The notes under the pieces: generated by a model
The model's input: the letters and a program-made list of their open reading frames with translations, nothing else
Database searches by the model: none
What the model was told of the DNA's origin: nothing
Shown: positions 1 to 64,000 of the stretch, one piece after another
Layout of the letters: each line of letters starts with the position of its first letter
Position numbering within the stretch: the first letter of the stretch is position 1
Position numbers and translations under genes: made by a program
Source: Candidatus Latescibacterota bacterium
GTDB taxonomy: Bacteria > Latescibacterota > UBA2968 > UBA8231
DNA: 64,000 nt
Direction of reading: 5' to 3'
NCBI GenBank assembly: GCA_965206595.1
Contig: OZ242214.1
Coordinates: 3,264,001 to 3,328,000 of the forward strand

Positions 1-188
1 ATTGGTGGTACTTGTCCGGCGCCAAGGATGATTCGTGGAAGACCTCGGCGGTGGTTTCCGACTTCTTCTGGCTCCGGTCGACCCAGCCATGATCCCGTTG
101 CCCACCCCCACCATCGATGATGACGCGGTGGTCGCAAAGCAATCCTGGGGGGCGCATCAAGGAAGCGTTCTTGGCTCCTTCAAAATGA
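1..188 (+). CDS. 3' end of an upstream secreted protein with C-terminal SWGxIK tail (partial, frameshifted)
   Basis: Frame 2 reads ...PLPTPTIDDDAVVAKQSWG. Removing one G from the G-run near 147-152 gives RIKEAFLAPSK* (TGA 186-188), the same tail type as the next gene. Confidence 0.45.
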
Positions 189-204
189 AAGGGGTGGAAA
201 TCGA

Positions 205-1617
205 ATGAGCGGAATACGGCACCTCGCGTTCTTACTGGCGTTCCTTGGCCATCCAACCTGGGGGACGGCTCAAGAAACGGAGGATGTCTCCAGAAAGTTG
301 AACCCGGGAGATTTCGTCCCTTTGGAAGTGGGAAACCAGTGGACCTTTTCCCACGAGTATCTGAATGAGATGTATTTCGCCAGAGACAGGCTTTGGCCGG
401 ATATCGTCAATGCCGACCAGGAAGGATACTGGGAACCGTATTTCAAGCAGTTTGAAATCCCTGAATATCCGATGGATGGGGAGTCGGCCCCACCCCATGC
501 CCTACTGCGCCCCGACACGGCGGTTCTTACGGTCGAAATAACGCACACCGAACATATCAATGGGTTTGAGTATTTCGTTTTCTCCGAGCCGTCGTATACC
601 TGGCCGCGGATGCCCAGGTTTTTTTTGGCGGGCGAGAAGGTGCGATTGTCCCAGGAGGGCATCCTGCTTTTTCACCGAAACGGCGAGGACATCCCCTTGT
701 ACGATTTCGGGTGGTTTTCCCTGCAAAGCTACCGAGTAACTCCTGCGTCAGCCTTTGGATACGTCCCCAATGAATGGGGGGTTGACCACATCGAGGTGAA
801 CCCATGGATGAGAGATGAGTTGACCTTCCCGGTGTATCCCTACCACTTGGATGTCGTCAAGCGTCCAAGGTATCAAGATCAGTTTTTGGAAGTCACCTAT
901 CGCTTTGATAATGCGGAGTCTGTGGGTGACCTTGATTGGCTGGTTCAATTTGTGAACGGGTACGGGTTAGGGCGTTTCTTCCGGGAAGAAATCGGGGTCT
1001 CTTCCAGTCCTGTCTATCGGAATGTCCTTACCCCTGTTTCCGCGGTTCAGTCGGGGGAGACGGTGTCGTTTGAGGAAGCCGCGGGAAAGCTGGTGCTTTT
1101 GGTGGATCCCGATCTCCCCCCGGTAGTGGGAGAACGGGATACCCTTTTCCTGCTCGATGGGTTTGACTTCAGCGAAGGCTCCCCCGTCCCCGAATGGGAG
1201 GAAGAAGTCGATCTGGTCCTGTCTCAGCTGACGGACCATGGACAGGCCCGCAGCCCCTTTTCTTTTACCCGATACAAAAGAGGGGCTCATCTGGAGACCG
1301 ATGATTTCGCCCGATTGGTCTCAGAATGGGCCCTCGTCGACCTGCGGCTTTTCGACGAGGGACGGATCGTCCCCAAAGACGGCCACATCTATGCGTTCCA
1401 GACCCAAGAGGGGGGGACGGGTCTGATGCACATTCTGGATATCGTCCTGAGAGCTGATTCCAGCGTCATTTATTACATCCTGTTTGACTGGGTGTACTAT
1501 CCCCCCTCAGATAAACCCACCTCGATCGAATCTACCTCGTGGGGAGCGGTGAAAAACTCGTTTTACCGAGGGAAACATCCCACCGATTCGGCAAAGTCCA
1601 CCGAACACAGGAGATAA
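205..1617 (+). CDS. Secreted hypothetical protein with C-terminal PTSIESTSWGAVK tail
   Basis: 470-aa ORF with a signal-peptide-like N-terminus, a PLEVGNQW motif, a purine-rich RBS upstream and the C-terminal TSWGxxK motif. Confidence 0.75.
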   Translation: MSGIRHLAFLLAFLGHPTWGTAQETEDVSRKLNPGDFVPLEVGNQWTFSHEYLNEMYFARDRLWPDIVNADQEGYWEPYFKQFEIPEYPMDGESAPPHALLRPDTAVLTVEITHTEHINGFEYFVFSEPSYTWPRMPRFFLAGEKVRLSQEGILLFHRNGEDIPLYDFGWFSLQSYRVTPASAFGYVPNEWGVDHIEVNPWMRDELTFPVYPYHLDVVKRPRYQDQFLEVTYRFDNAESVGDLDWLVQFVNGYGLGRFFREEIGVSSSPVYRNVLTPVSAVQSGETVSFEEAAGKLVLLVDPDLPPVVGERDTLFLLDGFDFSEGSPVPEWEEEVDLVLSQLTDHGQARSPFSFTRYKRGAHLETDDFARLVSEWALVDLRLFDEGRIVPKDGHIYAFQTQEGGTGLMHILDIVLRADSSVIYYILFDWVYYPPSDKPTSIESTSWGAVKNSFYRGKHPTDSAKSTEHRR

Positions 1618-1623
1618 TCAAAG

Positions 1624-3363
1624 ATGAAATGGTTGGCTCTTTTCCTTATCGGGCTCAGCACGTCCATTGCTTCGAGTCAGGAGTTCATCTGCGGGTATCA
1701 TCCTCCCGAAGGGTTGGGGGACGGGGCTGTGGGGGCCAGGCAGCATCACGACTTGGCTTTTTTCCGTAATGGTGGCAACAGGACCATTCAGCCGGTGGTT
1801 CTTTTCGGGAAATTCGCGAACAGGACGGCAGATGATCCTTCTTTGACAACGCTTGCGGACCGGGACGGGGTTCGGGATCAGCGCGCCGACAGGTTGCTAA
1901 CTCGTACCCATATCGGCAGCCTTGCCCACTTTATGGATGAGATGTCCTATGGCACTCTGACCTTGGCGCCTCCTCCGGGGGGCATAAATACAACCTGGTT
2001 CGAATCGGACCAGGAAGAGGTTTCCAATTACGTTGGAGATCCCTGTAGTGGCTGGTCCGCAGGAGTGCGGGACTTTGTAGAAGAAGTGATCGGCAACGCC
2101 GACGATGAAATTGACTTCAGCCATGACGCTTTGGACAAAAACGACAATGACATGGTCGACATGGTAATCGCCGTAGTTCCGGCGGCGTTTGGTTCAGAAT
2201 GCGGTCCCAATGGAACGGTCTTTTACGATCTGAATAATGTGACCGAGGATGGGGTCGGCATCGAAACCGTAATCACCACGGATTGGCGGAGAAGCATGCC
2301 TTTTATTTCTGCCGTTTTGGCGCACGAGTATGGCCACATAATGGGCCTGCCCGAGCTCTTTGACCGGGACGATCCGATAGATGCAAACGGAAACAAGACA
2401 ATTGAAGACAGTGAACGAACCAGACAATCTGCCGGTATAGGCAACTGGGGGGTCATGGGAGGTGCCTCGGGCTGGCCGCAAGATGCCCCGCTTGACATGA
2501 CCAGTTCCGGACCAAACCCCTACTCGGTGTGGTCGCGGGCGCATGTAAGATGGGTCACCCCCCGGGTCCTTGATTCCGATGAAGCGGATATCCGGATTTC
2601 GGACATCAACACCTCCTCCACGGGTGCCTACAAGATCCCGATTCCCGGTTCAGACCAGGAATACTTTTTGGTGGAGAATCGGCAGAACACCCATCGTACG
2701 AGGACGGCGACTACCCCGGGCAGTTATTATGACGGCTTGGCCCCGACCCGTGGCTTGGCTATATGGCATATCGACGAGGGCGTAACCAGCTTTAATGCCG
2801 TCAGTAATGAGAAGCACAAGCGCGTCGATTTGGAAAGTGCCGACGGGCTTTTCAGCGACAAGGGGTATGACCCTCGCTCCAGCCATGCGCCTCAAACGCC
2901 TGACACCGAGCTCGGCGGGGACAATCTGGACTTCTCCACCGGAAATGATGACTACGATGGCAGGTACAACGGCAACCGTGGAGATGAATACGATTTATGG
3001 GATGGCAGCTCGAACAGGAGTGCATTCACGCCCCATACCAACCCTTCCTCGGATGGGCATGAGCCCCCCGCCAATCGACATGGCCGTCGAAAAGACAATC
3101 AGAATGCCTTTACGGGAGTTTACATAGAAAACATCAGTACGGTTACGGGGCAAGCAGGGGTGATGGAGTTTGATGTGCGCTTTGCACCGCTGGCTCCCAA
3201 TTCCCTGGATGCGGCGATCGGCGAGGGTCGCGTAGAGCTCACCTGGGAAGCGCCTGATAACAACCATGCCACGATTGCCTCGTATAACTGGACTTTTGCA
3301 AACTCCGCTTTTTTACTAAAGTTTGAGATGTGCGACAATTCGCTGCTCTGTCCACCCTATTGA
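1624..3363 (+). pseudogene. N-terminal part of IS-interrupted M6 (immune inhibitor A-like) metalloprotease-FN3-cadherin protein
   Basis: Signal peptide, AHEYGHIMGLPELFD zinc motif, GNWGVMG, EYFLVENRQ and GLAIWHIDE (all M6 family). The native sequence stops at 3287; the rest of the ORF reads into the IS. Confidence 0.85.
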
Positions 3364-4667
3364 GGCTTGGTCCACTACCCAGGAGATGGTTTTGCTGAGC
3401 GTCTCTCGCGACACGGCTCGACAGGCTTCGCCAATGGTCGTCAGCACGGTATGAGCCCAGTCACGCGCACGGCCCTGCCGCATCCGTGCCATGAGCAGAC
3501 TGTGCGTCAGCATCACGAGGTACATATGCCGGGTCTGGCCCTCGCCGCTGCGTAACTGACAGTCTCCCATGCCCAGATGGTGCTTGCCGTCCCGATGAAA
3601 AGTCTCGGTGCCCGTCCAGCGTTTGCGATAAACATTCAGAATACGACTGATCTCCCAGTGCACGCGATTGGTCAGTAGAAACTTGACCGCTTCCCTGCCG
3701 TTCTTGCGATCCCACAGGATCACCAGGCGAACCCGGTGCTCGAGCTTGGGCAGACTCAGGGTTTTGGTGAAATACCATTGTTTGCGCTTGCCGATGCTGA
3801 CCTGTTTGCGATCCTCGGGCGGGATATTCGCAGCCACTTCCGCGGCCTTCATCAGGCCGCCCTTGAACTCGACCTTGCGGTTGCTCTTCAGGGCTCCTAC
3901 GTAGCCGCGCTCATGACTATGGAGGTGATCGAGACACTCGACACTGCTGAAGTAGCAGTCGAAGGCGAAATCGCCCGGGATCTGTCGGAACACGACCCAG
4001 TCCACCAGCTCTTTGAACAGCTCGGTATGGCTCTTGAAGGAGGGGTCCGTCTCCCCTTCCCGGCCCTTGCGAAAGCGACGGAATTCCAACGGATAGTATT
4101 TCCCCGAGGTGCACACGTAGTTGGCGATGACGTAGTCGTGCGCAATCATATGGCGCTTGTCCGAGTGATCCCAAAACCACCCCACATCCTCGATCTTTTC
4201 TCCGCTGTGGCCGACCAAGGTGTTGTCGATGGCGATCACCCCGCGCCCTGAATAGCGCGTCGAAGGGTGCTCCTGCAACCATTCCAGGCGATGTTCGTTG
4301 AGCCATTTTCCGTCCCACCGCACCTGCGTAATCCAGCGGTTCAGGCAGGACTGATCGGTGGTCTCGACGAACTCGGCGTTGATCGCCGATACATTTTTGC
4401 GTTCGGCCACCATCAACCCGGTTAGATACTCGCCAAAGTGACGGCGCTCCGGGGCGTTGGCGAAGAGGCCGCCGAACTCGGCCACCGCTTCTTCAACCAC
4501 CGTGGGAAAATCAACAATACCTGGCATGAACAACCTCTCTCATGGCCAGGGGAAACCGAGGCCGGGGATGCCTTCGTCCTACCAAACATACCAAGTTCCA
4601 TCGAATTCGTGCTACCCTCTAATCCTTGACCGATTATCCAGGAATTCTGCCTTTTGCAAAAGTCCAG
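3288..4667 (-). mobile_element. Insertion sequence, IS701-like, 1380 bp
   Basis: Perfect 15-bp terminal inverted repeats CTGGACTTTTGCAAA (3288-3302) and TTTGCAAAAGTCCAG (4653-4667), flanked by the direct repeat GTATAA (3282-3287 and 4668-4673). It carries a single DDE transposase. Confidence 0.92.
3316..4533 (-). CDS. DDE transposase (IS701-like)
   Basis: 405 aa with IAIDNTL..GEKIEDVG, FAFDCYF and YRKRWTGTETFHRDGKHHLGMGDCQLRS motifs, lying inside the IRs. Confidence 0.88.
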   Translation of the reverse strand: MFMPGIVDFPTVVEEAVAEFGGLFANAPERRHFGEYLTGLMVAERKNVSAINAEFVETTDQSCLNRWITQVRWDGKWLNEHRLEWLQEHPSTRYSGRGVIAIDNTLVGHSGEKIEDVGWFWDHSDKRHMIAHDYVIANYVCTSGKYYPLEFRRFRKGREGETDPSFKSHTELFKELVDWVVFRQIPGDFAFDCYFSSVECLDHLHSHERGYVGALKSNRKVEFKGGLMKAAEVAANIPPEDRKQVSIGKRKQWYFTKTLSLPKLEHRVRLVILWDRKNGREAVKFLLTNRVHWEISRILNVYRKRWTGTETFHRDGKHHLGMGDCQLRSGEGQTRHMYLVMLTHSLLMARMRQGRARDWAHTVLTTIGEACRAVSRETLSKTISWVVDQASIGWTEQRIVAHLKL

Positions 4668-7600
4668 GTATAAAGTGCGTTATCGTCTGAGTTCGGCCTC
4701 GACCTGGACCGACGAACCCTTGAAGGCCTCCTCGGCGAGAACCCATACCGTGACCGGGCTGAGCAACGACAGTGAATACACCTTTGAGGTATTGGCCGTC
4801 GGCTCTGCCCTGGGAACCCAAGCGGGTAAAGAAGGAGAGCCCGCCAGTATTACGGCAACGCCCATGTCGGGTCTTGCCGGGCCTGCGGCCGTCGAGTTCC
4901 CCGAGGTTTTTGATAATGCTTCGGACTGGGAAAGTTTCGTTGGGAGATATGAAAAAAGCGGCTCGTATGATTGGACGCTGGCAGGGCTCGATTCCTCCCA
5001 GTTTGAGCTCACCGGGACTTCGGGCGGGTTTCGCCAGCTGCATTTTCTGAATCCACCCGATCATGAGTCTCCGACCGACGCACCGGAAGGCGACGATACC
5101 GAGGGGGACAATGTCTACAAAGTAACGGTGCAGGCCAGGCCCTCGGGTCCTTCCGGGGCCGCCAGTGGTTCTCGCTTCATGCTGCCCGTCACCGTGGAAG
5201 TGACCGACGAGGATGATCCTGGCAAGGTGACGGTTGCCCCGACCATAGCTCGCGGCGAGGGTCCCCCGCGAGTGGGCGAAGAATGGACTGCGACGGTGAC
5301 CGATGACGATGGAAGCACCGTTTCCAGCTGGGCATGGTCACATTTTTCCGAGTTTATAGATGATCTACCGGAATCGATTTCCGGTGCCACCGAATCCACG
5401 TACACGCCGGAGGTTGAGGATATAGGCCAGCGGCTTATAGCAAGTGCCTCGTATACCGACGGCTTTGACCCAAACAACATCAAACCCGCCAAAGAATCTC
5501 CGCCCACCGGGGCGGTGGTGGCGAATGTGCCGTCGGCGCCGGGCAACCTGCAGGTGACCCCCGGCCACGGTGAGGTGACCCTGGATTGGGTCACGGCGGC
5601 CGACAACGGTTCGGCGCTGACGCGGTATGACTACCGGCAGAGCACGGACGGGGGGACCACCTGGGACCCGGACTGGAAGGAGATTCCCCTGCCCGACAAC
5701 ACGGCGGCGGCCGACCTCGAGGAGCATACGGTCGAAAGGCTTACCGACGGCCAGGAATACACCTTCGAGGTGCGTGCGGTCAACGCGATAGGGGATGGGG
5801 CCGCCTCGCAGGTATCCCTGCCGGCGGCGCCGGGGAATTTCGGTGCGCGATGGGTTCTCGAGGGGGCCGATGCTTTCGGGCACCACGAGGCGAAGCTGAG
5901 TTGGACCGACCCGAGTGACCCCAACATCAGCTGGGAATACCGGAAGAAGGAGGGCACCTCGGATTGGGAAACTGCCTGGACGACGGTGTCGGACGAGGAT
6001 CCGACGGGCGTCTCGGTTGTGCAGACGGTGGACGGCCTCGACATCACGCAGCCGTACCGGTTCCAGGTGCGGGTCCGTCAACCTGCGGGTTGGCCGGCGG
6101 AGGCGGGGCTGTCCCCGTTGCCGGTTTTTACGCAGCCGCTGTCGGTGAAGGCCCGAAGCGGGGCCGGCAAGGCGCAATTCGACCTGGTGTTTTCTCCCCC
6201 GGTGGACGGTCCGGACCTTCCGGATGATGCGCAGCAGGTTTCGTCGGCCAACCTCCGGTATCAGCTGGTGACGATCAGCGCGACGGGGGTCACGACGACC
6301 AGCGATTTCGTAGACCTGGCCCATTTTTCTCTGCTTCTGCCTGCCGGGGCGAGCCTGGTATCGACTTTTTCGGCAACCGACCTTGCGCCGGTGGAGGGGT
6401 TGGCCGGGGGCGCGTCGGAGACTCAAGCCGCCGCTTTCCGGCAGGCGGCGACGCTGCGAATCACGGGCCTGGACCCGGGCGTGACCTACCAAATCAAGAT
6501 GCGTCTGGTCGCTTCGGACGGGGCGACGATTTCGGAGTCGACTTCGGGTTTGGTTCTGGGTCTTCGCTGGCAGCGACCGACCGCCGGGTCGGTGGAGTTG
6601 ACCTGGACGGATCCGGACGATCCGGTTATCAGGGGCTGGCAGTATCGTCAGCAGGCGGGCAGCGGGTCTTGGGGTCTTTGGCAGAGCGTGCCCAACAGCA
6701 CGGCGTCGACGACGAGTCATACGGTGTCCAGCCTGGACGCGGAGGAGACCTACCGGTTTCAGGTAGGCGCGATCGGTCCGGGGGGTCTGGTTGCCGAATC
6801 GTTCACGGTGTCGGCGGCTCCGAAGCCTTTGGTGGCGCCGGGCACCCTGCGGGCGGACCCCGGCCACGCGTCGATGACGTTGCGTTGGGACGACGCGAAC
6901 AATGCCCGCATCACCGGGTGGCAGTATCGGCAGCGGCAGGCCGGAGAGGATTGGGGAGCGTGGCAGCCGGTCCCGAACAGCACGGCGTCGACGACCTCGT
7001 ATACGGTGACGGGCCTGACCAACGGGGTGAGCTACCGGTTCCGGGTGCGGGCCTTGGCCGGGTCCCGGGAGGGTCCCTTCGGGAAGTCGGTGGGAGGTCC
7101 GCCCAACGGCTTGCGTGCCCAGGCGTTGAACGGCGCGGTGGAGCTGGTCTGGGCGGACCCGTCCGATTCCCGAATCGCGGGGTGGCAGTATCGGGTGCGC
7201 GAGCGTCAGGACAGCTGGGGCAGCTGGAGTGGGTGGCAGCCGATCCCGGGCAGCACGGCGTCGACGACCTCGTATACGGTGCCGGACCTGACCAACGGGG
7301 TGAGCTACCGGTTCCGGGTTCGGGGGGTGGCCTCGAATGGCCGGGTGGTGCTGGCCTGGCCGATGGTGGAGACGAGTCCGGATGCGTCGCTCGGGGTCCC
7401 GCCGGCGGTTCCGGGGACCAACGGTCCGCCGGAGATCACGAGCGGTCCTTCGGCGGTATCGTTTGCCGAGAACGGCGCCGGCGTGGTGGCCACGTATGCG
7501 GGCACCGATCCGGACAACGATGCGCTCATCTGGACGCTGGGCGGCGCCGATGCGGACACGATGCGGCTGGATGCGTCGGGTCGGCTTTTTTTCCGGGCGC

Positions 7601-9057
7601 CGCCGCCGGATTTCGAGTCTCCGGGGGACGCGAACGGCGACAAGATCTACGAGATGACGGTGTCGCTCAGCGACGGCCGCCCGGACGCGGCGGCCGACAC
7701 CACGGTGTCGGTGCGGGTGCGTGTGACCGACGTCAACGAGGCGCCGGTGGTGTCGGGAGTCAGCGACACCACGTTTGCCGAGAAGGGCTCGGGGGTGGTG
7801 GTCACGTATGCGGCCACCGATCCGGAAGGCACTCCCATCACGTGGACGCTGGGCGGCGCCGATGCGGACACGATGCGGCTGGATGCGTCGGGTCGGCTGC
7901 GTTTCCGGGCGCCGCCGCCGGATTTCGAGGATCCGGGGGACGCGAACGTCGACACCGTCTATGAGGTGACGGTGACGGCCGGCGACGGGTCGCTGTCGTC
8001 GCCCCCGTTTCCGGTCAGGGTGCGTCTGACCAACATCGACGAGCCGGGCAGGGTGATCCTGCCTGCGAGTCCTCAGGAGGGTCTGGCGTTTACGGCGGCC
8101 CTGACCGACCCGGACGGGGACGTGAGTGCGGAGCACGAGGAGGGGAATCCCGACGACGGGAACCGCGACGGGTGGGTGTTCGAGCGTCGGCGGCCGGCCG
8201 CGGGCGAGTCGTGGCAGCTCATCGCGGCCCCGGGTGGGGCTTCGGGGGCGGTGTCGACCTTGCCGGAGCTGAAGAGCTACACGCCGACGGCGGCCGATGT
8301 CGGTCACCTGCTGCGGGCGCGGGTGAGCTACCGGGACGGTCACGGTCCGAACAAGAACGCGCAGAGCGAGCCCACCGGGCCGGTGACGGCCCGGCCGCCG
8401 CCGCCGCCCGAGGCGCCGGTGGTGTCGGGAGTCAGCGACACCACGTTTGCCGAGAAGGGCGCCGGCGTGGTGGCGACCTATACGGCCACCGCCCCGGAAG
8501 GCACTCCCATCACGTGGTTGCTGGGCGGCGCCGATGCGGACACGATGCGGCTGGATGCGTCGGGTCGGCTGCGTTTCCGGGCGCCGCCGGATTACGAGTC
8601 ACCGGGGGACGCGAACGTCGACACCGTCTATGAGGTGACGGTGACGGCCGGCGACGGGTCGCTGTCGTCGCCCCCGTTTCCGGTCAGGGTGCGTCTGACC
8701 AACGTCGACGAGCCGGGCAGGGTGATCCTGCCTGCGAGTCCTCAGGAGGGTCTGGCGTTTACGGCGACCCTGACCGACCCGGACGGGGATGTGAGTGCGC
8801 GGCACGAGGAGGGGAACCCCGACGACGGGGACGGCGACGGGTGGGTGTTCGAGCGTCGGCGGCCGGCCGCGGGCGAGTCGTGGCAGCTCATCGCGGCCCC
8901 GGGTGGGGCTTCGGGGGCGGTGTCCCTTTTGCCGGAACTGAAGAGCTACACGCCCACGGCGGCGGATGTCGGTCGGTCCGAACCCCGCACTTCCCGATAT
9001 ACTCGGAGGTGCGACATCTGCTGCGCGTGTGGCCTGGGTGCCAGCGAAAGCACGTGA
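4654..9057 (+). pseudogene. C-terminal part of the interrupted gene: multiple FN3 and cadherin-like domains, apparently 3'-truncated
   Basis: FN3 repeats (GWQYRQ..VPNSTASTTSYTVTGLTNGVSYRFRVRA) and cadherin-like repeats (PPDFESPGDANGDKIYEMTV, TDVNEAP). It is in frame with 1624 once the IS and one TSD copy are removed. Confidence 0.85.
7738..8974 (+). repeat. Near-identical intragenic tandem duplication (~565 bp, period ~670 bp)
   Basis: 7738-8305 matches 8410-8974 almost base for base (both start GAGGCGCCGGTGGTGTCGGGAGTCAGCGACACCACG). A partial third copy lies at ~7460-7640. Confidence 0.9.
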
Positions 9058-9117
9058 CCGGTGGAGCTCCAAGCCGTGCTGAATCAATGAAAGAACCGGA
9101 TAGAGGGGGGAAATGGC

Positions 9118-9377
9118 ATGGCAAATCCTGAACGAGTCGAGCAACGCCCGACGGGGCCGCTTCCAAGGATTTCTCGCTGAGCACGGTACTCGGGGGGATC
9201 GTCACCGCCGTCTCCCTGGCCGAGGTCAACGAGTACGTTCCCACGGTAACCCTGCGCACCCTGGCACGAGACCTGGAGTACCTGGCCCTCGCCATCGGCG
9301 GCCTCGCTTTGGCGGTGATTCCGATCTGTTTGCTGATCTGTGTGGTGCGGCTCTGGCGTGCTGAAAGGAAAAGATGA
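9118..9377 (+). CDS. Small membrane protein (frameshifted near 5' end)
   Basis: The frame ending at TGA 9375-9377 encodes two hydrophobic segments (LSTVLGGIVTAVSL; LALAIGGLALAVIPICLLICVV). The ATG with RBS at 9118 is in another frame. Confidence 0.4.
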
Positions 9378-9480
9378 ACGACGAGGCTACGCGCTCGCTT
9401 TCTTCGCCCTGTCGAGGGTTATTGGAGGAACGAGCGCGAAGAGGTGCGCTTTCCATGCCGTCCCCCAGGAGGATAATGCC

Positions 9481-10623
9481 ATGAGACGACTGTTTTTGGT
9501 TGTGCTCGCATTGCCGTGGCTGCTTTCGTGCTCGGACGAAAGCAAGGTGGTCAACAACCCTGACAATCAGGGCGCCAAGCGCGACAGCAGCAGCCTGACC
9601 TGGAGCGATCCGGTGGCAGCGATCGACAACCACGCCGAACGCCGGGAACGAGCTGCCCCATTGGCGGCGCTGTACAAGGCGACCGAGGGGAAGAATTGGA
9701 AGAAAAAAACCAACTGGCTGAACTACGACGTGCCGCTGGGTGAATGGTACGGCGTCGAGACGGACCGCGACGGCCGCGTCATCGGGCTGGATCTCAGCTA
9801 CAACAATTTGGAGGGTTCCCTCCCGCCCGAACTGGGCCAGCTGACCAATCTGCGATCGCTGGATCTCAGCAGCGGTAGGCATTTGTTCGGTTCCATCCCG
9901 CCCGAACTGGGCCAGTTGACCAACCTGGAAAGGCTGGATCTCCACAACAATGGGTTGGGTTGGGCGGGGACTCTGAGGGCGGCCGCCATCCCGCGCGAAC
10001 TGGGCCAACTGGCCAACTTGAAAGTGCTGGATCTCAGTTGGAACGAGTTGGGCCATTCCCTCCCGCCCGAACTGGGACAAATGACCAACCTGGAAGGGCT
10101 GGTTCTCCGCGCCAACGAATTGAGCGGTTCCATCCCGGCCGAACTGGGTCAGCTGACCCACCTGAAAGGGCTGTTTCTTTACGCCAACGACTTGGGTGGC
10201 TCAATCCCGCCCGAACTGGGCCAGCTGACCAATCTGCGATCCCTGTACCTCGACGCCAACGACTTGAGCGGTCCCATCCCGCCCGAACTGGGCCAGCTGA
10301 CCAATCTGCGATCCCTGTACCTCGACGGGAACGGCTTGAGCGGTTCGATCCCGCCCGAACTGGGCCGGTTGACCAACCTGCTAGGGCTGTATCTCAACGA
10401 CAACCAGTTGAGCGGTCCCATCCCGTCCGAACTAAACCAGTTGACCAACCTGATCGAGCTGAACCTCCGCCGCAACAACGAGTTGAGCGGTTGTGTCCCC
10501 GCCTCGCTGAGTGGGATCGAATACAAAGGGGATTTGCCGTTTTGTAGTGACGAAACTACGGCAGGAACCGCGACCGAGGCCCGTTCCGAATCAGGGAAAA
10601 ACGGGACAATCGCGATATTCTGA
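9481..10623 (+). CDS. Leucine-rich-repeat lipoprotein (plant-type 24-aa LRR)
   Basis: GGAGG RBS, then MRRLFLVVLALPWLLSC lipobox; an LRR N-cap (LAALYKATEG..W..WYGV); about 9-10 LxGxIPPELGQLTNLxxLxLxxN repeats with 72-bp DNA periodicity. Confidence 0.9.
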   Translation: MRRLFLVVLALPWLLSCSDESKVVNNPDNQGAKRDSSSLTWSDPVAAIDNHAERRERAAPLAALYKATEGKNWKKKTNWLNYDVPLGEWYGVETDRDGRVIGLDLSYNNLEGSLPPELGQLTNLRSLDLSSGRHLFGSIPPELGQLTNLERLDLHNNGLGWAGTLRAAAIPRELGQLANLKVLDLSWNELGHSLPPELGQMTNLEGLVLRANELSGSIPAELGQLTHLKGLFLYANDLGGSIPPELGQLTNLRSLYLDANDLSGPIPPELGQLTNLRSLYLDGNGLSGSIPPELGRLTNLLGLYLNDNQLSGPIPSELNQLTNLIELNLRRNNELSGCVPASLSGIEYKGDLPFCSDETTAGTATEARSESGKNGTIAIF

Positions 10624-10643
10624 CACGAAACGAAAGGGATACC

Positions 10644-11495
10644 ATGCGACGATTACGACGACTTTTTCTGGCCAGCCTGACGCTGCTGCTGTGGATGCCG
10701 CTTGAGGCGGTCGCCCAAAACGATACGGGAACCCTGGAGGTGCTGGTGGAGGGGGAGGTTTCAGGGGCTTCAGGGGCCAGTAGCACCACCCCGTCTTCCA
10801 CCTTCGAGACGCGCACGGTTTCGAATCTCGTAAGGGTCGACATAGGACTTGGGCAATCGGTCACGGACTCCGGTCAACGGATTGGAACCGGTTCCGGGAC
10901 CGTCATCACGCCGACCGTCACGGAATCGGATCTGGTCACCGAACCCAGTGTGTATCCCCAAAATTTCCGCCACGTCACCAAGGACGCCCAAGGACGGATT
11001 TGGGCGACGGCCAAGGAGCCACATGGGCTCTATGTATTCTCCGACAGCACGTGGATACGCGTCCTTCCTCCGTATCTGGGTGCCCGGGACCTCGGCCGGG
11101 ACGCGCAGGGCAGAATCTGGGTGATAGCAAGTTCCGACATCGTGTACCGCATATCGGGTGATACGCTGACAGAGTACAGCGGCTTACAAAATCTCGGAGT
11201 CGGGTCTCTGAACTGTTTTGCCGGGGGGGCAGGAGACACCGTGTGGATGGGGGGGTACAGTGTAGTCGGAGGGGAGTTGAATCCGGCCCTGTTCTTGCGT
11301 TTCGACGGGCGAGAGTGGCGGCGGTTCTCAGGTACCGACGGGTTGCCCGACTACGCAACGATCGATGCGATGGCGGTAGACAGCACCGGCGCGGTGTGGG
11401 GCAAACCCGTCTATGATGAACCTGACTACCTCGGTGAGAGGAGTAGGTTTTTCAGGGCCGTGCAAATTAGGGATCGGAAGGTATCCTCTTCCTGA
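10644..11495 (+). CDS. Secreted protein with ligand-binding beta-propeller (Reg_prop-like) repeats, probably truncated
   Basis: Signal peptide and repeats KDAQGRIWA, RDAQGRIWV, FSGTDGLP..IDAMAVDSTGAVW. It ends abruptly in unrelated-looking sequence. Confidence 0.65.
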   Translation: MRRLRRLFLASLTLLLWMPLEAVAQNDTGTLEVLVEGEVSGASGASSTTPSSTFETRTVSNLVRVDIGLGQSVTDSGQRIGTGSGTVITPTVTESDLVTEPSVYPQNFRHVTKDAQGRIWATAKEPHGLYVFSDSTWIRVLPPYLGARDLGRDAQGRIWVIASSDIVYRISGDTLTEYSGLQNLGVGSLNCFAGGAGDTVWMGGYSVVGGELNPALFLRFDGREWRRFSGTDGLPDYATIDAMAVDSTGAVWGKPVYDEPDYLGERSRFFRAVQIRDRKVSSS

Positions 11496-11633
11496 GTGTC
11501 ATGTACCCGATCCCGTAGAGGAGTCCATCTTTTTGGCCAGGGGGATCTCGCCATCGTGTCGATCCCGGGCTCCCGCGGCCCCTTGGGACAGGTCCTCGCC
11601 TGTGGAAATAAACCGACTTCAAGGAGTGGGATC

Positions 11634-14511
11634 ATGAAACGAACCGTTCTCCCCTTGCTCGTTTTGGGTTTTCTGGCCGGTGGCCTTCCTGCGCAGGCTT
11701 CCCCTCCGCCTGCCGACAACCCGCATTTCTGCTGGCCGCTCGATATCCAGTCGGGGCCGTTCGAGGTGCCCGCCCCCGCCGCCAAGCCGCAGGCGGACCT
11801 CAACGTCGGCGAACCCCGCACCGTGCGGATGATCTACTTCCTACCCAACGACGGTGTATTCCGTCAGGAGCAGGTCGATGCGCTAAAGGCCACCATTGGA
11901 AAAGTTCAGAGCTTTTTCGTCGACCAGATGGAGGCGCACGGCCACGGCAAGCGCACCTTGCGCATTGAAACCGACGCCGAGGGTGAGCCGCTGGTGCATC
12001 GGGTGGTTGGGCAACACCCCGACAGCCACTATCTGGAAGACACCCAGGTTGCGTACCGCGAGATCGAGCAGTTCTTCGACCTCAACGAGAATGTCTACCT
12101 GATTTTGGCTGATCTCAGCACCTCAAACATCGGCCTGGGCAATGGTCGGACTGCGGCAGGAATCGGCTGGGGGTACAAGAAGGGGGGTCAGGCGCTGGTC
12201 TCGCCGCCGGTGTATTTCCAACTCATTGCCCACGAACTCGGCCATGCCTTCGGCTTGCACCACGACTTCCGCGATAGGGCCTACATCATGTCCTATGGCC
12301 CCGGGCGGGGCCAGTTGTCCGCCTGCGCGGCCGAATTCCTGGCCGTGCATCCCTATTTCAATCCGGACAGTCTCCTCGAAATCGATTGGGAGGGGGCGCC
12401 GACCGTCGAGCTGGTTTCGCCGCGCACCTTTGGGGGGGACGCAACAAGTGTCCCCGTCCGCGTCAACGTTTCGGATTCGGATGGGGTTCGCCACGTGACG
12501 ATGGTCCAGACCAGTGTGTGGCTGCCGGCGAGGGAAATTTTGGGGTGTCGTGGGTTGGACGGCCAGAGCCATGCCGCCGTTGAATTCGAGTATGACGGCT
12601 CGCAACCCTCCAGGCCTTCCTTACGTCTCTTCGATAGGGCTATCCACCAGATTTTGGTCCGGGCCGTCGATGCGGGGGGAAACTGGGGCTGGAAGACTTT
12701 CCAGCTTTTGGATACCTCCCACTTGATTGCCGCTCTTGCAGATCAGGCGTTTAAGGTCGAGACGGTGTCGTTTTCTCCCGATGGGGCCACTTTGGCGTCG
12801 GGAGGCGATTTGGACGAACGGGTCAGGGTGTGGGATGTAGAGACCGGAAGCGTGACCGCCACTCTCGACGTGGGGAATGAGGGGGTTGGGGTCAAGGCCG
12901 TGTCGTTTTCTCCTGACGGCTCCCTGCTGGCTTCCGGGTCGTACTTCACCCTCGACTTGTGGGACGTAGAGACGGGGAGACGGATCTTCGTCCTGGACGA
13001 TGGGAAAACTCTAACCATTTCCGTGTCGTTTTCTCCCAATGGTTCCCTGCTGGCTTCCGGGACGCGATTTGGCACGGTCAAGCTGTGGGACGTGGAAACC
13101 CGAGAACGAGTCGGGACGCTGGAAGGGCATAGTGAAGTCACGGCGCTGTCGTTTTCTCCCGATGGTTCCCTCCTGGCCTCGGCCGGGGGGTGGGACGACG
13201 GCACGGTCAAGCTGTGGGACGTGGAAACCCGAGAAGTACGGCGGCCCTCTCCCCGGTGCGACCGTCACCTTTGCGGTCACCGCCGGCGAGGGGAGCCTCA
13301 CGGCCACCACGGCCACCACCGATGAAAACGGCCGCGCCACTACCCTCTTGACCCTGGGAAAGGACCCGGTAAGGAATACCGTTACGGCAAGAGTCGCCCA
13401 GGTGAAACCGGTGATCTTCGGGGCCACCGGGAGGGCGATTCCCAAGGCCTTGACCAAGCTCTCCGGCGATGAACAGGAAGGCCCGGCCGGAACGGCGTTG
13501 CCCGAGCCATTCGTCGTCGAGGTTCGGGACCAGAACAACCACCCCCTCGAAGGGGTCCCCGTCGCGTTTTCGGTCACTTCGGGTGAAGGCACCCTCTCGG
13601 CGGCAAACGACACCACCGATGCGGCCGGCCGCGCCGAGGCCACCCTGTCGCTGGGAAGCCAGCCAGGAACCATCACCGTCCTGGCAAAGGCCGACGAGTT
13701 ATTTCAGGCCACCTTTATCGCCTTCGGGGTTGCCGTCCCCCAAAGCCTGGCCAAGCTCTCCGGCGACGGGCAGCAGGGAGACCCCGGCGCTTCGCTGGCC
13801 GAGCCGTTTGTGGTTTCGGTCCTGGATCAGACCGGGGCGGCGTTTTCCGGGGCCACCGTTGCCTTCGCGGTCACCGCCGGCGACGGGACCCTCTCGGCAA
13901 CCACGGCCACCACCGATGCCAACGGCCGCGCCTCCACCACTTTGACTCTGGGCCTGTCCGGGGCCAGCACCGTCACCGTATCCGTTGCCGGCCTCGAGCC
14001 TGCCATCTTCACCGCCAGCGCCAAGGCAACCCCCGACTTCGACGGCGACGGTGAGACCGGCTTCTCCGACTTCTTCCTGTTCGCAGACGCCTTCGGCGGC
14101 AGCGACCCCCGCTTCGACCTCGACGGCAGCGGCAGTGTCGACTTCGGCGACTTCTTCCTTCTGGCCGACCACTTCGGGGATCCCGCCCGCGGCAAGCTAC
14201 TCGCCCTGGCCCGGGAAATGATCGGACTTCCCGACGGCCCCCAACTGCAGCAGAACGTCCCCAACCCCTTCAACAGCCAGACCGTCATCTCCTGGTTCCT
14301 GCTGCGGCCGGGTCCGGCGCGAGTAGAAGTGTTTTCCCTGATGGGTCAGCGGGTGGCCGTGCTGCACCAGGGGGCAAAGAAGGCCGGGGGCCACCGCGTG
14401 CACTGGGACGGGCGCGACGACGGGGGCCGTCCCCTGGCCAGCGGCGTATACTTCTACCGACTGGTCACTGACGAGAGCGTTCCGACGCGCAAGCTAACTC
14501 TTCTGCGGTGA
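11634..14511 (+). pseudogene. Secreted zinc metallopeptidase-WD40-Big_1(invasin)-EF-hand/dockerin-like-FlgD/T9SS-tail protein, frame break at ~13235
   Basis: Signal peptide and AHELGHAFGLHH; WD40 repeats (VSFSPDGSLLASG..VKLWDVET). After the frame change come Big_1 repeats (TFAVTAGEG..TTDENGRA), DFDGDGETGFSDFFLF twice, and QNVPNPFN..WDGRDDGGRPLASGVYFYRL. Confidence 0.85.
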
Positions 14512-14663
14512 TCCTGTTTCGGGCAAGACCACGACCCCGAGTGCCGGCCGTGGCCTGCTGGCCATAACCCGAAACCATATGATCCAAGACCTGACCTCGC
14601 TATCGGGTCGGCTTCGAACGGTTAGAATTCAGCGGGCTTGGAGGAAGAATTGCCGAGATAGGA

Positions 14664-15600
14664 CTATCCCCTGCCCAGCAGCTCCTCGACCTCGGCGCGC
14701 CGCGGCATCGAGTCCTGGACCCCGGGCCGAGTGACCGCCAGGGCCCCGGCCGCGGCGGCGAAGGTGACGGCGTCCCGCAGGTTCCGGCCCTCGGCGAGGG
14801 CGACGGCGAGGGCGCCGTGGAAGGCATCTCCAGCCGAGGTGGTGTCGACCGCCTCGACGGCAAAGGGAAGGGACGAACCCCTCCTCATCGCCGCTTCTGT
14901 AGTAAGCCCCCAGCTCCGCCATCTTTATCACCGCGGCAGGTGCCCCCCGTTGGAGAAGCAGGCCGGCGGCTCGAGCGGCCGACTCCACACTGTCGACGGC
15001 GACGCCGACCAAAAACTCCGCTTCCGTCTGGTTCGGCGCGACAATATCGAACGCCGCAAAAGCTTCCGCCGGGATGTCGGCAGCCGGGGCCGGGTCGAGG
15101 ATGACGCGGACGTTCCGGTCCCTGGCCGCCCGCGCCGCGCGCAGGGATACGTCGAGAGGGATCTCCATCTGCAACAGCAGGACGTCGGTGTCCGGCAGGG
15201 CGGCTTCGACCGCCCGCAGCTGTTCGCCGCCGCAGCGCAGGTTGGCGCCGTAGGTCGCCAGGACGCGGTTCTGGCCGCTGCCGTCGACGAGGATGACGCC
15301 GACCCCGGAGGCCGCCTCCGGATCGACGGAGACGGCGGCGGTGTCGACGCCGTGGGAACGCAGGGACTCGAGGAGGGCGGGGCCGAAGAGGTCGTCGCCG
15401 ACGCGGCCCACCATTTTGACGCGCGCTCCCTGGCGGGACGCGGCCACCGCCTGGGTCGCCCCCTTGCCGCCGGGGGAGCTGTAGAAGCGCTCGCCGCGCA
15501 GGGTCTGGCCAGGGGCCGGCAGGGTTCCGGCACGGGTGATCAGCCCCATGTTGATGCCGCCGAGGACGAGGACGCGGGGGGTGGTGGATGCGGCGGTCAA
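14664..15600 (-). CDS. rbsK: Ribokinase (frameshift near 14868)
   Basis: GINMGL..P.PGQT, PGGKGATQAVAA, GRVGDDLFG and PNQTEA motifs. The C-terminal VDTTSAGDAF anion-hole motif is in the adjacent frame (ORF 14664-14888). Confidence 0.85.
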
Positions 15601-15616
15601 GGGTTCTACAGCCCCC

Positions 15617-16855
15617 TTACCCGCAGATCACCGGATTCGGACGCGCGCTATACCCCCCCGGTTTGTAGGGAAACCGCTTCTCCAGGTCCGGGGCCAACTC
15701 CATGCCGAAACCGGGCCGGTCCGGCAGGTCCATGTAGCCGTCCACCACCACCAGCGGATCGGTGAAGATCTCGGTGCGCAGCGGGTCCCAGGTCTCGAAC
15801 TGCTCCAGCATCAGCGCATTCGGGCTGGCGGCCACGAGGGCGGCGTTGGCAAGAGTGCAGCTGCCGTCCCCCCAGTTGTGCGGGCAGAACGGCCTGCCGT
15901 GCGAGGCGGCCATGCGCACCACCCGCCAGGCTTCCATCAGCCCGATGCGGCCGGCGTCGGGCTGCGGCATCTCGATGGCGCCGCGGTCGACCCACTCCTT
16001 GAGCTCGTGGCTGTTCCAGCAGGACTCGCCCCCCGAGATCATCACCGTCGGCAGCGCCTCCTGCAGCCGCAGGTAGCGGTCGAAGGCGTCCTCTCCCTGG
16101 CGGCTCATCGGCTCCTCGAACCAGGTGAAGCGCAGCTCCTCGAGGACGGGTGCCAGCTGCAGGGCCTCCTCCAGCGACCAGGGGCGCAGCTCGAGGGCGA
16201 GGTCGAAGCCGTCCCCGACCGCGGCGCGCACGCGCTCGAGCCAGGGGATGAACTTGTCGACCGTCATGCCGCTGAACTCCCACTCGGTCCCGGGGCGGAA
16301 CTTGTAGGCGGTGAACCCCAGCTCCTTCATCGCCGCGGCCTCCTCGACCAGCTGCTCGGGGCGGTCGTACCAGGCGTACTTGACGCCGGCGCTGGCGTAC
16401 ACGCGCAGGCGCGTATTCGGCTCCGCGTCGACTGCGAGCAGGTCGTACACCGGCCGCCCGGTGAGCTTGCCGATGAGGTCGAAGAGGGCGGCATCGGCTC
16501 CGGCCCAGGCGCAGCGCCCGATGCTGGTGGCGCCGCCCCAGGCGAAGCGGTCGAAGTCGAAGGGGTTCGTCCCGATCAGGCTGGGGCCGACCACCTCCTC
16601 GAGGTATTTCTTGACCGGCAGGCAGCACCCGCCCCCGCTGTAGCGGCTGGCGCCGCCGAGGCCGACCACTCCCTGGTCGGTGTGGATGCGGACGATGATG
16701 GAGTCGGACTTCCACCAGATGTTGCGGACCACGAGAAGCTGCTCCTCGGGCGGGTACTCGCAGGTGAGCAGGGTGACCTCGAGTCCGGTGATGGCCACGT
16801 TCTGGCGCTCGATCCCCTCGAGCGGGTGCAGGCGGTTTCGCTGGGGCTGGTTCAT
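15617..16855 (-). CDS. Mandelate racemase/muconate lactonizing enzyme family protein
   Basis: ALFDLIGKLTGRPVYDLL, VYAS, GFTAYKFR, WFEEP, GGES, QPD, PHNW and LPDRPGFG motifs. The likely start is MNQPQ at 16855. Confidence 0.88.
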   Translation of the reverse strand: MNQPQRNRLHPLEGIERQNVAITGLEVTLLTCEYPPEEQLLVVRNIWWKSDSIIVRIHTDQGVVGLGGASRYSGGGCCLPVKKYLEEVVGPSLIGTNPFDFDRFAWGGATSIGRCAWAGADAALFDLIGKLTGRPVYDLLAVDAEPNTRLRVYASAGVKYAWYDRPEQLVEEAAAMKELGFTAYKFRPGTEWEFSGMTVDKFIPWLERVRAAVGDGFDLALELRPWSLEEALQLAPVLEELRFTWFEEPMSRQGEDAFDRYLRLQEALPTVMISGGESCWNSHELKEWVDRGAIEMPQPDAGRIGLMEAWRVVRMAASHGRPFCPHNWGDGSCTLANAALVAASPNALMLEQFETWDPLRTEIFTDPLVVVDGYMDLPDRPGFGMELAPDLEKRFPYKPGGYSARPNPVICG

Positions 16856-17101
16856 GGCTCGGCTTTCGCTGGGGTTGTCAGGATCGGCAGAATCAAACAG
16901 GAAAGCCGCGGGCAACAAAGTTTTCACCCGGGACCTGCAGGGACGGGAGTGCGGGCCGCGAAGGCTACAAATGCGTTACGGCAGCCACGCATTGCCGGAT
17001 CATTGCCGAACTTTAGTGGCGATGACGAACACGCGAACGGACGCGAGCTACGCTACGAGGGAGGGTGAGGGCTGCTATTCTGGATGCCGCGGCGCGGCTC
17101 G

Positions 17102-17320
17102 CTATGGCTGCCGCTCAACTCGACAAAGATCCGCCGCATAGCGGACCGCGGCTTGGACGGATTCGCGGGTGATCGACGGGTAGCTGCTTGTGATTTTCTC
17201 CGGGTTCAAATCTGCCGCGAGGTTGTCGAGAACCGTGGACACCAGCACGCGGGTGCCCGTGATGCAGGCCTTTCCATGGCAGACTTCCGGGTCGACGGTT
17301 ATGTAGTCCCGCCAGTTCAT
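17102..17320 (-). CDS. DUF433-family antitoxin-like protein
   Basis: [39 protein letters not shown]; its ATG overlaps the hsdR stop (ATGA). Confidence 0.88.
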
Positions 17321-20300
17321 GGCTCCCCGAGCACTTCCAGGAACTCGGCAATCACTTGAAGGTCTCCTTCATCCGTACCGGTCAGGACGATAGGCTCAAA
17401 GTCCGGGTTTACGGGCTTCAAAGTGATTTTCGAATGACGCCACGAATCCCCTTCCACTACCCTTTCACTTTCGTAACGCTTGACGGTGTAACGCTGGCTG
17501 GTCTCAGGATCGATTTGGTCTCGGAGCTCGACGAGGACGGTCTTGCCCTGCCGGCTTCCTTCAACCGGGGCGCGGAAGAGACACCAGGAACCGTCCGGGA
17601 TCGCAGGCTCCATGGACCTGCCGACGACCTGGGCGGCGAACATCCCTCGTCTCAACTGGTGCCGTGATTCCACGGCCACCCACTCGAAACCATCCTCCTC
17701 GATGTGCCGGGGCTCACCAAATGCCCCCGCTGCGGCCTTGAGCGGAACGAGCGGCACACAGCTCACGTAACGCTCCTCTGAACGGCCTTCCACCACGCGC
17801 AGTCCCGCCGGGAAGGCCTGCTCCGTGGGCAGTTCGTCCGATGCGGCCTGATCGGTCCGCAGCCTTCGATAAGCTTCGGAAGCCATCCAACTGGTGACGA
17901 TCCGCTGGAAGGAGGAGTCGTTCATGTAGCGGACGAAGATCTCCTCGTTCTGGTCCATGCGTTCGACGAAGATCCGCTCCAGAAGATTCCTGAACACCAG
18001 CTCGAATTTGTCCTCCGGGTTCACCGCGGCTGCCTGACGCAGTCCGTCGTCGCTCATCGCCGCCTCGACGATCTGGTCGAAGAAGAGCTGGTCCGCCTGG
18101 TTGAAGTCGGTACCGAAGCGCTCGTTGACAACGTCAATAAGCTGAGAAAGCGGCAACGCCTCCTCGTGTGCAGCGCCGCTGCCGACCTCGGTTGGCCCAT
18201 CCAGAGCGTGCGTGTCCCCCCCGGCGAGGGAGATCGAACCCTCACTGATCTTCTGCAGGCGGTAGTACTCGAGCCGGACCTCGTCATCGAACTGATAGGC
18301 GGGACCGCTCCGGCGCCGTGGCAGCTTGGCCGCCAGATGGCGCAGGAACACGTACAGGCGCTCGAGGTCCGAATCCTGGTACGGGATGATCTGACTCAGG
18401 AAGCCGTACAGGTTGCGGAACGCCTGAGCCTTTCCGCGCCAGAGCTCCGCTTGGTTCTCGTCCTCTCTCTGTAGATCCTCGAAACGGGAAACCGCCGGAT
18501 CGAGAGCTGCGTTCATCGTCTGGTGGTCCTGAGTGCTTTGCCGTTGCTTCGGCTTGAAGTACACGGCACAGAACCGCTCGACCTCTTCATCGAGATAGAT
18601 CCCTGAAGCGTCGAGCTCACCCTTGACCGCGTACATGCGGGCGGGATCCACTTCTTCCCCCATCTCCGTCCCTTCGTAGTAGACCTTGAACGCTTCGCGG
18701 ATCTCTTCGGGGTCGTTTACGAAGTCGAGGACGAAGGTGTCTTCCTTGAGGGGGTGGGTGCGGTTGAGTCGCGACAGCGTCTGCACCGCCTGGATGCCGG
18801 CAAGCCGCTTGTCCACGTACATCGTGTGCAGAAGCGGCTGATCGAACCCGGTCTGGTATTTCTCCGCGACGAGCAGCACCTGGTACTCCTGCGTCGCGAA
18901 CTTTTCCGGAAGCTCTTTCTGCCGAATCCCGGCGTTCATCTTTTCTTCGGTGTACTCAACGTCCGGAAGCTTGTCGTCCTGAACCGTTCCCGAGAAGGCG
19001 ACCAGGGTTTTGATGGCGTATCCCTTCTCCTGGATGTAGCGATCAAAGCTCTGCTTGTAGCGCACGGCCTCCAGACGGGAACCGGTGACGACCATGGCTT
19101 TCGCGCGTCCGCCGATCTTGTGCCGGGTGAATGCCTGGAAGTGCTCGACCATCACCTCGGTTTTCTGCGCGATGTTGTGGGGATGCAGGCGCAGAAAGCG
19201 CGCCAGCGCGCGGGCTGCGTTCTTCCGCTCGACGTTGGGATCGTCTTCGCAGGCCTTTAACAGTTTGAAGTAGGTCGCGTACGTGGTGTAGTGCTTGAGC
19301 ACGTCGAGGATGAACTCTTCCTCTATCGCCTGCCGCATGGTGTAGCGGTGGATCGGTTCCCCGCCCCGGCCGAACACCGCCAGCGTCTTGTGTTTGGGCG
19401 TGGCGGTGAAAGCGAAGAAACTCAGGTTCGCCTGCCGTCCGCGTTTGGCCATGCTGCGGAACAGCGCCTCCTGGTCCTTGAGGCCTTCTTCCTGTGCGCG
19501 TTTACGAGCCTCTTCTTGCAGGTCTTCACCGCCGAGGACTTCCTTGAGATCCGTCGCCGTCTCCCCTCCCTGCGAGCTGTGGGCTTCGTCCACTATGACG
19601 GCGCAGCGTTTAGTGGGAAGTACACCTGTACTCTCAACGCCCTGCTCCTTGGCCATCTTGAGTAAATGCCGGGAAACAAATGGGAACTTCTGCAGCGTAG
19701 TGATGATAATCGGGACGGCGTTTTCCAAGGCTTCAGCGAGCTGTCGGGATCGCTCGTCGATCTTCTGCACGACCCCGAGCTTGTGCTCGAACTGGTAGAT
19801 CGTGTCCTGCAGTTGCTGGTCCAGCACAACCCGGTCAGTCACCACGATCACGCTGTCGAAGACGCGCTCGTTCGCCTCGTCGTGCAGGGAAGCGAGTCGG
19901 TGCGCCAGCCAGCCGATCGTGTTGCTCTTGCCGCTGCCGGCCGAATGCTCGACGAGGTAGTTGTTGCCGACCCCCTCGCGACGAGCCTTCTCCACCAGCA
20001 GACGGACGGCGTCGAGCTGGTGGTAGCGCGGGAAGATCATCGACTCGACCTTCACCTTGCGGCCATGATCATCCCGTTTCTCCTCGATTTGCAGATGGAC
20101 GAACCGGGCGAGCACATCGAGCAGGCTGTCCCGGGTGAGTACTTCCTCCCAGAGGTAGGCGGTCCGGTAGCTGCGGCCGTTCGGATCGGGCGGGTTTCCG
20201 GCCCCTCCGTCACTTCCCTTGTCCAAGGGCAGGAAGTGGGTCGCGTCGCCAGCAAGCCGCGTGGTCATGCGCACGCACTCGGTGTCGACGGCGAAGTGAA

Positions 20301-20859
20301 CGAGCGTACGTCGTTTGAACTCGAAGATCGGCTCGCGGGGATCGCGGTCGCGCCGGTACTGGTGGATCGCATCCTCCACCGTCTGCCCGGTGAGCGGGTT
20401 CTTCAGCTCAACCGTGGCGACGGGGATACCGTTCAGGCTCACTGTCAGGTCAAGCGACTTCTCCGAACGGGATGAGAAACGAAGCTGTCGCGTAAGCCCG
20501 AGCTGGTTGGCAACGTAGCGGGCTTCGAGCTCGGGGTTCAATTCATGGGCGGCTTTGAAGAACGCCACGTGAAGCGTCCGGCCGTAGCACTTGAAGCCGT
20601 GCCGAAGAGTTGCCAGCGAGCCGTTGGCGTCCATCCACTTGCACAGGTCCGTGAGAATCTGCTCGCCGGTTTGGACGCCGTGGAGCGCTTCCAGCTTTGC
20701 CCATTGCACGGGCTGGGTCTCGCGGATGAAAGCGAGGACGGTGTCGGGGAAAATTGCGTGGTCGCGGTCGAAGCCCTCTCCTGGGACGGGGACGTATCCG
20801 TTCCGAAGCAGGTGCGCTTCGATTACGGTCTCGAAGGCGGCTTCACTGGTTTGGCTCAT
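17317..20859 (-). CDS. hsdR: Type I restriction enzyme R subunit with C-terminal S24/LexA-like peptidase domain
   Basis: [17 protein letters not shown] nuclease motif; [29 protein letters not shown] and QTLSRLNR helicase motifs; C-terminal [27 protein letters not shown]. Confidence 0.95.
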
Positions 20860-20905
20860 GGCGGGCCTTCTGTTACGAATCGCGCCCGTTTAGGCCGCAG
20901 CATCT

Positions 20906-21672
20906 TCACTTCAATTTCTCGCGATGTGTCTCGACCAGAAACTCCGCTACAGCACCCGCGGCATTCACCGCAAGGCTTGCATGTCGTGGTGATGGCCGAA
21001 TGGACAAACGTCCTCCCCTGCCGTGAGAATCGGAGAGTCGATTGCGCAATGTTCCGATACCGTTCACGAGGTTCATCACGCCACCGAGGATCGCCTTGAT
21101 CGGCTCCTCCGAATGCTGGCTTGGCGCGAGGTTCAACGCCTTTGCGGCCTTCGTATACAGCTTCGGCAAGTCGTCCCTGTCGGTATATTCCAGCGAGAGA
21201 TCGTCGAGAATGTGCTTGGTCACGGCTTCCAACAGTGTCCGGGCAAGAGTGATCGCACCTTCGGGGTCGCTCGTCCTGCGCGACAATGCCTTCGACCACA
21301 CCGCGTGAACGTGCTCGTGATCAAACAACTGAAGTGCATCGGACGTGGCCGAATCGGCAGGCGAGAGGTTTTGACCTTCCAGACGGTCAACAAGAGGAGT
21401 GAAAGCCGCACTAATGATCTGTCGGCGCTCCGCGTACGTTGCAGCCTCGTTCTTAATAAATTGCCAGAAAGCATCCAGACTTCGATAGGTACGAACAAAG
21501 CCGGGAAGCAAGCTCTTGATTTCGTTATCGTTCATGAACTCCCGGCGCAAGTGCACGTAAATGTCGTCAACAAGAGAACCACCTGTCGCCGCATCAACCA
21601 GAATACCTTCCATCATCCCATCATCTTGACTCGTTCAATGGTCGAGTCTGGCAGCTCGTTCTCGTTCACCAT
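20906..21672 (-). CDS. Abortive infection (Abi-C-like, HEPN-type) protein
   Basis: DPEGAITLARTLLE..KHIL and LRNRLSDSHG motifs. The true start is probably 21672 (MVNENELPD), displaced by an 8-bp duplication at 21610-21625; the in-frame ORF runs from 21616. Confidence 0.8.
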
Positions 21673-21675
21673 TGT

Positions 21676-22162
21676 TCAACTCGCACCTTTCTGGTTTACA
21701 TAGATAAATTTGAACCATATATCGTCCAAGTGACCGAAGTCTGCATCTGTTGATAGGAGAACAGCCCCGCTTGCGTGAGCCGTCGCGGCTATCCAGAGAT
21801 CATTTTGTTTCATCGACACAGCCGGCGTTGGCGGCGGAGCATTTTGAGGAGAAAGCCACAGGCTTACCGTGGGTCCAGGCGTCAATCCGAGCGTACGCGT
21901 CCAATATCGTTCGTCTGCTGATGTCAAGCGTCGGCACCCCGTTGAGAACTTGCTCAAGGTGGGTTCTTCTGGTGCTGCCCCAACCATTCTTCTCCGCAAG
22001 CGCGAGAATTTCTCCTTGGCAGATAACGGAGGTAAAGACCATTGTTTCCGGATTTCCGAGATTGAATTCTGCGCGAGCCTGGATAGCCCACGGTGCTTCC
22101 CGGGTGAAACCGAGCAACAGGTTCGTGTCCAGGAGGAAACGTGTCATAGCCAGATCGTTCAA
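21676..22162 (-). CDS. PIN-domain (VapC-like) toxin, single-base frameshift near 21853
   Basis: LLDTN and SVICQGEI lie in ORF 21800-22162; NDLWIAATA and STDADFGHL lie in ORF 21676-21999. All four PIN acidic residues are present across the join. Confidence 0.85.
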
Positions 22163-23112
22163 TCGAGCTGAGCCAGGAGGTCCTCGATCGGTTCATCGCC
22201 AGGCCACGCGCCCGCAAGCTCAATAGGGTCGAAGGCCCCGGCTTGCTTGCGTTGTACCGGGAATAGGTCATGCGATTTCTGAATCTCTACCGATGGCATT
22301 TCCTCGAAAACACTATCTCCTTCCAGCTGACTACTGATTCGGCGAGCCTCGATGAATCGCGGCTCGCCGTTGGCCTTGAAATGCACCATCCCCTCGACAG
22401 TAGCCTGCCTACCCCATAGAGAGCGCAAAGCCTCTACGCTCAATGATGCAGCGTCCAGCCGTCCAAAGAGTGTTGACTTCCGGCTCACTAAAAGGCGAAA
22501 GCGGCCGTTGCCGTGTTTGATCTCGTCGAGCCTGCCACTTACGACGAAAGACCTTGGGGCCGGGATGTCATTCAACCGCTCTTTGATGTATTCGCAAGTA
22601 CTGTCGTCCAGCACGAATCGTCCATGGGCCGTACTCTGAGGGATCATTTCATAGCGCACACCGGCAACTCCAGCCGCTTTCCCGAACTTGAGAATCGCCT
22701 CGAGAACCGAACTATCGAAATAGTCTCCAACTGGATCGTCGGTCTGGGTCTCGTTGACCGCTTGGGCGGCTAGATCAAGTGCCGTGTCGTTCAGGCTGGG
22801 CTGCATGCTCCATGAGTCTGCTTGGGTAAACTGTTCGCAGGCAGTCTCACTAAGCTGGGGAGCTTCCACGTCAAAAATCGTGGATCCGGATTTCAATCCG
22901 GTTACCGTGAAGTCTATGGTGGAGTCCAGCCAGTGAGGTCTCGCCCCCTTCCCGCTACCCGCGCCAGTAGCGAGCAAGCGGGTGGTCCGCTCTGCCGTCG
23001 TGAGGAGGGCGTCCAGAACACGCCGGAGAGTCGCCATCTTGATCTGACCTCCGTTTTCTCTCAGACCGCTGACGCAGAGTTGGTAGCGTTGTGTTTTCAT
23101 GGCAGGGCTCAC
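22159..23112 (-). CDS. Hypothetical protein (shared GST/OB-like module + antitoxin-like tail), partner of PIN toxin
   Basis: 317 aa with 4-nt overlaps to hsdS and the PIN gene. It aligns by eye with 24804-25931 and ends LAGAWPGDEPIEDLLAQLD. Confidence 0.75.
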   Translation of the reverse strand: MSPAMKTQRYQLCVSGLRENGGQIKMATLRRVLDALLTTAERTTRLLATGAGSGKGARPHWLDSTIDFTVTGLKSGSTIFDVEAPQLSETACEQFTQADSWSMQPSLNDTALDLAAQAVNETQTDDPVGDYFDSSVLEAILKFGKAAGVAGVRYEMIPQSTAHGRFVLDDSTCEYIKERLNDIPAPRSFVVSGRLDEIKHGNGRFRLLVSRKSTLFGRLDAASLSVEALRSLWGRQATVEGMVHFKANGEPRFIEARRISSQLEGDSVFEEMPSVEIQKSHDLFPVQRKQAGAFDPIELAGAWPGDEPIEDLLAQLD

Positions 23113-24314
23113 TTTCCTGAGTTGCTGAGCGATGGCGCATGTTGCACAGCTTCGCCGTTTCTCATCTCGATCTTGCCAGTAACAGCAGCCGCGATGAGGG
23201 CGGCGCGGCGCTCCTTGAGGAGAGCAACCGTGCTTTCCGTCGATTCCCTCAGTTCCTCGAGTCTCTTCGCCTCGAATGCAATTTGCTCGACAATCTCCGC
23301 CTGCTCTTGGACGGGAGGCAATGGAACTTCAATGTCGCGGAAGCCTGTCCAATAGAGACGCAACCTATCCCACACGATTCCGTGGGAGTGGCGCGCACAC
23401 TCCGCACTGAAAGCAGCAGTTTGAAAGAGTCTTTTTGCGTACGCTGAAGACAAAAGCCCGACGGGTTCCGCAACCACATAGTCCGGACTCACTAGGCCGT
23501 CCTCAGGGGCTATGCCAACTGCCCCTTGCCACATCCGCATCTTGTTGAACACCACATCACCTTGGCGAGCAACTTTATACGTGTTGAAATCGGCTGCTGT
23601 GCTCTCGATTCGTTCCTCGGAAAATTCACGCAAGATGACACCATGGTTGATCGAAACTTCCAACAGCGGAAGATCCGGCTCCCCTCGTTCGTCACGCTCG
23701 CTGAATAGCCAGGCTACCCGCCGCGTCTTCCAATGTGCAGGAATCACACCAAGCCAGGGGATGCCGGAATCGCGGAGCGGCAGGGCAGGGTCGAGGCCAC
23801 AGGTAACGGCACGGGTTATGAGAGCACGGCGCTTCTCGGCCAGCAGGTCCAGCAACTGCTCCTTCTCTGCTACCAGTTCATCCAGCCGCGCCGTCTCGCG
23901 GTCGAGGTAGCTGGCAATGGTGCGTTGCTGGGACAGAGGTGGGACAAACACCTCTCTGGCGTAGGCGGTTTCACGATTGAGGCCCGGAACTGCTGCTTCG
24001 TCCGTTCCTTCATCAAGTCGCAAAGTTTGAAGGAGCCAGTAGAGCCAGCGCAAATGGTTCCTGCTAACCGATTCGTCAATGAAGAAGGTCGTATCAGAAG
24101 CGAAGCACGGTTCCGCAGTCCAGTTGACCTTGCCATAAGAGCCTTTTCGCCCAATGATGATCGCTGGCGCTCCGGTGTTAGTCCTTGAGAAAGAAGCAAA
24201 TGGTCCGTTGGAGCCAAACACACGAAAGGTGCCATCAAGTGGCTCGTCACTCGGCAGAGCGTCGCCGTAGCCTAAACGAGCGACAAATTTCAGCTTTGCC
24301 CTCGGCCACATCAC
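23109..24314 (-). CDS. hsdS: Type I restriction-modification specificity subunit
   Basis: Two TRDs and the conserved helices VPPLSQQRTIASYLD..KRRALITRAVT.GL..DSGIPWLG.IP.HW and LPPVQEQ..LLKERRAALIAAAVTGKI. Confidence 0.95.
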   Translation of the reverse strand: MMWPRAKLKFVARLGYGDALPSDEPLDGTFRVFGSNGPFASFSRTNTGAPAIIIGRKGSYGKVNWTAEPCFASDTTFFIDESVSRNHLRWLYWLLQTLRLDEGTDEAAVPGLNRETAYAREVFVPPLSQQRTIASYLDRETARLDELVAEKEQLLDLLAEKRRALITRAVTCGLDPALPLRDSGIPWLGVIPAHWKTRRVAWLFSERDERGEPDLPLLEVSINHGVILREFSEERIESTAADFNTYKVARQGDVVFNKMRMWQGAVGIAPEDGLVSPDYVVAEPVGLLSSAYAKRLFQTAAFSAECARHSHGIVWDRLRLYWTGFRDIEVPLPPVQEQAEIVEQIAFEAKRLEELRESTESTVALLKERRAALIAAAVTGKIEMRNGEAVQHAPSLSNSGK

Positions 24315-24430
24315 TGCATCACCTCCTGCAACAGCCGCAAGATCGTTTTCTCCACTTTTCCAGAGCCCCCATCGGCCTGGGGCTCCGATCTGGTCGAGAC
24401 TTCTGATCGTCTACTTCGATCGTACACCAT
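24311..24430 (-). other. 39-codon mini-ORF / relic of an hsdM 3' end
   Basis: MVYDRSRRSEVSTRSEPQADGGSGKVEKTILRLLQEVMQ*. The tail resembles the HsdM end AEEKIMRLLREVTS*, and there are TGATG overlaps at both ends. Confidence 0.6.
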
Positions 24431-24807
24431 CAGCCAGGGTCAACGCGATACTGCCAGCCGCGAAGCACCGCGGCACGCGTCAAGTATTTCGCCTTCGTCT
24501 TGATGTCCGCGTTGGAGCAATCGCGGAAGTCGATCACTACGTGTTCTGGAAACGGCTCCGGATCAGGCGTTACAGGCAGCTCCTGTTTTCCGCATTCTGC
24601 TACGGTCAAGGCCATGACGCCAACCGATGTCAGGCCCAATTTATGGGTGTAGTGGCAATACGCCTGCTGAGCCGTCATCTGGTCTCCGTCGTAAACGGAG
24701 AGTTTCCCTTGGTCCTTTGCCGTCGGTTTGAACGCCTGGGAGGTGACTCTTCCTTCTCGAATCCAACCTGGGTTCACCTGTCGTAGCAGCAAGGTGTCCA
24801 GTGTCAT
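24430..24807 (-). CDS. Small putative toxin, ADP-ribosyltransferase/RES-like motif pattern
   Basis: 125 aa, with an ATG overlapping the upstream stop. LLRQV..TSQAF..LSVYD..GV..PEHVVI matches the R..S..H pattern of ART-like folds (inference). Confidence 0.55.
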   Translation of the reverse strand: MTLDTLLLRQVNPGWIREGRVTSQAFKPTAKDQGKLSVYDGDQMTAQQAYCHYTHKLGLTSVGVMALTVAECGKQELPVTPDPEPFPEHVVIDFRDCSNADIKTKAKYLTRAAVLRGWQYRVDPG

Positions 24808-25931
24808 ACACGGCCCGAAGTCATGGCCTCGATCTGGTCGACCAGCCACTTCCAGTCATCGCCAGCGTCACAATTCAACGTGCGCTCGGAAGCGACGTTG
24901 GACACCATGTTGAGCGCGTGCCATTCGCCGGAACGGGTTTCGAGATTCACATCGAACGTGACCTCGTTCGGGCCGAGGGACCATTCAGCTTGAACGCCTC
25001 CCGATTCCGTTGGGTAGAGGTGTGGCAACGGCGCCTCATCGGAAAAGTGCCGGTCGAAGGCGTCGTTCAGCCAATCGAGGCCCGCGCTTGGTGGGGCAAG
25101 TCCCTCTCCTTCGAGCCAGCCGTTCTGCAATAGGCGCAGGTCGTCGAGTTGCGCGCCGACATCCAAAGCGTCGAGAATGCTCAGATGTTCAATTGTATCG
25201 AAATCGATAAACTGATCACCGCGACTGAAACGTCCGATGCCCTGGAACAACGCGCGAATTCCGTTCTGGTATCCCTTGAACGCTTCGAGGATAGTGTCGA
25301 GGTGCTGCGAGGCAATCGGAGCTTTGACCTTGCTGCCGTCTATCAACTGAATCTGGAAGCTCATGTCGTCCTGGTCAGCCTCGGGCACTGTACCTCGAAT
25401 CGAAACTTCCTCGGTCAGTTCCTTCACTTTGGGCGACGCAAGGACCAAGCGTCGTCGGATGTCCCTGGTGAGCTTGGCCGTGATTTTGTTGTCAGGATCA
25501 TCGAATAAAACCGCTTCACCCTCCTTCAGGCTTCGCCCTAGCTTGTCGAAGTAGCCCAGCGTCCCCTCCGGCAGATGCGGCTCGATGGGACGTTCGTGTT
25601 CCGCTGCACTGATAGCTTGGATGATCGCGTCGCGCGCGTAACCGGAATAGGTCTGGCTGACTGTCGGAAGCAAGGTCGGCGGTTCCGAGGCCATTCGGAT
25701 GTCCAGGGATGTACTGCCAGGACTGATCGCGGCGAGCCCCAATTGGATGTTCTTCGTGAAGCCACGGGGTGACCGCTGACGATTCGGGTGATCCGTGAGG
25801 AATTTGGCCTTGGCGACTTCAACGACCATTTCTTCCAGCACCGCGACATCTTTCAAGAATTCCAGCGGGACGGAGTGGTCATCGTAGCGCGCTCCGACGA
25901 GACGCAAGCGCATGAAGGGTTCCGTGCTCAT
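24804..25931 (-). CDS. Hypothetical protein (shared GST/OB-like module + distinct C-terminal domain), partner of ART-like gene
   Basis: 375 aa with ATGA overlaps to hsdM and the downstream gene. C-terminal domain: LDDLRLLQNGWLEGEG..PHLYPTESGGVQAEW. Confidence 0.75.
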   Translation of the reverse strand: MSTEPFMRLRLVGARYDDHSVPLEFLKDVAVLEEMVVEVAKAKFLTDHPNRQRSPRGFTKNIQLGLAAISPGSTSLDIRMASEPPTLLPTVSQTYSGYARDAIIQAISAAEHERPIEPHLPEGTLGYFDKLGRSLKEGEAVLFDDPDNKITAKLTRDIRRRLVLASPKVKELTEEVSIRGTVPEADQDDMSFQIQLIDGSKVKAPIASQHLDTILEAFKGYQNGIRALFQGIGRFSRGDQFIDFDTIEHLSILDALDVGAQLDDLRLLQNGWLEGEGLAPPSAGLDWLNDAFDRHFSDEAPLPHLYPTESGGVQAEWSLGPNEVTFDVNLETRSGEWHALNMVSNVASERTLNCDAGDDWKWLVDQIEAMTSGRV

Positions 25932-27913
25932 GAAGTCACCTCCCGCAACAGGCGCATGATCTTCTCCTCTGCCTCCTTCAAATCCGCGTCGATCTCCTCC
26001 AGCGGTCGTGGCGGTGTGTACTTGTAGAAGTGGCGATTGAAGTTGATCTCGTAGCCGACCTTGTCCTTGCCGCGGTCCATCCAGGCGTCGGGAACGTGGG
26101 GGGCTACCTCCCGTTTGAAGTAGGCGTCGACGTTGTCTTTAAGCGGCACGTTCTCGAAGTCGCGCAGCTTGGTGTCGGGCTCGCAGCCTTTCTCCCGGCC
26201 ATCCTTCCTTACCCGCTCGGCCTGCGGGTCCTTCTCGGTGAAGACATCCCGGAAGAGATTCTGTTCCGCCTTCTTCCAGCGCGATTGACGCTTATGCAAA
26301 AGAGCCACAATTCTCCCCCATGCCGCATTCCAGTCGTGCTCCGGCTCTCGCCCCAACTCTTTGTCGATGGCCTGCACATCGTCGAGCAGATACGGGCAGG
26401 CATCGAGGAAGCGGGCCTTGTCTTCTATGGTCATCTGGTAGCGCAAGCGCAGGGGGCGCTCCACGGTCACGCGTGTGTACCCGAAGTCGGCGTTGTCGAA
26501 GACTCTGGAGCGTTCGCCGTCCTCGAAGCGGCCGTACAGCCGCACGATCTCCTCGATCTGCCCTGAGGTAAGGTGGCGGCGCTTGTCGCCAAGGCTGCGC
26601 TTGTTGTCTTCGCTTCCCCCCGCGGTCCACAGGTCGCGGGCGTCGAGGAGCTGTATCCGCCCCTGCCGGCGCTCCTCCTTGCGGTTGGTGACGATCCAGA
26701 CGTAGGTGCCGATTCCGGTGTTGTAGAACATCTGCTCGGGCAGGGCGATGATGGCTTCGAGCCAGTCGTTCTCGATGATCCACTTGCGAATGTCGCTCTC
26801 CCCGGACCCGGAGCCTCCGGTGAAAAGCGGCGAGCCGCTGAACACGATGGCGAGCCGCGAGCCGTGTTTGTGTTTCCGCGGCCGCACCGGTTCCCGCTTG
26901 TGCCACATGTGCTGCAGGAAGAGCAGCGAGCCGTCGTTCACGCGCGGAAGCCCTGCCCCGAAACGGCCCTCGAATCCGAGCTTGTCGTGCTCGCGCTGGA
27001 CCTCATTCTTCTGCCTCTTCCAGTCCACGCCGAAGGGAGGATTGGTGAGGAAGTAGTCGAAGGTCTCGCCCTCGAACCGGTCCTCGGTCAAGCTGTCGCC
27101 GAAGCGGACGTTGTCTCCGCCGCCGTTGTGGTCGACCTGCTTCATCAGCATGTCGGAGGCCGCGGTGGCGAAAGCGCGGTTGTTGTAGTCCTGCCCGTAG
27201 ACGTAGAGCCGTGCCGCATCGTGGTGGTCTCGCAGGTAGTTCTGCGCTTCGGCCAGCATGCCGCCCGTTCCGCAGGCGGGGTCGAGGAGCTTGCGCACGG
27301 TTCCGGGTGTGGCGAGCAGTTGGTCGTCCTGAATTAAGAGGATGCTCACCATCAGCCGGATGACCTCTCGCGGCGTGAAGTGGTCGCCCGCGGTCTCGTT
27401 CGCCAGTTCGTTGAAGCGGCGGATGAGATTTTCGAAGAGGAGTCCCATCTGCTCGTTCGGGAACCTGTCGGGGTGCAGGTCCACGTCGCAGAACTTCGAG
27501 ACGACGAGGTACAGGATATTGCTCTCCTGCATCTTCTCGATCTCGCTCTCGAACTCGAAGAACTCGAAGATGTCGCGCACGTTGGCCGAAAAGCCCTGGA
27601 TATAGCTGACGAGGTGCGGGGCAATGTTGTCCGGATCTCCCTTGAGCTTGTCGAAATCGAGGTCTGAGTGGTTGTGGAAGCGCTGGCCCGCGGCCCTGTT
27701 CAGCCTGGCGTCGAGCGCTTCGCCGTCGAGTCTGCCGCGCCAGCGATCATATTCGGACAGGACCTTTGGCTTGCTCGGCGCGAGCACGCAGTCGAACCGC
27801 CGCAGCACGGTCATGGGCAGCATGACGCGCTCGTACTGCGGCGGGCGGTAGGGACCGCGCAGCAGGTCGGCGATCTGCCAGATCAGGCTGGCGAAGTAGC
27901 TGTGGTCAGGCAT
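25928..27913 (-). CDS. hsdM: Type I restriction-modification N6-adenine methyltransferase
   Basis: IWQIADLLRG, FTPREVI, DPACGTGGML (motif I), NPPFG (motif IV), FYNTGI and VGYEINF motifs. Confidence 0.96.
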   Translation of the reverse strand: MPDHSYFASLIWQIADLLRGPYRPPQYERVMLPMTVLRRFDCVLAPSKPKVLSEYDRWRGRLDGEALDARLNRAAGQRFHNHSDLDFDKLKGDPDNIAPHLVSYIQGFSANVRDIFEFFEFESEIEKMQESNILYLVVSKFCDVDLHPDRFPNEQMGLLFENLIRRFNELANETAGDHFTPREVIRLMVSILLIQDDQLLATPGTVRKLLDPACGTGGMLAEAQNYLRDHHDAARLYVYGQDYNNRAFATAASDMLMKQVDHNGGGDNVRFGDSLTEDRFEGETFDYFLTNPPFGVDWKRQKNEVQREHDKLGFEGRFGAGLPRVNDGSLLFLQHMWHKREPVRPRKHKHGSRLAIVFSGSPLFTGGSGSGESDIRKWIIENDWLEAIIALPEQMFYNTGIGTYVWIVTNRKEERRQGRIQLLDARDLWTAGGSEDNKRSLGDKRRHLTSGQIEEIVRLYGRFEDGERSRVFDNADFGYTRVTVERPLRLRYQMTIEDKARFLDACPYLLDDVQAIDKELGREPEHDWNAAWGRIVALLHKRQSRWKKAEQNLFRDVFTEKDPQAERVRKDGREKGCEPDTKLRDFENVPLKDNVDAYFKREVAPHVPDAWMDRGKDKVGYEINFNRHFYKYTPPRPLEEIDADLKEAEEKIMRLLREVTS

Positions 27914-28010
27914 GTCATCACCTTCGCGTGCTTACCGCGTCAGGGATCCCCGCGAAAACCGTCAACACTAGAAATTTACGAAACACCCTAAGCCGCGCCT
28001 CCGCCCGCCG

Positions 28011-28600
28011 CTACCCGTAACGCACCCCGGTCGGAATCACCCCGGCATCCTCTCCCCGCTGCAGGGCCTCGGCCGTCTCGACCAGGCTCAGCAGGTCGTG
28101 CTTCGGCTCGAACCCCAGCAGCCTGTCGATCTTGCCGAGGTCGAGGTCGAAGTAGTTGGGCGTCGGCAGCTTCGCCTCGACGTATTCCATGCCGTAGCGC
28201 TCCGCCAGGAAGGGGATCGCCTCCCCCCAGTCGAAGCGGACGGCGCCGCCGAGGTTGAAGATCTCGCCGGCCGCCTCTTCCCTCTCGATCCCGAGCAGCA
28301 GGCCGCGGGCGATGTCGCGGACGTCGGCGAAGGGCTGCTTCTGCGGCACCCCGTTGGGATTGAGCAGCACCACGAGCTTCTCCTCCCCCTGCCACAGGGA
28401 GCGGATGCGGTCGTACATCTCGCGATCTTCCCGGGTTTCCCCCTCGGCCTCCCCGTAGCGCCCGTACAGGTCGCTGAGGAAGAACCGGTACGGCCTGCCT
28501 CGGCGTCGAGGAACTCGCTGGGCTCGAGGATGGTGGCGAAGCTGCGCACGTCGTAACCGGCGCCGACCCGGCCGGTGGCGCCGGTTACGAGGATTTTCAC
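28011..28600 (-). pseudogene. NAD-dependent epimerase/dehydratase, internally deleted and frameshifted
   Basis: MKILVTGATGRVG jumps directly to C-terminal-type sequence. ADVRDIARG..GEIFNLGG..LLGFEPKH is in another frame, and the catalytic YxxxK region is absent. Confidence 0.7.
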
Positions 28601-28690
28601 GGGAAGTCCCTGGGTGCTGTGCGCCGCGGGTCCGAAGGCACTCGGGCATGATGGGGCGCGGGTGGAAAGGGGCAGGTGAACGGACCGCGG

Positions 28691-29488
28691 CTACCTGCCG
28701 GGCTGCGCGTAGGCATCCGGGTCGCGGTCGACCTCGGCGACCAGGGTCTCGATGAAGTCGCGGATGGGAAACAGCCGGGAGTAGGAGTCGCCGGCGCGCC
28801 CGCGCCGCAGGCGGCCCTGGCGGTCCCACCAGGCCCCGAGGATTTCGCGGTCGATGCCCGGGTAAACCGCCTTCGGGTCCTCCTCGAGCATCCGGTTCCA
28901 GCGTATGACTTCGACGAGGTGGATGTAGGTCACGGTGTCGTAGGTGGTGCCGAGCATCAGCAGCTTGCCGCCGCGCTCGTAAGCCCGGTACATCGGCGAG
29001 TGGGCGCCGTAGGTGCGTCCCCCCGGCGGGTAATCCCAGCCCGACACCAACCCCTCGTTCTCGAGATGGCCGGCGACGAAGGCCTCGGCCCCCTTGCCGC
29101 GCGCGGCGACCGCGTGCGAGTAGTGGTCGGAGCGGAAGGTGCCGGGCATGAGGCGGAAGAACTCGGTCAGCCAGCCGACCGAAGACGGGGTGGTCTCGCA
29201 GTCCCAGAGCTCGGCGCGGCCCTGGCGCAGCCGGTAGCGCTCGGCCAGGCTGGGATCGGCGGCGATTTCGGGAGACGGCGGATTGGACGGATCGCGCCAG
29301 ATCAAGTGGAACGACGGCATCAGCACGAGCCCCTCCGGGCCGACGGCGTCCTCGAGGGCGGCGACCACCGTGCGGGCGCGCCCCTTTACCGGCCCCAGGC
29401 TCTTGAAGGAAGAGTGAACGAACAGTATGTCCCCCGGCCCCACTCCGAGAGCGGTGAAGTCGTCGGCCAGCCCCTGCCGCGTGTACAT
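28691..29488 (-). CDS. AAC(3)-family N-acetyltransferase
   Basis: GV.PGDILFVHSSFKSLG, GLVLMPSF, G.LTE.FR..PG..RS.H and TYIHLVE motifs. Confidence 0.85.
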   Translation of the reverse strand: MYTRQGLADDFTALGVGPGDILFVHSSFKSLGPVKGRARTVVAALEDAVGPEGLVLMPSFHLIWRDPSNPPSPEIAADPSLAERYRLRQGRAELWDCETTPSSVGWLTEFFRLMPGTFRSDHYSHAVAARGKGAEAFVAGHLENEGLVSGWDYPPGGRTYGAHSPMYRAYERGGKLLMLGTTYDTVTYIHLVEVIRWNRMLEEDPKAVYPGIDREILGAWWDRQGRLRRGRAGDSYSRLFPIRDFIETLVAEVDRDPDAYAQPGR

Positions 29489-29497
29489 GGCGCCTCG

Positions 29498-30481
29498 CTA
29501 CGACCCGCCGACCACCAGGGCCTGCGGCTCTTCGCCGCGGGCGAAGCGGGCGAGGTTCTCGGCGGCGAAGGCGGCGCGCTTGCGGGAGGTGCCGTCGGTG
29601 CCGCCGGCGGTGTGGGGCAGGACGACGACGTTGGGCAGCTGGAACACCGGCAGGCTCGGGTCCGGGGGCTCCTGGGCAAAGGCGTCGAGACCGGCGCCGC
29701 CGATGCGTCCCTCCATCAGCGCCGCGTAGAGCGCCTCCTCGTCGGCGAGGCCGCCGCGGCAGACGTTGATGTAGCAGGCGGTCGCCTTCATCAGCCCGAT
29801 GCGGCGCGCGTCGATGATGTGCCGGGTCTCGTCGTTCAGATGCAGGTGGCAGGAGAGGAAGTCGCAGCGCCCCACCATGGCGTCGAGATCCTCCGGCCCC
29901 CCGAGGAAATCGGGCCGGATCTCGTCGAGAATCTCCGCGTCGATCTCGCGCACGTCGATCGCCTCTAGGCGCATGCCGAACGGCCGGGCCCGGCGCGCCA
30001 GCTCGGTGCCGCTGGCCCCGAGGCCGACGATGCCGAGGGTCATGCCGACCAGCTCCCTTCCGCGCGGCATGAAGAACGGCCCCTGCGCGAAGTTGACCTG
30101 GGCCTCGCGGTAGCGCCCGGCCAGCATCAGGATGAACATCATGGCGTTCTGGGCCAGGGCCACGGCGCTGAGATGGCCCGGGGCGTGGGCGGTCATCAAC
30201 CCCTTCCCGCGCAGGTACTCGAGGTCGATATGGTCGAGCCCGTTCGTCTGCAGCTGCAGGAAACGGACGCCGCCGGCGACCGCGGCGTCGATCACCTCCC
30301 GGGCCGGACCGGACCCCTGGTCGACCATCGCCTCGATGCCGGCGAACTGCGGCGGCAGGGGGGCGTCCCGGTCGAAGCGGCGCACCTCGAAGCGATCCTC
30401 CAGCGCCTGGACCAGGTCGGCCGTCCAAGCGGACAGCTCCGGCAATTCGTGCGGGATAAACAGTACTTCCGGTTTGCTCAT
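29498..30481 (-). CDS. D-isomer-specific 2-hydroxyacid dehydrogenase
   Basis: GIVGLGASG, INVCRGG, GAGLDAF..EP and NVVVLPHTAG motifs. The start MSKPE overlaps the upstream stop. Confidence 0.88.
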   Translation of the reverse strand: MSKPEVLFIPHELPELSAWTADLVQALEDRFEVRRFDRDAPLPPQFAGIEAMVDQGSGPAREVIDAAVAGGVRFLQLQTNGLDHIDLEYLRGKGLMTAHAPGHLSAVALAQNAMMFILMLAGRYREAQVNFAQGPFFMPRGRELVGMTLGIVGLGASGTELARRARPFGMRLEAIDVREIDAEILDEIRPDFLGGPEDLDAMVGRCDFLSCHLHLNDETRHIIDARRIGLMKATACYINVCRGGLADEEALYAALMEGRIGGAGLDAFAQEPPDPSLPVFQLPNVVVLPHTAGGTDGTSRKRAAFAAENLARFARGEEPQALVVGGS

Positions 30482-31434
30482 CGGTATCCTTCCGGTGAAG
30501 TGAATCGCCGCAGATCCTCGTCGCTCGCGGCGGTCCGGTCGTCCCATTCCCCCATGGCGAAACCGCGTTCGTCCGCCGGCGTCGCCAGGTCGCGGTAGCG
30601 CGCCCCGCGCGTCCACACCTGCTTGCCCTCGAACAGGACCTTCAGCTGTTCGGGAATGCGCTCCCGGAACCCGGGGCTGAGCTCGCCGTGATCCCAGTAG
30701 GGGAACATCGTCGACCCGTACCCGGTTATGATGATGATGCGTTCGCGGTCGCAGCGGATCGGCCCGGTGGCGTGCGCAAGGGTTTCGCAGAACAGCAGCG
30801 TCGACCCGGCCGGGGCGACCACCTGGTGAACGAGCGACCGGTCCTCTTCGGCCAGGGCGATCAGCTCGTTCGCCGGGGCGTCGATCTTGTGGCTGCCGGC
30901 GATGACGGCTGTGCCGCCGTCGTCCGGTCCGAGGTCGGTGAGGTTGGTCAGGGTCTTGACGAAGTTGCAGTGGAAGAGCCCGTCGTGGGTGTGGCCGGCG
31001 TAGGGGACGTCGGTGCCGCGGTGAAAGCCGGTCAGGTTTTCCTCCCAGGTGTTGTCCGGGTCGCGGGAGTTGATGTGGGCGTTCATCTCGACGATGCGCG
31101 CCTCGCCGCCCATCAGCTCCTCGGCGAGGGAGACCATGTACGGGTGGGTGGCGTAGGCGGTGATCGCCGGGTCGGACTCCCAGATGTTGACGGCGAACCT
31201 GTGGCACGGTTTGTCGGCCCCGAGAAAGGCACCCCGCACCCGGGGGCCGTTCGGGCCGCGGTCCTCGAGGGCGTCGAGGTCGGCGAACAGGCGGTACAGC
31301 GCCTCCTTCAGGCGCCCGACCTCGTCGCCGCTCAGGGCGTTCTCGAGGACGACGTACCCGTACACCTCGAGGTGGTAGCGCTGCGCCGGGGTCAGCGGTG
31401 GAAACGGACGCCGGAAGGTCGCCGCGGCGGACAT
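30478..31434 (-). CDS. Phytanoyl-CoA dioxygenase (PhyH) family protein
   Basis: YGYVVLENAL, FHRG, LTDLGPDDGGTAVIAGSHK and AGSTLLF.E.LAH motifs. Confidence 0.85.
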   Translation of the reverse strand: MSAAATFRRPFPPLTPAQRYHLEVYGYVVLENALSGDEVGRLKEALYRLFADLDALEDRGPNGPRVRGAFLGADKPCHRFAVNIWESDPAITAYATHPYMVSLAEELMGGEARIVEMNAHINSRDPDNTWEENLTGFHRGTDVPYAGHTHDGLFHCNFVKTLTNLTDLGPDDGGTAVIAGSHKIDAPANELIALAEEDRSLVHQVVAPAGSTLLFCETLAHATGPIRCDRERIIIITGYGSTMFPYWDHGELSPGFRERIPEQLKVLFEGKQVWTRGARYRDLATPADERGFAMGEWDDRTAASDEDLRRFTSPEGYR

Positions 31435-31437
31435 CGG

Positions 31438-32154
31438 CTACGCGGTTCCTTTCAGGTAGGCTTGGCGGCGGCGCTCGGGGAAGCGCTCGATGGCGTAGCG
31501 GAGCATGGTGCGCGGCATGCGCCCGTAGCGGTCCTGCAGGAACTCCTCCTCGCGCCGGAGGTCGCGCTTGCCCACCTCCCGCAGCATCCAGCCGACCGCC
31601 TTGTGAATGAGGTCCTCGCCGTCGTCGAGGAGGCGATCGGCTATGCGCAAGGTGTCGTCGAACTGTTCCCGCTGGATGAAGAAGAAGGTGGCGATTACGG
31701 CGATCCGCCGTTCCCAGAAGTTTTTCGAGCGGGCCAGGCGGTCGAGGTGGCGGCGGCTGCGGTTTTCCAGGTGCGGCCCGACGATCTTGTGGGCGGAGGC
31801 ATCGACGAGATCCCAGTTGTTGATGAAGGCGGTGTGGCCGAGGTAGGCGTCGTAGATCCGCTTGCGCTCCGCAGCGTCTCCGCGCTTGTACTGATCGCAG
31901 AGAATGAGCAGGGCGAGCAGGCGCTCCTCGTGAATGGCGGAGCGAAGCAGCGCCAGCACCTCGTCGTGGGCCAGGGCGCGGTATTGTTTTGCGACCCCGC
32001 GGATCGCAGGCACCCGGACGCCGATGAAGCGGTCTTCCTCGGCGTACTCACCGGGGCCGGTCTTGAAGAAGCGCTGCGAGTGCGCGGCGATCCCGTCGTC
32101 GGTCAGTGCCTGCAGGTCGCGGCGGGCTTGTGCTGTCGTCGTTTGTGATTGCAT
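31438..32154 (-). CDS. DNA alkylation repair protein (AlkD-like)
   Basis: RFFKTGPGEY, INNWDLVD, WERRIA, DLIHKAVGWMLREVGK and MPRTMLRYAIE motifs. Confidence 0.9.
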   Translation of the reverse strand: MQSQTTTAQARRDLQALTDDGIAAHSQRFFKTGPGEYAEEDRFIGVRVPAIRGVAKQYRALAHDEVLALLRSAIHEERLLALLILCDQYKRGDAAERKRIYDAYLGHTAFINNWDLVDASAHKIVGPHLENRSRRHLDRLARSKNFWERRIAVIATFFFIQREQFDDTLRIADRLLDDGEDLIHKAVGWMLREVGKRDLRREEEFLQDRYGRMPRTMLRYAIERFPERRRQAYLKGTA

Positions 32155-32460
32155 CTCGGAATCGGCGGCGAAATTGGCGCCCTCTTCCGGGGCGTGTCAA
32201 CAGCCCGGCGCCGGGAGGATGCGGGCCGGGGATGGAAGGGGGTTGAGACCGGAACAGCGTCAGGAGTGGGCGAACTGGGGAAAGCTGTCACTTGGTTGCG
32301 CCCCGTCCAGCGCCATTCAGGGTGAGGGAGCACTCCATGCGCTCCTGGAAATGGAGCATGGCAGGGGGAAGACCGATTTAGTCCTTTGGTGACTTGATTG
32401 ACCTGGGGGATAGCCGCCCCCAGAATTGCCCGACCGACTTCTGATTCGAAAGCGACACCC

Positions 32461-33249
32461 ATGAAGCTGACATCCGAACAGCTGCGCTTCTTCAAGCGCG
32501 AGGGGTACCTGATCCTGCGCGGCCTCATGGACCCGGAGCTGACGGCGCGGGCGCGCGAGCGGCTGTGGGACGATCCCCCGGCGTCGCTGAAAAGGAAGGA
32601 CCCGGCCACCTGGGTGGGGCCGCTTCCCGAAGCGGACCACTCGGACGACAGCGACAACGAGCGGAGAGGGTACCGCTGGCAGTACCGCCGCATTGGCCGC
32701 GAGGACTGGATCGTCCGCATGCTGGCGACCGACCCGGCGATCTTCGGAGTGGCCGAGCAGATGCTGGGGGCCGGGGGGGTGCGGATACCGGAGCGGATCC
32801 GCGGCATCTACTGCACTCTGCCGTACGGAGACCGGCCGCGGCCTGAGAACGGCTGCCACTGCGACGCGCATCCGTTCCACCTCGGGGTGGTCGGGTACAT
32901 CGACGACGTCGAGCCCGACGGCGGCGCCTTCTGCGTCTGGCCCGGGAGCCACCGCGAGTTCTACCACACCTTCACTACCGGGTACATGCGGGACAAGACC
33001 GGCGAGTACGAGCCGTTGCGCGAACGCCTGAACCGGCAGCCCCCCGTCGACTGCCACGGGGCGGCCGGCGACGTCCTGTTCTGGCACCACCGCCTCGGGC
33101 ACATGGCCGGCCACAACTACTCGGACCGCATTCGCCAAGCCGTGCTCTACGATTTCCGGCGCACCGATCTCGAGGAGATCCAGGGGTTGCCGCCGCCGCG
33201 GGACATGTGGAAGGACTGGTCGGAGGAACTCAGGGAAGTAGAGCTGTAG
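32461..33249 (+). CDS. Phytanoyl-CoA dioxygenase (PhyH) family protein
   Basis: MKLTSEQLRFFKREGYL, HCD, GGAFCVWPGSH and GDVLFWHHRLGH motifs. Confidence 0.87.
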   Translation: MKLTSEQLRFFKREGYLILRGLMDPELTARARERLWDDPPASLKRKDPATWVGPLPEADHSDDSDNERRGYRWQYRRIGREDWIVRMLATDPAIFGVAEQMLGAGGVRIPERIRGIYCTLPYGDRPRPENGCHCDAHPFHLGVVGYIDDVEPDGGAFCVWPGSHREFYHTFTTGYMRDKTGEYEPLRERLNRQPPVDCHGAAGDVLFWHHRLGHMAGHNYSDRIRQAVLYDFRRTDLEEIQGLPPPRDMWKDWSEELREVEL

Positions 33250-33292
33250 GTGGGTTCTTCGGTCGGCGCGACCCGGTGGAGGCCCTCGCGAC

Positions 33293-34084
33293 CTACTTGA
33301 CCCAGAATCCCCCGTCGACCCGCAGGGTGGCCGCGGTGATGTAGTCGGCCGCGTCCGAGGAGAGGAAGGCCGCGGCCTTGCCGAGATCCTCTATGGTGCC
33401 CAGCCGCCCCCAAGGCAGCTCCCGCCCCCCTTCCCGCAGCTCATCCTCCGTGGCGAACTGCCGTTCCCCGGGGGTGTCCGTCCAACCCGGCTCGATGACG
33501 TTGACGCGGATGCGATGAGGGGCCAGCTCCTTGGCGATGGTGGCGGCCATGTGGTTGACCCCGGCCTTGGCGGTGTTGTACGGCACCGAGGTCGCCATCG
33601 GGATGAAGGAGAGCACCGAGCTGATGAAGAGGATGTTGCCCCCCTCGCCCTGCTCGACCATGCGCCGCGCCGCGTGCTGCGCGGTGTGGAACGACCCCCA
33701 CAGCGTCACCTCGAGGGTGCGCCGCATCGCCTCGAGCGAGAGCTCGAGAAACGGCTCGCGCTTGGAGTAGTAGGAGTTGCAGACCACGGTGTCGAGGCGG
33801 CCCAGTTCGTCGATGGCGCCGTCGACCATGCCCTCGACCGCGCCGCGGTCCGACACGTCCGCCTGGAACAGGGCGGCGCGACGCCCCAGGCCTTTCACTT
33901 CCGCGGCGACCGCTTCCGCGTCGTCGGCATGGGTGTGGTAGTTGATGGCGACGTCGGCACCGCAACGGGCCATCTCGACGGCGCAGCCGCGGCCGATGCC
34001 GCGGGACGAACCGGTTATGAGGGCGACTTTTCCGCTGAGATCGATGATGGCTCTGTCTCCTGTCGTTTGCGATTCGGAAATCAA
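33293..34084 (-). CDS. SDR family NAD(P)-dependent oxidoreductase
   Basis: TGSSRGIG, YNTAK and IRVNVIEPGWTDT motifs. Confidence 0.92.
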   Translation of the reverse strand: MISESQTTGDRAIIDLSGKVALITGSSRGIGRGCAVEMARCGADVAINYHTHADDAEAVAAEVKGLGRRAALFQADVSDRGAVEGMVDGAIDELGRLDTVVCNSYYSKREPFLELSLEAMRRTLEVTLWGSFHTAQHAARRMVEQGEGGNILFISSVLSFIPMATSVPYNTAKAGVNHMAATIAKELAPHRIRVNVIEPGWTDTPGERQFATEDELREGGRELPWGRLGTIEDLGKAAAFLSSDAADYITAATLRVDGGFWVK

Positions 34085-34125
34085 TAGGCTTCGCGCCGGG
34101 AATTACAGGCGAGGTTGGATCGCGA

Positions 34126-35298
34126 TCAAAGGGTCCGCTGTGACGCCGGCGGCCACGGCATGCGATAGCGCTGCAGCAGCTCGTGGAAGTCCCGGCGGTC
34201 GAGGGGAGCCGTCTCGCTGCGGAACAGGTGGGAGGGGCAGTCGCAATCGGAGGATCCAAAACCCGGCACGCCCGCACCCATGATCGCCTCCAAGCCTCGG
34301 ACAAGCTCGCATTCCAGCCGCCGTGAGGCGCGCACCGGCACCGGCACCACCGCGTCGGCGGCCTGGCGCAGGTAGTCGACATGCCAGTGCATCCGCTTGC
34401 GCAAGCGGCAGTGCCGCGCCAGCCTGGCGCTGAGGTTGGCCATGGCCGAGCCGGCGTACACGTAGTGCCCCTTCTCGAACAGCATCGACCCGAGTTGTCC
34501 CACCTGCAGGCGCCGCCGCCGCGCCAGGTGCAGCAGCAGGAAGTAGGAGCCGCGGTCGTCGACCTCCTTGTCGAGGAACTCCCACGGGATCTCGAGCTCC
34601 CGAACCCGCGGTCCGAGGCTGAGGCCGGGCCGCCAGGAAACCGCCGCGGTCAGGACGTCGACGGCCTCGCGGACTTCGAGCAGGGTGCGGCTGAAGGCGA
34701 GGTCGGAGTGGTAGTCGGGCATGAACCAGTCGGCGCGCGGGGTGTGCACGACGAACAGGACCACCGGCCGGACGCCGCTGCGCGACAGCTCGGCGAGCTC
34801 GAGCAGGTGCCTCCTGCCGCGCGCGGTGACGGCATCGGGGAACATGGCGACGCGGTTGCCGTAGAGGGTGCAGGACTTCACTTCGAGATAGAGCTCGCGG
34901 CCCCCGCGTGAAAGCAGGAAATCGAAGCGGCTGCTTCCGGCGCGGACCTCGCTGCCGGCTATCTCCGCGCCCGCGAGGGAGGGGATGCGGCCCCCTTCGA
35001 TCAGGCGGCGGGCGACGGCGTTGGTGAGCCCGGTGTGGAGAAAGACAAGGTCCCCGTCCCGCTCGACGGCGACCGCGGTGTAGCGCGTTTTTCGGCGGAC
35101 GGGTCCGCTGGAAGTGCCCCGGTTTTCTGTCAGGTACATAGCGACCCCGGGGAACAGCAGCTCCCACATCCGTCCCGGGTTCGGCAGGAAGGCGCGGACG
35201 AGGCGGCCGTCGGCCAGCCGGCAGCGCACGAGGAACTGGTTGGGCCGGTCGACGAAGCCGGCCTTCAGTAATTCCCCCGCTACGAACGGTGCCGTCAT
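34126..35298 (-). CDS. sfsA: SfsA-type nuclease fused to C-terminal GIY-YIG (DUF123-like) domain
   Basis: RPNQF..PNPGRMWEL, SRFDF, EVKSCTL and FPDAVT.RG..HL.EL, followed by GSY..G.Y.YAGSA..RLARH..HWHVDYL..GFGSSDC.C.SHL. Confidence 0.85.
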   Translation of the reverse strand: MTAPFVAGELLKAGFVDRPNQFLVRCRLADGRLVRAFLPNPGRMWELLFPGVAMYLTENRGTSSGPVRRKTRYTAVAVERDGDLVFLHTGLTNAVARRLIEGGRIPSLAGAEIAGSEVRAGSSRFDFLLSRGGRELYLEVKSCTLYGNRVAMFPDAVTARGRRHLLELAELSRSGVRPVVLFVVHTPRADWFMPDYHSDLAFSRTLLEVREAVDVLTAAVSWRPGLSLGPRVRELEIPWEFLDKEVDDRGSYFLLLHLARRRRLQVGQLGSMLFEKGHYVYAGSAMANLSARLARHCRLRKRMHWHVDYLRQAADAVVPVPVRASRRLECELVRGLEAIMGAGVPGFGSSDCDCPSHLFRSETAPLDRRDFHELLQRYRMPWPPASQRTL

Positions 35299-35402
35299 CG
35301 CCGGTATCGGAACTCCGCGGCCCGGCATCGGGATTTGTAAGCGCGATAGCGGTGCAGCAGATTCAACCGATTCATCAACAGAAATCGAGAAAGGATCGAA
35401 AA

Positions 35403-36143
35403 ATGGCGAAGCAGAACGTGGGCTACGACGATACTCCGATGCTCCCAGGCGGCAAGTGGCGCGTCCACGACGGCGACAGGCCGCAGCCGCGCGTGGTCGA
35501 CCCGGGCACCGGCCGCACCCCGGGGCGCGCGCCCTCCGACGCCGTCGTCCTGTTCGACGGCACCGACCTGTCCGCCTGGGTGGGCCGCGACGGCGAGGCG
35601 CAGTGGAAGGTCGAGAACGGCTACATGGAGGTGGTCGGCGGTACCGGCAACATCCTCAGCAGGGAGCACTTCGGCGACTGCCAGCTGCACCTCGAGTGGG
35701 CGGAGCCGGCCGTCGTTGAGGGGGACAGCCAGGGGCGCGGCAACAGCGGCGTCTTCCTGATGGACAAGTACGAGATCCAGGTGCTCGACGGGTACGACAA
35801 CCCGACCTACGCCGACGGCCAGTGCGGGGCCATCTACGGCCAGTACCCGCCGCTGGTGAACGCCTCGCGCCCGCCGGGGGAGTGGCAGTCGTACGACATC
35901 GTCTTCGAGGCGCCGCGCTGGGACGCCGACGGCAGCCTCGAGAAGCCGGCGTTAATCACCGTGCTGCAGAACGGCGTCCTCCTCCACCACCGGCAGGAGA
36001 TCCTCGGCCCCACCGGCCACCGCGGCTCGGCCAACTACGACACCCCCCACGACTCGGAAGGTCCGCTGCACCTGCAGGACCACGGCAACCCGGTGCGCTA
36101 CCGCAACATCTGGATGCGCCGGCTCACGGGGTACGACGAGTAG
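35403..36143 (+). CDS. DUF1080 / 3-keto-disaccharide hydrolase family protein
   Basis: PSDAVVLFDG, FGDCQLHLEW, GNSGVF, YEIQVLD and LQDHGNPVRYRNIW motifs. Confidence 0.9.
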   Translation: MAKQNVGYDDTPMLPGGKWRVHDGDRPQPRVVDPGTGRTPGRAPSDAVVLFDGTDLSAWVGRDGEAQWKVENGYMEVVGGTGNILSREHFGDCQLHLEWAEPAVVEGDSQGRGNSGVFLMDKYEIQVLDGYDNPTYADGQCGAIYGQYPPLVNASRPPGEWQSYDIVFEAPRWDADGSLEKPALITVLQNGVLLHHRQEILGPTGHRGSANYDTPHDSEGPLHLQDHGNPVRYRNIWMRRLTGYDE

Positions 36144-36153
36144 TGAGGTATAA

Positions 36154-36720
36154 TCAGCGGCGGCGGGTGCCGAAGACGAAGTCCCAGAGCGGGGTGGTGA
36201 CCCCGTAGGCGACGGTGTCGTCCCGGTAGTGATGGCCGAGATGGTAGCGCCGCCATTGCCGCATCAGCCCGAAGCGCCGGAACTGTCCGGTGTGCACGAG
36301 GAAGTGCACGGTCTCGTACGCCAGGTACCCAAGGGCGAGGCCGGCGAACAGCGGGGCCGCGGCCAGGAAACCGGCAAGCAACCAGAACAGTCCGTAGAAC
36401 AGCGCCGCGACCGGCAGGGTGAAGGCCGGCGACATGGTCAGCCGCCGGGTGTCGGAGGGGAAGTCGTGGTGGCGCCCGTGATACAGGTAGACGATGCGCT
36501 GCATCGCGGGGCTTTCGGATTCGAGGTGGAAGAGGAGGCGGTGAACGAGGTACTCGACGAGGGTCCAGGTCAGCAGCCCGGCCCCTATCAGGCAGAAGAG
36601 CCGGGCAACCGGCATGCCGGCGGCGGCCCAGGCGGACAGACCTGCGGCGAACGGCAGGAAGATGGCCGCGGGCACGGCGAGCTGAGAGGCGCTGCCCTGC
36701 TGTTCCGCAATCGACGTCAT
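36154..36720 (-). CDS. Fatty acid hydroxylase / sterol desaturase family protein
   Basis: His boxes EYLVHRLLFH, HGRHH, YETVHFLVH and HLGHH; YGVTTPLWDFVFGT. Confidence 0.88.
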   Translation of the reverse strand: MTSIAEQQGSASQLAVPAAIFLPFAAGLSAWAAAGMPVARLFCLIGAGLLTWTLVEYLVHRLLFHLESESPAMQRIVYLYHGRHHDFPSDTRRLTMSPAFTLPVAALFYGLFWLLAGFLAAAPLFAGLALGYLAYETVHFLVHTGQFRRFGLMRQWRRYHLGHHYRDDTVAYGVTTPLWDFVFGTRRR

Positions 36721-36741
36721 GACGATGCAAGATAAAAACCC

Positions 36742-37374
36742 GTGACCCCACTCGACAGACTCTACGTAGATCTCGACGACGTCATCGGCGAGACCGCGCG
36801 GCGGCTGCTCGTGATGGCCGAGCAGGAGTACGGCCTCGAGGTCCCCTTCGAAGCGGTGACCTCCTTCGATCTCGACGTCGTCTTCGGTATGGACGCGGAG
36901 GAAACCGCGCAGTTCTACCGGCGCTCCAATCAGGCGGACGTGCTGTCAGGGGTGGCGCTCCGGGAGGGGGCGGCCGAGAGCCTGGCGGCCTGCCGCGCCC
37001 GCGGCATCCAGGTCTGGGTCGTCACCGGCAGGCCCGCGGCCACGAGCGACCTGACGCGGGAATGGCTCGCCGGCCGCGGGGTGCCGCACGACGAGCTGAT
37101 CTTCGTCGAAAAGTACGGCCCCTGGGAGGAGCTGGACGGGCTCCCGCCCGCCGACCCGGCGGAACCGGTATCGCTCGAGGAGCTGGCGGCAATGGAGTTC
37201 CGGGCGGCCATCGAGGATCACCCCGGGATGGCGCGATTTCTGGCCGGGCGCATGCGCACCCCGGTGCTGCTGATGGACCGGCCCTGGAACCGCGACCCCG
37301 AAGCCGACGCTCACCCGCTGATCACCCGTTGCCGCGACTGGCCGGCGGTGCTGGCGGCACTCGGGCTCGGGTAG
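36742..37374 (+). CDS. HAD-family 5'(3')-nucleotidase (NT5C-like)
   Basis: VDLDDVI, VTGRP, IEDHP and DRPWNR..RC.DW motifs. Confidence 0.8.
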   Translation: MTPLDRLYVDLDDVIGETARRLLVMAEQEYGLEVPFEAVTSFDLDVVFGMDAEETAQFYRRSNQADVLSGVALREGAAESLAACRARGIQVWVVTGRPAATSDLTREWLAGRGVPHDELIFVEKYGPWEELDGLPPADPAEPVSLEELAAMEFRAAIEDHPGMARFLAGRMRTPVLLMDRPWNRDPEADAHPLITRCRDWPAVLAALGLG

Positions 37375-37411
37375 GGCGCGGACCGTCTTGGAGTTCCTTC
37401 TCCGAGCCGAT

Positions 37412-40027
37412 TCAGTCCGCCGCCGGTGGATCTTCGTATTCCTCTGTATCGGAGTTCCAATATCCATACTCCCAAGCGTCAGCAATGGCTGATGGCTCTA
37501 CGTTGGACGCGGAAATCCATCTTTTTGTTGGCCGGTGGCCTTGCCTTCGCGGAACCTCCACTTGGTACATAAGGTTCCCTTCCATAATCGTTGGCTGTAT
37601 TATCTCGACATCGGAAACCATTTGGCCACCCTCCCGGTAGCAGACACGAGAACCGGGCTTAAAGACTTGCTCAAACCCTAAAGAATCAGACTCAACGTCC
37701 TCAGGGGAATCAGGTGAATCACCAGAAAAACCGGAGATTTCCTCGCTCACGAGCGCGACAATTTTCCCAAGGTCACTTTCCTCATCATCTGGGTCCTGTT
37801 TAACTGCCGCTGATAAACGAGTAAGAAGGTGTTGGAATTTTAGATAAACTCGCTCGGTCAACCGCAGGCTACCGTAGGTTTCATCGTATATTGCTATACA
37901 ACCGCCTCGTAACCCGCCACCATCAAGACTTCGTACAGAAATGTTCGATGCGGCGGAACCTACATCTTGTGAACCAATGCTGTATTCCCGGAGAATTACC
38001 TCTCTCAATCGATCGCCAAAGGTTCTCCTGGCGGACGACTCTTTGAACCACTCCTTTTCAATACACAAGACGACCCCACTCGTGCGAAAGTTTCGTGAAC
38101 GCGGACGCATGTTGGGATTTCTCTGCTGGAGGCTCTGGTAGGATTGAAAAACTCCGGTACGTCCATCAACATATCCTTCAACTCTCTCGGTAATCTGCAT
38201 CTGGCATTCGGTAAGAAATCCGTTTTCCCCTCGAATAAAATGATTTTCAAATATGTCACCTGGTGCCACGCTGGCGTTGATCCACGTCTTTATTCTTGGT
38301 TGTGTGGACCGGCCTGGGTGGGAAGGCTTAACGCGAATAAATGAATCGAACGTACTGGCGTGCCAAGCAACTACCTCATAAGCTTTCGTCAGGTGTAGGT
38401 AGGTCGCTCCTGGGTAGCACTCCCGAAGGGCTTGGAGCTGATTTACCTTACCGAAACTGTCAGCGTTGAGCCCCCTTTTTATATCGAATCTCACTTCGCA
38501 AACATTGCGAAGTGGATAGCCATTGTGTGGCGTATCTCCTCCCAAAGTGGCCACCGCATCAAATTCCGGTGGTCGATCACCGCCTGATCGCGCTGCCGCA
38601 TGCATATCTTTAAACCCTTCAGGCCAATCGATATCGGATGGAGTTGTTGAAGATGCGCCAAGGAATTCTAATTCTTCGGAAAGACAGCGTCCGTGGGCGA
38701 ATTGCATAAACCGATTGTCGAGATAAAGATAGGATGGCTCAACCGACATGTCATGATATTCGCGTAAAGTCGTACCGTAGGCAGAAAAGGCATTGCCGGG
38801 GGCAATCACAACAAATGCACCTGGACCATTCCTGCCAACTCGTCCCAATCGCTGACGATAGGCTTTACGAGTACTGGGAACTCCAATGTTGAAACCGACA
38901 CGCAGATGGGGGATGTCGATTCCGAGTTCCAATGCGGAAGTAGAAACAATGCCTCTAAGGTCCCCTGACCTTAGCCTTTGTTCAATTTTTGCGCGAGCCT
39001 CCGGATCATAACCTGCGCGATACGGCAGTACATCGGTGTTTTGAAGTAGTTCATTCAGTTCTAAATTGGACTGGTCTCCACTCGCCACAGCCAGACCCTC
39101 GACTCCTTTTCTCGAATCTCGAAAAGTGATGAATCCGCCTTCGCGACCTTTCTCAAGAACGCAGTCTTGTAATGCCCGGGCGATCTGTCCCTCCTCTCCA
39201 ATTGGACATGCGATGTGCGCAACCGTTCGTTTGTGTTGTTGAGCTCCATCGACTTCGTGGTCCACGACTGCAAACTCAGATCCCGTGAGTAGCTTCATGT
39301 GTTCACCAGGGTTTTTTATCGTTGCAGTCGCCGCGACGAGCTGCAAAGGCAAAGATTTCGCTTTACCCTTAAGCAGAAGGTTACGAGCGGCGGTCAGTCG
39401 GCGGATCAGAAACGCGAAGTTGCTTCCGAATACGCCTTCCAGAATATGGGCTTCATCCATCACAACAGTAGATAGCGCCATAAAAAACTTCCTAATTACC
39501 GGCAAAGAAAGACGGGACATTGCCCATGCGTGAAATACGTCAGGTGTCATAGCTACGATACGAGACCGCCTCAGTATTTCCTCGCGTTCAATTGAGGGCA
39601 CGGAACCATCGATTCGCCCGATGACTTCATGATCGAGTCCCAAGGATCGCGCCATCTCCTGCCAGCCCTGAACTTGATCTGCGGCCAGAGCCTTGAGCGG
39701 GTAGAATACAAGAACTCGGCTGTCGGGTTGGAGAAAGGTTTTGTGGAAAGCAAGTGATCGAAAGATGAGACTTTTTCCCGAAGCTGTCCCCGAGGACATC
39801 ACAACATTTTCTCCTCGCCCAAGTATCTCGAGCGCCAGAGCCTGATGTGCCCAAAGTGGTCCGCCCCAGCCATTCATTTCAGCTTGATTTTTGAGGTAGG
39901 GTCCAACTCCGGATTTGAACAGATAACCCGGAATCCCCTGGAAGCTGGCACTCTTCCCAGGAATCTCAAAACGCTCAACTACCGAGAACTCCTCGCCATC
40001 AAGAACCTCCCGAAGTACATCGTACAT
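37412..40027 (-). CDS. DEAD/DEAH-box helicase, MrfA/YprA/Hrq1-like
   Basis: LWAHQA, GTASGKS, YPLKALA.DQ, DEAH, ATAT, YRAGY, TSALELGIDI and QRLGRVGR motifs; visibly lower GC than its flanks. Confidence 0.88.
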   Translation of the reverse strand: MYDVLREVLDGEEFSVVERFEIPGKSASFQGIPGYLFKSGVGPYLKNQAEMNGWGGPLWAHQALALEILGRGENVVMSSGTASGKSLIFRSLAFHKTFLQPDSRVLVFYPLKALAADQVQGWQEMARSLGLDHEVIGRIDGSVPSIEREEILRRSRIVAMTPDVFHAWAMSRLSLPVIRKFFMALSTVVMDEAHILEGVFGSNFAFLIRRLTAARNLLLKGKAKSLPLQLVAATATIKNPGEHMKLLTGSEFAVVDHEVDGAQQHKRTVAHIACPIGEEGQIARALQDCVLEKGREGGFITFRDSRKGVEGLAVASGDQSNLELNELLQNTDVLPYRAGYDPEARAKIEQRLRSGDLRGIVSTSALELGIDIPHLRVGFNIGVPSTRKAYRQRLGRVGRNGPGAFVVIAPGNAFSAYGTTLREYHDMSVEPSYLYLDNRFMQFAHGRCLSEELEFLGASSTTPSDIDWPEGFKDMHAAARSGGDRPPEFDAVATLGGDTPHNGYPLRNVCEVRFDIKRGLNADSFGKVNQLQALRECYPGATYLHLTKAYEVVAWHASTFDSFIRVKPSHPGRSTQPRIKTWINASVAPGDIFENHFIRGENGFLTECQMQITERVEGYVDGRTGVFQSYQSLQQRNPNMRPRSRNFRTSGVVLCIEKEWFKESSARRTFGDRLREVILREYSIGSQDVGSAASNISVRSLDGGGLRGGCIAIYDETYGSLRLTERVYLKFQHLLTRLSAAVKQDPDDEESDLGKIVALVSEEISGFSGDSPDSPEDVESDSLGFEQVFKPGSRVCYREGGQMVSDVEIIQPTIMEGNLMYQVEVPRRQGHRPTKRWISASNVEPSAIADAWEYGYWNSDTEEYEDPPAAD

Positions 40028-40243
40028 GCGGCTCCTCCAGTCTATGGAAACACGAAATCGTAAACCAAGTCCACGAGTTGTGCGCTTGGCCCTATCAAAT
40101 TAAGGGAAAAGGAGCAATGGGAAAAAACTCCATTGGTATCCAACTGGGATCCCCAACAAGAGGTGGCAGGCGTAGCTTCTGGGGGAATTGTTGCAATAGC
40201 CGGAACTGTTGGAAAAGGAATGGAGTAACACCCTGCCCCCAAA

Positions 40244-41383
40244 TCATCCCCCCATTCCATACAGCTTCCCGCTCGCCGCGGCCGCCCTGTCGGTGTACCC
40301 GGGCCAGCGCGGCGGCTCCAGCAGCAGGTCCCCCTCGGGACAGAGAATCCAGTCGGAGCGGCCGATCTCGTAGCCGCGGATGTGGGCGTAGGGGCTGTCG
40401 TCGTTGATGTACTGGACGACGAACAGGTCCCCGGAGGGTCGCTGCACCCACCCCGAGTAGGCGCCGTCGCAGTGGATGCTGCGGTCGTGGTCGATGAAGA
40501 AATACCGGTGGCCCCCCTGGCGGGCGCGGTGGGCGGTGCAGTCCGGGTCCGCGGCGATCTCCTGGGTCTCGACGTGGAGGACGAGGTTGCGCGGCGGCGT
40601 CAGGCGCTGGAACCCGTGGACGATGGCGACCTCGCCGCTGCGCAGGATGCCGGCCCGCGGCCTGCCGACGCAGCAGGTGAGGAAGGTCGGGTAGGGGCCG
40701 GACCAGGTTCTTCCGCCGTCCCGCGAAATCGCCTTGTGCCCGATGGCGCGCTGCCGGTCCTCGCGCAGGTAGCAGACCAGGGTGCCGTCGTCGAGCTCGA
40801 CGTAGGTCCCTTCGTTGAGCCACAGCTCCGGGTCGGAGCAGACGTGGATCGCCGGGCCCCAGGTGCGTCCGTTGTCGGTCGAGGTGAAGGCGTTGTGGAG
40901 CCAGACTGCGCCGGGGTCGTCGCGCCTTCCGACGCGGTCGCCGCCGATGACGATCTCGCCGGCCCGGGTGCGGAATATGCAGGGACAGATGTGGCCCCTG
41001 ATCCCGGTCGAGGCGCGCCCGGTCCAGGTGCGCCCCGAGTCGGTCGAGCGGTAGATGAGGATCTCGGAGTCGGGGTGCTCCTCCGGCTCGAGGCGGGGCA
41101 GCAGGTCGCAGATCATCAGCAGCTCGGAGCCGTCGAGGGCGAGCAGGCGCGGGTTGTTGAGCCGGCCCCCGGTTTCGGGGTCGTTCACCTCGTCGACGAC
41201 GGCCTTCTCGCTCCAGGTGCGGCCGCCGTCGCGGCTGAGGTGGCAGGCGATGCGGCCGAACGGCCGGGCGGTGTGCCCGAGGCTCTCCCGGTAAATGCAT
41301 ACCCAGGTGCCGTCGCCGCACTCGACGAGGTCGGGGAAGGCCTTGTACACGTTGTCTTCCCGGAAGAGGACGGACTTGATCAT
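40244..41383 (-). CDS. BNR/Asp-box sialidase-family protein
   Basis: YKAFP and Asp boxes SRDGGRTW, STDSGRTW, STDNGRTW and SRDGGRTW. Confidence 0.85.
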   Translation of the reverse strand: MIKSVLFREDNVYKAFPDLVECGDGTWVCIYRESLGHTARPFGRIACHLSRDGGRTWSEKAVVDEVNDPETGGRLNNPRLLALDGSELLMICDLLPRLEPEEHPDSEILIYRSTDSGRTWTGRASTGIRGHICPCIFRTRAGEIVIGGDRVGRRDDPGAVWLHNAFTSTDNGRTWGPAIHVCSDPELWLNEGTYVELDDGTLVCYLREDRQRAIGHKAISRDGGRTWSGPYPTFLTCCVGRPRAGILRSGEVAIVHGFQRLTPPRNLVLHVETQEIAADPDCTAHRARQGGHRYFFIDHDRSIHCDGAYSGWVQRPSGDLFVVQYINDDSPYAHIRGYEIGRSDWILCPEGDLLLEPPRWPGYTDRAAAASGKLYGMGG

Positions 41384-41797
41384 CGCTTGGGCTCCTTCTG
41401 GTTGGGTGCGTTGAGAGGTGACCCGGGCGCTACGGTGGGCTCGCGGTTTGGGGCTGGGCTCCCGCTATCGGGGGGAGCCGACGCTTGGTTTTCGGGGAAA
41501 GAGAGTGAAGCGGCTCTCGCAGCGCTAACGGTCGTGTGTGAAGGTCAGGGGCCGGCATGGAAAGCTGGGCGGATATATGGGCCGGATCTTCAGGGGAGCC
41601 GCAGGCAAATAGCCGGTCGAATCCCCGGCTGGTCGTTCAACAGACTTCATGGAACAGGGATGTCAGCTGCAGGTGTTGGCGAGGTCTGCGTGAAATGCGG
41701 TCGGTGATTTTCAGGCGGGCGCGGCAAGGGCCGCCCAGCAGTTCCAATCATTACATCGGGCGACATCGGGCGGCAACGGATACGGGATACCACCGCA

Positions 41798-44700
41798 CTA
41801 ATTGCCGTGGGAGGCGCGGAAGATGGCATCGGGATCTCCGGGAATCGGCCGCGGCGAGAGGAGCTGCGCGTCGGAGAGATTGAGCGCCGCGTACGGGCCG
41901 TACTGGAGGACGAGCTGGGCCGCGGCGCATACCGCCCGGTATCCCGCATCGTCCTTCGAGGCCCCGCGGTTGGACTCGGGCCGGGAAGCGGCGATCAGGG
42001 CGCTGGCCAGCGCCGGCGCCGGCAGGAGGTCGGGCTCGATTCCAAGGCTGCGCAGGCCATCCAGGACCTGGGCGGCTCTCAAGGGCTCCAGGGAAAGATG
42101 GCGCACCGGCCTGTCCCGGGACGGTCCTGTCTCCAGAAGGGAGACCAGCTCCCGGCAGACCGCCTCCACCGGAGCGAGCTGCCAGGTCCAGTCCCCCTCG
42201 GGGAATACCCCTGCAGCCGCCAATGCCCGCACCGCCGAGGTCAAGCGGTCGCGGGGATCGCGGTTTCCGTTTTCGGAGGGGCCGAGAAGGTGGGGGACCC
42301 GCACGACCGAAACCGGCAGTCCCCGCTCGAAGGCGGACCAGACCAGCAGCTCCGCGGCGAACTTGGAGAGGGAGTAGCCGTCGGCGCCCGAGGCTTCGAG
42401 GTCCGCGGCCAGGGGGCGCATGGCATCGAGGCCGAAGGTGTCCTCCGGCCAGGTGGTCCCCAGGGGGAAGACGGCGCTCGAGGAGACGCAGTGGACGGGG
42501 GTGCCGTGCCGGAGAGCGAGCCGCAGCACTTCCCGGGTTCCGCCGACGTTTGCGGGCTCGAGGTCCTCGTAGGAGGCGAAGATGTCGAGGTCCGCGGCGA
42601 GGTGGAAGATGGCGTCGGCTTTTTCGGCCAGGGCGGCGAAGGCATCGGGGGAGAGCCCCATCAGCGGTTTCGCCAGGTCGCCCGGAATCACCTCCATGCG
42701 CTGATCCGGATTGCCCCGGGACAGGCCGCCCCTCCCATGCCGCTCCAGCGCCACTTCCAGGCGCCTGCGCGCGCCGCCGCCGCTGTCGGCCCGGACCAGG
42801 GCCACCACCTCAACAGGGGTGGTCCGCAGCAGGGCGTCCACCAAGGCCGCCCCGAGAAACCCGGTCGCTCCGGTCACCAGGACGGTCCGGGGAGGAGTCC
42901 GCGGTTCCGGGAGCCCTGCGGCAGGAGTGTCGATCTCCAGCTCGGGCGGGCTCCACCTTGGCCGCGGCTGCAGTCCTTTCTGTTCTTGGAGGAAGCGGGC
43001 CAGACTCAGCGGAGTGGGGTGCCGGTAGAGGTCGCCGACCGCTACGCGCCGCCCGGTGGCGTCGTGCAGAATCCCGCAGAGCCGGATCGCCCTGAGGGAG
43101 TGGCCGCCGCTGGCCTCGAAGTCGTCCCGCGGGCCGATCTCCGGATCGTCGAGTGCCACCCTGAAGGCGTCGAGCACCTGCTCCCGCAGATCGCCCGGCT
43201 CGGACCGCGGCCCCGCAGATGCGGACGAGGCCGGTTCGGTGAGGCGCAACTGCCGGCGGTCGACCTTCCCGGAAGGCAGGAGCGGAAGCTCCCCCACAGG
43301 GACGAACCTTCCCGGCAGGCTTTGTTGCGACACCCGGGAAGCAAGGTGAGCCCGCAGCCGGCCGGCGAGGGTTTCCCCCCGTAGACCCTCCCGCCTCGGT
43401 ACGACGTAAGCGACCAGCTCCGTCTGCCCTCGAGGATCGGTCTCGACCATGACGCAGGCCCGCCGGACAAGCGGGTGGCTCTCGAGGACCTCCTCGATCT
43501 CTCCGGGCTCCACCCAGGAACCGCGGATCTTGATGCCGCTGTCGCAGCGGCCAAGGATCTCGAGCTCGCCGCCGGGATGTAACACGCCGAGGTCGCCGGT
43601 ATCCCAGACGCGGGTACGGCGCCGGCTTCCGTCCGGAGCGGGCAGATCCGCCTCGACATAACCGTCGCCGCCCCCGTCAGCGCCGTGGACAGCCCGCGCC
43701 AGGGCGCTGCCCCCCACCAGGATTCTGCCGGGGCTCCCCACCTCAACGAGACGTTGGGGGTCGTCCCGATCGCAGATGTGGACCTCGGCGAAGTCGGCAA
43801 CGACCCCGCATGTGACCGCTTTCCCGGGCCTGAGCTCGCCGCCGGCGATGTCGTGGCATTCCGCCGTCGAGTAGAGATTGGCGATCCGCACCCGGGGCAG
43901 GGCTTCCCAGGCGCGCTGCACGATGGCCGGTGCGGCGATTTCGCCGCAGAGGACGAGCAGGCGCAGACGCCGCAGCGCCTCGATTCCTTCGGCGCAGTCG
44001 AGGCAGGCGCCCAGCAGGGTCGGGGTCATCATGATCCGCGTGATACCGAAGCGGACGATGGCGGAAGCCAGGGCGAACGGGTCCCGCATGGTCTCGTCGC
44101 GGATCAGCACCGCCGGGACGCCCCGGCACAGCGCCGGGACCGCGTCCCAGATGCCGAAGATGTTGCAGCCCACCGCGTCCCTTGCCGGGTCGAAGGGCCA
44201 GAGCCGGCAGCGCCAGGCGTGCGAAAGCATCGACCCCACGTGATCGGTGGCGACCATTCTCGGGATGCCCGTCCGGGTGCCCGAGGTGAAAGCGAGGTGC
44301 GCGGTGCGTAGCGGGTCGGGCTCGGGGAAGGTGATTCCCGCGTTTTCCCGGGGCGCTTCCTCTTCGATCCAGATCCTGGCTGCATCCTCCTCGAGAGAGG
44401 CAGGCAGGACCGGGGCGAACCGCCGGGAGGTCACCACCACGCGGAGGGGCGCGCGCGCGAGTACCTGCTCCATAATCGCCGGTGAGTGTGGTGCCAGGGG
44501 GACGTAGGGAAGCCCCGCCTTCAGACAGGCGAAGTAGGTGACGATCTTGTCGGCGTCGTTCTCCAGAAGGACGCCGACACCTGGCTGCAGCTGCCCACCC
44601 CGGCAACGCCGCAGCAGGGTGGCGGCACGGGCCTCGACGGCAGCAATGAGCTCCCTGTAGGTCAGGTAACCCCTGTCGTCGACGAGGATGGCCCTGTCCG

Positions 44701-44824
44701 GGGCCAGCCCGGCCTGCCGGGCGAAGGCGGCGTCGATGCACTCAGGGGCCGCGCTTCCCTCGGGGCGCGGGGGACGGATGCGCTGGTACCAAGGGAGGGC
44801 GGTGCTGGAGAGGTACGGGGGCAT
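41798..44824 (-). CDS. Stand-alone NRPS-like A-T-R reductase (adenylation, carrier, thioester reductase)
   Basis: FTSGTRTG.P, TGDLG, GRCD..IKIRG and SGKVDR; carrier motif GGHSL; R domain VTGATGFLG and YSLSK. No condensation domain. Confidence 0.9.
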   Translation of the reverse strand: MPPYLSSTALPWYQRIRPPRPEGSAAPECIDAAFARQAGLAPDRAILVDDRGYLTYRELIAAVEARAATLLRRCRGGQLQPGVGVLLENDADKIVTYFACLKAGLPYVPLAPHSPAIMEQVLARAPLRVVVTSRRFAPVLPASLEEDAARIWIEEEAPRENAGITFPEPDPLRTAHLAFTSGTRTGIPRMVATDHVGSMLSHAWRCRLWPFDPARDAVGCNIFGIWDAVPALCRGVPAVLIRDETMRDPFALASAIVRFGITRIMMTPTLLGACLDCAEGIEALRRLRLLVLCGEIAAPAIVQRAWEALPRVRIANLYSTAECHDIAGGELRPGKAVTCGVVADFAEVHICDRDDPQRLVEVGSPGRILVGGSALARAVHGADGGGDGYVEADLPAPDGSRRRTRVWDTGDLGVLHPGGELEILGRCDSGIKIRGSWVEPGEIEEVLESHPLVRRACVMVETDPRGQTELVAYVVPRREGLRGETLAGRLRAHLASRVSQQSLPGRFVPVGELPLLPSGKVDRRQLRLTEPASSASAGPRSEPGDLREQVLDAFRVALDDPEIGPRDDFEASGGHSLRAIRLCGILHDATGRRVAVGDLYRHPTPLSLARFLQEQKGLQPRPRWSPPELEIDTPAAGLPEPRTPPRTVLVTGATGFLGAALVDALLRTTPVEVVALVRADSGGGARRRLEVALERHGRGGLSRGNPDQRMEVIPGDLAKPLMGLSPDAFAALAEKADAIFHLAADLDIFASYEDLEPANVGGTREVLRLALRHGTPVHCVSSSAVFPLGTTWPEDTFGLDAMRPLAADLEASGADGYSLSKFAAELLVWSAFERGLPVSVVRVPHLLGPSENGNRDPRDRLTSAVRALAAAGVFPEGDWTWQLAPVEAVCRELVSLLETGPSRDRPVRHLSLEPLRAAQVLDGLRSLGIEPDLLPAPALASALIAASRPESNRGASKDDAGYRAVCAAAQLVLQYGPYAALNLSDAQLLSPRPIPGDPDAIFRASHGN

Positions 44825-45165
44825 GGTGGCCGGGCAGGGAAGGCTACCGGGTGGGGGAGTATGTGGGAAGCACAGTGGATCTATTGTGGTGAAGTACGAC
44901 TAGGATGTCGGGGTCTGCGGCGTGCATCATGTCGCCGTAACTTAAACATTGCATATGGATAAGGGCCGCTGTCCTGGCGGGCGAACCTGGAATATGAGAA
45001 GCCTTCACACTCTTGTGCACGGACCAATCAGGTCGTGGCCGATTCCCTTCATTGATGCTGCTGAAGACCTTCCGGCTGGAGTTCGCCGGCAATGAGGTGA
45101 TCCGTCACACCCGATTCATTCTGCCGTTGCGGTTGCATTTTTAGGCACATAAGGAGGAAGCAGAG

Positions 45166-47919
45166 GTGGCAGGCAAGAAGAAAAAGGCGAGCCGGGCGGG
45201 GAATAGGCGGAGCGCCAAGAGCTACGCACATCCGGAAGCGAGTGCGCTCCTCCGGCCCGATGTCGGCATGCAGGCGCAGTTCCGCAAGAAGAAGCCGCCG
45301 GCCACCTACCGTTACGATTCTTCGCTCTCACCGGCCCTGGACTGGGACGGACAGAATCCTGCCCGGGAGGAGGCCGAGACGAAGATCGCCGCGTTGGAGG
45401 AGCACATCACGCAACTGTCCGCAATTGTCGATTCGGCAGACACCGGAGGTATTTCGGAGAGCGATCTCGCCAACGCCAAAGAACAGCTTGCGGCCGCCCG
45501 GGAAGACGCGGCCTCACTGAAGGCGCTTTCCAAGCCCTTCCTCGACTGGGCTGGAAAGGCCGAGCGGTTGTCCTTCGACGTGCCGACGCTGCCTCTGTTC
45601 GTCCACGAGCGGCTCTCCACAGCGGCGATTCTCGAGACGTTGAAGGGTCACACACGGGACCGGCAGATCGACATGTTCGACCTGTTCGGCGAGAGCGACC
45701 TGCCCATTCACGATCGGCTGCTGAGGGCGTACGAGCACCAGAACGGGTGGGTGAACCGGCTGATTCTGGGCGACTCGCTGGTGGTGATGAACTCCTTGCT
45801 CGGATACGAGGGCCTCGGAGGCCAGGTTCAGACTATCTACATGGACCCGCCCTACGCGGTGAAGTTCGGCTCGAACTTCCAGCCCTTCGTGCGCAAGCGT
45901 GACGTCACCCACGGCGACGACGAAGACATGGTGCGCGAGCCGGAGATGGTGCAGGCATACCGGGACACCTGGGAGCTTGGCCTCCACTCCTTCCTGACCT
46001 ATCTCCGCGACCGCCTGCTGCTCGCGCGGGAGCTGCTTCATCCCTCAGGGAGCATCTTCGTGCAGATGTCTGACACCAACCTGCACCACGTCCGCGAGGT
46101 GATGGACGAGGTGTTCGGACCCGAGTGCTTCGTCTCGCAGATCAGTTTCCAGACTACCTCGGGGTTTCAGACCAAAACCCTCGCGACGCTCGGCGACTTC
46201 CTGCTGTGGTACGCGCGGGACCCGGAGCGGCTCAAAGTGCGGAAGATGTTCGAGGAGCAGCCCGCGGTTCCCGGCGAAGGCAACGCGAGGTGGGTGCTGC
46301 TCCCGGACGGAAACTACCGGGGTGTGACCGCAGCTGAGAGACGCAGGGAAGTACCACTGCCTGGAGATGCTCGCCTCTACAATCCCGATAACATCCAGTC
46401 GCAGGGAGCTTCCCGAGAACCGCAGCCCTTCGAGTTCGAGGGCAAGGTTTACCGCCCGAACCCCAACTCGTATTGGAAACCCAACTACCCGGACGGGCTT
46501 GAGCGTCTCGCCGCGGAAGACCGGATCCATGTGGCGGCCAACAGCCTTCGTTTCCGACGGTTCGCCTCGGATTTTCCCTACAAGGAACGGGGCAACCTCT
46601 GGACCGATACCCTGACAGGCAGCTTCACGGAGGAGAAGACTTACGTCGTACAGACGAACCCCAAGGTTATCGAACGCTGCCTCCTCATGACCTCCGATCC
46701 CGGCGACCTTGTCTTCGATCCCACTTGCGGTTCTGGCACGACGGCGTACTGCGCGGAGAAGTGGGGACGCCGGTGGATCACCACCGACACCTCACGGGTG
46801 CCCCTCGCTCTTGCACGACAACGGCTGCTCACCAGCACCTTCGACTATTTCCAACTCAAGGAATCCGAACGGGGTCCCGCAGGGGGCTTCGATTACCAGC
46901 GTCGGCAGAATGCCAAGGGTGAAGAGGTCGGCGGCATCGTTCCCCACATCACTCTCGAGTCGATTGCCAACGACGAGCCCGCGAAGGAAGAAGTGCTCGT
47001 CGACCGGCCCGAGACGGACGACGGCATCACACGGGTAAGCGGCCCCTTCTGCGTCGAGGCCACCATTCCGACCCCGATGGACTGGGAAGACGGGGAAGGA
47101 GGCTCATCTGACAAGGCGGCGGACGGGCACGCGGATCACGTCGAGCGGATGATCGAGGTGTTGCGGCGCTCGCCGATACTGCGTCTCGCGGGCGGTAATA
47201 TGGTTGCCCTTTCCAAGGTGCGCCCGCCCGCGAGGACGATGAGTTTGTCCGCCGAGGCTCTGGTGGAGGGCGACAGCCCGAAGACGGCTGCTATCGTCTT
47301 CGGGCCGGAAAACGGGGCCGTGGCGGAGAGGCTCGTGTTCGAGGCGGCACGGGAGGCGTATGGCAAGAGCTACGGCCATCTCTACGTCATCGGTTTCGCC
47401 ATTCAACCTGATGCACGCCGCTTGGTCGAAGACTGCGAGCAAGCGGTCGGGGTGCCCGCCACCTATGTCCAGGCGAGCATGGATCTGGTGATGGGAGATC
47501 TGCTGAAGAATCTGCGGTCGAGTCAGATATTCTCGGTTTGCGGTCTTCCCGACGTACGGATCAAAGAAACCTCCAAGCAGGACTACCAGATCGAGCTCCT
47601 CGGTCTCGACGTGTTCGATCCCGTGGTAATGAACTCGGATCACCAAGAGGGGAACGACGTGCCGGCCTGGTTCCTCGACACGGATTACAATGGGCTCTGT
47701 TTCCATGTGTGCCAGGCGTTCTTTCCACGTACTTCTGCCTGGCAAGGCCTCAAGCATTCCCTTCGGGGCGATTTCGAGGACAGCGTCTGGCAGCATCTTT
47801 CCGGGACGGTCAGCGCTCCTTTCCAGGCCGGTGACCATGGTCAGGTGGCGGTGAAGGTCGTGGATGATCGCGGTAACGAGTTGATGGTGGTCAAGCCGCT
47901 CTCGGAGGCTGGTGCGTGA
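45166..47919 (+). CDS. mod: Type III RM modification methyltransferase
   Basis: NRLILGDSL, YMDPPY (motif IV) preceding FDPTCGSGTT (motif I), C-terminal VAVKVVDDRGNE; AGGAGG RBS with a GTG start. Confidence 0.9.
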   Translation: MAGKKKKASRAGNRRSAKSYAHPEASALLRPDVGMQAQFRKKKPPATYRYDSSLSPALDWDGQNPAREEAETKIAALEEHITQLSAIVDSADTGGISESDLANAKEQLAAAREDAASLKALSKPFLDWAGKAERLSFDVPTLPLFVHERLSTAAILETLKGHTRDRQIDMFDLFGESDLPIHDRLLRAYEHQNGWVNRLILGDSLVVMNSLLGYEGLGGQVQTIYMDPPYAVKFGSNFQPFVRKRDVTHGDDEDMVREPEMVQAYRDTWELGLHSFLTYLRDRLLLARELLHPSGSIFVQMSDTNLHHVREVMDEVFGPECFVSQISFQTTSGFQTKTLATLGDFLLWYARDPERLKVRKMFEEQPAVPGEGNARWVLLPDGNYRGVTAAERRREVPLPGDARLYNPDNIQSQGASREPQPFEFEGKVYRPNPNSYWKPNYPDGLERLAAEDRIHVAANSLRFRRFASDFPYKERGNLWTDTLTGSFTEEKTYVVQTNPKVIERCLLMTSDPGDLVFDPTCGSGTTAYCAEKWGRRWITTDTSRVPLALARQRLLTSTFDYFQLKESERGPAGGFDYQRRQNAKGEEVGGIVPHITLESIANDEPAKEEVLVDRPETDDGITRVSGPFCVEATIPTPMDWEDGEGGSSDKAADGHADHVERMIEVLRRSPILRLAGGNMVALSKVRPPARTMSLSAEALVEGDSPKTAAIVFGPENGAVAERLVFEAAREAYGKSYGHLYVIGFAIQPDARRLVEDCEQAVGVPATYVQASMDLVMGDLLKNLRSSQIFSVCGLPDVRIKETSKQDYQIELLGLDVFDPVVMNSDHQEGNDVPAWFLDTDYNGLCFHVCQAFFPRTSAWQGLKHSLRGDFEDSVWQHLSGTVSAPFQAGDHGQVAVKVVDDRGNELMVVKPLSEAGA

Positions 47920-49565
47920 TACACACCGTTCGCATACGCGGCTTCAAGCGCTTCGACGAAGTCGAGTTCCGTCTGCCGGGGCACTTGGTCCTGGCCGGTC
48001 CGAACAATACCGGCAAGACGACGGTGCTTCAGGCCATCGCGTCATGGTCGCTGGCTCTCCGACGATGGCGCGAGCTCAACGATTTCAATCCTCGAATGGG
48101 TTACACCCGCGCGCCCATAGCCCGGCAGGCCTTCGCGGCGGTCCCCCTTCGGAGCTTTGATCTGATGTGGAAGGATCGCCAATACCGGGGGCAGATCGAG
48201 ATCGAGATCCGGCACCAAGCGGGCTGGTCCGTTACGATGGAGCTCATCGCCGACAGCACCGAGCAGATCTACGTTCGGCCCAAGGCGGAAGTGCCGGCGG
48301 ATACACTACGAGAACTGGATCTCGGAGTGGTCTATGTGCCTCCGATGACCGGATTGGAGACAAACGAACGGCTCTTTCAGCCCGCCGCTGTAGAGCAAAT
48401 CCTTGGTCTCAGTCGTCCCGGTGAAGTTCTGCGCAACCTGCTCGTCACCGCGAACCTGAATGATGCTGCTTGGAACGCACTCCAGGATTCCATCGGGAAG
48501 CTCTTTGGCTATGAACTGCTGCCCCCCGACGCCAGCGGACCGTACATACGCGCAGAGTACACAATGACCCAGGGGGGCCAGCCGCTTGACATCGCCAGCG
48601 CGGGCAGCGGATTCCAACAGGTGCTGATGCTGCTCACGTTTCTCAATACGCGGAAGGGCTCGGTGCTTCTTCTTGACGAGCCCGATGCCCATCTGCACTT
48701 GATTCTCCAAGACGCCATCTACCACGAGCTTCGCACGGTTGCCGCACGTCACCGATCGCAACTTGTAATCGCCACCCACTCTGAGGTAATCATCAATTCG
48801 GTGGAGCCTCGCGAGCTCTGCGTTACGCTCAACGAGCCGAGGATGGTCGCCGACAGCGACGAGCAGAGCCGACTGATTTCCTCGCTTCGCGTGCTCAGCA
48901 ACGCAGATGTCATGCAGGCGCTCGAGGTCCGTGGGATCCTGTATGTCGAGGACTACACTGACATAGACATCCTGCGTGCATGGGCGTCCACACTTGGACA
49001 CCGGGCAGAGCGGCTGCTTACCACGGAGCTCATGTGGAAGCCACTGGTATTCCAGGCGCAAGAGGGGCGTCAAGGGATCAGAGCGCGCGATCATTATGAA
49101 GCCTTGCAGCTTGTACGTGAGGAGCTACCCGGGTTCGAACTTCGAGACGGCGACGCTAAACCGCCCGTACCCGACAGCGAGATAAGCGGCACTGGTTTAC
49201 AGCGTCTCCGCTGGCGACGGTACGAGATCGAGAGCTATCTCATCCACCCGGACGCGCTCGCCCGCTTCGTCGAGGCCGAGGTTGGGGTCGAGGCAACCGA
49301 GTCGCATGTGGAAGACATGCTCGCTTACTGGCGCGACGAGTTTCCACCTGTGGTAGCGAGGGAGCCACTGGGCGATCATGAGTATCTGAATGTGACGAAA
49401 GCCCGCGAGAAACTGCTTCCTCCGCTGTTGGCAGCGGCAGGACTGCCAGGTCTGCCTTATACCCGCTACCACGAGATCGCCGAGAGGATGCGTCCAGAGG
49501 AGATTCACCCTGAGGTAGTCGAGAAGCTCGATGTCATCTGCCGCGCATTCGGAGTCGAGCCATGA
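47916..49565 (+). CDS. OLD-like ABC ATPase-TOPRIM protein embedded between mod and res
   Basis: GPNNTGKT, GSGFQQ, LLLDEPDAHLH and ATHS; TOPRIM-like YVEDYTD, RDGD and EIESYL; 4-nt overlaps on both sides. Confidence 0.82.
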   Translation: MIHTVRIRGFKRFDEVEFRLPGHLVLAGPNNTGKTTVLQAIASWSLALRRWRELNDFNPRMGYTRAPIARQAFAAVPLRSFDLMWKDRQYRGQIEIEIRHQAGWSVTMELIADSTEQIYVRPKAEVPADTLRELDLGVVYVPPMTGLETNERLFQPAAVEQILGLSRPGEVLRNLLVTANLNDAAWNALQDSIGKLFGYELLPPDASGPYIRAEYTMTQGGQPLDIASAGSGFQQVLMLLTFLNTRKGSVLLLDEPDAHLHLILQDAIYHELRTVAARHRSQLVIATHSEVIINSVEPRELCVTLNEPRMVADSDEQSRLISSLRVLSNADVMQALEVRGILYVEDYTDIDILRAWASTLGHRAERLLTTELMWKPLVFQAQEGRQGIRARDHYEALQLVREELPGFELRDGDAKPPVPDSEISGTGLQRLRWRRYEIESYLIHPDALARFVEAEVGVEATESHVEDMLAYWRDEFPPVVAREPLGDHEYLNVTKAREKLLPPLLAAAGLPGLPYTRYHEIAERMRPEEIHPEVVEKLDVICRAFGVEP

Positions 49566-52500
49566 ACGCGCACGAAGTGCCCGAGCCGATTCTCAATTCA
49601 CCATTCGAGGAACCGACGAAGCACTGGTGGATCACGGAGCATGAACCGCCTGAGCGGCGTTCAGGCAGGCGTCCGGCCATGTACTATTACCGGCGACCGG
49701 GTATTGAGCCGTCGTTGGACCAGCAAGGGGTCGGCACGGCCATTGAGTTGAAGCTCGTCAATCGAGTCCGCGCCAAGCTCGCCGAGTGGCGGCCCTTGGC
49801 GTTGCGCGGCGAAGGCGGCGTGACCCGGACCACAATGGAATTGATGCGTTACTGGCGGCAGGATGGGCGGAAGCACCGGTTGTTCTTCGCTCAGATCGAG
49901 GCCGCCGAGACCATCATCTTCCTCACCGAGGCGCGCCCGGACTTCCTGCAAGGGATTCGGGTGCCGCTGGACGAGCCGGGTGAGGAGGCGCAGGCGGACG
50001 GTATCCGGGCTTTCCGCCGCTACGCGTGCAAGATGGCAACGGGCACGGGCAAGACCACCGTCATGGGCATGCTCGCTGCCTGGAGCATTCTCAACAAAGT
50101 GGCGGCACGGGGCGATGCCCGCTATTCGGATGCGGTGTTGATCGTCTGTCCCAACATAACCATCCGTAACCGGCTCGAGGAATTGAAGCCGCAGGCGGGG
50201 GGGGCTAGCCTCTATCGCACACGCGACCTTGTTCCGTCACACCTGATGCCCCACCTCACGCGCGGGTATGTGCTTGTCACCAACTGGCACGTGTTCGAGC
50301 CGAAGACCGCCCAGGTCGCAGGTCAGTCGGCCAAGGTCCTTCGTGCCGGGCGGGAAGTCCGCACCAGAGAGCGTATCCGCATAGGCCCCAAGACAACGAC
50401 GGCACGTGGCCTGCGCTATCTGACTTTGGAGGATCTGGAACGGCAGGTTGCCACCGGACTGGTCGAGGTCAGTGAGGAACACCGGGACTCGCAAGGGAAT
50501 CTCAAGTCGGTGTCCGTCGAATCGTTCCGTTACGTCGAGAGTGACGCCAAGCTGATCGAACGCGTTCTCGGGCGCGAGATCGGTGGCAAGAGAAACCTCC
50601 TGGTCATGAACGACGAGGCGCACCACGCATACCGGCTCAGGCGTTCAGAGCCGGACGTGAGCGAGGAGAGCCTGTTCGGGGAAGCAGATGAGGATGAGGA
50701 GTTCTTTCGAGAGGCGACGGTGTGGATCGATGGTCTCGATCGGATCCACAAGCATCGAGACATCAACTTGTGTGTGGATCTCTCCGCCACACCTTACTAC
50801 TTGGGCAGGGTCGGGCAGGATGCCAACCGGCCGTTCCCTTGGGTAGTGAGTGATTTCGGGCTCGTCGATGCCATCGAGTCAGGTCTAGTCAAGATTCCCC
50901 AGCTTGCGGTTCGGGACACGACCGGCAGCCCAATCCCCGGCTACTTCAACATCTGGCGCTGGATCCTTCCGAAGTTGACTCCGGCGGAGCGTGGCGGCCG
51001 GCGGGGGGGTGTCAAGCCGGAGGCGGTGCTGAAGTACGCGCACGTTCCGGTCGCTATGCTTGGTGGTCTCTGGGAGCTGCTTCGTCAGGAGTGGGACCGG
51101 TGCGAGACTGACAGCCGTCCCCCCGTCTTCATTCTCGTGTGCAACAACACCGCCCTCGCCAAGGTCATCTATCGTTGGCTCGCGGAGGGCGAGGCGCCAG
51201 TTGGCATACCGCCTGCACGTCTAGATGGGTTGCGCAATTCGGACGGGAACCTTTACACCATACGCGTGGACTCCAAGGTCGTACGCGAGTCCGACAGCGG
51301 CCAGGCGAAGTCCGATGAAGACCGTTGGATGCGTCTGACCCTGGATACAGTAGGCAAGACCGACTGGCCGCGGGACGGACAGGGACGCCCCATCTATCCC
51401 GAAGATTTCGAAGTATTAGCGAAAAAGCTTGAACGTCCTCTCCATCCACCGGGTCGAGACGTGCGATGCATTGTCAGCGTCGGCATGCTGACCGAGGGAT
51501 GGGACTGCAACACCGTCACCCACATCGTCGGGCTTCGACCGTTCATGTCGCAATTGCTCTGCGAGCAAGTCGTGGGCAGAGGGCTGCGGCGCTCGAGCTA
51601 TGCCGTGGGGGAAGACGGCAAGCTGGGCGAGGAGGTTGCGAAGATATTCGGCGTTCCGTTCGAGATCGTGCCACTCAAAGAGAACCCCCAAGCCAACGGT
51701 CCGGTGCCGCCTCCGAAAGTTTGGCGAATACGGGCTGTTCCCGAAAAGGCCCATCTCGAGATCCAGTTCCCCCGTGTAGAGGGTTACACCCAAGGGATCA
51801 GGTACCGGGTGAAGATAGATTGGGAGAATATCGCCCCTCTCCGTCTGGATCCCCTGGACATTCCTCCCGAAGTGGAAATGAAGGTGGGTCTTCCGAGCAA
51901 CACCGGCCGGCCTTCGCTGGTGGGCCCCGGACATCTTGAGCGCGTGGACCTCAACCCTTACCGGATGAATCGCCGGCAGCAGCGGTTGGTGTTTGAAATG
52001 GCGCGGGATTTGACACGGGATTACCGGCAGCAACCCGGGTGCGAGGTACCGGCTCACATGCTGTTCACCCAACTCGCGACAATCGTCGATCGTTACCTAA
52101 AGGAGAAGGTGGTCCCCGTCGAGCCGGCGCGAGACATCGATGTATTCCTCTCTCCTTGGTATGGGTGGCTGGTGGAACGGCTCATCGCCGCTATACAACC
52201 CGACCACAGCGCCGGGGATGAGGCGATGGTACCGCGATACGAGAGTGGCCGAGAGCCCGGATCGACTGCCGAGGTCGACTTCGAGACACGGCAAGAGCCG
52301 TACCCGGTTGTCAAAAGCCACGTAAATGCCGTCGTGCCCGATACCATGCAATGGGAGCAATCAGCCGCTTACCGCCTGGACACCCATGAGCACGTGCACT
52401 CGTTCGTCAAGAACGCCGGTCTCGGTTTCGCGATTCCCTATGTGCATAACGGGGAGCAACACGAGTACTTGCCCGATTTCATCATCCGGTTGAAAGGAGA

Positions 52501-52681
52501 CGAGGCACGCTTTCTGATCCTGGAAACCAAGGGCTATGATCCGCTCGCCGAAGTGAAGTCGCAGGCGGCTCACCGGTGGGCCCAGGCGGTCAACGCCGAC
52601 GGTGGGTTCGGGTCTTGGCAGTACAGGCTGGTTTCGGACATTGGCAAGGTCGGTGAGACGGTCGGTAGGGCGGTGGGATAG
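49562..52681 (+). CDS. res: Type III RM restriction endonuclease
   Basis: PILNSPFEEP, MATGTGKT, DEAHH, LSATP, MLTEGWD, QVVGRGLRR, and the C-terminal nuclease motif YLPDF..LETKG. Confidence 0.9.
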   Translation: MNAHEVPEPILNSPFEEPTKHWWITEHEPPERRSGRRPAMYYYRRPGIEPSLDQQGVGTAIELKLVNRVRAKLAEWRPLALRGEGGVTRTTMELMRYWRQDGRKHRLFFAQIEAAETIIFLTEARPDFLQGIRVPLDEPGEEAQADGIRAFRRYACKMATGTGKTTVMGMLAAWSILNKVAARGDARYSDAVLIVCPNITIRNRLEELKPQAGGASLYRTRDLVPSHLMPHLTRGYVLVTNWHVFEPKTAQVAGQSAKVLRAGREVRTRERIRIGPKTTTARGLRYLTLEDLERQVATGLVEVSEEHRDSQGNLKSVSVESFRYVESDAKLIERVLGREIGGKRNLLVMNDEAHHAYRLRRSEPDVSEESLFGEADEDEEFFREATVWIDGLDRIHKHRDINLCVDLSATPYYLGRVGQDANRPFPWVVSDFGLVDAIESGLVKIPQLAVRDTTGSPIPGYFNIWRWILPKLTPAERGGRRGGVKPEAVLKYAHVPVAMLGGLWELLRQEWDRCETDSRPPVFILVCNNTALAKVIYRWLAEGEAPVGIPPARLDGLRNSDGNLYTIRVDSKVVRESDSGQAKSDEDRWMRLTLDTVGKTDWPRDGQGRPIYPEDFEVLAKKLERPLHPPGRDVRCIVSVGMLTEGWDCNTVTHIVGLRPFMSQLLCEQVVGRGLRRSSYAVGEDGKLGEEVAKIFGVPFEIVPLKENPQANGPVPPPKVWRIRAVPEKAHLEIQFPRVEGYTQGIRYRVKIDWENIAPLRLDPLDIPPEVEMKVGLPSNTGRPSLVGPGHLERVDLNPYRMNRRQQRLVFEMARDLTRDYRQQPGCEVPAHMLFTQLATIVDRYLKEKVVPVEPARDIDVFLSPWYGWLVERLIAAIQPDHSAGDEAMVPRYESGREPGSTAEVDFETRQEPYPVVKSHVNAVVPDTMQWEQSAAYRLDTHEHVHSFVKNAGLGFAIPYVHNGEQHEYLPDFIIRLKGDEARFLILETKGYDPLAEVKSQAAHRWAQAVNADGGFGSWQYRLVSDIGKVGETVGRAVG

Positions 52682-52979
52682 GAGATGCAGGTGCTGACGA
52701 GGACACTTGAAGCAGGAGGTGTCTTCCACTGGCTGGGGTTCGCATCGCCTTCGCCGTTTTTTCGCTGCTGGTTCCCAGGAAGACTTGGTACCGCTGGCAA
52801 TGAACACCGGGATAGCCAACTGGATGCATGCTGGGGTTCTCGAAGAGTTCGATGCAAACTCATCTGGTGAAGGTACGTTGCCCAGGAGATTTCCAGAAAG
52901 CTTAGCTTGCGTACCCTGCAGCCGACCATTAGAGCAAGGCCGTAAACGAACCACTTTCAAAAAAACCGGAGGGTCCCGA

Positions 52980-55178
52980 ATGAACCAAGTCAAGCTCGAG
53001 CTACGCAATTGCTACGGAATCCGCGAATTGACTCATGATTTCGACTTTTCCAATCGAAAAGCCTATGCAATATACGCGCCTAACGGTTCTATGAAGACAT
53101 CTTTCGCTCAGACTTTTCAAGACGTCGCAGACGGAAAACCGTCGATCGACAGAATCTTCCAATCACGCTCCACCGTCAGAACAATCACTGACGAAAACGA
53201 CACCGACCTATCATCCGAAAGCGTACTCGTTCTACCCCCATATGACGAATTTTTCGGACACAATGAAAAAACCTCCACACTTCTGCTGAACAACACCCTT
53301 CGCAGGGAATACGAAAGTCTACACGCGGATATAGATAGATCCAAATCGACCTTTTTGAAGGCAATGAAAAAGCAGTCTGGCTCAAGAAAACAGCTAGACC
53401 GTGAAATCGCGCTAGCCTTCACAAAGAGCGATGACGACGAGTCCTTTTTCCAAGCATTAGAACGAGTGAACACCGAGGTGAAGGAACAGCCGGACGCCCC
53501 GTTTGCGCATGTTAAATACGACATAATGTTTGAAGACAGGATAGTGGAAGCTCTAAAGACTCCTGCCTTGTCGGGTGCAATCCAGGATTACATTCTCAGG
53601 TATAACGAGTTGCTAGATACTTCAACCTATTTCAAAAGGGGGGTTTTTGAATACTACAATGCCGGCCAAGTAGCGAAAAACCTTGCGTCCAACGGCTTCT
53701 TTGAGGCCAAACACAGCTTAACACTACATGCCAACACCAAAACAGAAATCACAACCCAGACTGAACTGGAAACTCTTGTTTCGCAGGAACTCGACGAAAT
53801 AACAAACGATCCCAAATTAAAAGACAATTTTGAACAAATTAAAAAGCAGTTAGAAAAGCATGCGAAACTAAGAGAATTCCAGAAATATCTTTGCAACGAC
53901 GAGCTGCTTCTACCGCATTTGGAAAATGTGGACCTATTTAAGGAAAAAATCTGGAAATCTTATTTCAAGGCAAAAGAGACTCTGTATGAAGATCTTCTTT
54001 CGGTGTATAGGGATGGCAAAGAAAAACTGAAGTCGATTGAAAATACAGCGCGAGGCGAGAGCACACACTGGGAAGCCGCAATAGACCTGTTCAACGACCG
54101 ATTTATTGTACCGTTCAAACTTGAAGCAAAGAACAAAGCGGCGGTCGTCTTTGGCCACGATCCGATGCTCGACCTTGGTTATACCTTCAGCGAGGGCGGC
54201 GAATCCGCGCCTCTAAAGCGGGAAGAACTGATGAAGTCTCTCAGCCAGGGGGAGAAAAAAGCTCTTTACATCCTAAATATCATTTTCGAAATCGAAGTTC
54301 GGAGGCACACCCAACAGCAGACACTCTTCGTTGTGGATGACATAGCCGACTCGTTTGACTACAAGAATAAGTACGCGATTATTCAATATCTACAGGATGT
54401 TTCCGATGATCCTCTTTTCAAGCAGATTATATTAACGCATAATTTTGACTTTTTTCGGACTATTCACAGTCGGTTTATTGGCTATCCAGGTTGCCTCATG
54501 GCGACTAAAAGCGATACAAAGATCGAACTTTCCCAGGCATTTGGGATCCGGAATCCGTTTCTTTTGGACTGGAAGGCCGCATTTTTTATTGACAAAAAGA
54601 AGAGGGTTGCATCGATTTCATTTATGCGAAATCTAATTGAGCACCTCCACGGACATCAGGATCCTAACTACGCACAGCTGACTTCACTCCTGCATTGGCA
54701 ACCTGGGTCCTCAGACAAAATTATCCAGAGCCAACTAGATACCGTTTATAAGTCCCTCTTTGGTGAAGCGACTGAACAGTTTTCCGAAGAGGAAGAACTC
54801 GTGGTAGACATGATTCTGGACGAAGCCAATGATTGCCTAAACACTGATCAAGGAGTCAATTTTGAACACAAAATCGTTCTCTCTATCGCCATAAGAATAA
54901 CTGCCGAGCGATTTATGGTCGATAAGATAGCGGATCCTGCCTTTCTGGCCACAATTTCCTCTAACCAAACGCCAAAGCTGGTCAAAAAATTCATGGGCCG
55001 GTTCAGCAAAGAAACCACCGCAATTAAGGTGCTGAACAGAGTTGCACTGATGACCCCGGAGAACATTCATCTTAATGCCTTTATGTACGAACCGATTCTT
55101 GATATGTCGGACGACTCGCTAAAGGCCCTATTTATCGACGTTTCTGATCTTGCAAATCTGAAAGATCGGGTCGATTGA
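52980..55178 (+). CDS. RloC-like ABC/SMC ATPase with helical HEPN-like C-terminus
   Basis: YAPNGSMKTS, a long coiled coil, LSQGEK, VVDDIADSFD and LTHNFDF; strongly AT-rich. The start is probably MNQVK at 52980. Confidence 0.72.
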   Translation: MNQVKLELRNCYGIRELTHDFDFSNRKAYAIYAPNGSMKTSFAQTFQDVADGKPSIDRIFQSRSTVRTITDENDTDLSSESVLVLPPYDEFFGHNEKTSTLLLNNTLRREYESLHADIDRSKSTFLKAMKKQSGSRKQLDREIALAFTKSDDDESFFQALERVNTEVKEQPDAPFAHVKYDIMFEDRIVEALKTPALSGAIQDYILRYNELLDTSTYFKRGVFEYYNAGQVAKNLASNGFFEAKHSLTLHANTKTEITTQTELETLVSQELDEITNDPKLKDNFEQIKKQLEKHAKLREFQKYLCNDELLLPHLENVDLFKEKIWKSYFKAKETLYEDLLSVYRDGKEKLKSIENTARGESTHWEAAIDLFNDRFIVPFKLEAKNKAAVVFGHDPMLDLGYTFSEGGESAPLKREELMKSLSQGEKKALYILNIIFEIEVRRHTQQQTLFVVDDIADSFDYKNKYAIIQYLQDVSDDPLFKQIILTHNFDFFRTIHSRFIGYPGCLMATKSDTKIELSQAFGIRNPFLLDWKAAFFIDKKKRVASISFMRNLIEHLHGHQDPNYAQLTSLLHWQPGSSDKIIQSQLDTVYKSLFGEATEQFSEEEELVVDMILDEANDCLNTDQGVNFEHKIVLSIAIRITAERFMVDKIADPAFLATISSNQTPKLVKKFMGRFSKETTAIKVLNRVALMTPENIHLNAFMYEPILDMSDDSLKALFIDVSDLANLKDRVD

Positions 55179-55184
55179 TCCACG

Positions 55185-55538
55185 ATGCCGGCGAAAACAC
55201 CCGTGACCGACGAACTCATCGACGGGATGGTGAGAGCCCTCGTGAACGAGGTGAACCCCGAACAGGTGATCCTGTTCGGATCTCGGGCCCGCGGAGACGA
55301 GCGCGAGGACTCCGACATCGACTTGATCGTCGTGGAAACGGAGCCCTTCGGTCCGGACCGGAGCCGGCACAAGGAACTGTCGAGGCTGTATCGAGCACTG
55401 GCCGGGTTTCGCGTCGCCGCCGAGGTTCTGGTCTATTCCCGGGAGGATGTGGACTATTGGCGGGACTCGCTCAACCACGTCCTGGCGCGAGGGCTGCGCG
55501 AAGGGAAGGTTCTCTATGACCGGAACGCGCGACCTTAA
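55185..55538 (+). CDS. Minimal nucleotidyltransferase (MNT) antitoxin
   Basis: PEQVILFGSRARGD..DSDIDLIVV and EGKVLY motifs. Confidence 0.9.
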   Translation: MPAKTPVTDELIDGMVRALVNEVNPEQVILFGSRARGDEREDSDIDLIVVETEPFGPDRSRHKELSRLYRALAGFRVAAEVLVYSREDVDYWRDSLNHVLARGLREGKVLYDRNARP

Positions 55539-55917
55539 GTGTGCCACGGCGCTTTTTGCCGCCGCTGATCGCGACCTGATGACCGTGCGCAGCATGACCG
55601 CGGACGCTCCGATCGAGTCCATTGGGTTTCACCTGCAGCAGGCCGCCGAGATGGCCCTGAAGGCCTGGTTGGCGGCTCTCGGCGAAACGTACCCCCTGAC
55701 TCACAACCTCGGTACGTTGCTCGGTCTTCTTTCTGATCGCGGCGTTGCCGTAGAGCTGTTTGAGGAGTTGGCGGATCTCACACCGTATGCCGTGGAGTTC
55801 CGGTACGAAGCGGCGCCGGACGATGCCGATGGCATTGAATTGGACGACGCGTCAGCACTCGTTCAGGCGTTGCTATCTGAGGTTCGTTGCCTGCTGGGCG
55901 TATCCGGGCAGGATTGA
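55516..55917 (+). CDS. HEPN-domain protein of MNT-HEPN pair
   Basis: GFHLQQAAEMALKA..YPLTHNL..LTPYAVEFRY; overlaps the MNT gene. Confidence 0.85.
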   Translation: MTGTRDLKCATALFAAADRDLMTVRSMTADAPIESIGFHLQQAAEMALKAWLAALGETYPLTHNLGTLLGLLSDRGVAVELFEELADLTPYAVEFRYEAAPDDADGIELDDASALVQALLSEVRCLLGVSGQD

Positions 55918-56074
55918 GGCGTACAGCCGGCGCCGTTACAGCGCGTTGCATGGAAGCCCTGGAGGGAGGGATCCTTTCATGGCGGAAAATCCTTCCCAAC
56001 AGCATCGTCCCGATCTCTGCCAGCGGCTTGACGCTTACCGGTCGCATCATCTGTGGAAAGACGACCAATGCCTT

Positions 56075-56455
56075 TCAATCCAGGACCGTCGCGTCCAAGG
56101 CAGCATGCGGTTCTACCTCTTGCTCTATTTGGAGACGTATCGTGCGCTCCGCGATATCGAGATCGTAACGCGTCTGAAGATTGATCCAGAACTCAGGCGT
56201 CATGCCGAAATAGCGACCAAGGCGGAGCGCGGTATCTGTTGTGACGCCACGGCGTCCGAGCACGATATCGTTCAGTCTCGGACGCGAAACCTTGATCGCC
56301 CGGGCAAGCCGGTACACGCTGATCCCCATCGGAGTCAGGAATTCATCGCGCAGAATCTCGCCGGGATGCACCGGCGGCAGCCGTCGCCCGGAGGCCACAT
56401 CCGAGAAATCAACCTCTCGCCTGTCAAGCTCTTCCCGTTTTATGGTCATACTCAT
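56075..56455 (-). CDS. higA: HigA-family antitoxin
   Basis: PVHPGEILRDEFL, TALRLGRYFG.TPEFWINLQ..YDL motifs. Confidence 0.92.
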   Translation of the reverse strand: MSMTIKREELDRREVDFSDVASGRRLPPVHPGEILRDEFLTPMGISVYRLARAIKVSRPRLNDIVLGRRGVTTDTALRLGRYFGMTPEFWINLQTRYDLDIAERTIRLQIEQEVEPHAALDATVLD

Positions 56456-56463
56456 TTGCCTCC

Positions 56464-56811
56464 TCAGTGGTAGTCAACGATCTCGACCCCCCATGCTTCT
56501 CCATCGCGCCAGACGAAGCAGATTCGCCATCGGTCATTGACTCGAATACTGTGCTGACCTCGGCGGTCCCCCCGTAAAGCTTCGAGACGATTGCCCGGGG
56601 GTGCGTGCAGATCGCCAAGCCGGCCGGCTGCGTCAATCGCCAGCAGCTTCGCCCGCGCTCGTTGCTGGAGCTCTGTGGGCATGCCGCGAACAGCATGGCC
56701 GGCGAAGATCGCCGCAGTGCGCTTGTTCGCAAGGCCCTCGTTGGTCCCGGAGGTTTGACGGCCAGGGGCCGTGGACTCTGAAGTATGATCGTCCCTCCTT
56801 GACGACCTCAT
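56464..56811 (-). CDS. higB: HigB/RelE-family toxin (start uncertain)
   Basis: PPGNRLEALRGDRRGQHSIRVNDRWRICFVW..VEIVDYH, upstream of higA. Confidence 0.85.
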   Translation of the reverse strand: MRSSRRDDHTSESTAPGRQTSGTNEGLANKRTAAIFAGHAVRGMPTELQQRARAKLLAIDAAGRLGDLHAPPGNRLEALRGDRRGQHSIRVNDRWRICFVWRDGEAWGVEIVDYH

Positions 56812-56999
56812 ATACTAATCAGTGGGAGGCTTACCAGTCCGCCGCCAGTGTCTGGGAGGGGGTGTTGCCGGCAGTGGGGGACTGCGTTGCCCAGCCCCCA
56901 TCCACCGCTCCGGCAGCGCCCATCGGGTGAACGGGCGCTTTCTCCGGGAACGGTCAGCTCTGGCGAAGAAGATTCCAGGAAGAAAGGGGAGGCAAGCAA

Positions 57000-57821
57000 A
57001 TGGTTGCTGAACAGAACGATATAAAGGAACAGGTCAGGGAACGGTATGGAGCCCACGCCCGGCGGGCCATCGAGCCCGGTCCCGTCGTGGAGGGTGGAGT
57101 CGACAACCAGGCCGGAGGGAGCTGCTGCGAACCTGCCGCCTCTTCCTGCTGCGCGCCGGAGGACCCGGAACATGCCATGCGGCTGTACACCGAGGGGCAG
57201 ATGGACGGCCTGCCCATCGAATCGCTGGCAGCCTCCGCGGGATGCGGCAACCCGACGGCCCTGGCCGGACTCCAGCCCGGGGAGAGGGTGCTGGACCTGG
57301 GTTCCGGCGGCGGCATCGACTGCTTCCTGGCGGCGCAGCAGGTCGGCGAAACCGGGCGCGTTACGGGGCTGGACATGACCCCGGAGATGCTGGAGCTGGC
57401 CCGCAGGAACCAGGCTGCCCTCGGTGTCGCCAATGTCGAGTTCGTCAAGGGGGAGATGGAGTCCATGCCCCTGCCGAGCGACTCCTTCGACGTCATCATC
57501 TCCAACTGCGTCATCTGCCTGTCGCCCGACAAGGATGCCGTGTTCAGCGAGAGCTTCCGGGTCCTTGCCCCCGGCGGACGCATCCACCTGTCCGACCTGC
57601 TTGCCCTGACGCCCGAAGGCCCGGCGGCCACCGATGCCGAGGCATGGGTGGCCTGCGCCGCGGGCACGGAGTACCGCGATGCCTACGTCGACCGCCTGCG
57701 CCGCGCCGGTTTCGAGGAGATCGAAATCAGCGGTGAAGGCGTCGAATTCCGGGACGAATCGGAAAAGGGCGTCTACGCCAATACGGCCAACTGCAAGGTG
57801 ACGGCGCGGAAGCCTGCCTGA
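57000..57821 (+). CDS. arsM: Arsenite methyltransferase
   Basis: [41 protein letters not shown] and WVAC motifs. Confidence 0.88.
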
Positions 57822-58089
57822 GGTTCGGCAGATTCGCCTCGTTGCAGTAGACCGGCTCGCCCCCTTCATCAACACCAGCGCGATCCCCTTCGGGCCTTCT
57901 CCCAAGAGGCAGCCGGTTGCCCCCGCTCCGGGGTCAGGTGTTCCTGGAACGGCCTCCCTTCTCCACGCGGCGTCCATTTGTGGACGCCTGTCGTCCATCG
58001 ATGGACGATCACCTCCGTGCTAAAATCCTTAACCAATTGTTTTTACTGCACTTTGATTCTGGCACGCTACTTGCGCAACGATCCCCATC

Positions 58090-59346
58090 ATGGACATGGA
58101 CCGGCCACTTACAGACGAACAGATCTGGAGAAGACGAGCGCGAAGGGCGGCTCCGGTGATCGGATTCTCCCTTGCCGCAGGCCTGGCCGCGGCGGTTCTC
58201 CCGGGTTGGGTCGCCCCGAGTCTCGAACGCCGCAATCTCCTGATTTCCACGGTGGACACAGGCCCCGTGGAGGCGGGTATAAGCGGTGCCGGAGTCATCG
58301 AGCCTTTGACGGAGCACGTTCTCTTTTCTCCCGTCGATGCCGCGGTACGCGGGATTCTGCGACAGCCTGGCGACCCGGTTGCCCCGCGGGAGGTGGTTTT
58401 TCACCTCGACGTCAGTCGCTTGCGGCGGGATCTGGAGCAACGGCAGGGTGAAATCGACCTGCTCGCCAATCGCAGGACCCAGACCGGGACCGAACATCAA
58501 CAGCAGATGGACGATTTGCAGATGAAGCTGCGCATGACACGGCTGTCGGCGGATGCTCTGGCGGTCAAGGCCCGGCAGACCCGCGAAATGCTGGAGTTCG
58601 GGGGCGTATCGAAAAACGCACTCGGCGAAATCGAGCTCGACCGGAAACGGGTTTCACTGGAACTGGAACAGCTGCAACGCCAGCAGACCCGGCTGCGCGC
58701 AGCCTTCATCAGCCGGCTCGAAGCGATCGAGCTGGAGTCGGCGGCGCTGCAGCTCAAGGTCGACCAGCTCCGGGAGGACCTGGCCTACGGCTCACTGCGC
58801 AGCTCGGTAAACGGTATCGTCACCCGGATCGGTGTCGAGGTGGGGGCAACGGTTCGGAAGGGCTCGGAGATTGCTCGCATCGCCGATCTGAGCGCCTACA
58901 GGGCGGACGTCGTCGTTCCTGATATCCACGCCGATCTCCTCGCGCCGCAGATGCCGGTCCGCCTGGTGCTGTCCGATAATCGGGAACTGAGCGGCTGGAT
59001 CGAGCACGTCTTCCCCACCTCCGAGTCGAGCGCCGTACATCTTGATGTCCGCCTGAAGGAACCTTCCCATGGCGCCCTGCGGCCGAAGATGCGGGTGGAG
59101 GCCTGGATCGTCACGGAACGCCGGGCGCAGGTGCCTCGCCTGCCCAAGGGACCGATCCCCCGCGACGAACTGGGGGTGCGCCAGGCGTTCGTCCTGCGCG
59201 GGGAAAGCGCGGTCAGGACGCCGGTCAAGCTCGGCCTGATCGGTCGCAGCTATTTCGAGGTGGCAGCGGGACTTTCTGTCGGAGACGAAGTGTTGGCCAT
59301 CGACACCCAGCGGTTCCTGCAACGGGATCGAATAGCGATCGAATAA
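58090..59346 (+). CDS. Efflux periplasmic adaptor (HlyD/MacA-like)
   Basis: N-terminal TM, lipoyl half-motifs (SPVDAAV..PGDPV; SSVNGIV..VGATVRKG) around a coiled coil. Confidence 0.85.
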   Translation: MDMDRPLTDEQIWRRRARRAAPVIGFSLAAGLAAAVLPGWVAPSLERRNLLISTVDTGPVEAGISGAGVIEPLTEHVLFSPVDAAVRGILRQPGDPVAPREVVFHLDVSRLRRDLEQRQGEIDLLANRRTQTGTEHQQQMDDLQMKLRMTRLSADALAVKARQTREMLEFGGVSKNALGEIELDRKRVSLELEQLQRQQTRLRAAFISRLEAIELESAALQLKVDQLREDLAYGSLRSSVNGIVTRIGVEVGATVRKGSEIARIADLSAYRADVVVPDIHADLLAPQMPVRLVLSDNRELSGWIEHVFPTSESSAVHLDVRLKEPSHGALRPKMRVEAWIVTERRAQVPRLPKGPIPRDELGVRQAFVLRGESAVRTPVKLGLIGRSYFEVAAGLSVGDEVLAIDTQRFLQRDRIAIE

Positions 59347-59360
59347 GGAGGGATGCGAGT

Positions 59361-60025
59361 ATGATCAGCCTGGTTGACGTGGAAAAGGTGTACCGGACCG
59401 ACCGCATCGAGACCCTGGCCCTGTCCGGAATAAACCTCGAGGTCGGATCGGGGGAGTTCGTTTCCGTGATGGGGCCGTGGGGTGCGGAAAGAGCACCCTG
59501 TTGAACCTGATGGGGCTGTTGGATGCCCCGACCAGCGGCGAGGTGGCCCTCGGCGGGAAGAGGATAGCCGCTTACAAGGACCGGCTGGTGGCGCGCATCC
59601 GCAACGAACGGGTCGGTTTCATCTTTCAGTCGTTCCACCTGATCCCCGACCTCAACGTGCTGGACAACGTCGAAATTCCGCTGCTCTACCGGAGGGGATC
59701 TCCGGCCGCGAGCGGCGCGCCCTGGTCGGGGAGGCCGTGGAGCGGGTGGGTCTCGCCTCCAGAAGCCGCCATTTCCCGGCGCAGCTTTCCGGGGGCCAGC
59801 AGCAGCGGATCGCCATCGCCCGCGCCATCGTCGGCAAGCCCGACCTCATCCTCGCCGACGAGCCCACCGGCAATCTCGACAAGCCGCATGGGGGATGAGG
59901 TGATGCAGATCCTGATCGACCTCAACGCTGGCGGAACCACCATCGTGATGGTGACCCACTCCGAGCCGCTGGCCGGGCGCACCCAGCGCATCCTCCGTCT
60001 TTTCGACGGCCGGCTGGTCAACTGA
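59361..60025 (+). pseudogene. ABC transporter ATP-binding protein (LolD/MacB-like) with about three frameshifts
   Basis: MISLVDVEKVY..MGP / [17 protein letters not shown] / [24 protein letters not shown] / TIVMVTH are spread over different frames. Only a stub of a downstream gene (MWKN at 60052, probably the permease) follows. Confidence 0.85.
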
Positions 60026-60218
60026 TGGGGCCGATCTGAGAGGAGCGAACCATGTGGAAGAACTTGCATCGTTATATCGTTATAGAGAATTGGGGCTGCT
60101 GACCCCGGAAGCGGAACATCACTGTCGCGCCGAGGAACTCCAGTCAGCGCGTTAACGCTTCCTCGATGACCGACAAACCTCGGGTCGGTTTTGTTTGTAG
60201 CGTTTTTACCAGTGCCTG

Positions 60219-60865
60219 CTACTCGGAAGGAAAGGGCAATGCAGCGGGTGCGGAACTCGCGAAGACCGAACGCGGCAGCTCGTCGAAGACAGCCACACCG
60301 GTGTGCCGACGCTCGCCGCGGCCGTCGGAAAGCAGAATGGATCCGTGGCGCTGCCAGTCGGTCCAGGGGCCGGTAAAGCGCGGTTCGGTGTCGGCCGCTT
60401 CGCTGTAGAACGCCCATTGGGTCACCAGCCGCGATTCTTGATCGATCCAGACCGCGTATTTGTTCTGCGGGGTGACCCCGACATCTTTGAACGTGAGCTC
60501 CAGAACTTCAGCTGGCCGGCCGTCCTGGGTGGCTTCCGGTCCGCGGTACGAGTCGTTTATCCAGGCGCGGTAGCCCTGCTCGAGCCGGGCCGTCACCGTG
60601 TCGGGATCGCTGATTTCCACACCGGCGGCGAAGGCGCGGCCCTTCCGGCTGTGGATGTTCATCAGCACCGTCAGGTCCCCCTGCTCGAAGCGGATGTCCC
60701 TGGTCCACTTGTCCCACACATGCAGGCGGAAACCGAAGAAGCGCCAAGTGATGTAGCGGGTGGCATCCCAGTTGGCGCGGCCTCCAAGCGCGGCCATGAC
60801 TTCGTCCGCCAGGGCGATGGCCTCGGGGTCGGAACCGGCAGCGTCGAATCCGGGGGCCGAAGGAT
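60219..60865 (-). pseudogene. 5'-truncated fragment of a secreted hypothetical protein
   Basis: PGFDAAGSDPEAIALADEVMAALGG..W..WINDSY..VGVTPQNKY, with no signal peptide; joined to the NRPS-like fragment. Confidence 0.6.
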
Positions 60866-61213
60866 CGCGGGTGAGTACGGTTCGAGGGGGACGTAGGGGA
60901 GCCCCGCCTGAAGACAGGCGAAGTAGGTGACGACCTTCTCGGCGTTGTTCTCCAGCAGAACGCCCACACCCTGCTACAGGGGTCGGCCCCGGGAGCGCTG
61001 CTGCAGGGCGGTCGCGCGTGCCTCGACCGCGGCAGTCAATTCACCGCAGGTCAGGTAGCCGTTCTCGTCGACGAGGATGGCCCTGTCCGGGGTCCGGGCG
61101 GCCTGCCGCGCGAAGGCGGCGTCGATGCACTCAGTGGCGGGGCTCCCCTTGGGGCGCGACCGACGAATGCGCTGGTACCAGGGGAGAGCCGTGCTTGAGA
61201 GGTTTGGTGGCAT
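60866..61213 (-). pseudogene. Diverged second copy of the 5' end of the A-T-R NRPS-like gene
   Basis: MPPNLSSTALPWYQRIR.. matches MPPYLSSTALPWYQRIR at 44824. It has an in-frame TAG at 60974-60976, and homology ends at ~60866. Confidence 0.9.
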
Positions 61214-61477
61214 ATTAGGAGGGCCGGGTTCAATCGAGTAGGGAACGATGTGTGGGAGGCTTGGGTATCCTGCTGTTGCCCGCGAAAGCCATTGACACTA
61301 ATGTCAGGAAGGGACCCTAACCAAGACCAAGGGAGATGCAACAAAGGACATCTACTCCTACGCCAGTGTCGTCTTCCCTGGGTGATTCACCATCCCCATT
61401 TTAGGCAGTCAAATATGTCGCCTTGGCATTCAGCCAGCGCCGGAACCGCAGCTCTCCCTGCGGACAAGAAGAGCGTC

Positions 61478-62455
61478 ATGACATCCTCAAAGCACCTCAT
61501 AGCACTGCTTCGGTCCCATATTGATGGCGACAATGAGCAGTTCCTGTCCGTGGCTATGCAAGTCGCGGCGCACGAGGCGCGTCAAGGCCATGGTAACCTA
61601 GCAAAGCAACTCAGGGACCTCGTCGACGAAGCCCGTTCACAAAAGGCTAATCGGGTGATCAGACCGGTGCCCCTTGCTCAGCCCAAGGGTGATCTGGCTA
61701 CGCTGATATCAGCCAGTTACTCCGATATTCGTCTTGCCAGTATGGTGCTGCCAGGGCCACTTAAGGGGCGACTCAAACGCATTGTCACGGAGCAACGTCT
61801 GAATCACCGATTAATCGAGCATGGTCTTCGTCCGAGGAGAAAGATCCTCCTCATCGGTCCACCTGGCTCCGGAAAAACGATGACAGCTAGCGCTCTGGCA
61901 GGTGAACTTACTCTGCCTCTTTTCACAGTGGTCTTCGACTCTTTGATAACGAGGTTCATGGGTGAAACAGCTTCCAAGCTGCGGCTGGTATTTGATGCCA
62001 TGCTTCAGACGCGGGGGGTTTACTTGTTCGACGAGTTTGACGCAATTGGGGCCCGTCGAGCGGAACGTAATGACGTCGGGGAAATTCGACGTGTGCTGAA
62101 CTCATTCCTTCAATTCTTGGAGAAAGAGGAAAGCGAAAGCTTGATCATTGCTGCAACAAATCACCCTAAGCTTCTCGATCCTGCCCTCTTCCGTCGCTTT
62201 GATGATGTAATCCATTTCGATTTGCCCGCTCCTTCCATTGCCGAAGGGATCTTAAAGGCACGTCTTTCTGCATTTGATACTACAGGTATGCCCTGGAAGG
62301 ATGTGGTACAGGCCACTTCCGGTCTGAGCCAAGCGGAAGTTTCAAGGGCCGCGGACGACGCGGCGAAGCGAGCGATCCTCGATGACCGTACTAGCGTTTT
62401 TCTTGACGACCTATTGAGTGCGGTAACGGAATGCAAGGGCTCGGCTGGAAGTTAG
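61478..62455 (+). CDS. AAA ATPase, IetA-like
   Basis: LRSH..GD.EQF..VAMQVAAHEARQGH, GPPGSGKT, FDEFDAIG..R..NDVGEIRRVLNSFL and ATNH..LD.AL.RRFD motifs. Confidence 0.88.
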   Translation: MTSSKHLIALLRSHIDGDNEQFLSVAMQVAAHEARQGHGNLAKQLRDLVDEARSQKANRVIRPVPLAQPKGDLATLISASYSDIRLASMVLPGPLKGRLKRIVTEQRLNHRLIEHGLRPRRKILLIGPPGSGKTMTASALAGELTLPLFTVVFDSLITRFMGETASKLRLVFDAMLQTRGVYLFDEFDAIGARRAERNDVGEIRRVLNSFLQFLEKEESESLIIAATNHPKLLDPALFRRFDDVIHFDLPAPSIAEGILKARLSAFDTTGMPWKDVVQATSGLSQAEVSRAADDAAKRAILDDRTSVFLDDLLSAVTECKGSAGS

Positions 62456-62467
62456 AAGGCACGACAG

Positions 62468-64000
62468 ATGCCCCAAGAAGAACAACGCCACCTACCACAC
62501 ATATACTTGCCCGGCCACGGTAACAGGGAGGATTTCAGGTCACCACGTAGCGGTGGAGGATCCGGAGCAATCCCTGAACGAAACCGCCAACAGCACGCCC
62601 AGCGGTTGGAAGAAATGCTCACCGCAGCGGTCGCAGCTGCTGAAGATCGGATTATCAATCGTGATCCCACAATCAGGGGTGGTACACCTGGCTTCTATCT
62701 TGAGTTTGAACTTCCCCAGACCCAACAGGCCGTGTTGGACAAGCTAGAGAACAAGCAAGGGAAACAGCACATTGAGCTTGTGGCTGCTCGGCCATCGACC
62801 GAGGGATCGGACCTCCTTAAGGCAGCTGTATTCGTCCCGGAGTCCCGACGCGAGCATTATCTCCGCAAGGTTCGAGCGTACGCCAATGAAGACAGTGTCC
62901 GGTACAAAAAGGATGAGGAAGGAAACTATCTGCTAGACGAAAAGGGAAATCGTCTCGAAAAATCCCGTCGTCCCAAGAACCAATTTCCCAAGGTGGGCAA
63001 AGAGGTTTGGTGGGAAGTGTGGCTACGGCCCGAACGTCGTACAATTCTTGACCATGCCGCAGATCAACTCCAAGTAACCGTTAGAGAGCATACAGTCTCC
63101 TTCGTTGAACGTGAAGTAGTTCTTGCGCGAGCCTCGCCAGAGACTATTGGCCGCATTGTCGCGAACACCGATGCAATAGCGGAGCTACGTCTCGCGCGTG
63201 ACACCCCGTCCTTCTTTATTGAGATGGAGGGAGCGCACCAGATAGCGTGGGCGCAAGAATTAGCTGAACGTATTGTACCGCCGAAAGGAAATGCTCCGGC
63301 GGTGTGCCTTCTTGATAGTGGCAGCACTCGTCGTCACCCATTGATTATTCCCGCTCTAACGGAAAGGGATCTGCAGGCTTGGCACGTCGATTTGCACGGG
63401 GAGGACGTCAGCGCTCAATGGAATGGACACGGCACACAAATGAGTGGGGTGGTACTCTATGGCGATCTAGTTGACCCTAATAGGAAACGGCACTGTTGAG
63501 CTCAGTCACAGGCTTGAGTCCATTAAAATTCTGCCCGATTTCGGTGCAAACGACCCCTCTCTTTATGGCTACATCACAGCTGCCGCTATGGGACGAGCAG
63601 AGGTTCAGGCGCCTCAGAGACCCCGTGCCTACTGCTTAGCTGTGACTAGTGAAGATGATCATTGGCGTGGTCGCCCCTCTTCGTGGTCCGCAAAGCTTGA
63701 TGATCTCGCTTATGGAGATGGCACGGATCAGCGCCTAATTATTGTCTCTGCGGGCAATATCAAGATGTTCTATCCCGCTACTGAATATCTCCAGCAGAAT
63801 GATACCGCTGCTATCGAGAACCCCGCACAGACCTGGAATGCACTTACCGTCGGAGCAATTACCGAAAAGTGCACCATTACCCACCCCGACTTCACCGGAT
63901 GGCAGGTGATGGCTCCTGCGGGAGACCTTTCTCCTTCAAGCCGGACATCGGTTAGTTGGGAAAATGATTGGCCAATCAAACCAGACGTGGTATTTGAAGG
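62468..64000 (+). CDS. S8 subtilase, IetS-like (partial; frameshift near 63480)
   Basis: WWEVWLR, VCLLDSG and GHGTQMSG. After the frame change come HRLESIKILP, GRPSSWSA, VSAGN, NALTVGA and WPIKPDVVFEG, running off the window. Confidence 0.85.

Follow-up and report, generated by a model that had tools for sequence, protein, structure and literature searches.

Restriction and other defences that rely on nucleases endanger their own host whenever unmethylated or damaged DNA arises through repair or recombination. Type I restriction systems are reported to need a damage-induced alleviation of restriction that acts through proteolysis of HsdR (PMC12707154, PMC4231737), and the means on which other families rely are described as different or unknown (PMC12707154). 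The ClpXP-dependent alleviation of EcoKI-type enzymes is the only well-understood safeguard at the protein level. For the self-cleaving proteins of the S24 class, a response to RecA* is the norm, with rare exceptions, as also stated in PMC7101444; cleaved LexA is described as exposing latent ClpX signals (PMC10584840, citing Neher 2003). Here we describe a type I operon, located in a window of 64,000 nucleotides (the whole stretch of DNA analysed, to which all positions refer), whose HsdR subunit carries a LexA/UmuD-like module at its C-terminus. A description of an S24 or LexA-like domain on a restriction enzyme was not found in a literature search of main texts, few of them from subscription journals, and a term look-up in the accessible text of PMC12839542 and PMC12707154 returned neither S24 nor LexA.

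An HsdR subunit with an added S24 module

The hsdR reading frame (17317..20859, reverse strand, stop codon included) encodes 1180 aa with no internal stop. Pfam places HSDR_N at residues 117-204, SWI2_SNF2 at 280-521, a T1R_D3-like domain at 648-705 and Peptidase_S24 at 1067-1171, with ResIII matched as well, and PADLOC assigns the protein to REase_I. The motifs D(x13)ELK, GSGKS (Walker A) and DEAH can be read directly in the translation, and the protein combines the two parts proper to a type I subunit, a PD-(D/E)xK nuclease N-domain and an SF2 motor that has both Walker A and DEAH. The domain content is complete; the NCBIfam hsdR model TIGR00348 scores 203.5 bits, under the cut-off of 284.55, and the protein is a divergent HsdR subfamily.

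This intact gene belongs to a complete hsdM-hsdS-hsdR operon, encoded throughout on the reverse strand together with hsdM (25928..27913; 661 aa; Pfam HsdM_N and N6_Mtase; PADLOC MTase_I, 848 bits) and hsdS (23109..24314; 401 aa; Pfam Methylase_S; PADLOC Specificity_I, 252 bits); HsdS likewise lies upstream in 21 of the 32 loci of full-length relatives. Two passengers on the same strand accompany these genes: one of 375 aa in the interval between hsdM and hsdS (24804..25931), which matches the PADLOC candidate family PDC-M32A with 443.6 bits and no Pfam family, and an Abi_C/AbiJ-like one of 236 aa directly upstream of hsdR (20906..21616; Pfam Abi_C, 80.3 bits; PADLOC AbiJ). On the other side, the start ATG of a DUF433 gene (17102..17320, reverse strand; 72 aa; Pfam DUF433, 78.9 bits) and the hsdR stop codon overlap in ATGA.

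The S24 module extends over residues ~1030-1178 (17326..17772, reverse strand), on the evidence of PF00717, of a conserved block that starts at ~1030 and of alignments A1 and A2; the PF00717 match scores 32.6 bits against a cut-off of 23.3. The predicted scissile bond Ala1044/Gly1045 in the motif KAAA/G (17725..17730, codons checked against the raw bases), the predicted nucleophile Ser1082 in GRSMEP (17614..17616), which aligns with LexA Ser119, and the predicted general base Lys1127 in TVKRY (17479..17481), which aligns with LexA Lys156, all on the reverse strand and the latter two with their codons also checked, follow one another in the same order as in LexA, and the KAAAG, GRSMEP-type and TVKRY motifs occur in that order in the translation, where the stretch RYTVKRYES was read. 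From Gly to Ser there are 37 residues against 34 in LexA, and from Ser to Lys 45 against 37, owing to an 8-residue insert. In BLASTP the tail is 30% identical to the genome's own LexA over 106 aa (E 2e-7), with GRSMEP paired with GESMRD and TVKRY with TVKRF; in alignment A2, which sets the module against E. coli LexA, the LexA positions Pro77, Ala84, Phe111, Gly117, Ser119, Met120 and Lys156 are among the invariant ones. An HTH family was matched in HsdR neither by Pfam nor by NCBIfam, an N-terminal winged-helix DNA-binding domain being the mark of LexA proper.

The first-pass annotation had proposed exactly such a fusion of HsdR to an S24 domain with its catalytic residues retained, and the Pfam score above cut-off, together with the Ala-Gly, Ser and Lys in LexA order, bears it out. 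A stop codon between the two parts was looked for as well and not seen: the frame is a single one of 1180 aa, and contigs bridge the junction. Searches of the PDB gave no match at E<=1 for the last 179 aa of HsdR (phmmer) and none at E<=0.01 for a profile of A1, which puts the module at a great sequence distance from S24 proteins of solved structure; a look-up of the module in a protein atlas returned S24-named clusters alone.

The junction itself lies in a linker between the helical C-domain of HsdR and the module (residues ~1001-1029; 17773..17859, reverse strand), and relatives without S24 end at its start. Those that are 69-72% identical to HsdR stop at residues ~1001-1003, with 72% identity and an end at about 1003 for the nearest HsdR relative. 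Two of them match residues 1-1001 alone (G126) and 1-1003 alone (G018); for L089, the nearest one that lacks S24 (1008 aa), the alignment covers residues 804-1000, after which the protein stops. By these comparisons the module is an add-on, placed after a linker of ~28 residues at the normal HsdR C-terminus. Contigs that span the junction come from three sequencing runs of different studies (X1, 752 nt; X5, 603 nt; X6, 467 nt), and no indels were recorded in them; X1 covers 17332-18083 with 0 differences. These bridging contigs, together with dozens of independent assemblies that show the same frame, rule out an assembly artefact or a frameshift as the origin of the fusion. The source sample of this DNA may be X1, and the listed sequencing runs with this locus include no RNA run.

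Conservation and spread of the module

Alignment A1 comprises 68 sequences of the S24 module; Ser is invariant in it, and conservation reaches 90% or more for Lys and for Ala-Ala-Gly. Because the catalytic and site residues are conserved to this extent, a true S24 tail is preferred over a chance motif match, which we reject. Counted over non-gap cells in three sets (150 diverse representatives, a HsdR_A/ISP set and a HsdR_B set), the nucleophile Ser is present in 143/145, 120/120 and 120/120 sequences and the general-base Lys in 138/142, 120/120 and 120/120, respectively. At the cleavage site, P1 is Ala in 125 of 128 sequences among the 150 representatives and in 120/120 of a near-length set, and P1' is Gly in 120 of 128 and 117 of 120; both residues reach 120/120 or close in the HsdR_A/ISP and HsdR_B sets alike. 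Positions P2-P1 are nearly invariably Ala-Ala, with P3 being Ala (100/127) or Val (17/127). Strong purifying selection on Ser, Lys and Ala-Gly, across host architectures and hundreds of relatives, is supported by these counts at the sequence level. The idea that conservation is higher in the S24 part than elsewhere in HsdR was rejected on domain-wise identities, whose medians among 69 full-length relatives are 83, 88, 80 and 76% for the nuclease, motor, helical and S24 parts.

The same S24 subtype, 45-80% identical, is widespread, being found in close relatives from at least 186 species genomes, almost only of uncultured environmental bacteria, which may be why no description of it was found. 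It is promiscuous in its hosts: type ISP/IIG enzymes, three HsdR families, PLD, HNH and McrC nucleases, and Schlafen/YprA-type helicases all carry it, and 42 of the 86 representatives scanned have restriction or defence domains (Type_ISP_C 13, HsdR-type 6, SLFN-g3 helicase 5, MZB helicase 4, HNH 3, PLD 2, AlbA_2 2, ResIII/Helicase_C 2, and McrBC, LlaJI, RE_endonuc, MmeI and N6_Mtase 1 each), with an HTH in only 4 of the 86. Type I and type ISP/IIG enzymes together make up 66 of the 80 best genome loci, and the MZB (DUF1998) DEAD helicases among the carriers are 1878-2006 aa long. Within this phylum, five of the 21 module-bearing genomes have two or three fused effectors each.

Between phyla, HsdR bodies retain 78-87% identity, and on this comparison the system is highly mobile. 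A search of the phage collection gave no match; the plasmid collection gave one, in Halomonas sp. PA16-9, with its S24 ORF in a different frame. One HsdR_B-S24 record is labelled archaeal (Thermoplasmatota). Archaea generally have RadA instead of RecA, so this record would speak against a RecA trigger, and its label may reflect a binning error.

A proposed self-cleaving off-switch and its rivals

We tentatively favour, at a likelihood a little short of even, the explanation that the module is a portable S24 self-cleaving off-switch on HsdR, serving restriction alleviation and probably triggered by RecA*. We infer the following course of events. In an undamaged cell, the cleavage loop would be kept out of the active site and HsdR would function normally in the R2M2S1 complex. 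As RecA-ssDNA filaments build up, through DNA damage, stalled forks or recombinational repair that creates unmethylated sites, they would push the module into a cleavable conformation and it would cut itself at Ala1044/Gly1045. The predicted released piece, Gly1045-Pro1180, has 136 aa and would amount to ~15 kDa, slightly more than the ~14 kDa expected by the first-pass annotation, and a 1044-aa HsdR ending in ...LKAAA-COOH, in a manner resembling the latent ClpX signal of cleaved LexA, would be left behind. This HsdR would then be unfolded, degraded or otherwise disabled, so that the alleviation of restriction would take place on the protein itself, with no transcription involved.

The partners that this course would call for are encoded in the genome, which has one canonical LexA (209 aa), two recA genes and, above the family cut-off, two clpX genes. 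The -AAA end of the body, already pointed out in the first reading, is indeed what the translation gives for the predicted cut (...LKAAA). Its further reading as a ClpX-like degron finds some support in the near-invariant Ala-Ala at P2-P1 and in the LexA precedent (PMC10584840), and the likeness is partial, as ssrA ends in -LAA and the predicted HsdR end differs from it. With the module at the C-terminus, a cut leaves a complete HsdR, possibly still active if it is not degraded.

The RecA dependence of the HsdR module is proposed by analogy. LexA Phe111 is reported to contribute to the pocket into which RecA Phe203 fits (10.1101/2023.10.30.564768), and its equivalent is invariant in alignment A2. 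Other positions of this pocket differ, Leu113 of LexA being replaced by Ala and Val153 by Tyr or Phe, depending on the alignment, and two insertions specific to the module flank the Lys strand. The DNA-binding domain of LexA is also described as taking part in the contact with RecA* (Cory et al. preprint), whereas HsdR has nothing equivalent to it. Two aromatic residues are conserved in the module, Phe1047 (at P3') and Trp1060. As the LexA variant Q92W is reported to be hyper-cleavable since its new residue fills the pocket itself (10.1101/2023.10.30.564768), these two residues could likewise occupy the RecA Phe203 pocket and lead to RecA-independent cleavage.

A rival explanation is a self-cleaving switch with another trigger (pH, for instance, or a phage protein, or the translocating or stalled state of HsdR), or else a constitutive maturation in which the module would cut itself spontaneously once folded or assembled, the S24 tail being in either case a removable pro-domain or timer that, for example, delays restriction until a new host has been methylated. 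We consider this unlikely. The conservation of the catalytic and site residues fits it equally well, IrvR is a LexA-like protein reported to act without RecA (PMC7101444), the HsdR system is highly mobile, and type I systems are known to be difficult to control while they become established in a new host (PMC12707154). On the other hand, the well-studied S24 self-cleavers answer to RecA*, rare cases apart (PMC7101444), the LexA Phe111 position is invariant in A2, and a constitutive cut within a nuclease or motor domain would be hard to square with a working enzyme.

Such internal cuts are predicted from the placement of the module in two other HsdR families. In the second HsdR of the same genome (P0121, family HsdR_B), it is inserted inside the nuclease domain, where it takes the place of a loop of 29 residues that joins the first nuclease helix to the PD-(D/E)xK core; in a third HsdR type, found elsewhere (L083), it lies within the motor domain and separates the Q-motif (GYHQFHAV) from the SWI2_SNF2 core with Walker A. 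A cut would sever only the first ~72 residues of HsdR_B, with the S24 core staying on the remainder, and would part the Q-motif from Walker A in L083. In all three placements, the piece N-terminal to the predicted cut would end in -AA, as cleaved LexA does, and would carry nuclease sequence. This distribution of insertion points argues for a destructive cut. The earlier note had left the direction open between off and on; because a cut at an internal site would break the enzyme, and not shed a tail, the off direction fits better.

The same placements weigh against an activation switch, in which the uncleaved module would restrain the effector until RecA* on phage or damaged DNA triggered the cut and freed the nuclease. 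The presence of the module on effectors whose own chain lacks a protective methyltransferase domain (PLD, HNH, McrC-like, Schlafen-type helicases), for which arming only upon an alarm would make sense, and an abortive-infection-type passenger (Abi_C/AbiJ) in the operon speak for such a role; however, the type I and ISP/IIG enzymes, which dominate the best loci, can do without an alarm as they already use methylation to discriminate, and the cuts predicted for HsdR_B and L083 look destructive rather than releasing. We regard activation as distinctly improbable.

LexA, CI and UmuD' dimerise through their S24 C-domains, and in type I and ISP enzymes the DNA is cut when two motors meet. Although both facts would suit a non-catalytic module that pairs two motor-nuclease subunits as a dimerisation or scaffold domain for collision-dependent cutting, this is very improbable, as it leaves unexplained the near-invariant Ser, Lys and Ala-Ala-Gly loop in all host contexts, the rarity of natural substitutions (2/145 for Ser and 4/142 for Lys) and the insertion of the module, including into internal loops, in three different HsdR families.

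If the off-switch exists, the built-in LexA-like fuse would constitute a second safeguard, direct and general, that links the damage signal to immunity post-translationally. It is conceivable, and on balance rather doubtful, that it forms part of a protein-level 'SOS regulon', in which one self-cleaving fuse on at least 12 kinds of DNA-targeting defence enzymes would let the RecA-ssDNA signal irreversibly disarm the nuclease arsenal within minutes and with no need of transcription, leaving a ClpX-type -AA tag on each nuclease piece. From a practical point of view, the module could be a tool, as a compact, transplantable and damage-responsive self-cleaving tag.

Comparison with known systems

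With LexA, UmuD and lambda CI (MEROPS S24, PF00717), the HsdR module has in common the Ser-Lys dyad, the Ala-Gly bond upstream in the same chain, the order of these elements and a similar spacing. It differs from them in its cargo, which is a 1000-aa helicase-nuclease and not a DNA-binding domain, and in its position, which may be C-terminal or inside host domains; against LexA in particular, identity to the genome's own copy stands at the 30% given above, and the 8-residue insert before the Lys strand is joined by one of ~9 residues after it. LexA 1-84 ends in Val-Ala-Ala, whereas the end predicted for the cut here is mostly Ala-Ala-Ala. As with the N-terminal fragment of LexA (PMC10584840), the self-cut of the proposed HsdR body would make a two-alanine C-terminus on the piece to be removed.

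Among the defence helicases, those of the ARMADA/YprA family (Bell et al. 2025, PMC12458937) resemble the carriers described here, in which MZB (DUF1998) DEAD helicases bear the same S24 tail; the terms S24, LexA and peptidase are absent from the main text of that report. IrvR of Streptococcus mutans is an S24-type protein whose processing is described as lying outside the RecA paradigm, and it is a transcription factor rather than an enzyme fusion (PMC7101444).

The closest parallel in function is the ClpXP-dependent alleviation of EcoKI (types IA/IB), which, like the switch proposed here, is a proteolytic, post-translational shut-off of HsdR upon the appearance of unmodified host sites after damage (PMC4231737, PMC12707154). 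The HsdR of EcoKI, however, lacks a protease domain: it is the translocating complex that ClpXP recognises, and the action of RecA is only indirect. In the HsdR-S24 protein, by contrast, HsdR itself would contain both the sensor and the cutter, with ClpXP conjectured to act on what the cut leaves behind.

The hsdR gene and its S24 tail

The hsdR open reading frame (17317-20859, minus strand; 3543 nt) translates without interruption into the 1180-residue protein P0001, whose body is a type I HsdR as judged from its domain content and operon context. Pfam places HSDR_N at residues 117-204, SWI2_SNF2/ResIII at 277-521 and T1R_D3-like at 648-705; the D(x13)ELK nuclease motif, the Walker A sequence GSGKS and the DEAH box are all readable in the translation. 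PADLOC assigns the protein to REase_I, and the NCBIfam hsdR model covers residues 117-729 at 203.5 bits, below its cut-off of 284.55. The 3' end of the frame encodes a Peptidase_S24 domain (residues 1067-1171; 32.6 bits against a cut-off of 23.3). Here the first-pass annotation had noticed a cleavage site, a nucleophile and a general base in LexA order, and all three were found, with codons checked on the raw bases of the minus strand: KAAAG, with the predicted scissile bond at Ala1044-Gly1045 (17725-17730), GRSMEP with Ser1082 (17614-17616) and TVKRY with Lys1127 (17479-17481).

hsdR closes a minus-strand operon that reads hsdM (25928-27913), a PADLOC PDC-M32A candidate (24804-25931), hsdS (23109-24314), a 317-residue ORF of unknown function (22159-23112), an Abi_C/AbiJ-like gene (20906-21616) and hsdR itself. 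The three passengers are mostly absent from related loci, and in a 98%-identical relative (L007) the Abi_C gene is reduced to a 20-residue remnant. A DUF433 gene (17102-17320, minus; 72 residues) follows, its ATG sharing bases with the stop codon of hsdR (ATGA). Among 32 related full-length loci just 3 have a DUF433 relative in the vicinity of hsdR, there upstream of it, and no partner toxin gene was identified beside the copy in the window. A 107-residue ORF (21676-21999, minus) resembles PIN/DUF5615 weakly, scoring 20.1 bits where the threshold is 23.6; it could be a toxin gene in decay, or the similarity could be due to chance. G+C content falls to 0.57-0.61 in the 18-26 kb segment and is 0.65-0.70 on either side of it, consistent with a transferred island; no tRNA lies within the window. 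Large surface-type proteins adjoin the island (4654-14511, plus), namely fn3/cadherin-like (1467 residues), LRR (427), WD40 (609) and Big_1/invasin-like (490), the last two ORFs overlapping in different frames (11496-13325 and 13039-14511).

The fusion is real. The HsdR/S24 junction is bridged by Logan contigs of separate sequencing studies, X1 (752 nt, 17332-18083; without a difference from the window and possibly from its own source sample), X5 (603 nt, 10 substitutions) and X6 (467 nt), with no insertions or deletions listed, and the same frame recurs in many assemblies: G.SM.P plus [TVIL][VIL]KR is found in the last 200 residues of 119 of the 120 best near-length relatives. Together with the Pfam score and the motifs, these contigs confirm what had been read from the sequence, an S24 module at the end of HsdR in a genuine single frame. 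Full-length HsdR with the tail is encoded by 14 of 168 genomes of the window's phylum, at 80-100% identity, besides which one genome has it split and one has a partial copy. In a relative genome, at G139:C1:6281333-6286262, the HsdR-S24 gene is broken into two ORFs, which match query residues 2-479 and 473-1178; this is probably a frameshifted copy.

Comparison with the closest tail-less relatives indicates that the tail is an add-on. Two genomes match residues 1-1001 (G126, 72% identity) or 1-1003 (G018, 69%) only; the G126 protein (L089, 1008 residues) aligns with P0001 to residue 1000 and then stops, so that residues ~1001-1029 are taken as linker and ~1030-1178 as the module. Median identities for nuclease, motor, helical and S24 parts are 83, 88, 80 and 76% among 69 full-length relatives, which rules out a tail more conserved than the body within this tight family.

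Spread and placement of the module

Residues 1000-1180 gave 2037 matches among proteins of similar length, the best 120 of which share 67-100% tail identity and fall into two architectures, HsdR and N6_Mtase + Eco57I + Type_ISP_C. An exhaustive phmmer search with residues 1020-1180, run over 1.84 billion cluster representatives, returned 1946 matches at E<=1e-3, 197 of them at E<=1e-30. Of the best 150, those with a length of at least 240 residues, 86 in number, were scanned with Pfam; the partners were Type_ISP_C (13/86), HsdR-type domains (HSDR_N, SWI2_SNF2, T1RH-like_C; 6), SLFN-g3 helicase (5), MZB/DUF1998 helicase of up to 1969 residues (4), HTH repressor-type (4), HNH_4 (3), PLDc_2, SLFN_AlbA_2 and ResIII/Helicase_C (2 each), and McrBC, RE_LlaJI, RE_endonuc, MmeI and N6_Mtase alone (1 each), with S24 alone at E<=1e-5 in 40, many of them fragments.

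A close relative of the module is encoded by at least 186 species-representative genomes, the nearest being a Candidatus Latescibacterota MAG (98%); the best 80, nearly all metagenome-assembled, carry at least a dozen phylum-level labels. When the ORFs of these 80 were classified by BLAST against a labelled panel, 40 belonged to the P0001 family (HsdR_A) and 26 were type ISP/IIG-like, with single cases of MZB helicase, HindI-type HsdR, a ResIII protein (confirmed by Pfam) and PLD (a weak match), and 10 unclassified short or truncated ORFs. The module is present in 21 of 168 genomes of the phylum, and in five of these, two or three distinct effectors bear it. Phage records gave no match to the module and plasmid records one. 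The sole isolate-derived match is on Halomonas sp. PA16-9 replicon NZ_CP040452.1 (L090:3959-6429, plus), in a region unannotated in that record, where the ORF of a Schlafen-group-3 helicase (686 residues) is followed by a 159-residue ORF for the module that overlaps it in a different frame; the arrangement is a split form or else a fusion broken by a frameshift.

The source genome has only three S24 matches: a canonical 209-residue LexA, P0001 and a second HsdR, P0121 (910 residues, ResIII and EcoEI_R_C; G000:C1:117133-119862, equal to L004:7131-9863, minus; outside the window). P0121 adjoins its own hsdM, belongs to a different family (HsdR_B) and bears near its N-terminus a module 43% identical to that of P0001. 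An S24-less relative (L088) is 82% identical to it over residues 218-910, and P0121 residues 3-45 and 218-300 align with L088 residues 31-73 and 103-185; by this two-block alignment, a 29-residue loop that links the first nuclease-domain helix to the PD-(D/E)xK core has given way to 172 residues with the module. Pfam lends weak agreement, matching residues 11-44 to HSDR_N positions 3-37 (E 0.17) and residues 203-283 to positions 113-196. The architecture is that of a conserved family, the best 120 matches being 72-98% identical, most of ~906 residues and almost all with PF00717. A third placement occurs in a HindI-type HsdR of a Candidatus Schekmanbacteria MAG (L083:5092-8703, plus; HSDR_N, SWI2_SNF2, T1RH-like_C), with the module placed after the Q-motif (GYHQFHAV) and before the SWI2_SNF2 core.

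Cleavage residues and alternative readings

In an alignment of 68 modules (A1), Ser1082 is invariant, and conservation reaches 90% or more at Ala1043, Ala1044, Gly1045 and Lys1127. Residues were also counted, over non-gap cells only, in proteins aligned to the module HMM, for 150 diverse representatives, the HsdR_A/ISP near-length set and HsdR_B, respectively: Ser 143/145, 120/120 and 120/120; Lys 138/142, 120/120 and 120/120; P1 Ala 125/128, 120/120 and 115/120; P1' Gly 120/128, 117/120 and 120/120; P2 Ala 125/128, 120/120 and 107/120. P3 is Ala in 100/127 (Val in 17/127), 113/120 and 117/120. These counts argue for selection on catalytic and cleavage-site residues in all host contexts.

The most economical reading, which we favour tentatively, is a self-cleaving off-switch triggered by RecA*, that is, restriction alleviation built into HsdR itself. 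The SOS switch proposed at the outset is plausible and partly supported: the predicted cleavage-site and catalytic residues are present and conserved, and we infer the RecA* trigger, a ClpXP step after cleavage and the direction, off. The source genome encodes, besides LexA, two full-length RecA (G000:C1:3623915-3624688 and 6155969-6156739) and two ClpX (G000:C1:1883640-1884836 and 5740761-5741939), all four above family cut-off; the duplicated recA is unusual and could be relevant for a RecA-gated switch.

Self-cleavage with another trigger, or with none, is less likely and the best placed of the alternatives. The following points tell against a RecA*-triggered off-switch or leave room for doubt. 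The module is only 30% identical to the genome's own LexA, two private insertions flank its Lys strand, and it matches nothing in the PDB by sequence or by profile. RecA Phe203 enters a LexA pocket of Val79, Val82, Phe111, Leu113, Val146 and Val153 (10.1101/2023.10.30.564768), and the module has Ala at the position of Leu113. The DNA-binding domain of LexA, described in the preprint of Cory et al. as contributing to RecA* binding, has no counterpart in HsdR-S24, and a RecA-independent LexA-like protein exists (PMC7101444). Hyper-cleavable LexA Q92W fills the RecA pocket itself and binds RecA* less well (10.1101/2023.10.30.564768). By analogy, the conserved aromatics Phe1047 and Trp1060 of the module could themselves fill that pocket. 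An HsdR_B-S24 protein on a 5.5-kb contig (P0298) is labelled Candidatus Thermoplasmatota archaeon; the label may be a binning error, and if it is right, the module occurs in a lineage that is not known to have RecA or LexA. With the module at the C-terminus, moreover, cleavage would leave a complete HsdR.

That the cut activates the enzyme is improbable. In P0121-type proteins and in L083, cleavage of the Ala-Gly bond would disrupt an essential domain instead of shedding a tail, and in HsdR_B the S24 core would remain attached to the enzyme. A non-catalytic role is the most doubtful of all, as such residue retention across contexts would not be expected of a purely structural domain.

Comparison with LexA and EcoKI

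At the sequence level the tail is S24 by every family criterion, with Pro77, Ala84, Phe111, Gly117, Ser119, Met120, Gly128, Gly142, Lys156, Leu167 and Asn171 of Escherichia coli LexA kept in the alignment; it is not LexA itself, because its protein has no DNA-binding domain. Full-text searches of incomplete coverage turned up no publication that describes S24 fused to a restriction or defence enzyme.

In all three placements the cut would sever the backbone and leave -Ala-Ala as the new C-terminus of the N-terminal fragment, which always carries nuclease sequence. The N-terminal fragment of cleaved LexA has Val-Ala-Ala as its last residues. RecA-ssDNA filaments are described as stabilising the cleavable conformation of LexA-type domains, which then cut their own Ala-Gly bond (10.1101/2023.10.30.564768), and latent ClpX signals are exposed on cleaved LexA (PMC10584840, citing Neher et al. 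2003). EcoKI-type enzymes are turned off after DNA damage through ClpXP proteolysis of HsdR (PMC12707154, PMC4231737), and other type I families alleviate restriction by other means (PMC12707154). HsdR-S24 would be a modified version of an already known type of switch, amenable to simple biochemistry.

Follow-up and report, generated by a model that had tools for sequence, protein, structure and literature searches.

In VapBC type II toxin–antitoxin pairs, the upstream VapB protein is about 70–90 aa long. The Panacea (PanA) antitoxin domain is paired with many unrelated toxins, and PrrC, found with EcoprrI, is an effector whose gene sits within a type I restriction–modification (RM) operon. 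In the accessible text of Payne et al. (bioRxiv 10.1101/2024.01.29.577857), PrrC is reported to occur almost exclusively within type I RM systems, PDC systems are described as untested candidates, and PDC-M32 is said to have been chosen originally for its embedding in type I RM systems; the catalogue text available gives no mechanism or domain description for PDC-M32. No experimental test of PDC-M32 was found in the literature.

Nested cassettes in an hsd operon

In the window (the whole stretch of 64,000 nucleotides that was analyzed), the ORF listing places all genes of the locus on the minus strand and at the coordinates first proposed for them. The methyltransferase gene hsdM (25928–27913; 661 aa; NCBIfam TIGR00497 hsdM, E = 1.8e-20) is followed by gene A (24804–25931), by the gene for its 125-aa partner, a putative toxin (24430–24807), and by the specificity subunit gene hsdS (23109–24314; 401 aa; Pfam Methylase_S, E = 7.3e-9). 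Next come gene B (22159–23112 as the longest ORF, from GTG at 23112), a frameshifted VapC-type PIN gene (21676–22147), both pieces of which match Pfam PIN, and an AbiJ-like gene (20906–21616; 236 aa; Pfam Abi_C, E = 1.1e-22; PADLOC AbiJ, E = 5.1e-22), the third defense-type gene embedded in the operon. The series ends with hsdR (17317–20859; 1180 aa; NCBIfam TIGR00348 hsdR, E = 5.9e-60), whose last 194 aa match a Peptidase_S24 (LexA/UmuD-like) domain (Pfam E = 5.2e-9), and with a DUF433 gene (17102–17320; 72 aa; Pfam DUF433, E = 2.4e-22) that overlaps the hsdR stop by 4 nt. We regard this type I RM operon, with its three nested accessory cassettes, as horizontally acquired, counting in favor its lower GC content (0.54–0.64 over 17000–28000 versus 0.65–0.72 in flanking windows). 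Two of the three cassettes are two-gene, toxin–antitoxin-like modules whose large first gene comes from one superfamily.

Both pairs had been thought to be joined to the operon by 4-nt stop/start overlaps. The hsdM stop and the gene A ATG do share an ATGA, as does the junction of A with the 125-aa gene. Overlaps are also present in the sequence at hsdS/B (GTGA) and B/PIN (TTGA), but here family alignments favor spaced starts: an ATG at 23100 for B, 8 nt after hsdS, and an ATG at 22147 for PIN, 11 nt after B, the same spacing that is seen in 32 of 46 related loci. Gene B thus likely starts at ATG 23100 rather than at GTG 23112.

A common core with unrelated ends

Genes A and B are distant relatives, and the link is visible only when profile is compared with profile. 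BLASTP and HMMER miss it: the direct BLASTP comparison gives E = 0.08, and neither HMMER profile retrieves the other protein from the genome that contains the window at E ≤ 10. With small alignments hhalign returns 16% probability (E = 0.0016); with diverse ones (126 sequences and Neff 5.2 for A, 127 sequences and Neff 3.5 for B) it returns 95.7% (E = 1e-8, score 68.2) and aligns A 8–245 with B 7–251, B being numbered from the ATG at 23100. The by-eye alignment of the initial annotation, over about 260 aa, is therefore real, and all four of its motif pairs fall within the aligned span. Controls were clean, with scores of 11.3 for a reversed B alignment and at most 27.3 for 20 column-shuffled ones. 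Taken by halves, N-domain matches N-domain (84%, E = 7.7e-6) and OB fold matches OB fold (87%, E = 4e-6), while cross pairs of N-domain with OB fold, like the two C-termini, all stay below 4%.

Structure prediction agrees. Independent AlphaFold models of A and B have the same order of elements, with the OB fold in the same place, and under the hhalign alignment their DSSP states coincide at 175 of 230 positions (76%), as against 27–49% in 14 shifted registers. In each model the OB fold matches ssDNA-binding proteins, PriB, RPA, MCM, and the anticodon-binding domains of tRNA synthetases. The common core of about 245 aa thus consists of an unclassified α/β N-domain and a nucleic-acid-binding type of OB fold. 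In gene A it occupies aa 1–252 (25176–25931), with the N-domain at about aa 1–135 and the OB fold at about aa 170–256; in gene B it spans ORF aa 5–262 (22327–23100), an N-domain followed by the OB fold at about aa 184–266.

The C-termini are unrelated, as had been noted from the sequence. That of A (aa 253–375 and stop, 24804–25175) is modeled as a folded α/β domain, which on its own has no Pfam match; that of B is a disordered linker and a conserved tail (FDPIELAGAWPGDEPIEDLLAQLD; 22159–22326), disordered over 278–304 (pLDDT < 50) with a helix at 309–316. Residues W303, P304, E307, and L312 of this tail are invariant in 96 sequences, and the tail matches neither a Pfam entry nor a known antitoxin family.

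The notion of a modular family extends beyond the two genes for which it was put forward. Comparison by hhalign places PDC-M63B residues 61–288 over A 3–232 (96.2%, E = 2.4e-9) and PDC-M02B residues 90–372 over A 3–251 (88%, E = 3.1e-6); M63B matches B weakly (42%, E = 2.6e-4), and M02B gives no match to B or to M63B. Among curated HMMs, A cross-matches PDC-M63B (E = 1.5e-4) and phrog_6603 (E = 1.9e-7). The partner of PDC-M63B is a DUF6932 protein with a pol-β nucleotidyltransferase fold, and that of PDC-M02B is a DUF4365 protein, a domain identified in the accessible part of PMC10810196 as a nuclease domain of short-Argonaute effectors. The core of N-domain and OB fold thus recurs with different partners, and A, B, M63B, and M02B may constitute a modular family of candidate phage-defense or toxin–antitoxin cassettes.

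Partner genes and proposed mode of action

As proposed, A and B are tightly coupled to small effector genes of different kinds. The initial annotation had also taken the locus as an undescribed system. For the A pair this fails, since these genes are members of the catalogued PADLOC candidate PDC-M32: the whole A protein matches PDC-M32A (E = 1.2e-133), and the 125-aa protein matches PDC-M32B (E = 1.1e-52) as well as phrog_31579. In 75 of 78 loci the gene immediately following A is the 125-aa gene, and 58 of those show the ATGA overlap. An ART/RES-like R..S..H pattern had been read in this protein; R9, S23, and H89 are indeed invariant, along with P13, Q24, K31, D32, S37, and S61 among others, but the protein showed no resemblance to RES or DarT, nor any recognizable toxin fold or family.

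Co-folding points to the C-terminal element of A as the toxin-binding part, in keeping with the idea of a swappable antitoxin tail. Full-length A with the 125-aa protein reaches an ipSAE of 0.88 in all three runs (best of 3 controls, 0.01), a score that expresses the model's own confidence and is not a measurement; of 80 solved complexes 58 attain this mark, as do 2 of 110 mismatched pairs, counts that are only a rough guide here because our own alignments were used. The runs share at least 93% of contacts, and partner pLDDT is at least 92. Confident contacts on the A side all fall within 255–349, that is, in the C-terminal domain only; those on the partner side fall at 12–31, which includes the invariant S23 and Q24, at 59–60, and at 100–111. 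In loci L001 and L142 the A core is lost or interrupted, and an ORF for the C-terminal domain remains with an intact 125-aa gene.

For the B pair the claim of novelty holds, in that no matching family was found in Pfam, NCBIfam, PADLOC, or PHROGs. PIN starts at most 60 nt from the B stop in 46 of the 59 loci with room downstream, indicating a conserved pair, and 38 of these 46 PIN genes encode at least 149 aa. The frameshift suspected in the window's PIN gene is borne out as a 1-nt insertion in a T run at 21852–21854 (one extra T in the alignment). The same version occurs in contigs of runs X1 and X2, and the extra base is absent from contigs of X6; in L001 the orthologue is intact, with 161 aa and a match to PF01850 (E = 5.4e-10). 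The frameshift is real, and the B–PIN cassette is already disabled in this genome. Of 38 loci with an intact PIN, 36 also have a full-length B, and one of the remaining two is a contig end; in 10 loci full-length B lacks an intact PIN. These figures are drawn from related genomes that are not independent samples, and they are biased as to orphan toxins because loci were gathered by searching for A or B. Together with the A-core remnants, these losses form the decay pattern expected of toxin and antidote.

Association with restriction genes is facultative. In the flanking sequence retrieved, 17 of 60 B loci and 23 of 88 A loci contain type I RM genes; the other 43 and 65 loci, respectively, have none within 5–6 kb, many metagenome contigs being short and detection being by BLASTP against the window's own Hsd proteins, which very divergent RM genes could escape. 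Twelve A loci have hsdM upstream and hsdS or hsdR downstream. Gene A also occurs on 11 IMG/VR viral contigs (3 of the 4 with an IMG/VR class are proviruses), and none of these 11 listed loci shows a type I RM gene. Many B–PIN pairs lie among housekeeping genes: in 11 loci the gene just upstream encodes an aspartyl-tRNA synthetase, and genes for dehydrogenase and malate synthase also occur nearby.

We consider it somewhat probable that these are toxin–antitoxin-like cassettes in which one core carries swappable toxin-binding ends that hold the protein encoded by the following gene. In A, the folded 120-aa domain would clamp over the conserved face of the 125-aa protein; in B, the disordered linker and short conserved helix would wrap the PIN RNase, as VapB tails do. 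The effector would be inactive while bound to the large protein, and loss, cleavage, or ligand-induced rearrangement of the latter would free it and arrest growth. The small proteins may thus be toxic, the B tail may neutralize its partner, the core may serve in sensing or in autoregulation, and the cassettes may act in phage defense.

It is possible, though rather unlikely, that they are ordinary addiction modules with no role in phage defense, the core being a large DNA-binding, oligomerizing repressor of its own promoter, doing what an AbrB, RHH, or HTH domain does in classical VapB antitoxins. The nucleic-acid-binding likeness of the OB folds and the B–PIN pairs standing alone amid housekeeping genes would fit, as would the deletion of PDC-M63AB, the only relative put to the test, from its native host E. 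coli NILS69, for which the accessible text of bioRxiv 10.1101/2024.12.20.629700 reports no defense seen with 10 phages; this result also counts against the preferred reading. Against it stand the repeated nesting in type I RM operons, the presence of A on viral contigs, and partners (PIN, DUF4365, DUF6932) that are typical defense effector domains; moreover, the ATGA overlap at the hsdM–A junction leaves no room for a promoter of gene A's own.

An activating role for the large protein, switching on a latent effector that is harmless until a phage cue arrives, as in Avs-like or CBASS-like systems, is improbable. In its favor, size and conservation of the core are common traits of sensors, and PDC-M63 and PDC-M02 have the effector gene ahead of the gene for the core protein, opposite to the order typical of antitoxin–toxin pairs. 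However, the contact surface predicted for A covers the partner's most conserved side, S23 and Q24 included, so occlusion fits better than activation; intact PIN almost never occurs without B, which often outlasts it, and remnants of A with the C-terminal domain alone persist beside an intact partner gene.

The initial proposal that the core watches the HsdM/HsdS/HsdR complex and lets its toxin go once a phage anti-restriction protein has put the enzyme out of action, in the manner of PrrC/EcoprrI, draws on the two cassettes within one hsd operon, on the RM-linked minority of loci, and on the selection of PDC-M32 for RM embedding (bioRxiv 10.1101/2024.01.29.577857, in the part available), but is not supported, linkage being facultative and absent from the listed viral-contig loci, and B–PIN pairs often sitting among housekeeping genes; we consider it very unlikely.

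Comparison with known systems

The A pair is PDC-M32, whose HMMs match A and the 125-aa gene end to end; nothing differs. Other type I RM-embedded PDC candidates in the PADLOC scheme have the same gene order, overlap, and hsdM–hsdS embedding. PDC-M63 and PDC-M02 share with A the N-domain and OB core and the two-gene cassette with a small effector-type partner. They differ in carrying the variable extension at the N-terminus (about 60 aa in M63B, about 89 aa in M02B), in having the partner gene upstream, and in the kind of partner, which has a nucleotidyltransferase fold in PDC-M63 and is a DUF4365 nuclease-type protein in PDC-M02.

The B–PIN pair resembles VapBC in its PIN-domain partner with conserved acidic residues, in the co-oriented placement of B directly upstream with a spacer of about 11 nt, in the conserved C-terminal tail after a disordered linker, and in the earlier decay of the toxin gene. 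It differs in that B is a 313-aa protein whose body is an N-domain and OB fold, with no match to the AbrB, RHH, HTH, or Phd families, and in that the linked PIN proteins are 153–165 aa long with a proline-rich insert.

Like PrrC, the cassettes of the window are nested in a type I RM operon, but their proteins contain no ABC ATPase or anticodon-nuclease domain, and the RM linkage of their families is facultative. With Panacea they share the recurrence of a single conserved module alongside toxins from several families that are unrelated to one another. The two modules are not related in sequence (no Pfam match), and in A it is the variable terminal element, not the conserved core, that is predicted to contact the toxin.

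Layout and setting of the two cassettes

Both cassettes are encoded on the minus strand, among the genes of a type I restriction-modification (RM) operon. The subunit gene hsdM (27913-25928), identified by Pfam, NCBIfam and PADLOC, is followed by gene A (25931-24804), which encodes 375 aa with no match in Pfam or NCBIfam, by the gene for its 125-aa partner (24807-24430), and by a second type I RM subunit gene, hsdS (24314-23109). Gene B (23112-22159) comes next. Its longest open reading frame has 317 aa, and the family-consensus start, an ATG at 23100, gives 313 aa. The PIN gene downstream of B (22147-21676) is split over two frames, the pieces being supported by Pfam, NCBIfam and PADLOC. Further along are hsdR (20859-17317), a type I RM subunit gene encoding 1180 aa, and a DUF433 gene (17320-17102) with a 4-nt overlap at the hsdR stop. 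From hsdM to the DUF433 gene the GC content is 0.54-0.64, compared with 0.65-0.72 in flanking windows, and the block therefore looks acquired. A scan for promoters and terminators returned counts equal to those of shuffled sequence, and among sequencing runs no RNA data set is listed as containing this stretch.

Other features of the block may be recorded here. A third embedded gene, resembling AbiJ, lies between the PIN gene and hsdR (21616-20906, minus strand; Pfam Abi_C, E = 1.1e-22; PADLOC AbiJ, E = 5.1e-22; phrog_23253). AbiJ-like genes are found 3' of the B-PIN pair in 6 of the related loci fetched for comparison, and in one locus, L160, a gene with AbiJ_NTD3 and Abi_C domains stands directly upstream of the pair that PADLOC lists as phage defence candidate PDC-M02. 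The C-terminal 194 aa of HsdR (17317-17901, minus strand) form a Peptidase_S24 domain, LexA/UmuD-like (Pfam, E = 5.2e-9); L014, L057 and L058 encode relatives that span the full length (1178-1183 aa) at 81-82% identity. Fusion of a self-cleaving domain to HsdR is unusual. Five loci (L015, L019, L021, L040 and L042) also have a DUF433 gene a short distance upstream of B, and in L042 a 117-aa open reading frame follows 3' of the DUF433 gene.

A common core in A and B

The initial annotation had aligned A and B by eye, had described their C-termini as unrelated, and had proposed pairwise HHalign and structure prediction as a check. BLASTP comparison of the two proteins is not significant (E = 0.08), HMMER profiles of each miss the other at E ≤ 10 in the 7.05-Mb genome of the window, which holds a single copy of each gene, and hhalign is weak (16% probability) for alignments built from 16 and 17 close homologues. 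More diverse alignments were then compared by hhalign: the window's A with 125 representatives of at most 50% mutual identity, drawn from an exhaustive profile search, and the window's B with 126 sequences align at 95.7% probability (E = 1e-8, score 68.2) over residues 8-245 of A and 7-251 of B. The score falls to 11.3 when the B alignment is reversed and does not exceed 27.3 for 20 column-shuffled B alignments. When the halves are compared separately, the two N-domains match each other and nothing else (84%, E = 7.7e-6), and so do the two OB parts (87%, E = 4e-6). The resemblance seen by eye is thus borne out, each of the four motif pairs on which it was based is crossed by the alignment, and the C-termini are indeed without a match (0.2% by hhalign).

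Structure prediction agrees with a shared core. The AlphaFold models of A and B (pLDDT 90 and 81) present strands and helices in the same order. When the two models are paired residue by residue according to hhalign, 175 of 230 positions have the same DSSP state, compared with 27-49% in 14 shifted registers. An OB fold occupies the same place in both models, with a five-stranded barrel, a helix separating its third and fourth strands, that matches solved OB domains. Structural matches to SSB, PriB, RPA, MCM and aaRS make up lists that overlap heavily for the two proteins, and wide structure searches with either model are filled by OB matches, so that they assign neither the N-domain nor the C-terminal domain of A to a class. 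When whole proteins were compared with the PDB in Foldseek, B returned OB-domain matches only, and A returned TM scores of ~0.1 only (polo-box). A putative function for the core is suggested by the kind of OB fold that it resembles.

The ESM Atlas yielded unnamed clusters only, with weak leads to DUF6575 (0.80), which is the nearest Pfam-bearing cluster to B, and to DUF6098 (0.92). Three B-family proteins of 439 aa (P0085, P0114 and P0119) carry an additional N-terminal region of ~120 aa; its match to Pfam DUF6575 is weak (E = 1.4e-5, below the gathering score).

Partners of A and B

Gene A matches the PDC-M32A model (PDLC04574) over its full length (E = 1.2e-133, residues 2-371 aligned to positions 2-372 of a 376-position model), and the 125-aa protein matches PDC-M32B (PDLC04579; E = 1.1e-52). 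The pair is therefore the catalogued candidate PDC-M32. The suggestion of an undescribed system is accordingly right by half at most: A and its partner are in the catalogue, and B has no match in Pfam, NCBIfam, PADLOC or PHROGs. In the preprint concerned, candidates of this series are described as untested (bioRxiv 10.1101/2024.01.29.577857), and full-text literature searches for PDC-M32, PDC-M63 and PDC-M02 turned up no test of PDC-M32.

The A family comprises 3561 clusters at 50% identity (E ≤ 1e-3). The loci examined number 91, 80 from metagenomes and 11 from IMG/VR viral contigs, and the C-terminal end of A is kept in 88. The four viral records for which an IMG/VR class was seen are three proviruses and one linear contig. 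The partner gene lies directly 3' of A in 75 of the 78 loci with room downstream, 58 of them with an ATGA overlap. Six members of odd length, taken from the best 150 of the 3561 matches, were examined; three of these have tails that look out of frame, and two have N-terminal extensions without any Pfam match. The sixth, P0374 (343 aa), is a natural fusion in which the core of A (aa 1-274) runs into the second half of its 125-aa partner, with the C-terminal domain of A and the N-terminal half of the partner both deleted.

Residues 253-375 of A are predicted by AlphaFold with confidence to form an alpha/beta domain, and neither this domain nor the 125-aa protein has a Pfam match at E ≤ 10. The 125-aa protein had been labelled ART/RES-like on the basis of a residue pattern. 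Profile comparison by hhalign gives 0.3% with RES (PF08808; 25 domains) and 1.3% with DarT (PF14487; 6 sequences), both weak tests in which RES scores 0.1% against DarT itself. The ART label thus finds no support in these low-power comparisons or in Pfam. The value for PIN is 5.8%, and a search of PDB sequences with the family profile gave chance matches only (retroviral capsid, E ~0.1). Across Pfam, the PDB-sequence search and the RES and DarT comparisons, neither a fold nor a family could be recognised for the 125-aa protein.

Association of the two proteins is predicted through the C-terminal domain of A. Full-length A and the 125-aa protein were co-folded, from alignments built for this analysis, in three runs with three controls. 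The ipSAE, a measure of the model's own confidence and not a measurement of binding, was 0.88 in all three runs and 0.00, 0.00 and 0.01 in the controls; the runs have at least 93% of contacts in common, and the pLDDT of the partner is at least 92. Of 80 solved complexes, 58 attain the pass mark for such scores, as do 2 of 110 mismatched pairs; these counts apply approximately here because alignments of our own were used. All confident contacts on A fall within residues 255-349. Those on the partner (12-31, 59-60 and 100-111) define a face that bears the invariant residues P13, S23, Q24 and K31.

Two decayed copies of A fit the predicted C-terminal binding, subject to the ascertainment bias of loci that were found via A or B. 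In L001, A is reduced to residues 228-375 (a 150-aa open reading frame) adjoining an intact partner gene; in L142 the core of A is internally deleted, and an open reading frame for the C-terminal domain is kept together with an intact partner. The C-terminal domain also occurs alone, in open reading frames of 123-134 aa with 56-65% identity to A 253-375, in L012 (7077-7478), L014 (7115-7519), L015 (5056-5442) and L057 (6586-6957). None of the four has a gene for the 125-aa partner beside it. Their appearance is that of deletion scars or of antidote domains left as orphans; those of L012, L014 and L057 are read as scars because they follow 3' of PIN remnants and have no partner gene, and that of L015 is 3' of an intact 157-aa PIN gene. 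None was counted as a separate family.

The C-terminal end of B is of a different kind. In the AlphaFold model, residues 263-317 are a disordered linker (pLDDT < 50 at 278-304) ending in a short helix. The motif WPGDEPIE..LL around this helix is nearly invariant in 96 homologues, and the tail has no Pfam match at E ≤ 10. Of 37 pattern matches to B in viral contigs, none was confirmed.

Relative to the 95%-identical intact gene of L001, which encodes 161 aa and matches PF01850 over residues 10-146 (E = 5.4e-10), the PIN gene of the window contains an additional T within the run at 21852-21854. The window's version was found without difference in contigs from two runs of one sample, which may be the window's own source; the extra base is absent from contigs of a run from another study. 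On this basis the frameshift is real in this strain.

Sixty B loci, from species-representative genomes of many phyla, were examined, and 59 have room downstream. In 46 of the 59 the start of a PIN gene falls 60 nt or less from the stop of B; the spacer is 11 nt in 32 of the 46, and the PIN product is at least 149 aa long in 38. Full-length B accompanies these intact PIN genes in 36 of 38 loci, the exceptions being L050, where B is frameshifted, and L059, where the contig ends; full-length B occurs without an intact PIN gene in 10 loci. Such an asymmetry of decay would be expected of a toxin with its antidote, with the proviso that related genomes are not independent. Across 36 sequences, the PIN motifs FLLDT, GE, ND.W.AATA and STD.DF show conservation of at least 90%.

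A wider family, and comparison with known systems

Through its N-domain, A also matches PDC-M63B (E = 1.5e-4) and phrog_6603 (E = 1.9e-7). Members of phrog_6603 fetched from 2 of 401 sampled Pseudomonadota genomes are PDC-M63B, with a PDC-M63A gene directly upstream that matches Pfam DUF6932 and pol-beta nucleotidyltransferases. Profile comparison aligns M63B (70 sequences) with A at 96.2% (E = 2.4e-9; M63B 61-288, A 3-232) and more weakly, in colinear fashion, with B (42%, E = 2.6e-4). A search of 168 genomes of the window's phylum did not find PDC-M63B. PDC-M02B, present in 10 of the 401 genomes, aligns with A at 88% (E = 3.1e-6; M02B 90-372, A 3-251) and has no match to B or M63B, its alignment holding 8 sequences only. 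The partner upstream of it matches DUF4365, which the abstract of PMC10810196 names among the nuclease domains found in effectors of short Argonautes. In L168 a gene with a SIR2_2 domain (2627-3874) stands directly downstream of the PDC-M02 pair and suggests a defence-island context for it.

These comparisons show PDC-M32, PDC-M63 and PDC-M02 to be related to one another at the level of sequence profiles; no earlier statement to this effect was found in searchable text, which does not include the supplementary tables of the Payne preprint. The variable extension is C-terminal when the partner is downstream and N-terminal when it is upstream. The core thus recurs with four kinds of partner, and the modular arrangement put forward in the initial annotation is better supported than could have been known from the window. 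The one relative to have been tested is PDC-M63AB: a second preprint reports that its deletion in the native E. coli host revealed no protection against 10 phages (bioRxiv 10.1101/2024.12.20.629700). We rate the A and B cassettes as candidate defence systems of a toxin-antitoxin-like kind whose shared core is unusual, their toxicity, the neutralisation by the tail of B and a role in defence being putative. Were this model to hold, it would account for the recurrence of unrelated effectors with look-alike partners; many two-gene cassettes could be picked out by one core as modules of toxin-antitoxin or abortive-infection type, and core plus clamp would offer a simple design rule for asking what triggers them.

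It is possible, though we consider it rather doubtful, that the N-domain-plus-OB core defines one widespread adaptor or sensor superfamily governing at least four unrelated effector classes. These would be the PIN RNase, the DUF4365 nuclease, the DUF6932 nucleotidyltransferase and the unclassified PDC-M32B protein, each controlled through a swappable N- or C-terminal clamp. The OB core would serve as the common detector of a phage cue, for example single-stranded nucleic acid or a DNA-binding protein of the phage, and the clamp would open once the cue was bound. If this were true, three separate PADLOC candidates and one unlisted VapC pair would become a single new abortive-infection architecture.

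The initial annotation had instead envisaged a module that guards the RM complex, by analogy with PrrC. Type I RM genes, detected by BLASTP with the window's own Hsd proteins, accompany B in 17 of 60 loci and A in 23 of 88; in 12 of the A loci, hsdM is on the upstream side and hsdS or hsdR on the downstream side. The 11 A loci on viral contigs showed no such gene, and many B-PIN pairs adjoin housekeeping genes, that for aspartyl-tRNA synthetase among them. Embedding in type I RM loci is frequent and is not required, which argues against a mechanism dependent on the RM complex, and the guard proposal is not supported. PrrC-like guards differ further in their near-obligate type I RM embedding, which neither A nor B displays, and in the ABC-ATPase N-domain and anticodon-nuclease C-domain, neither of which was detected in the window proteins by Pfam, NCBIfam or PADLOC.

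The B cassette has features in common with VapBC. Its family includes a gene for a putative PIN-domain toxin with conserved acidic active-site residues, frameshifted in the window's own copy, and the partner gene is directly upstream, co-oriented and closely spaced. It differs in the partner, where Pfam and NCBIfam (E ≤ 0.1) detect no AbrB, RHH, HTH or Phd DNA-binding domain. B adds to the VapC partners a class with an N-domain and an OB fold and with no DNA-binding domain of the classical antitoxin kind.
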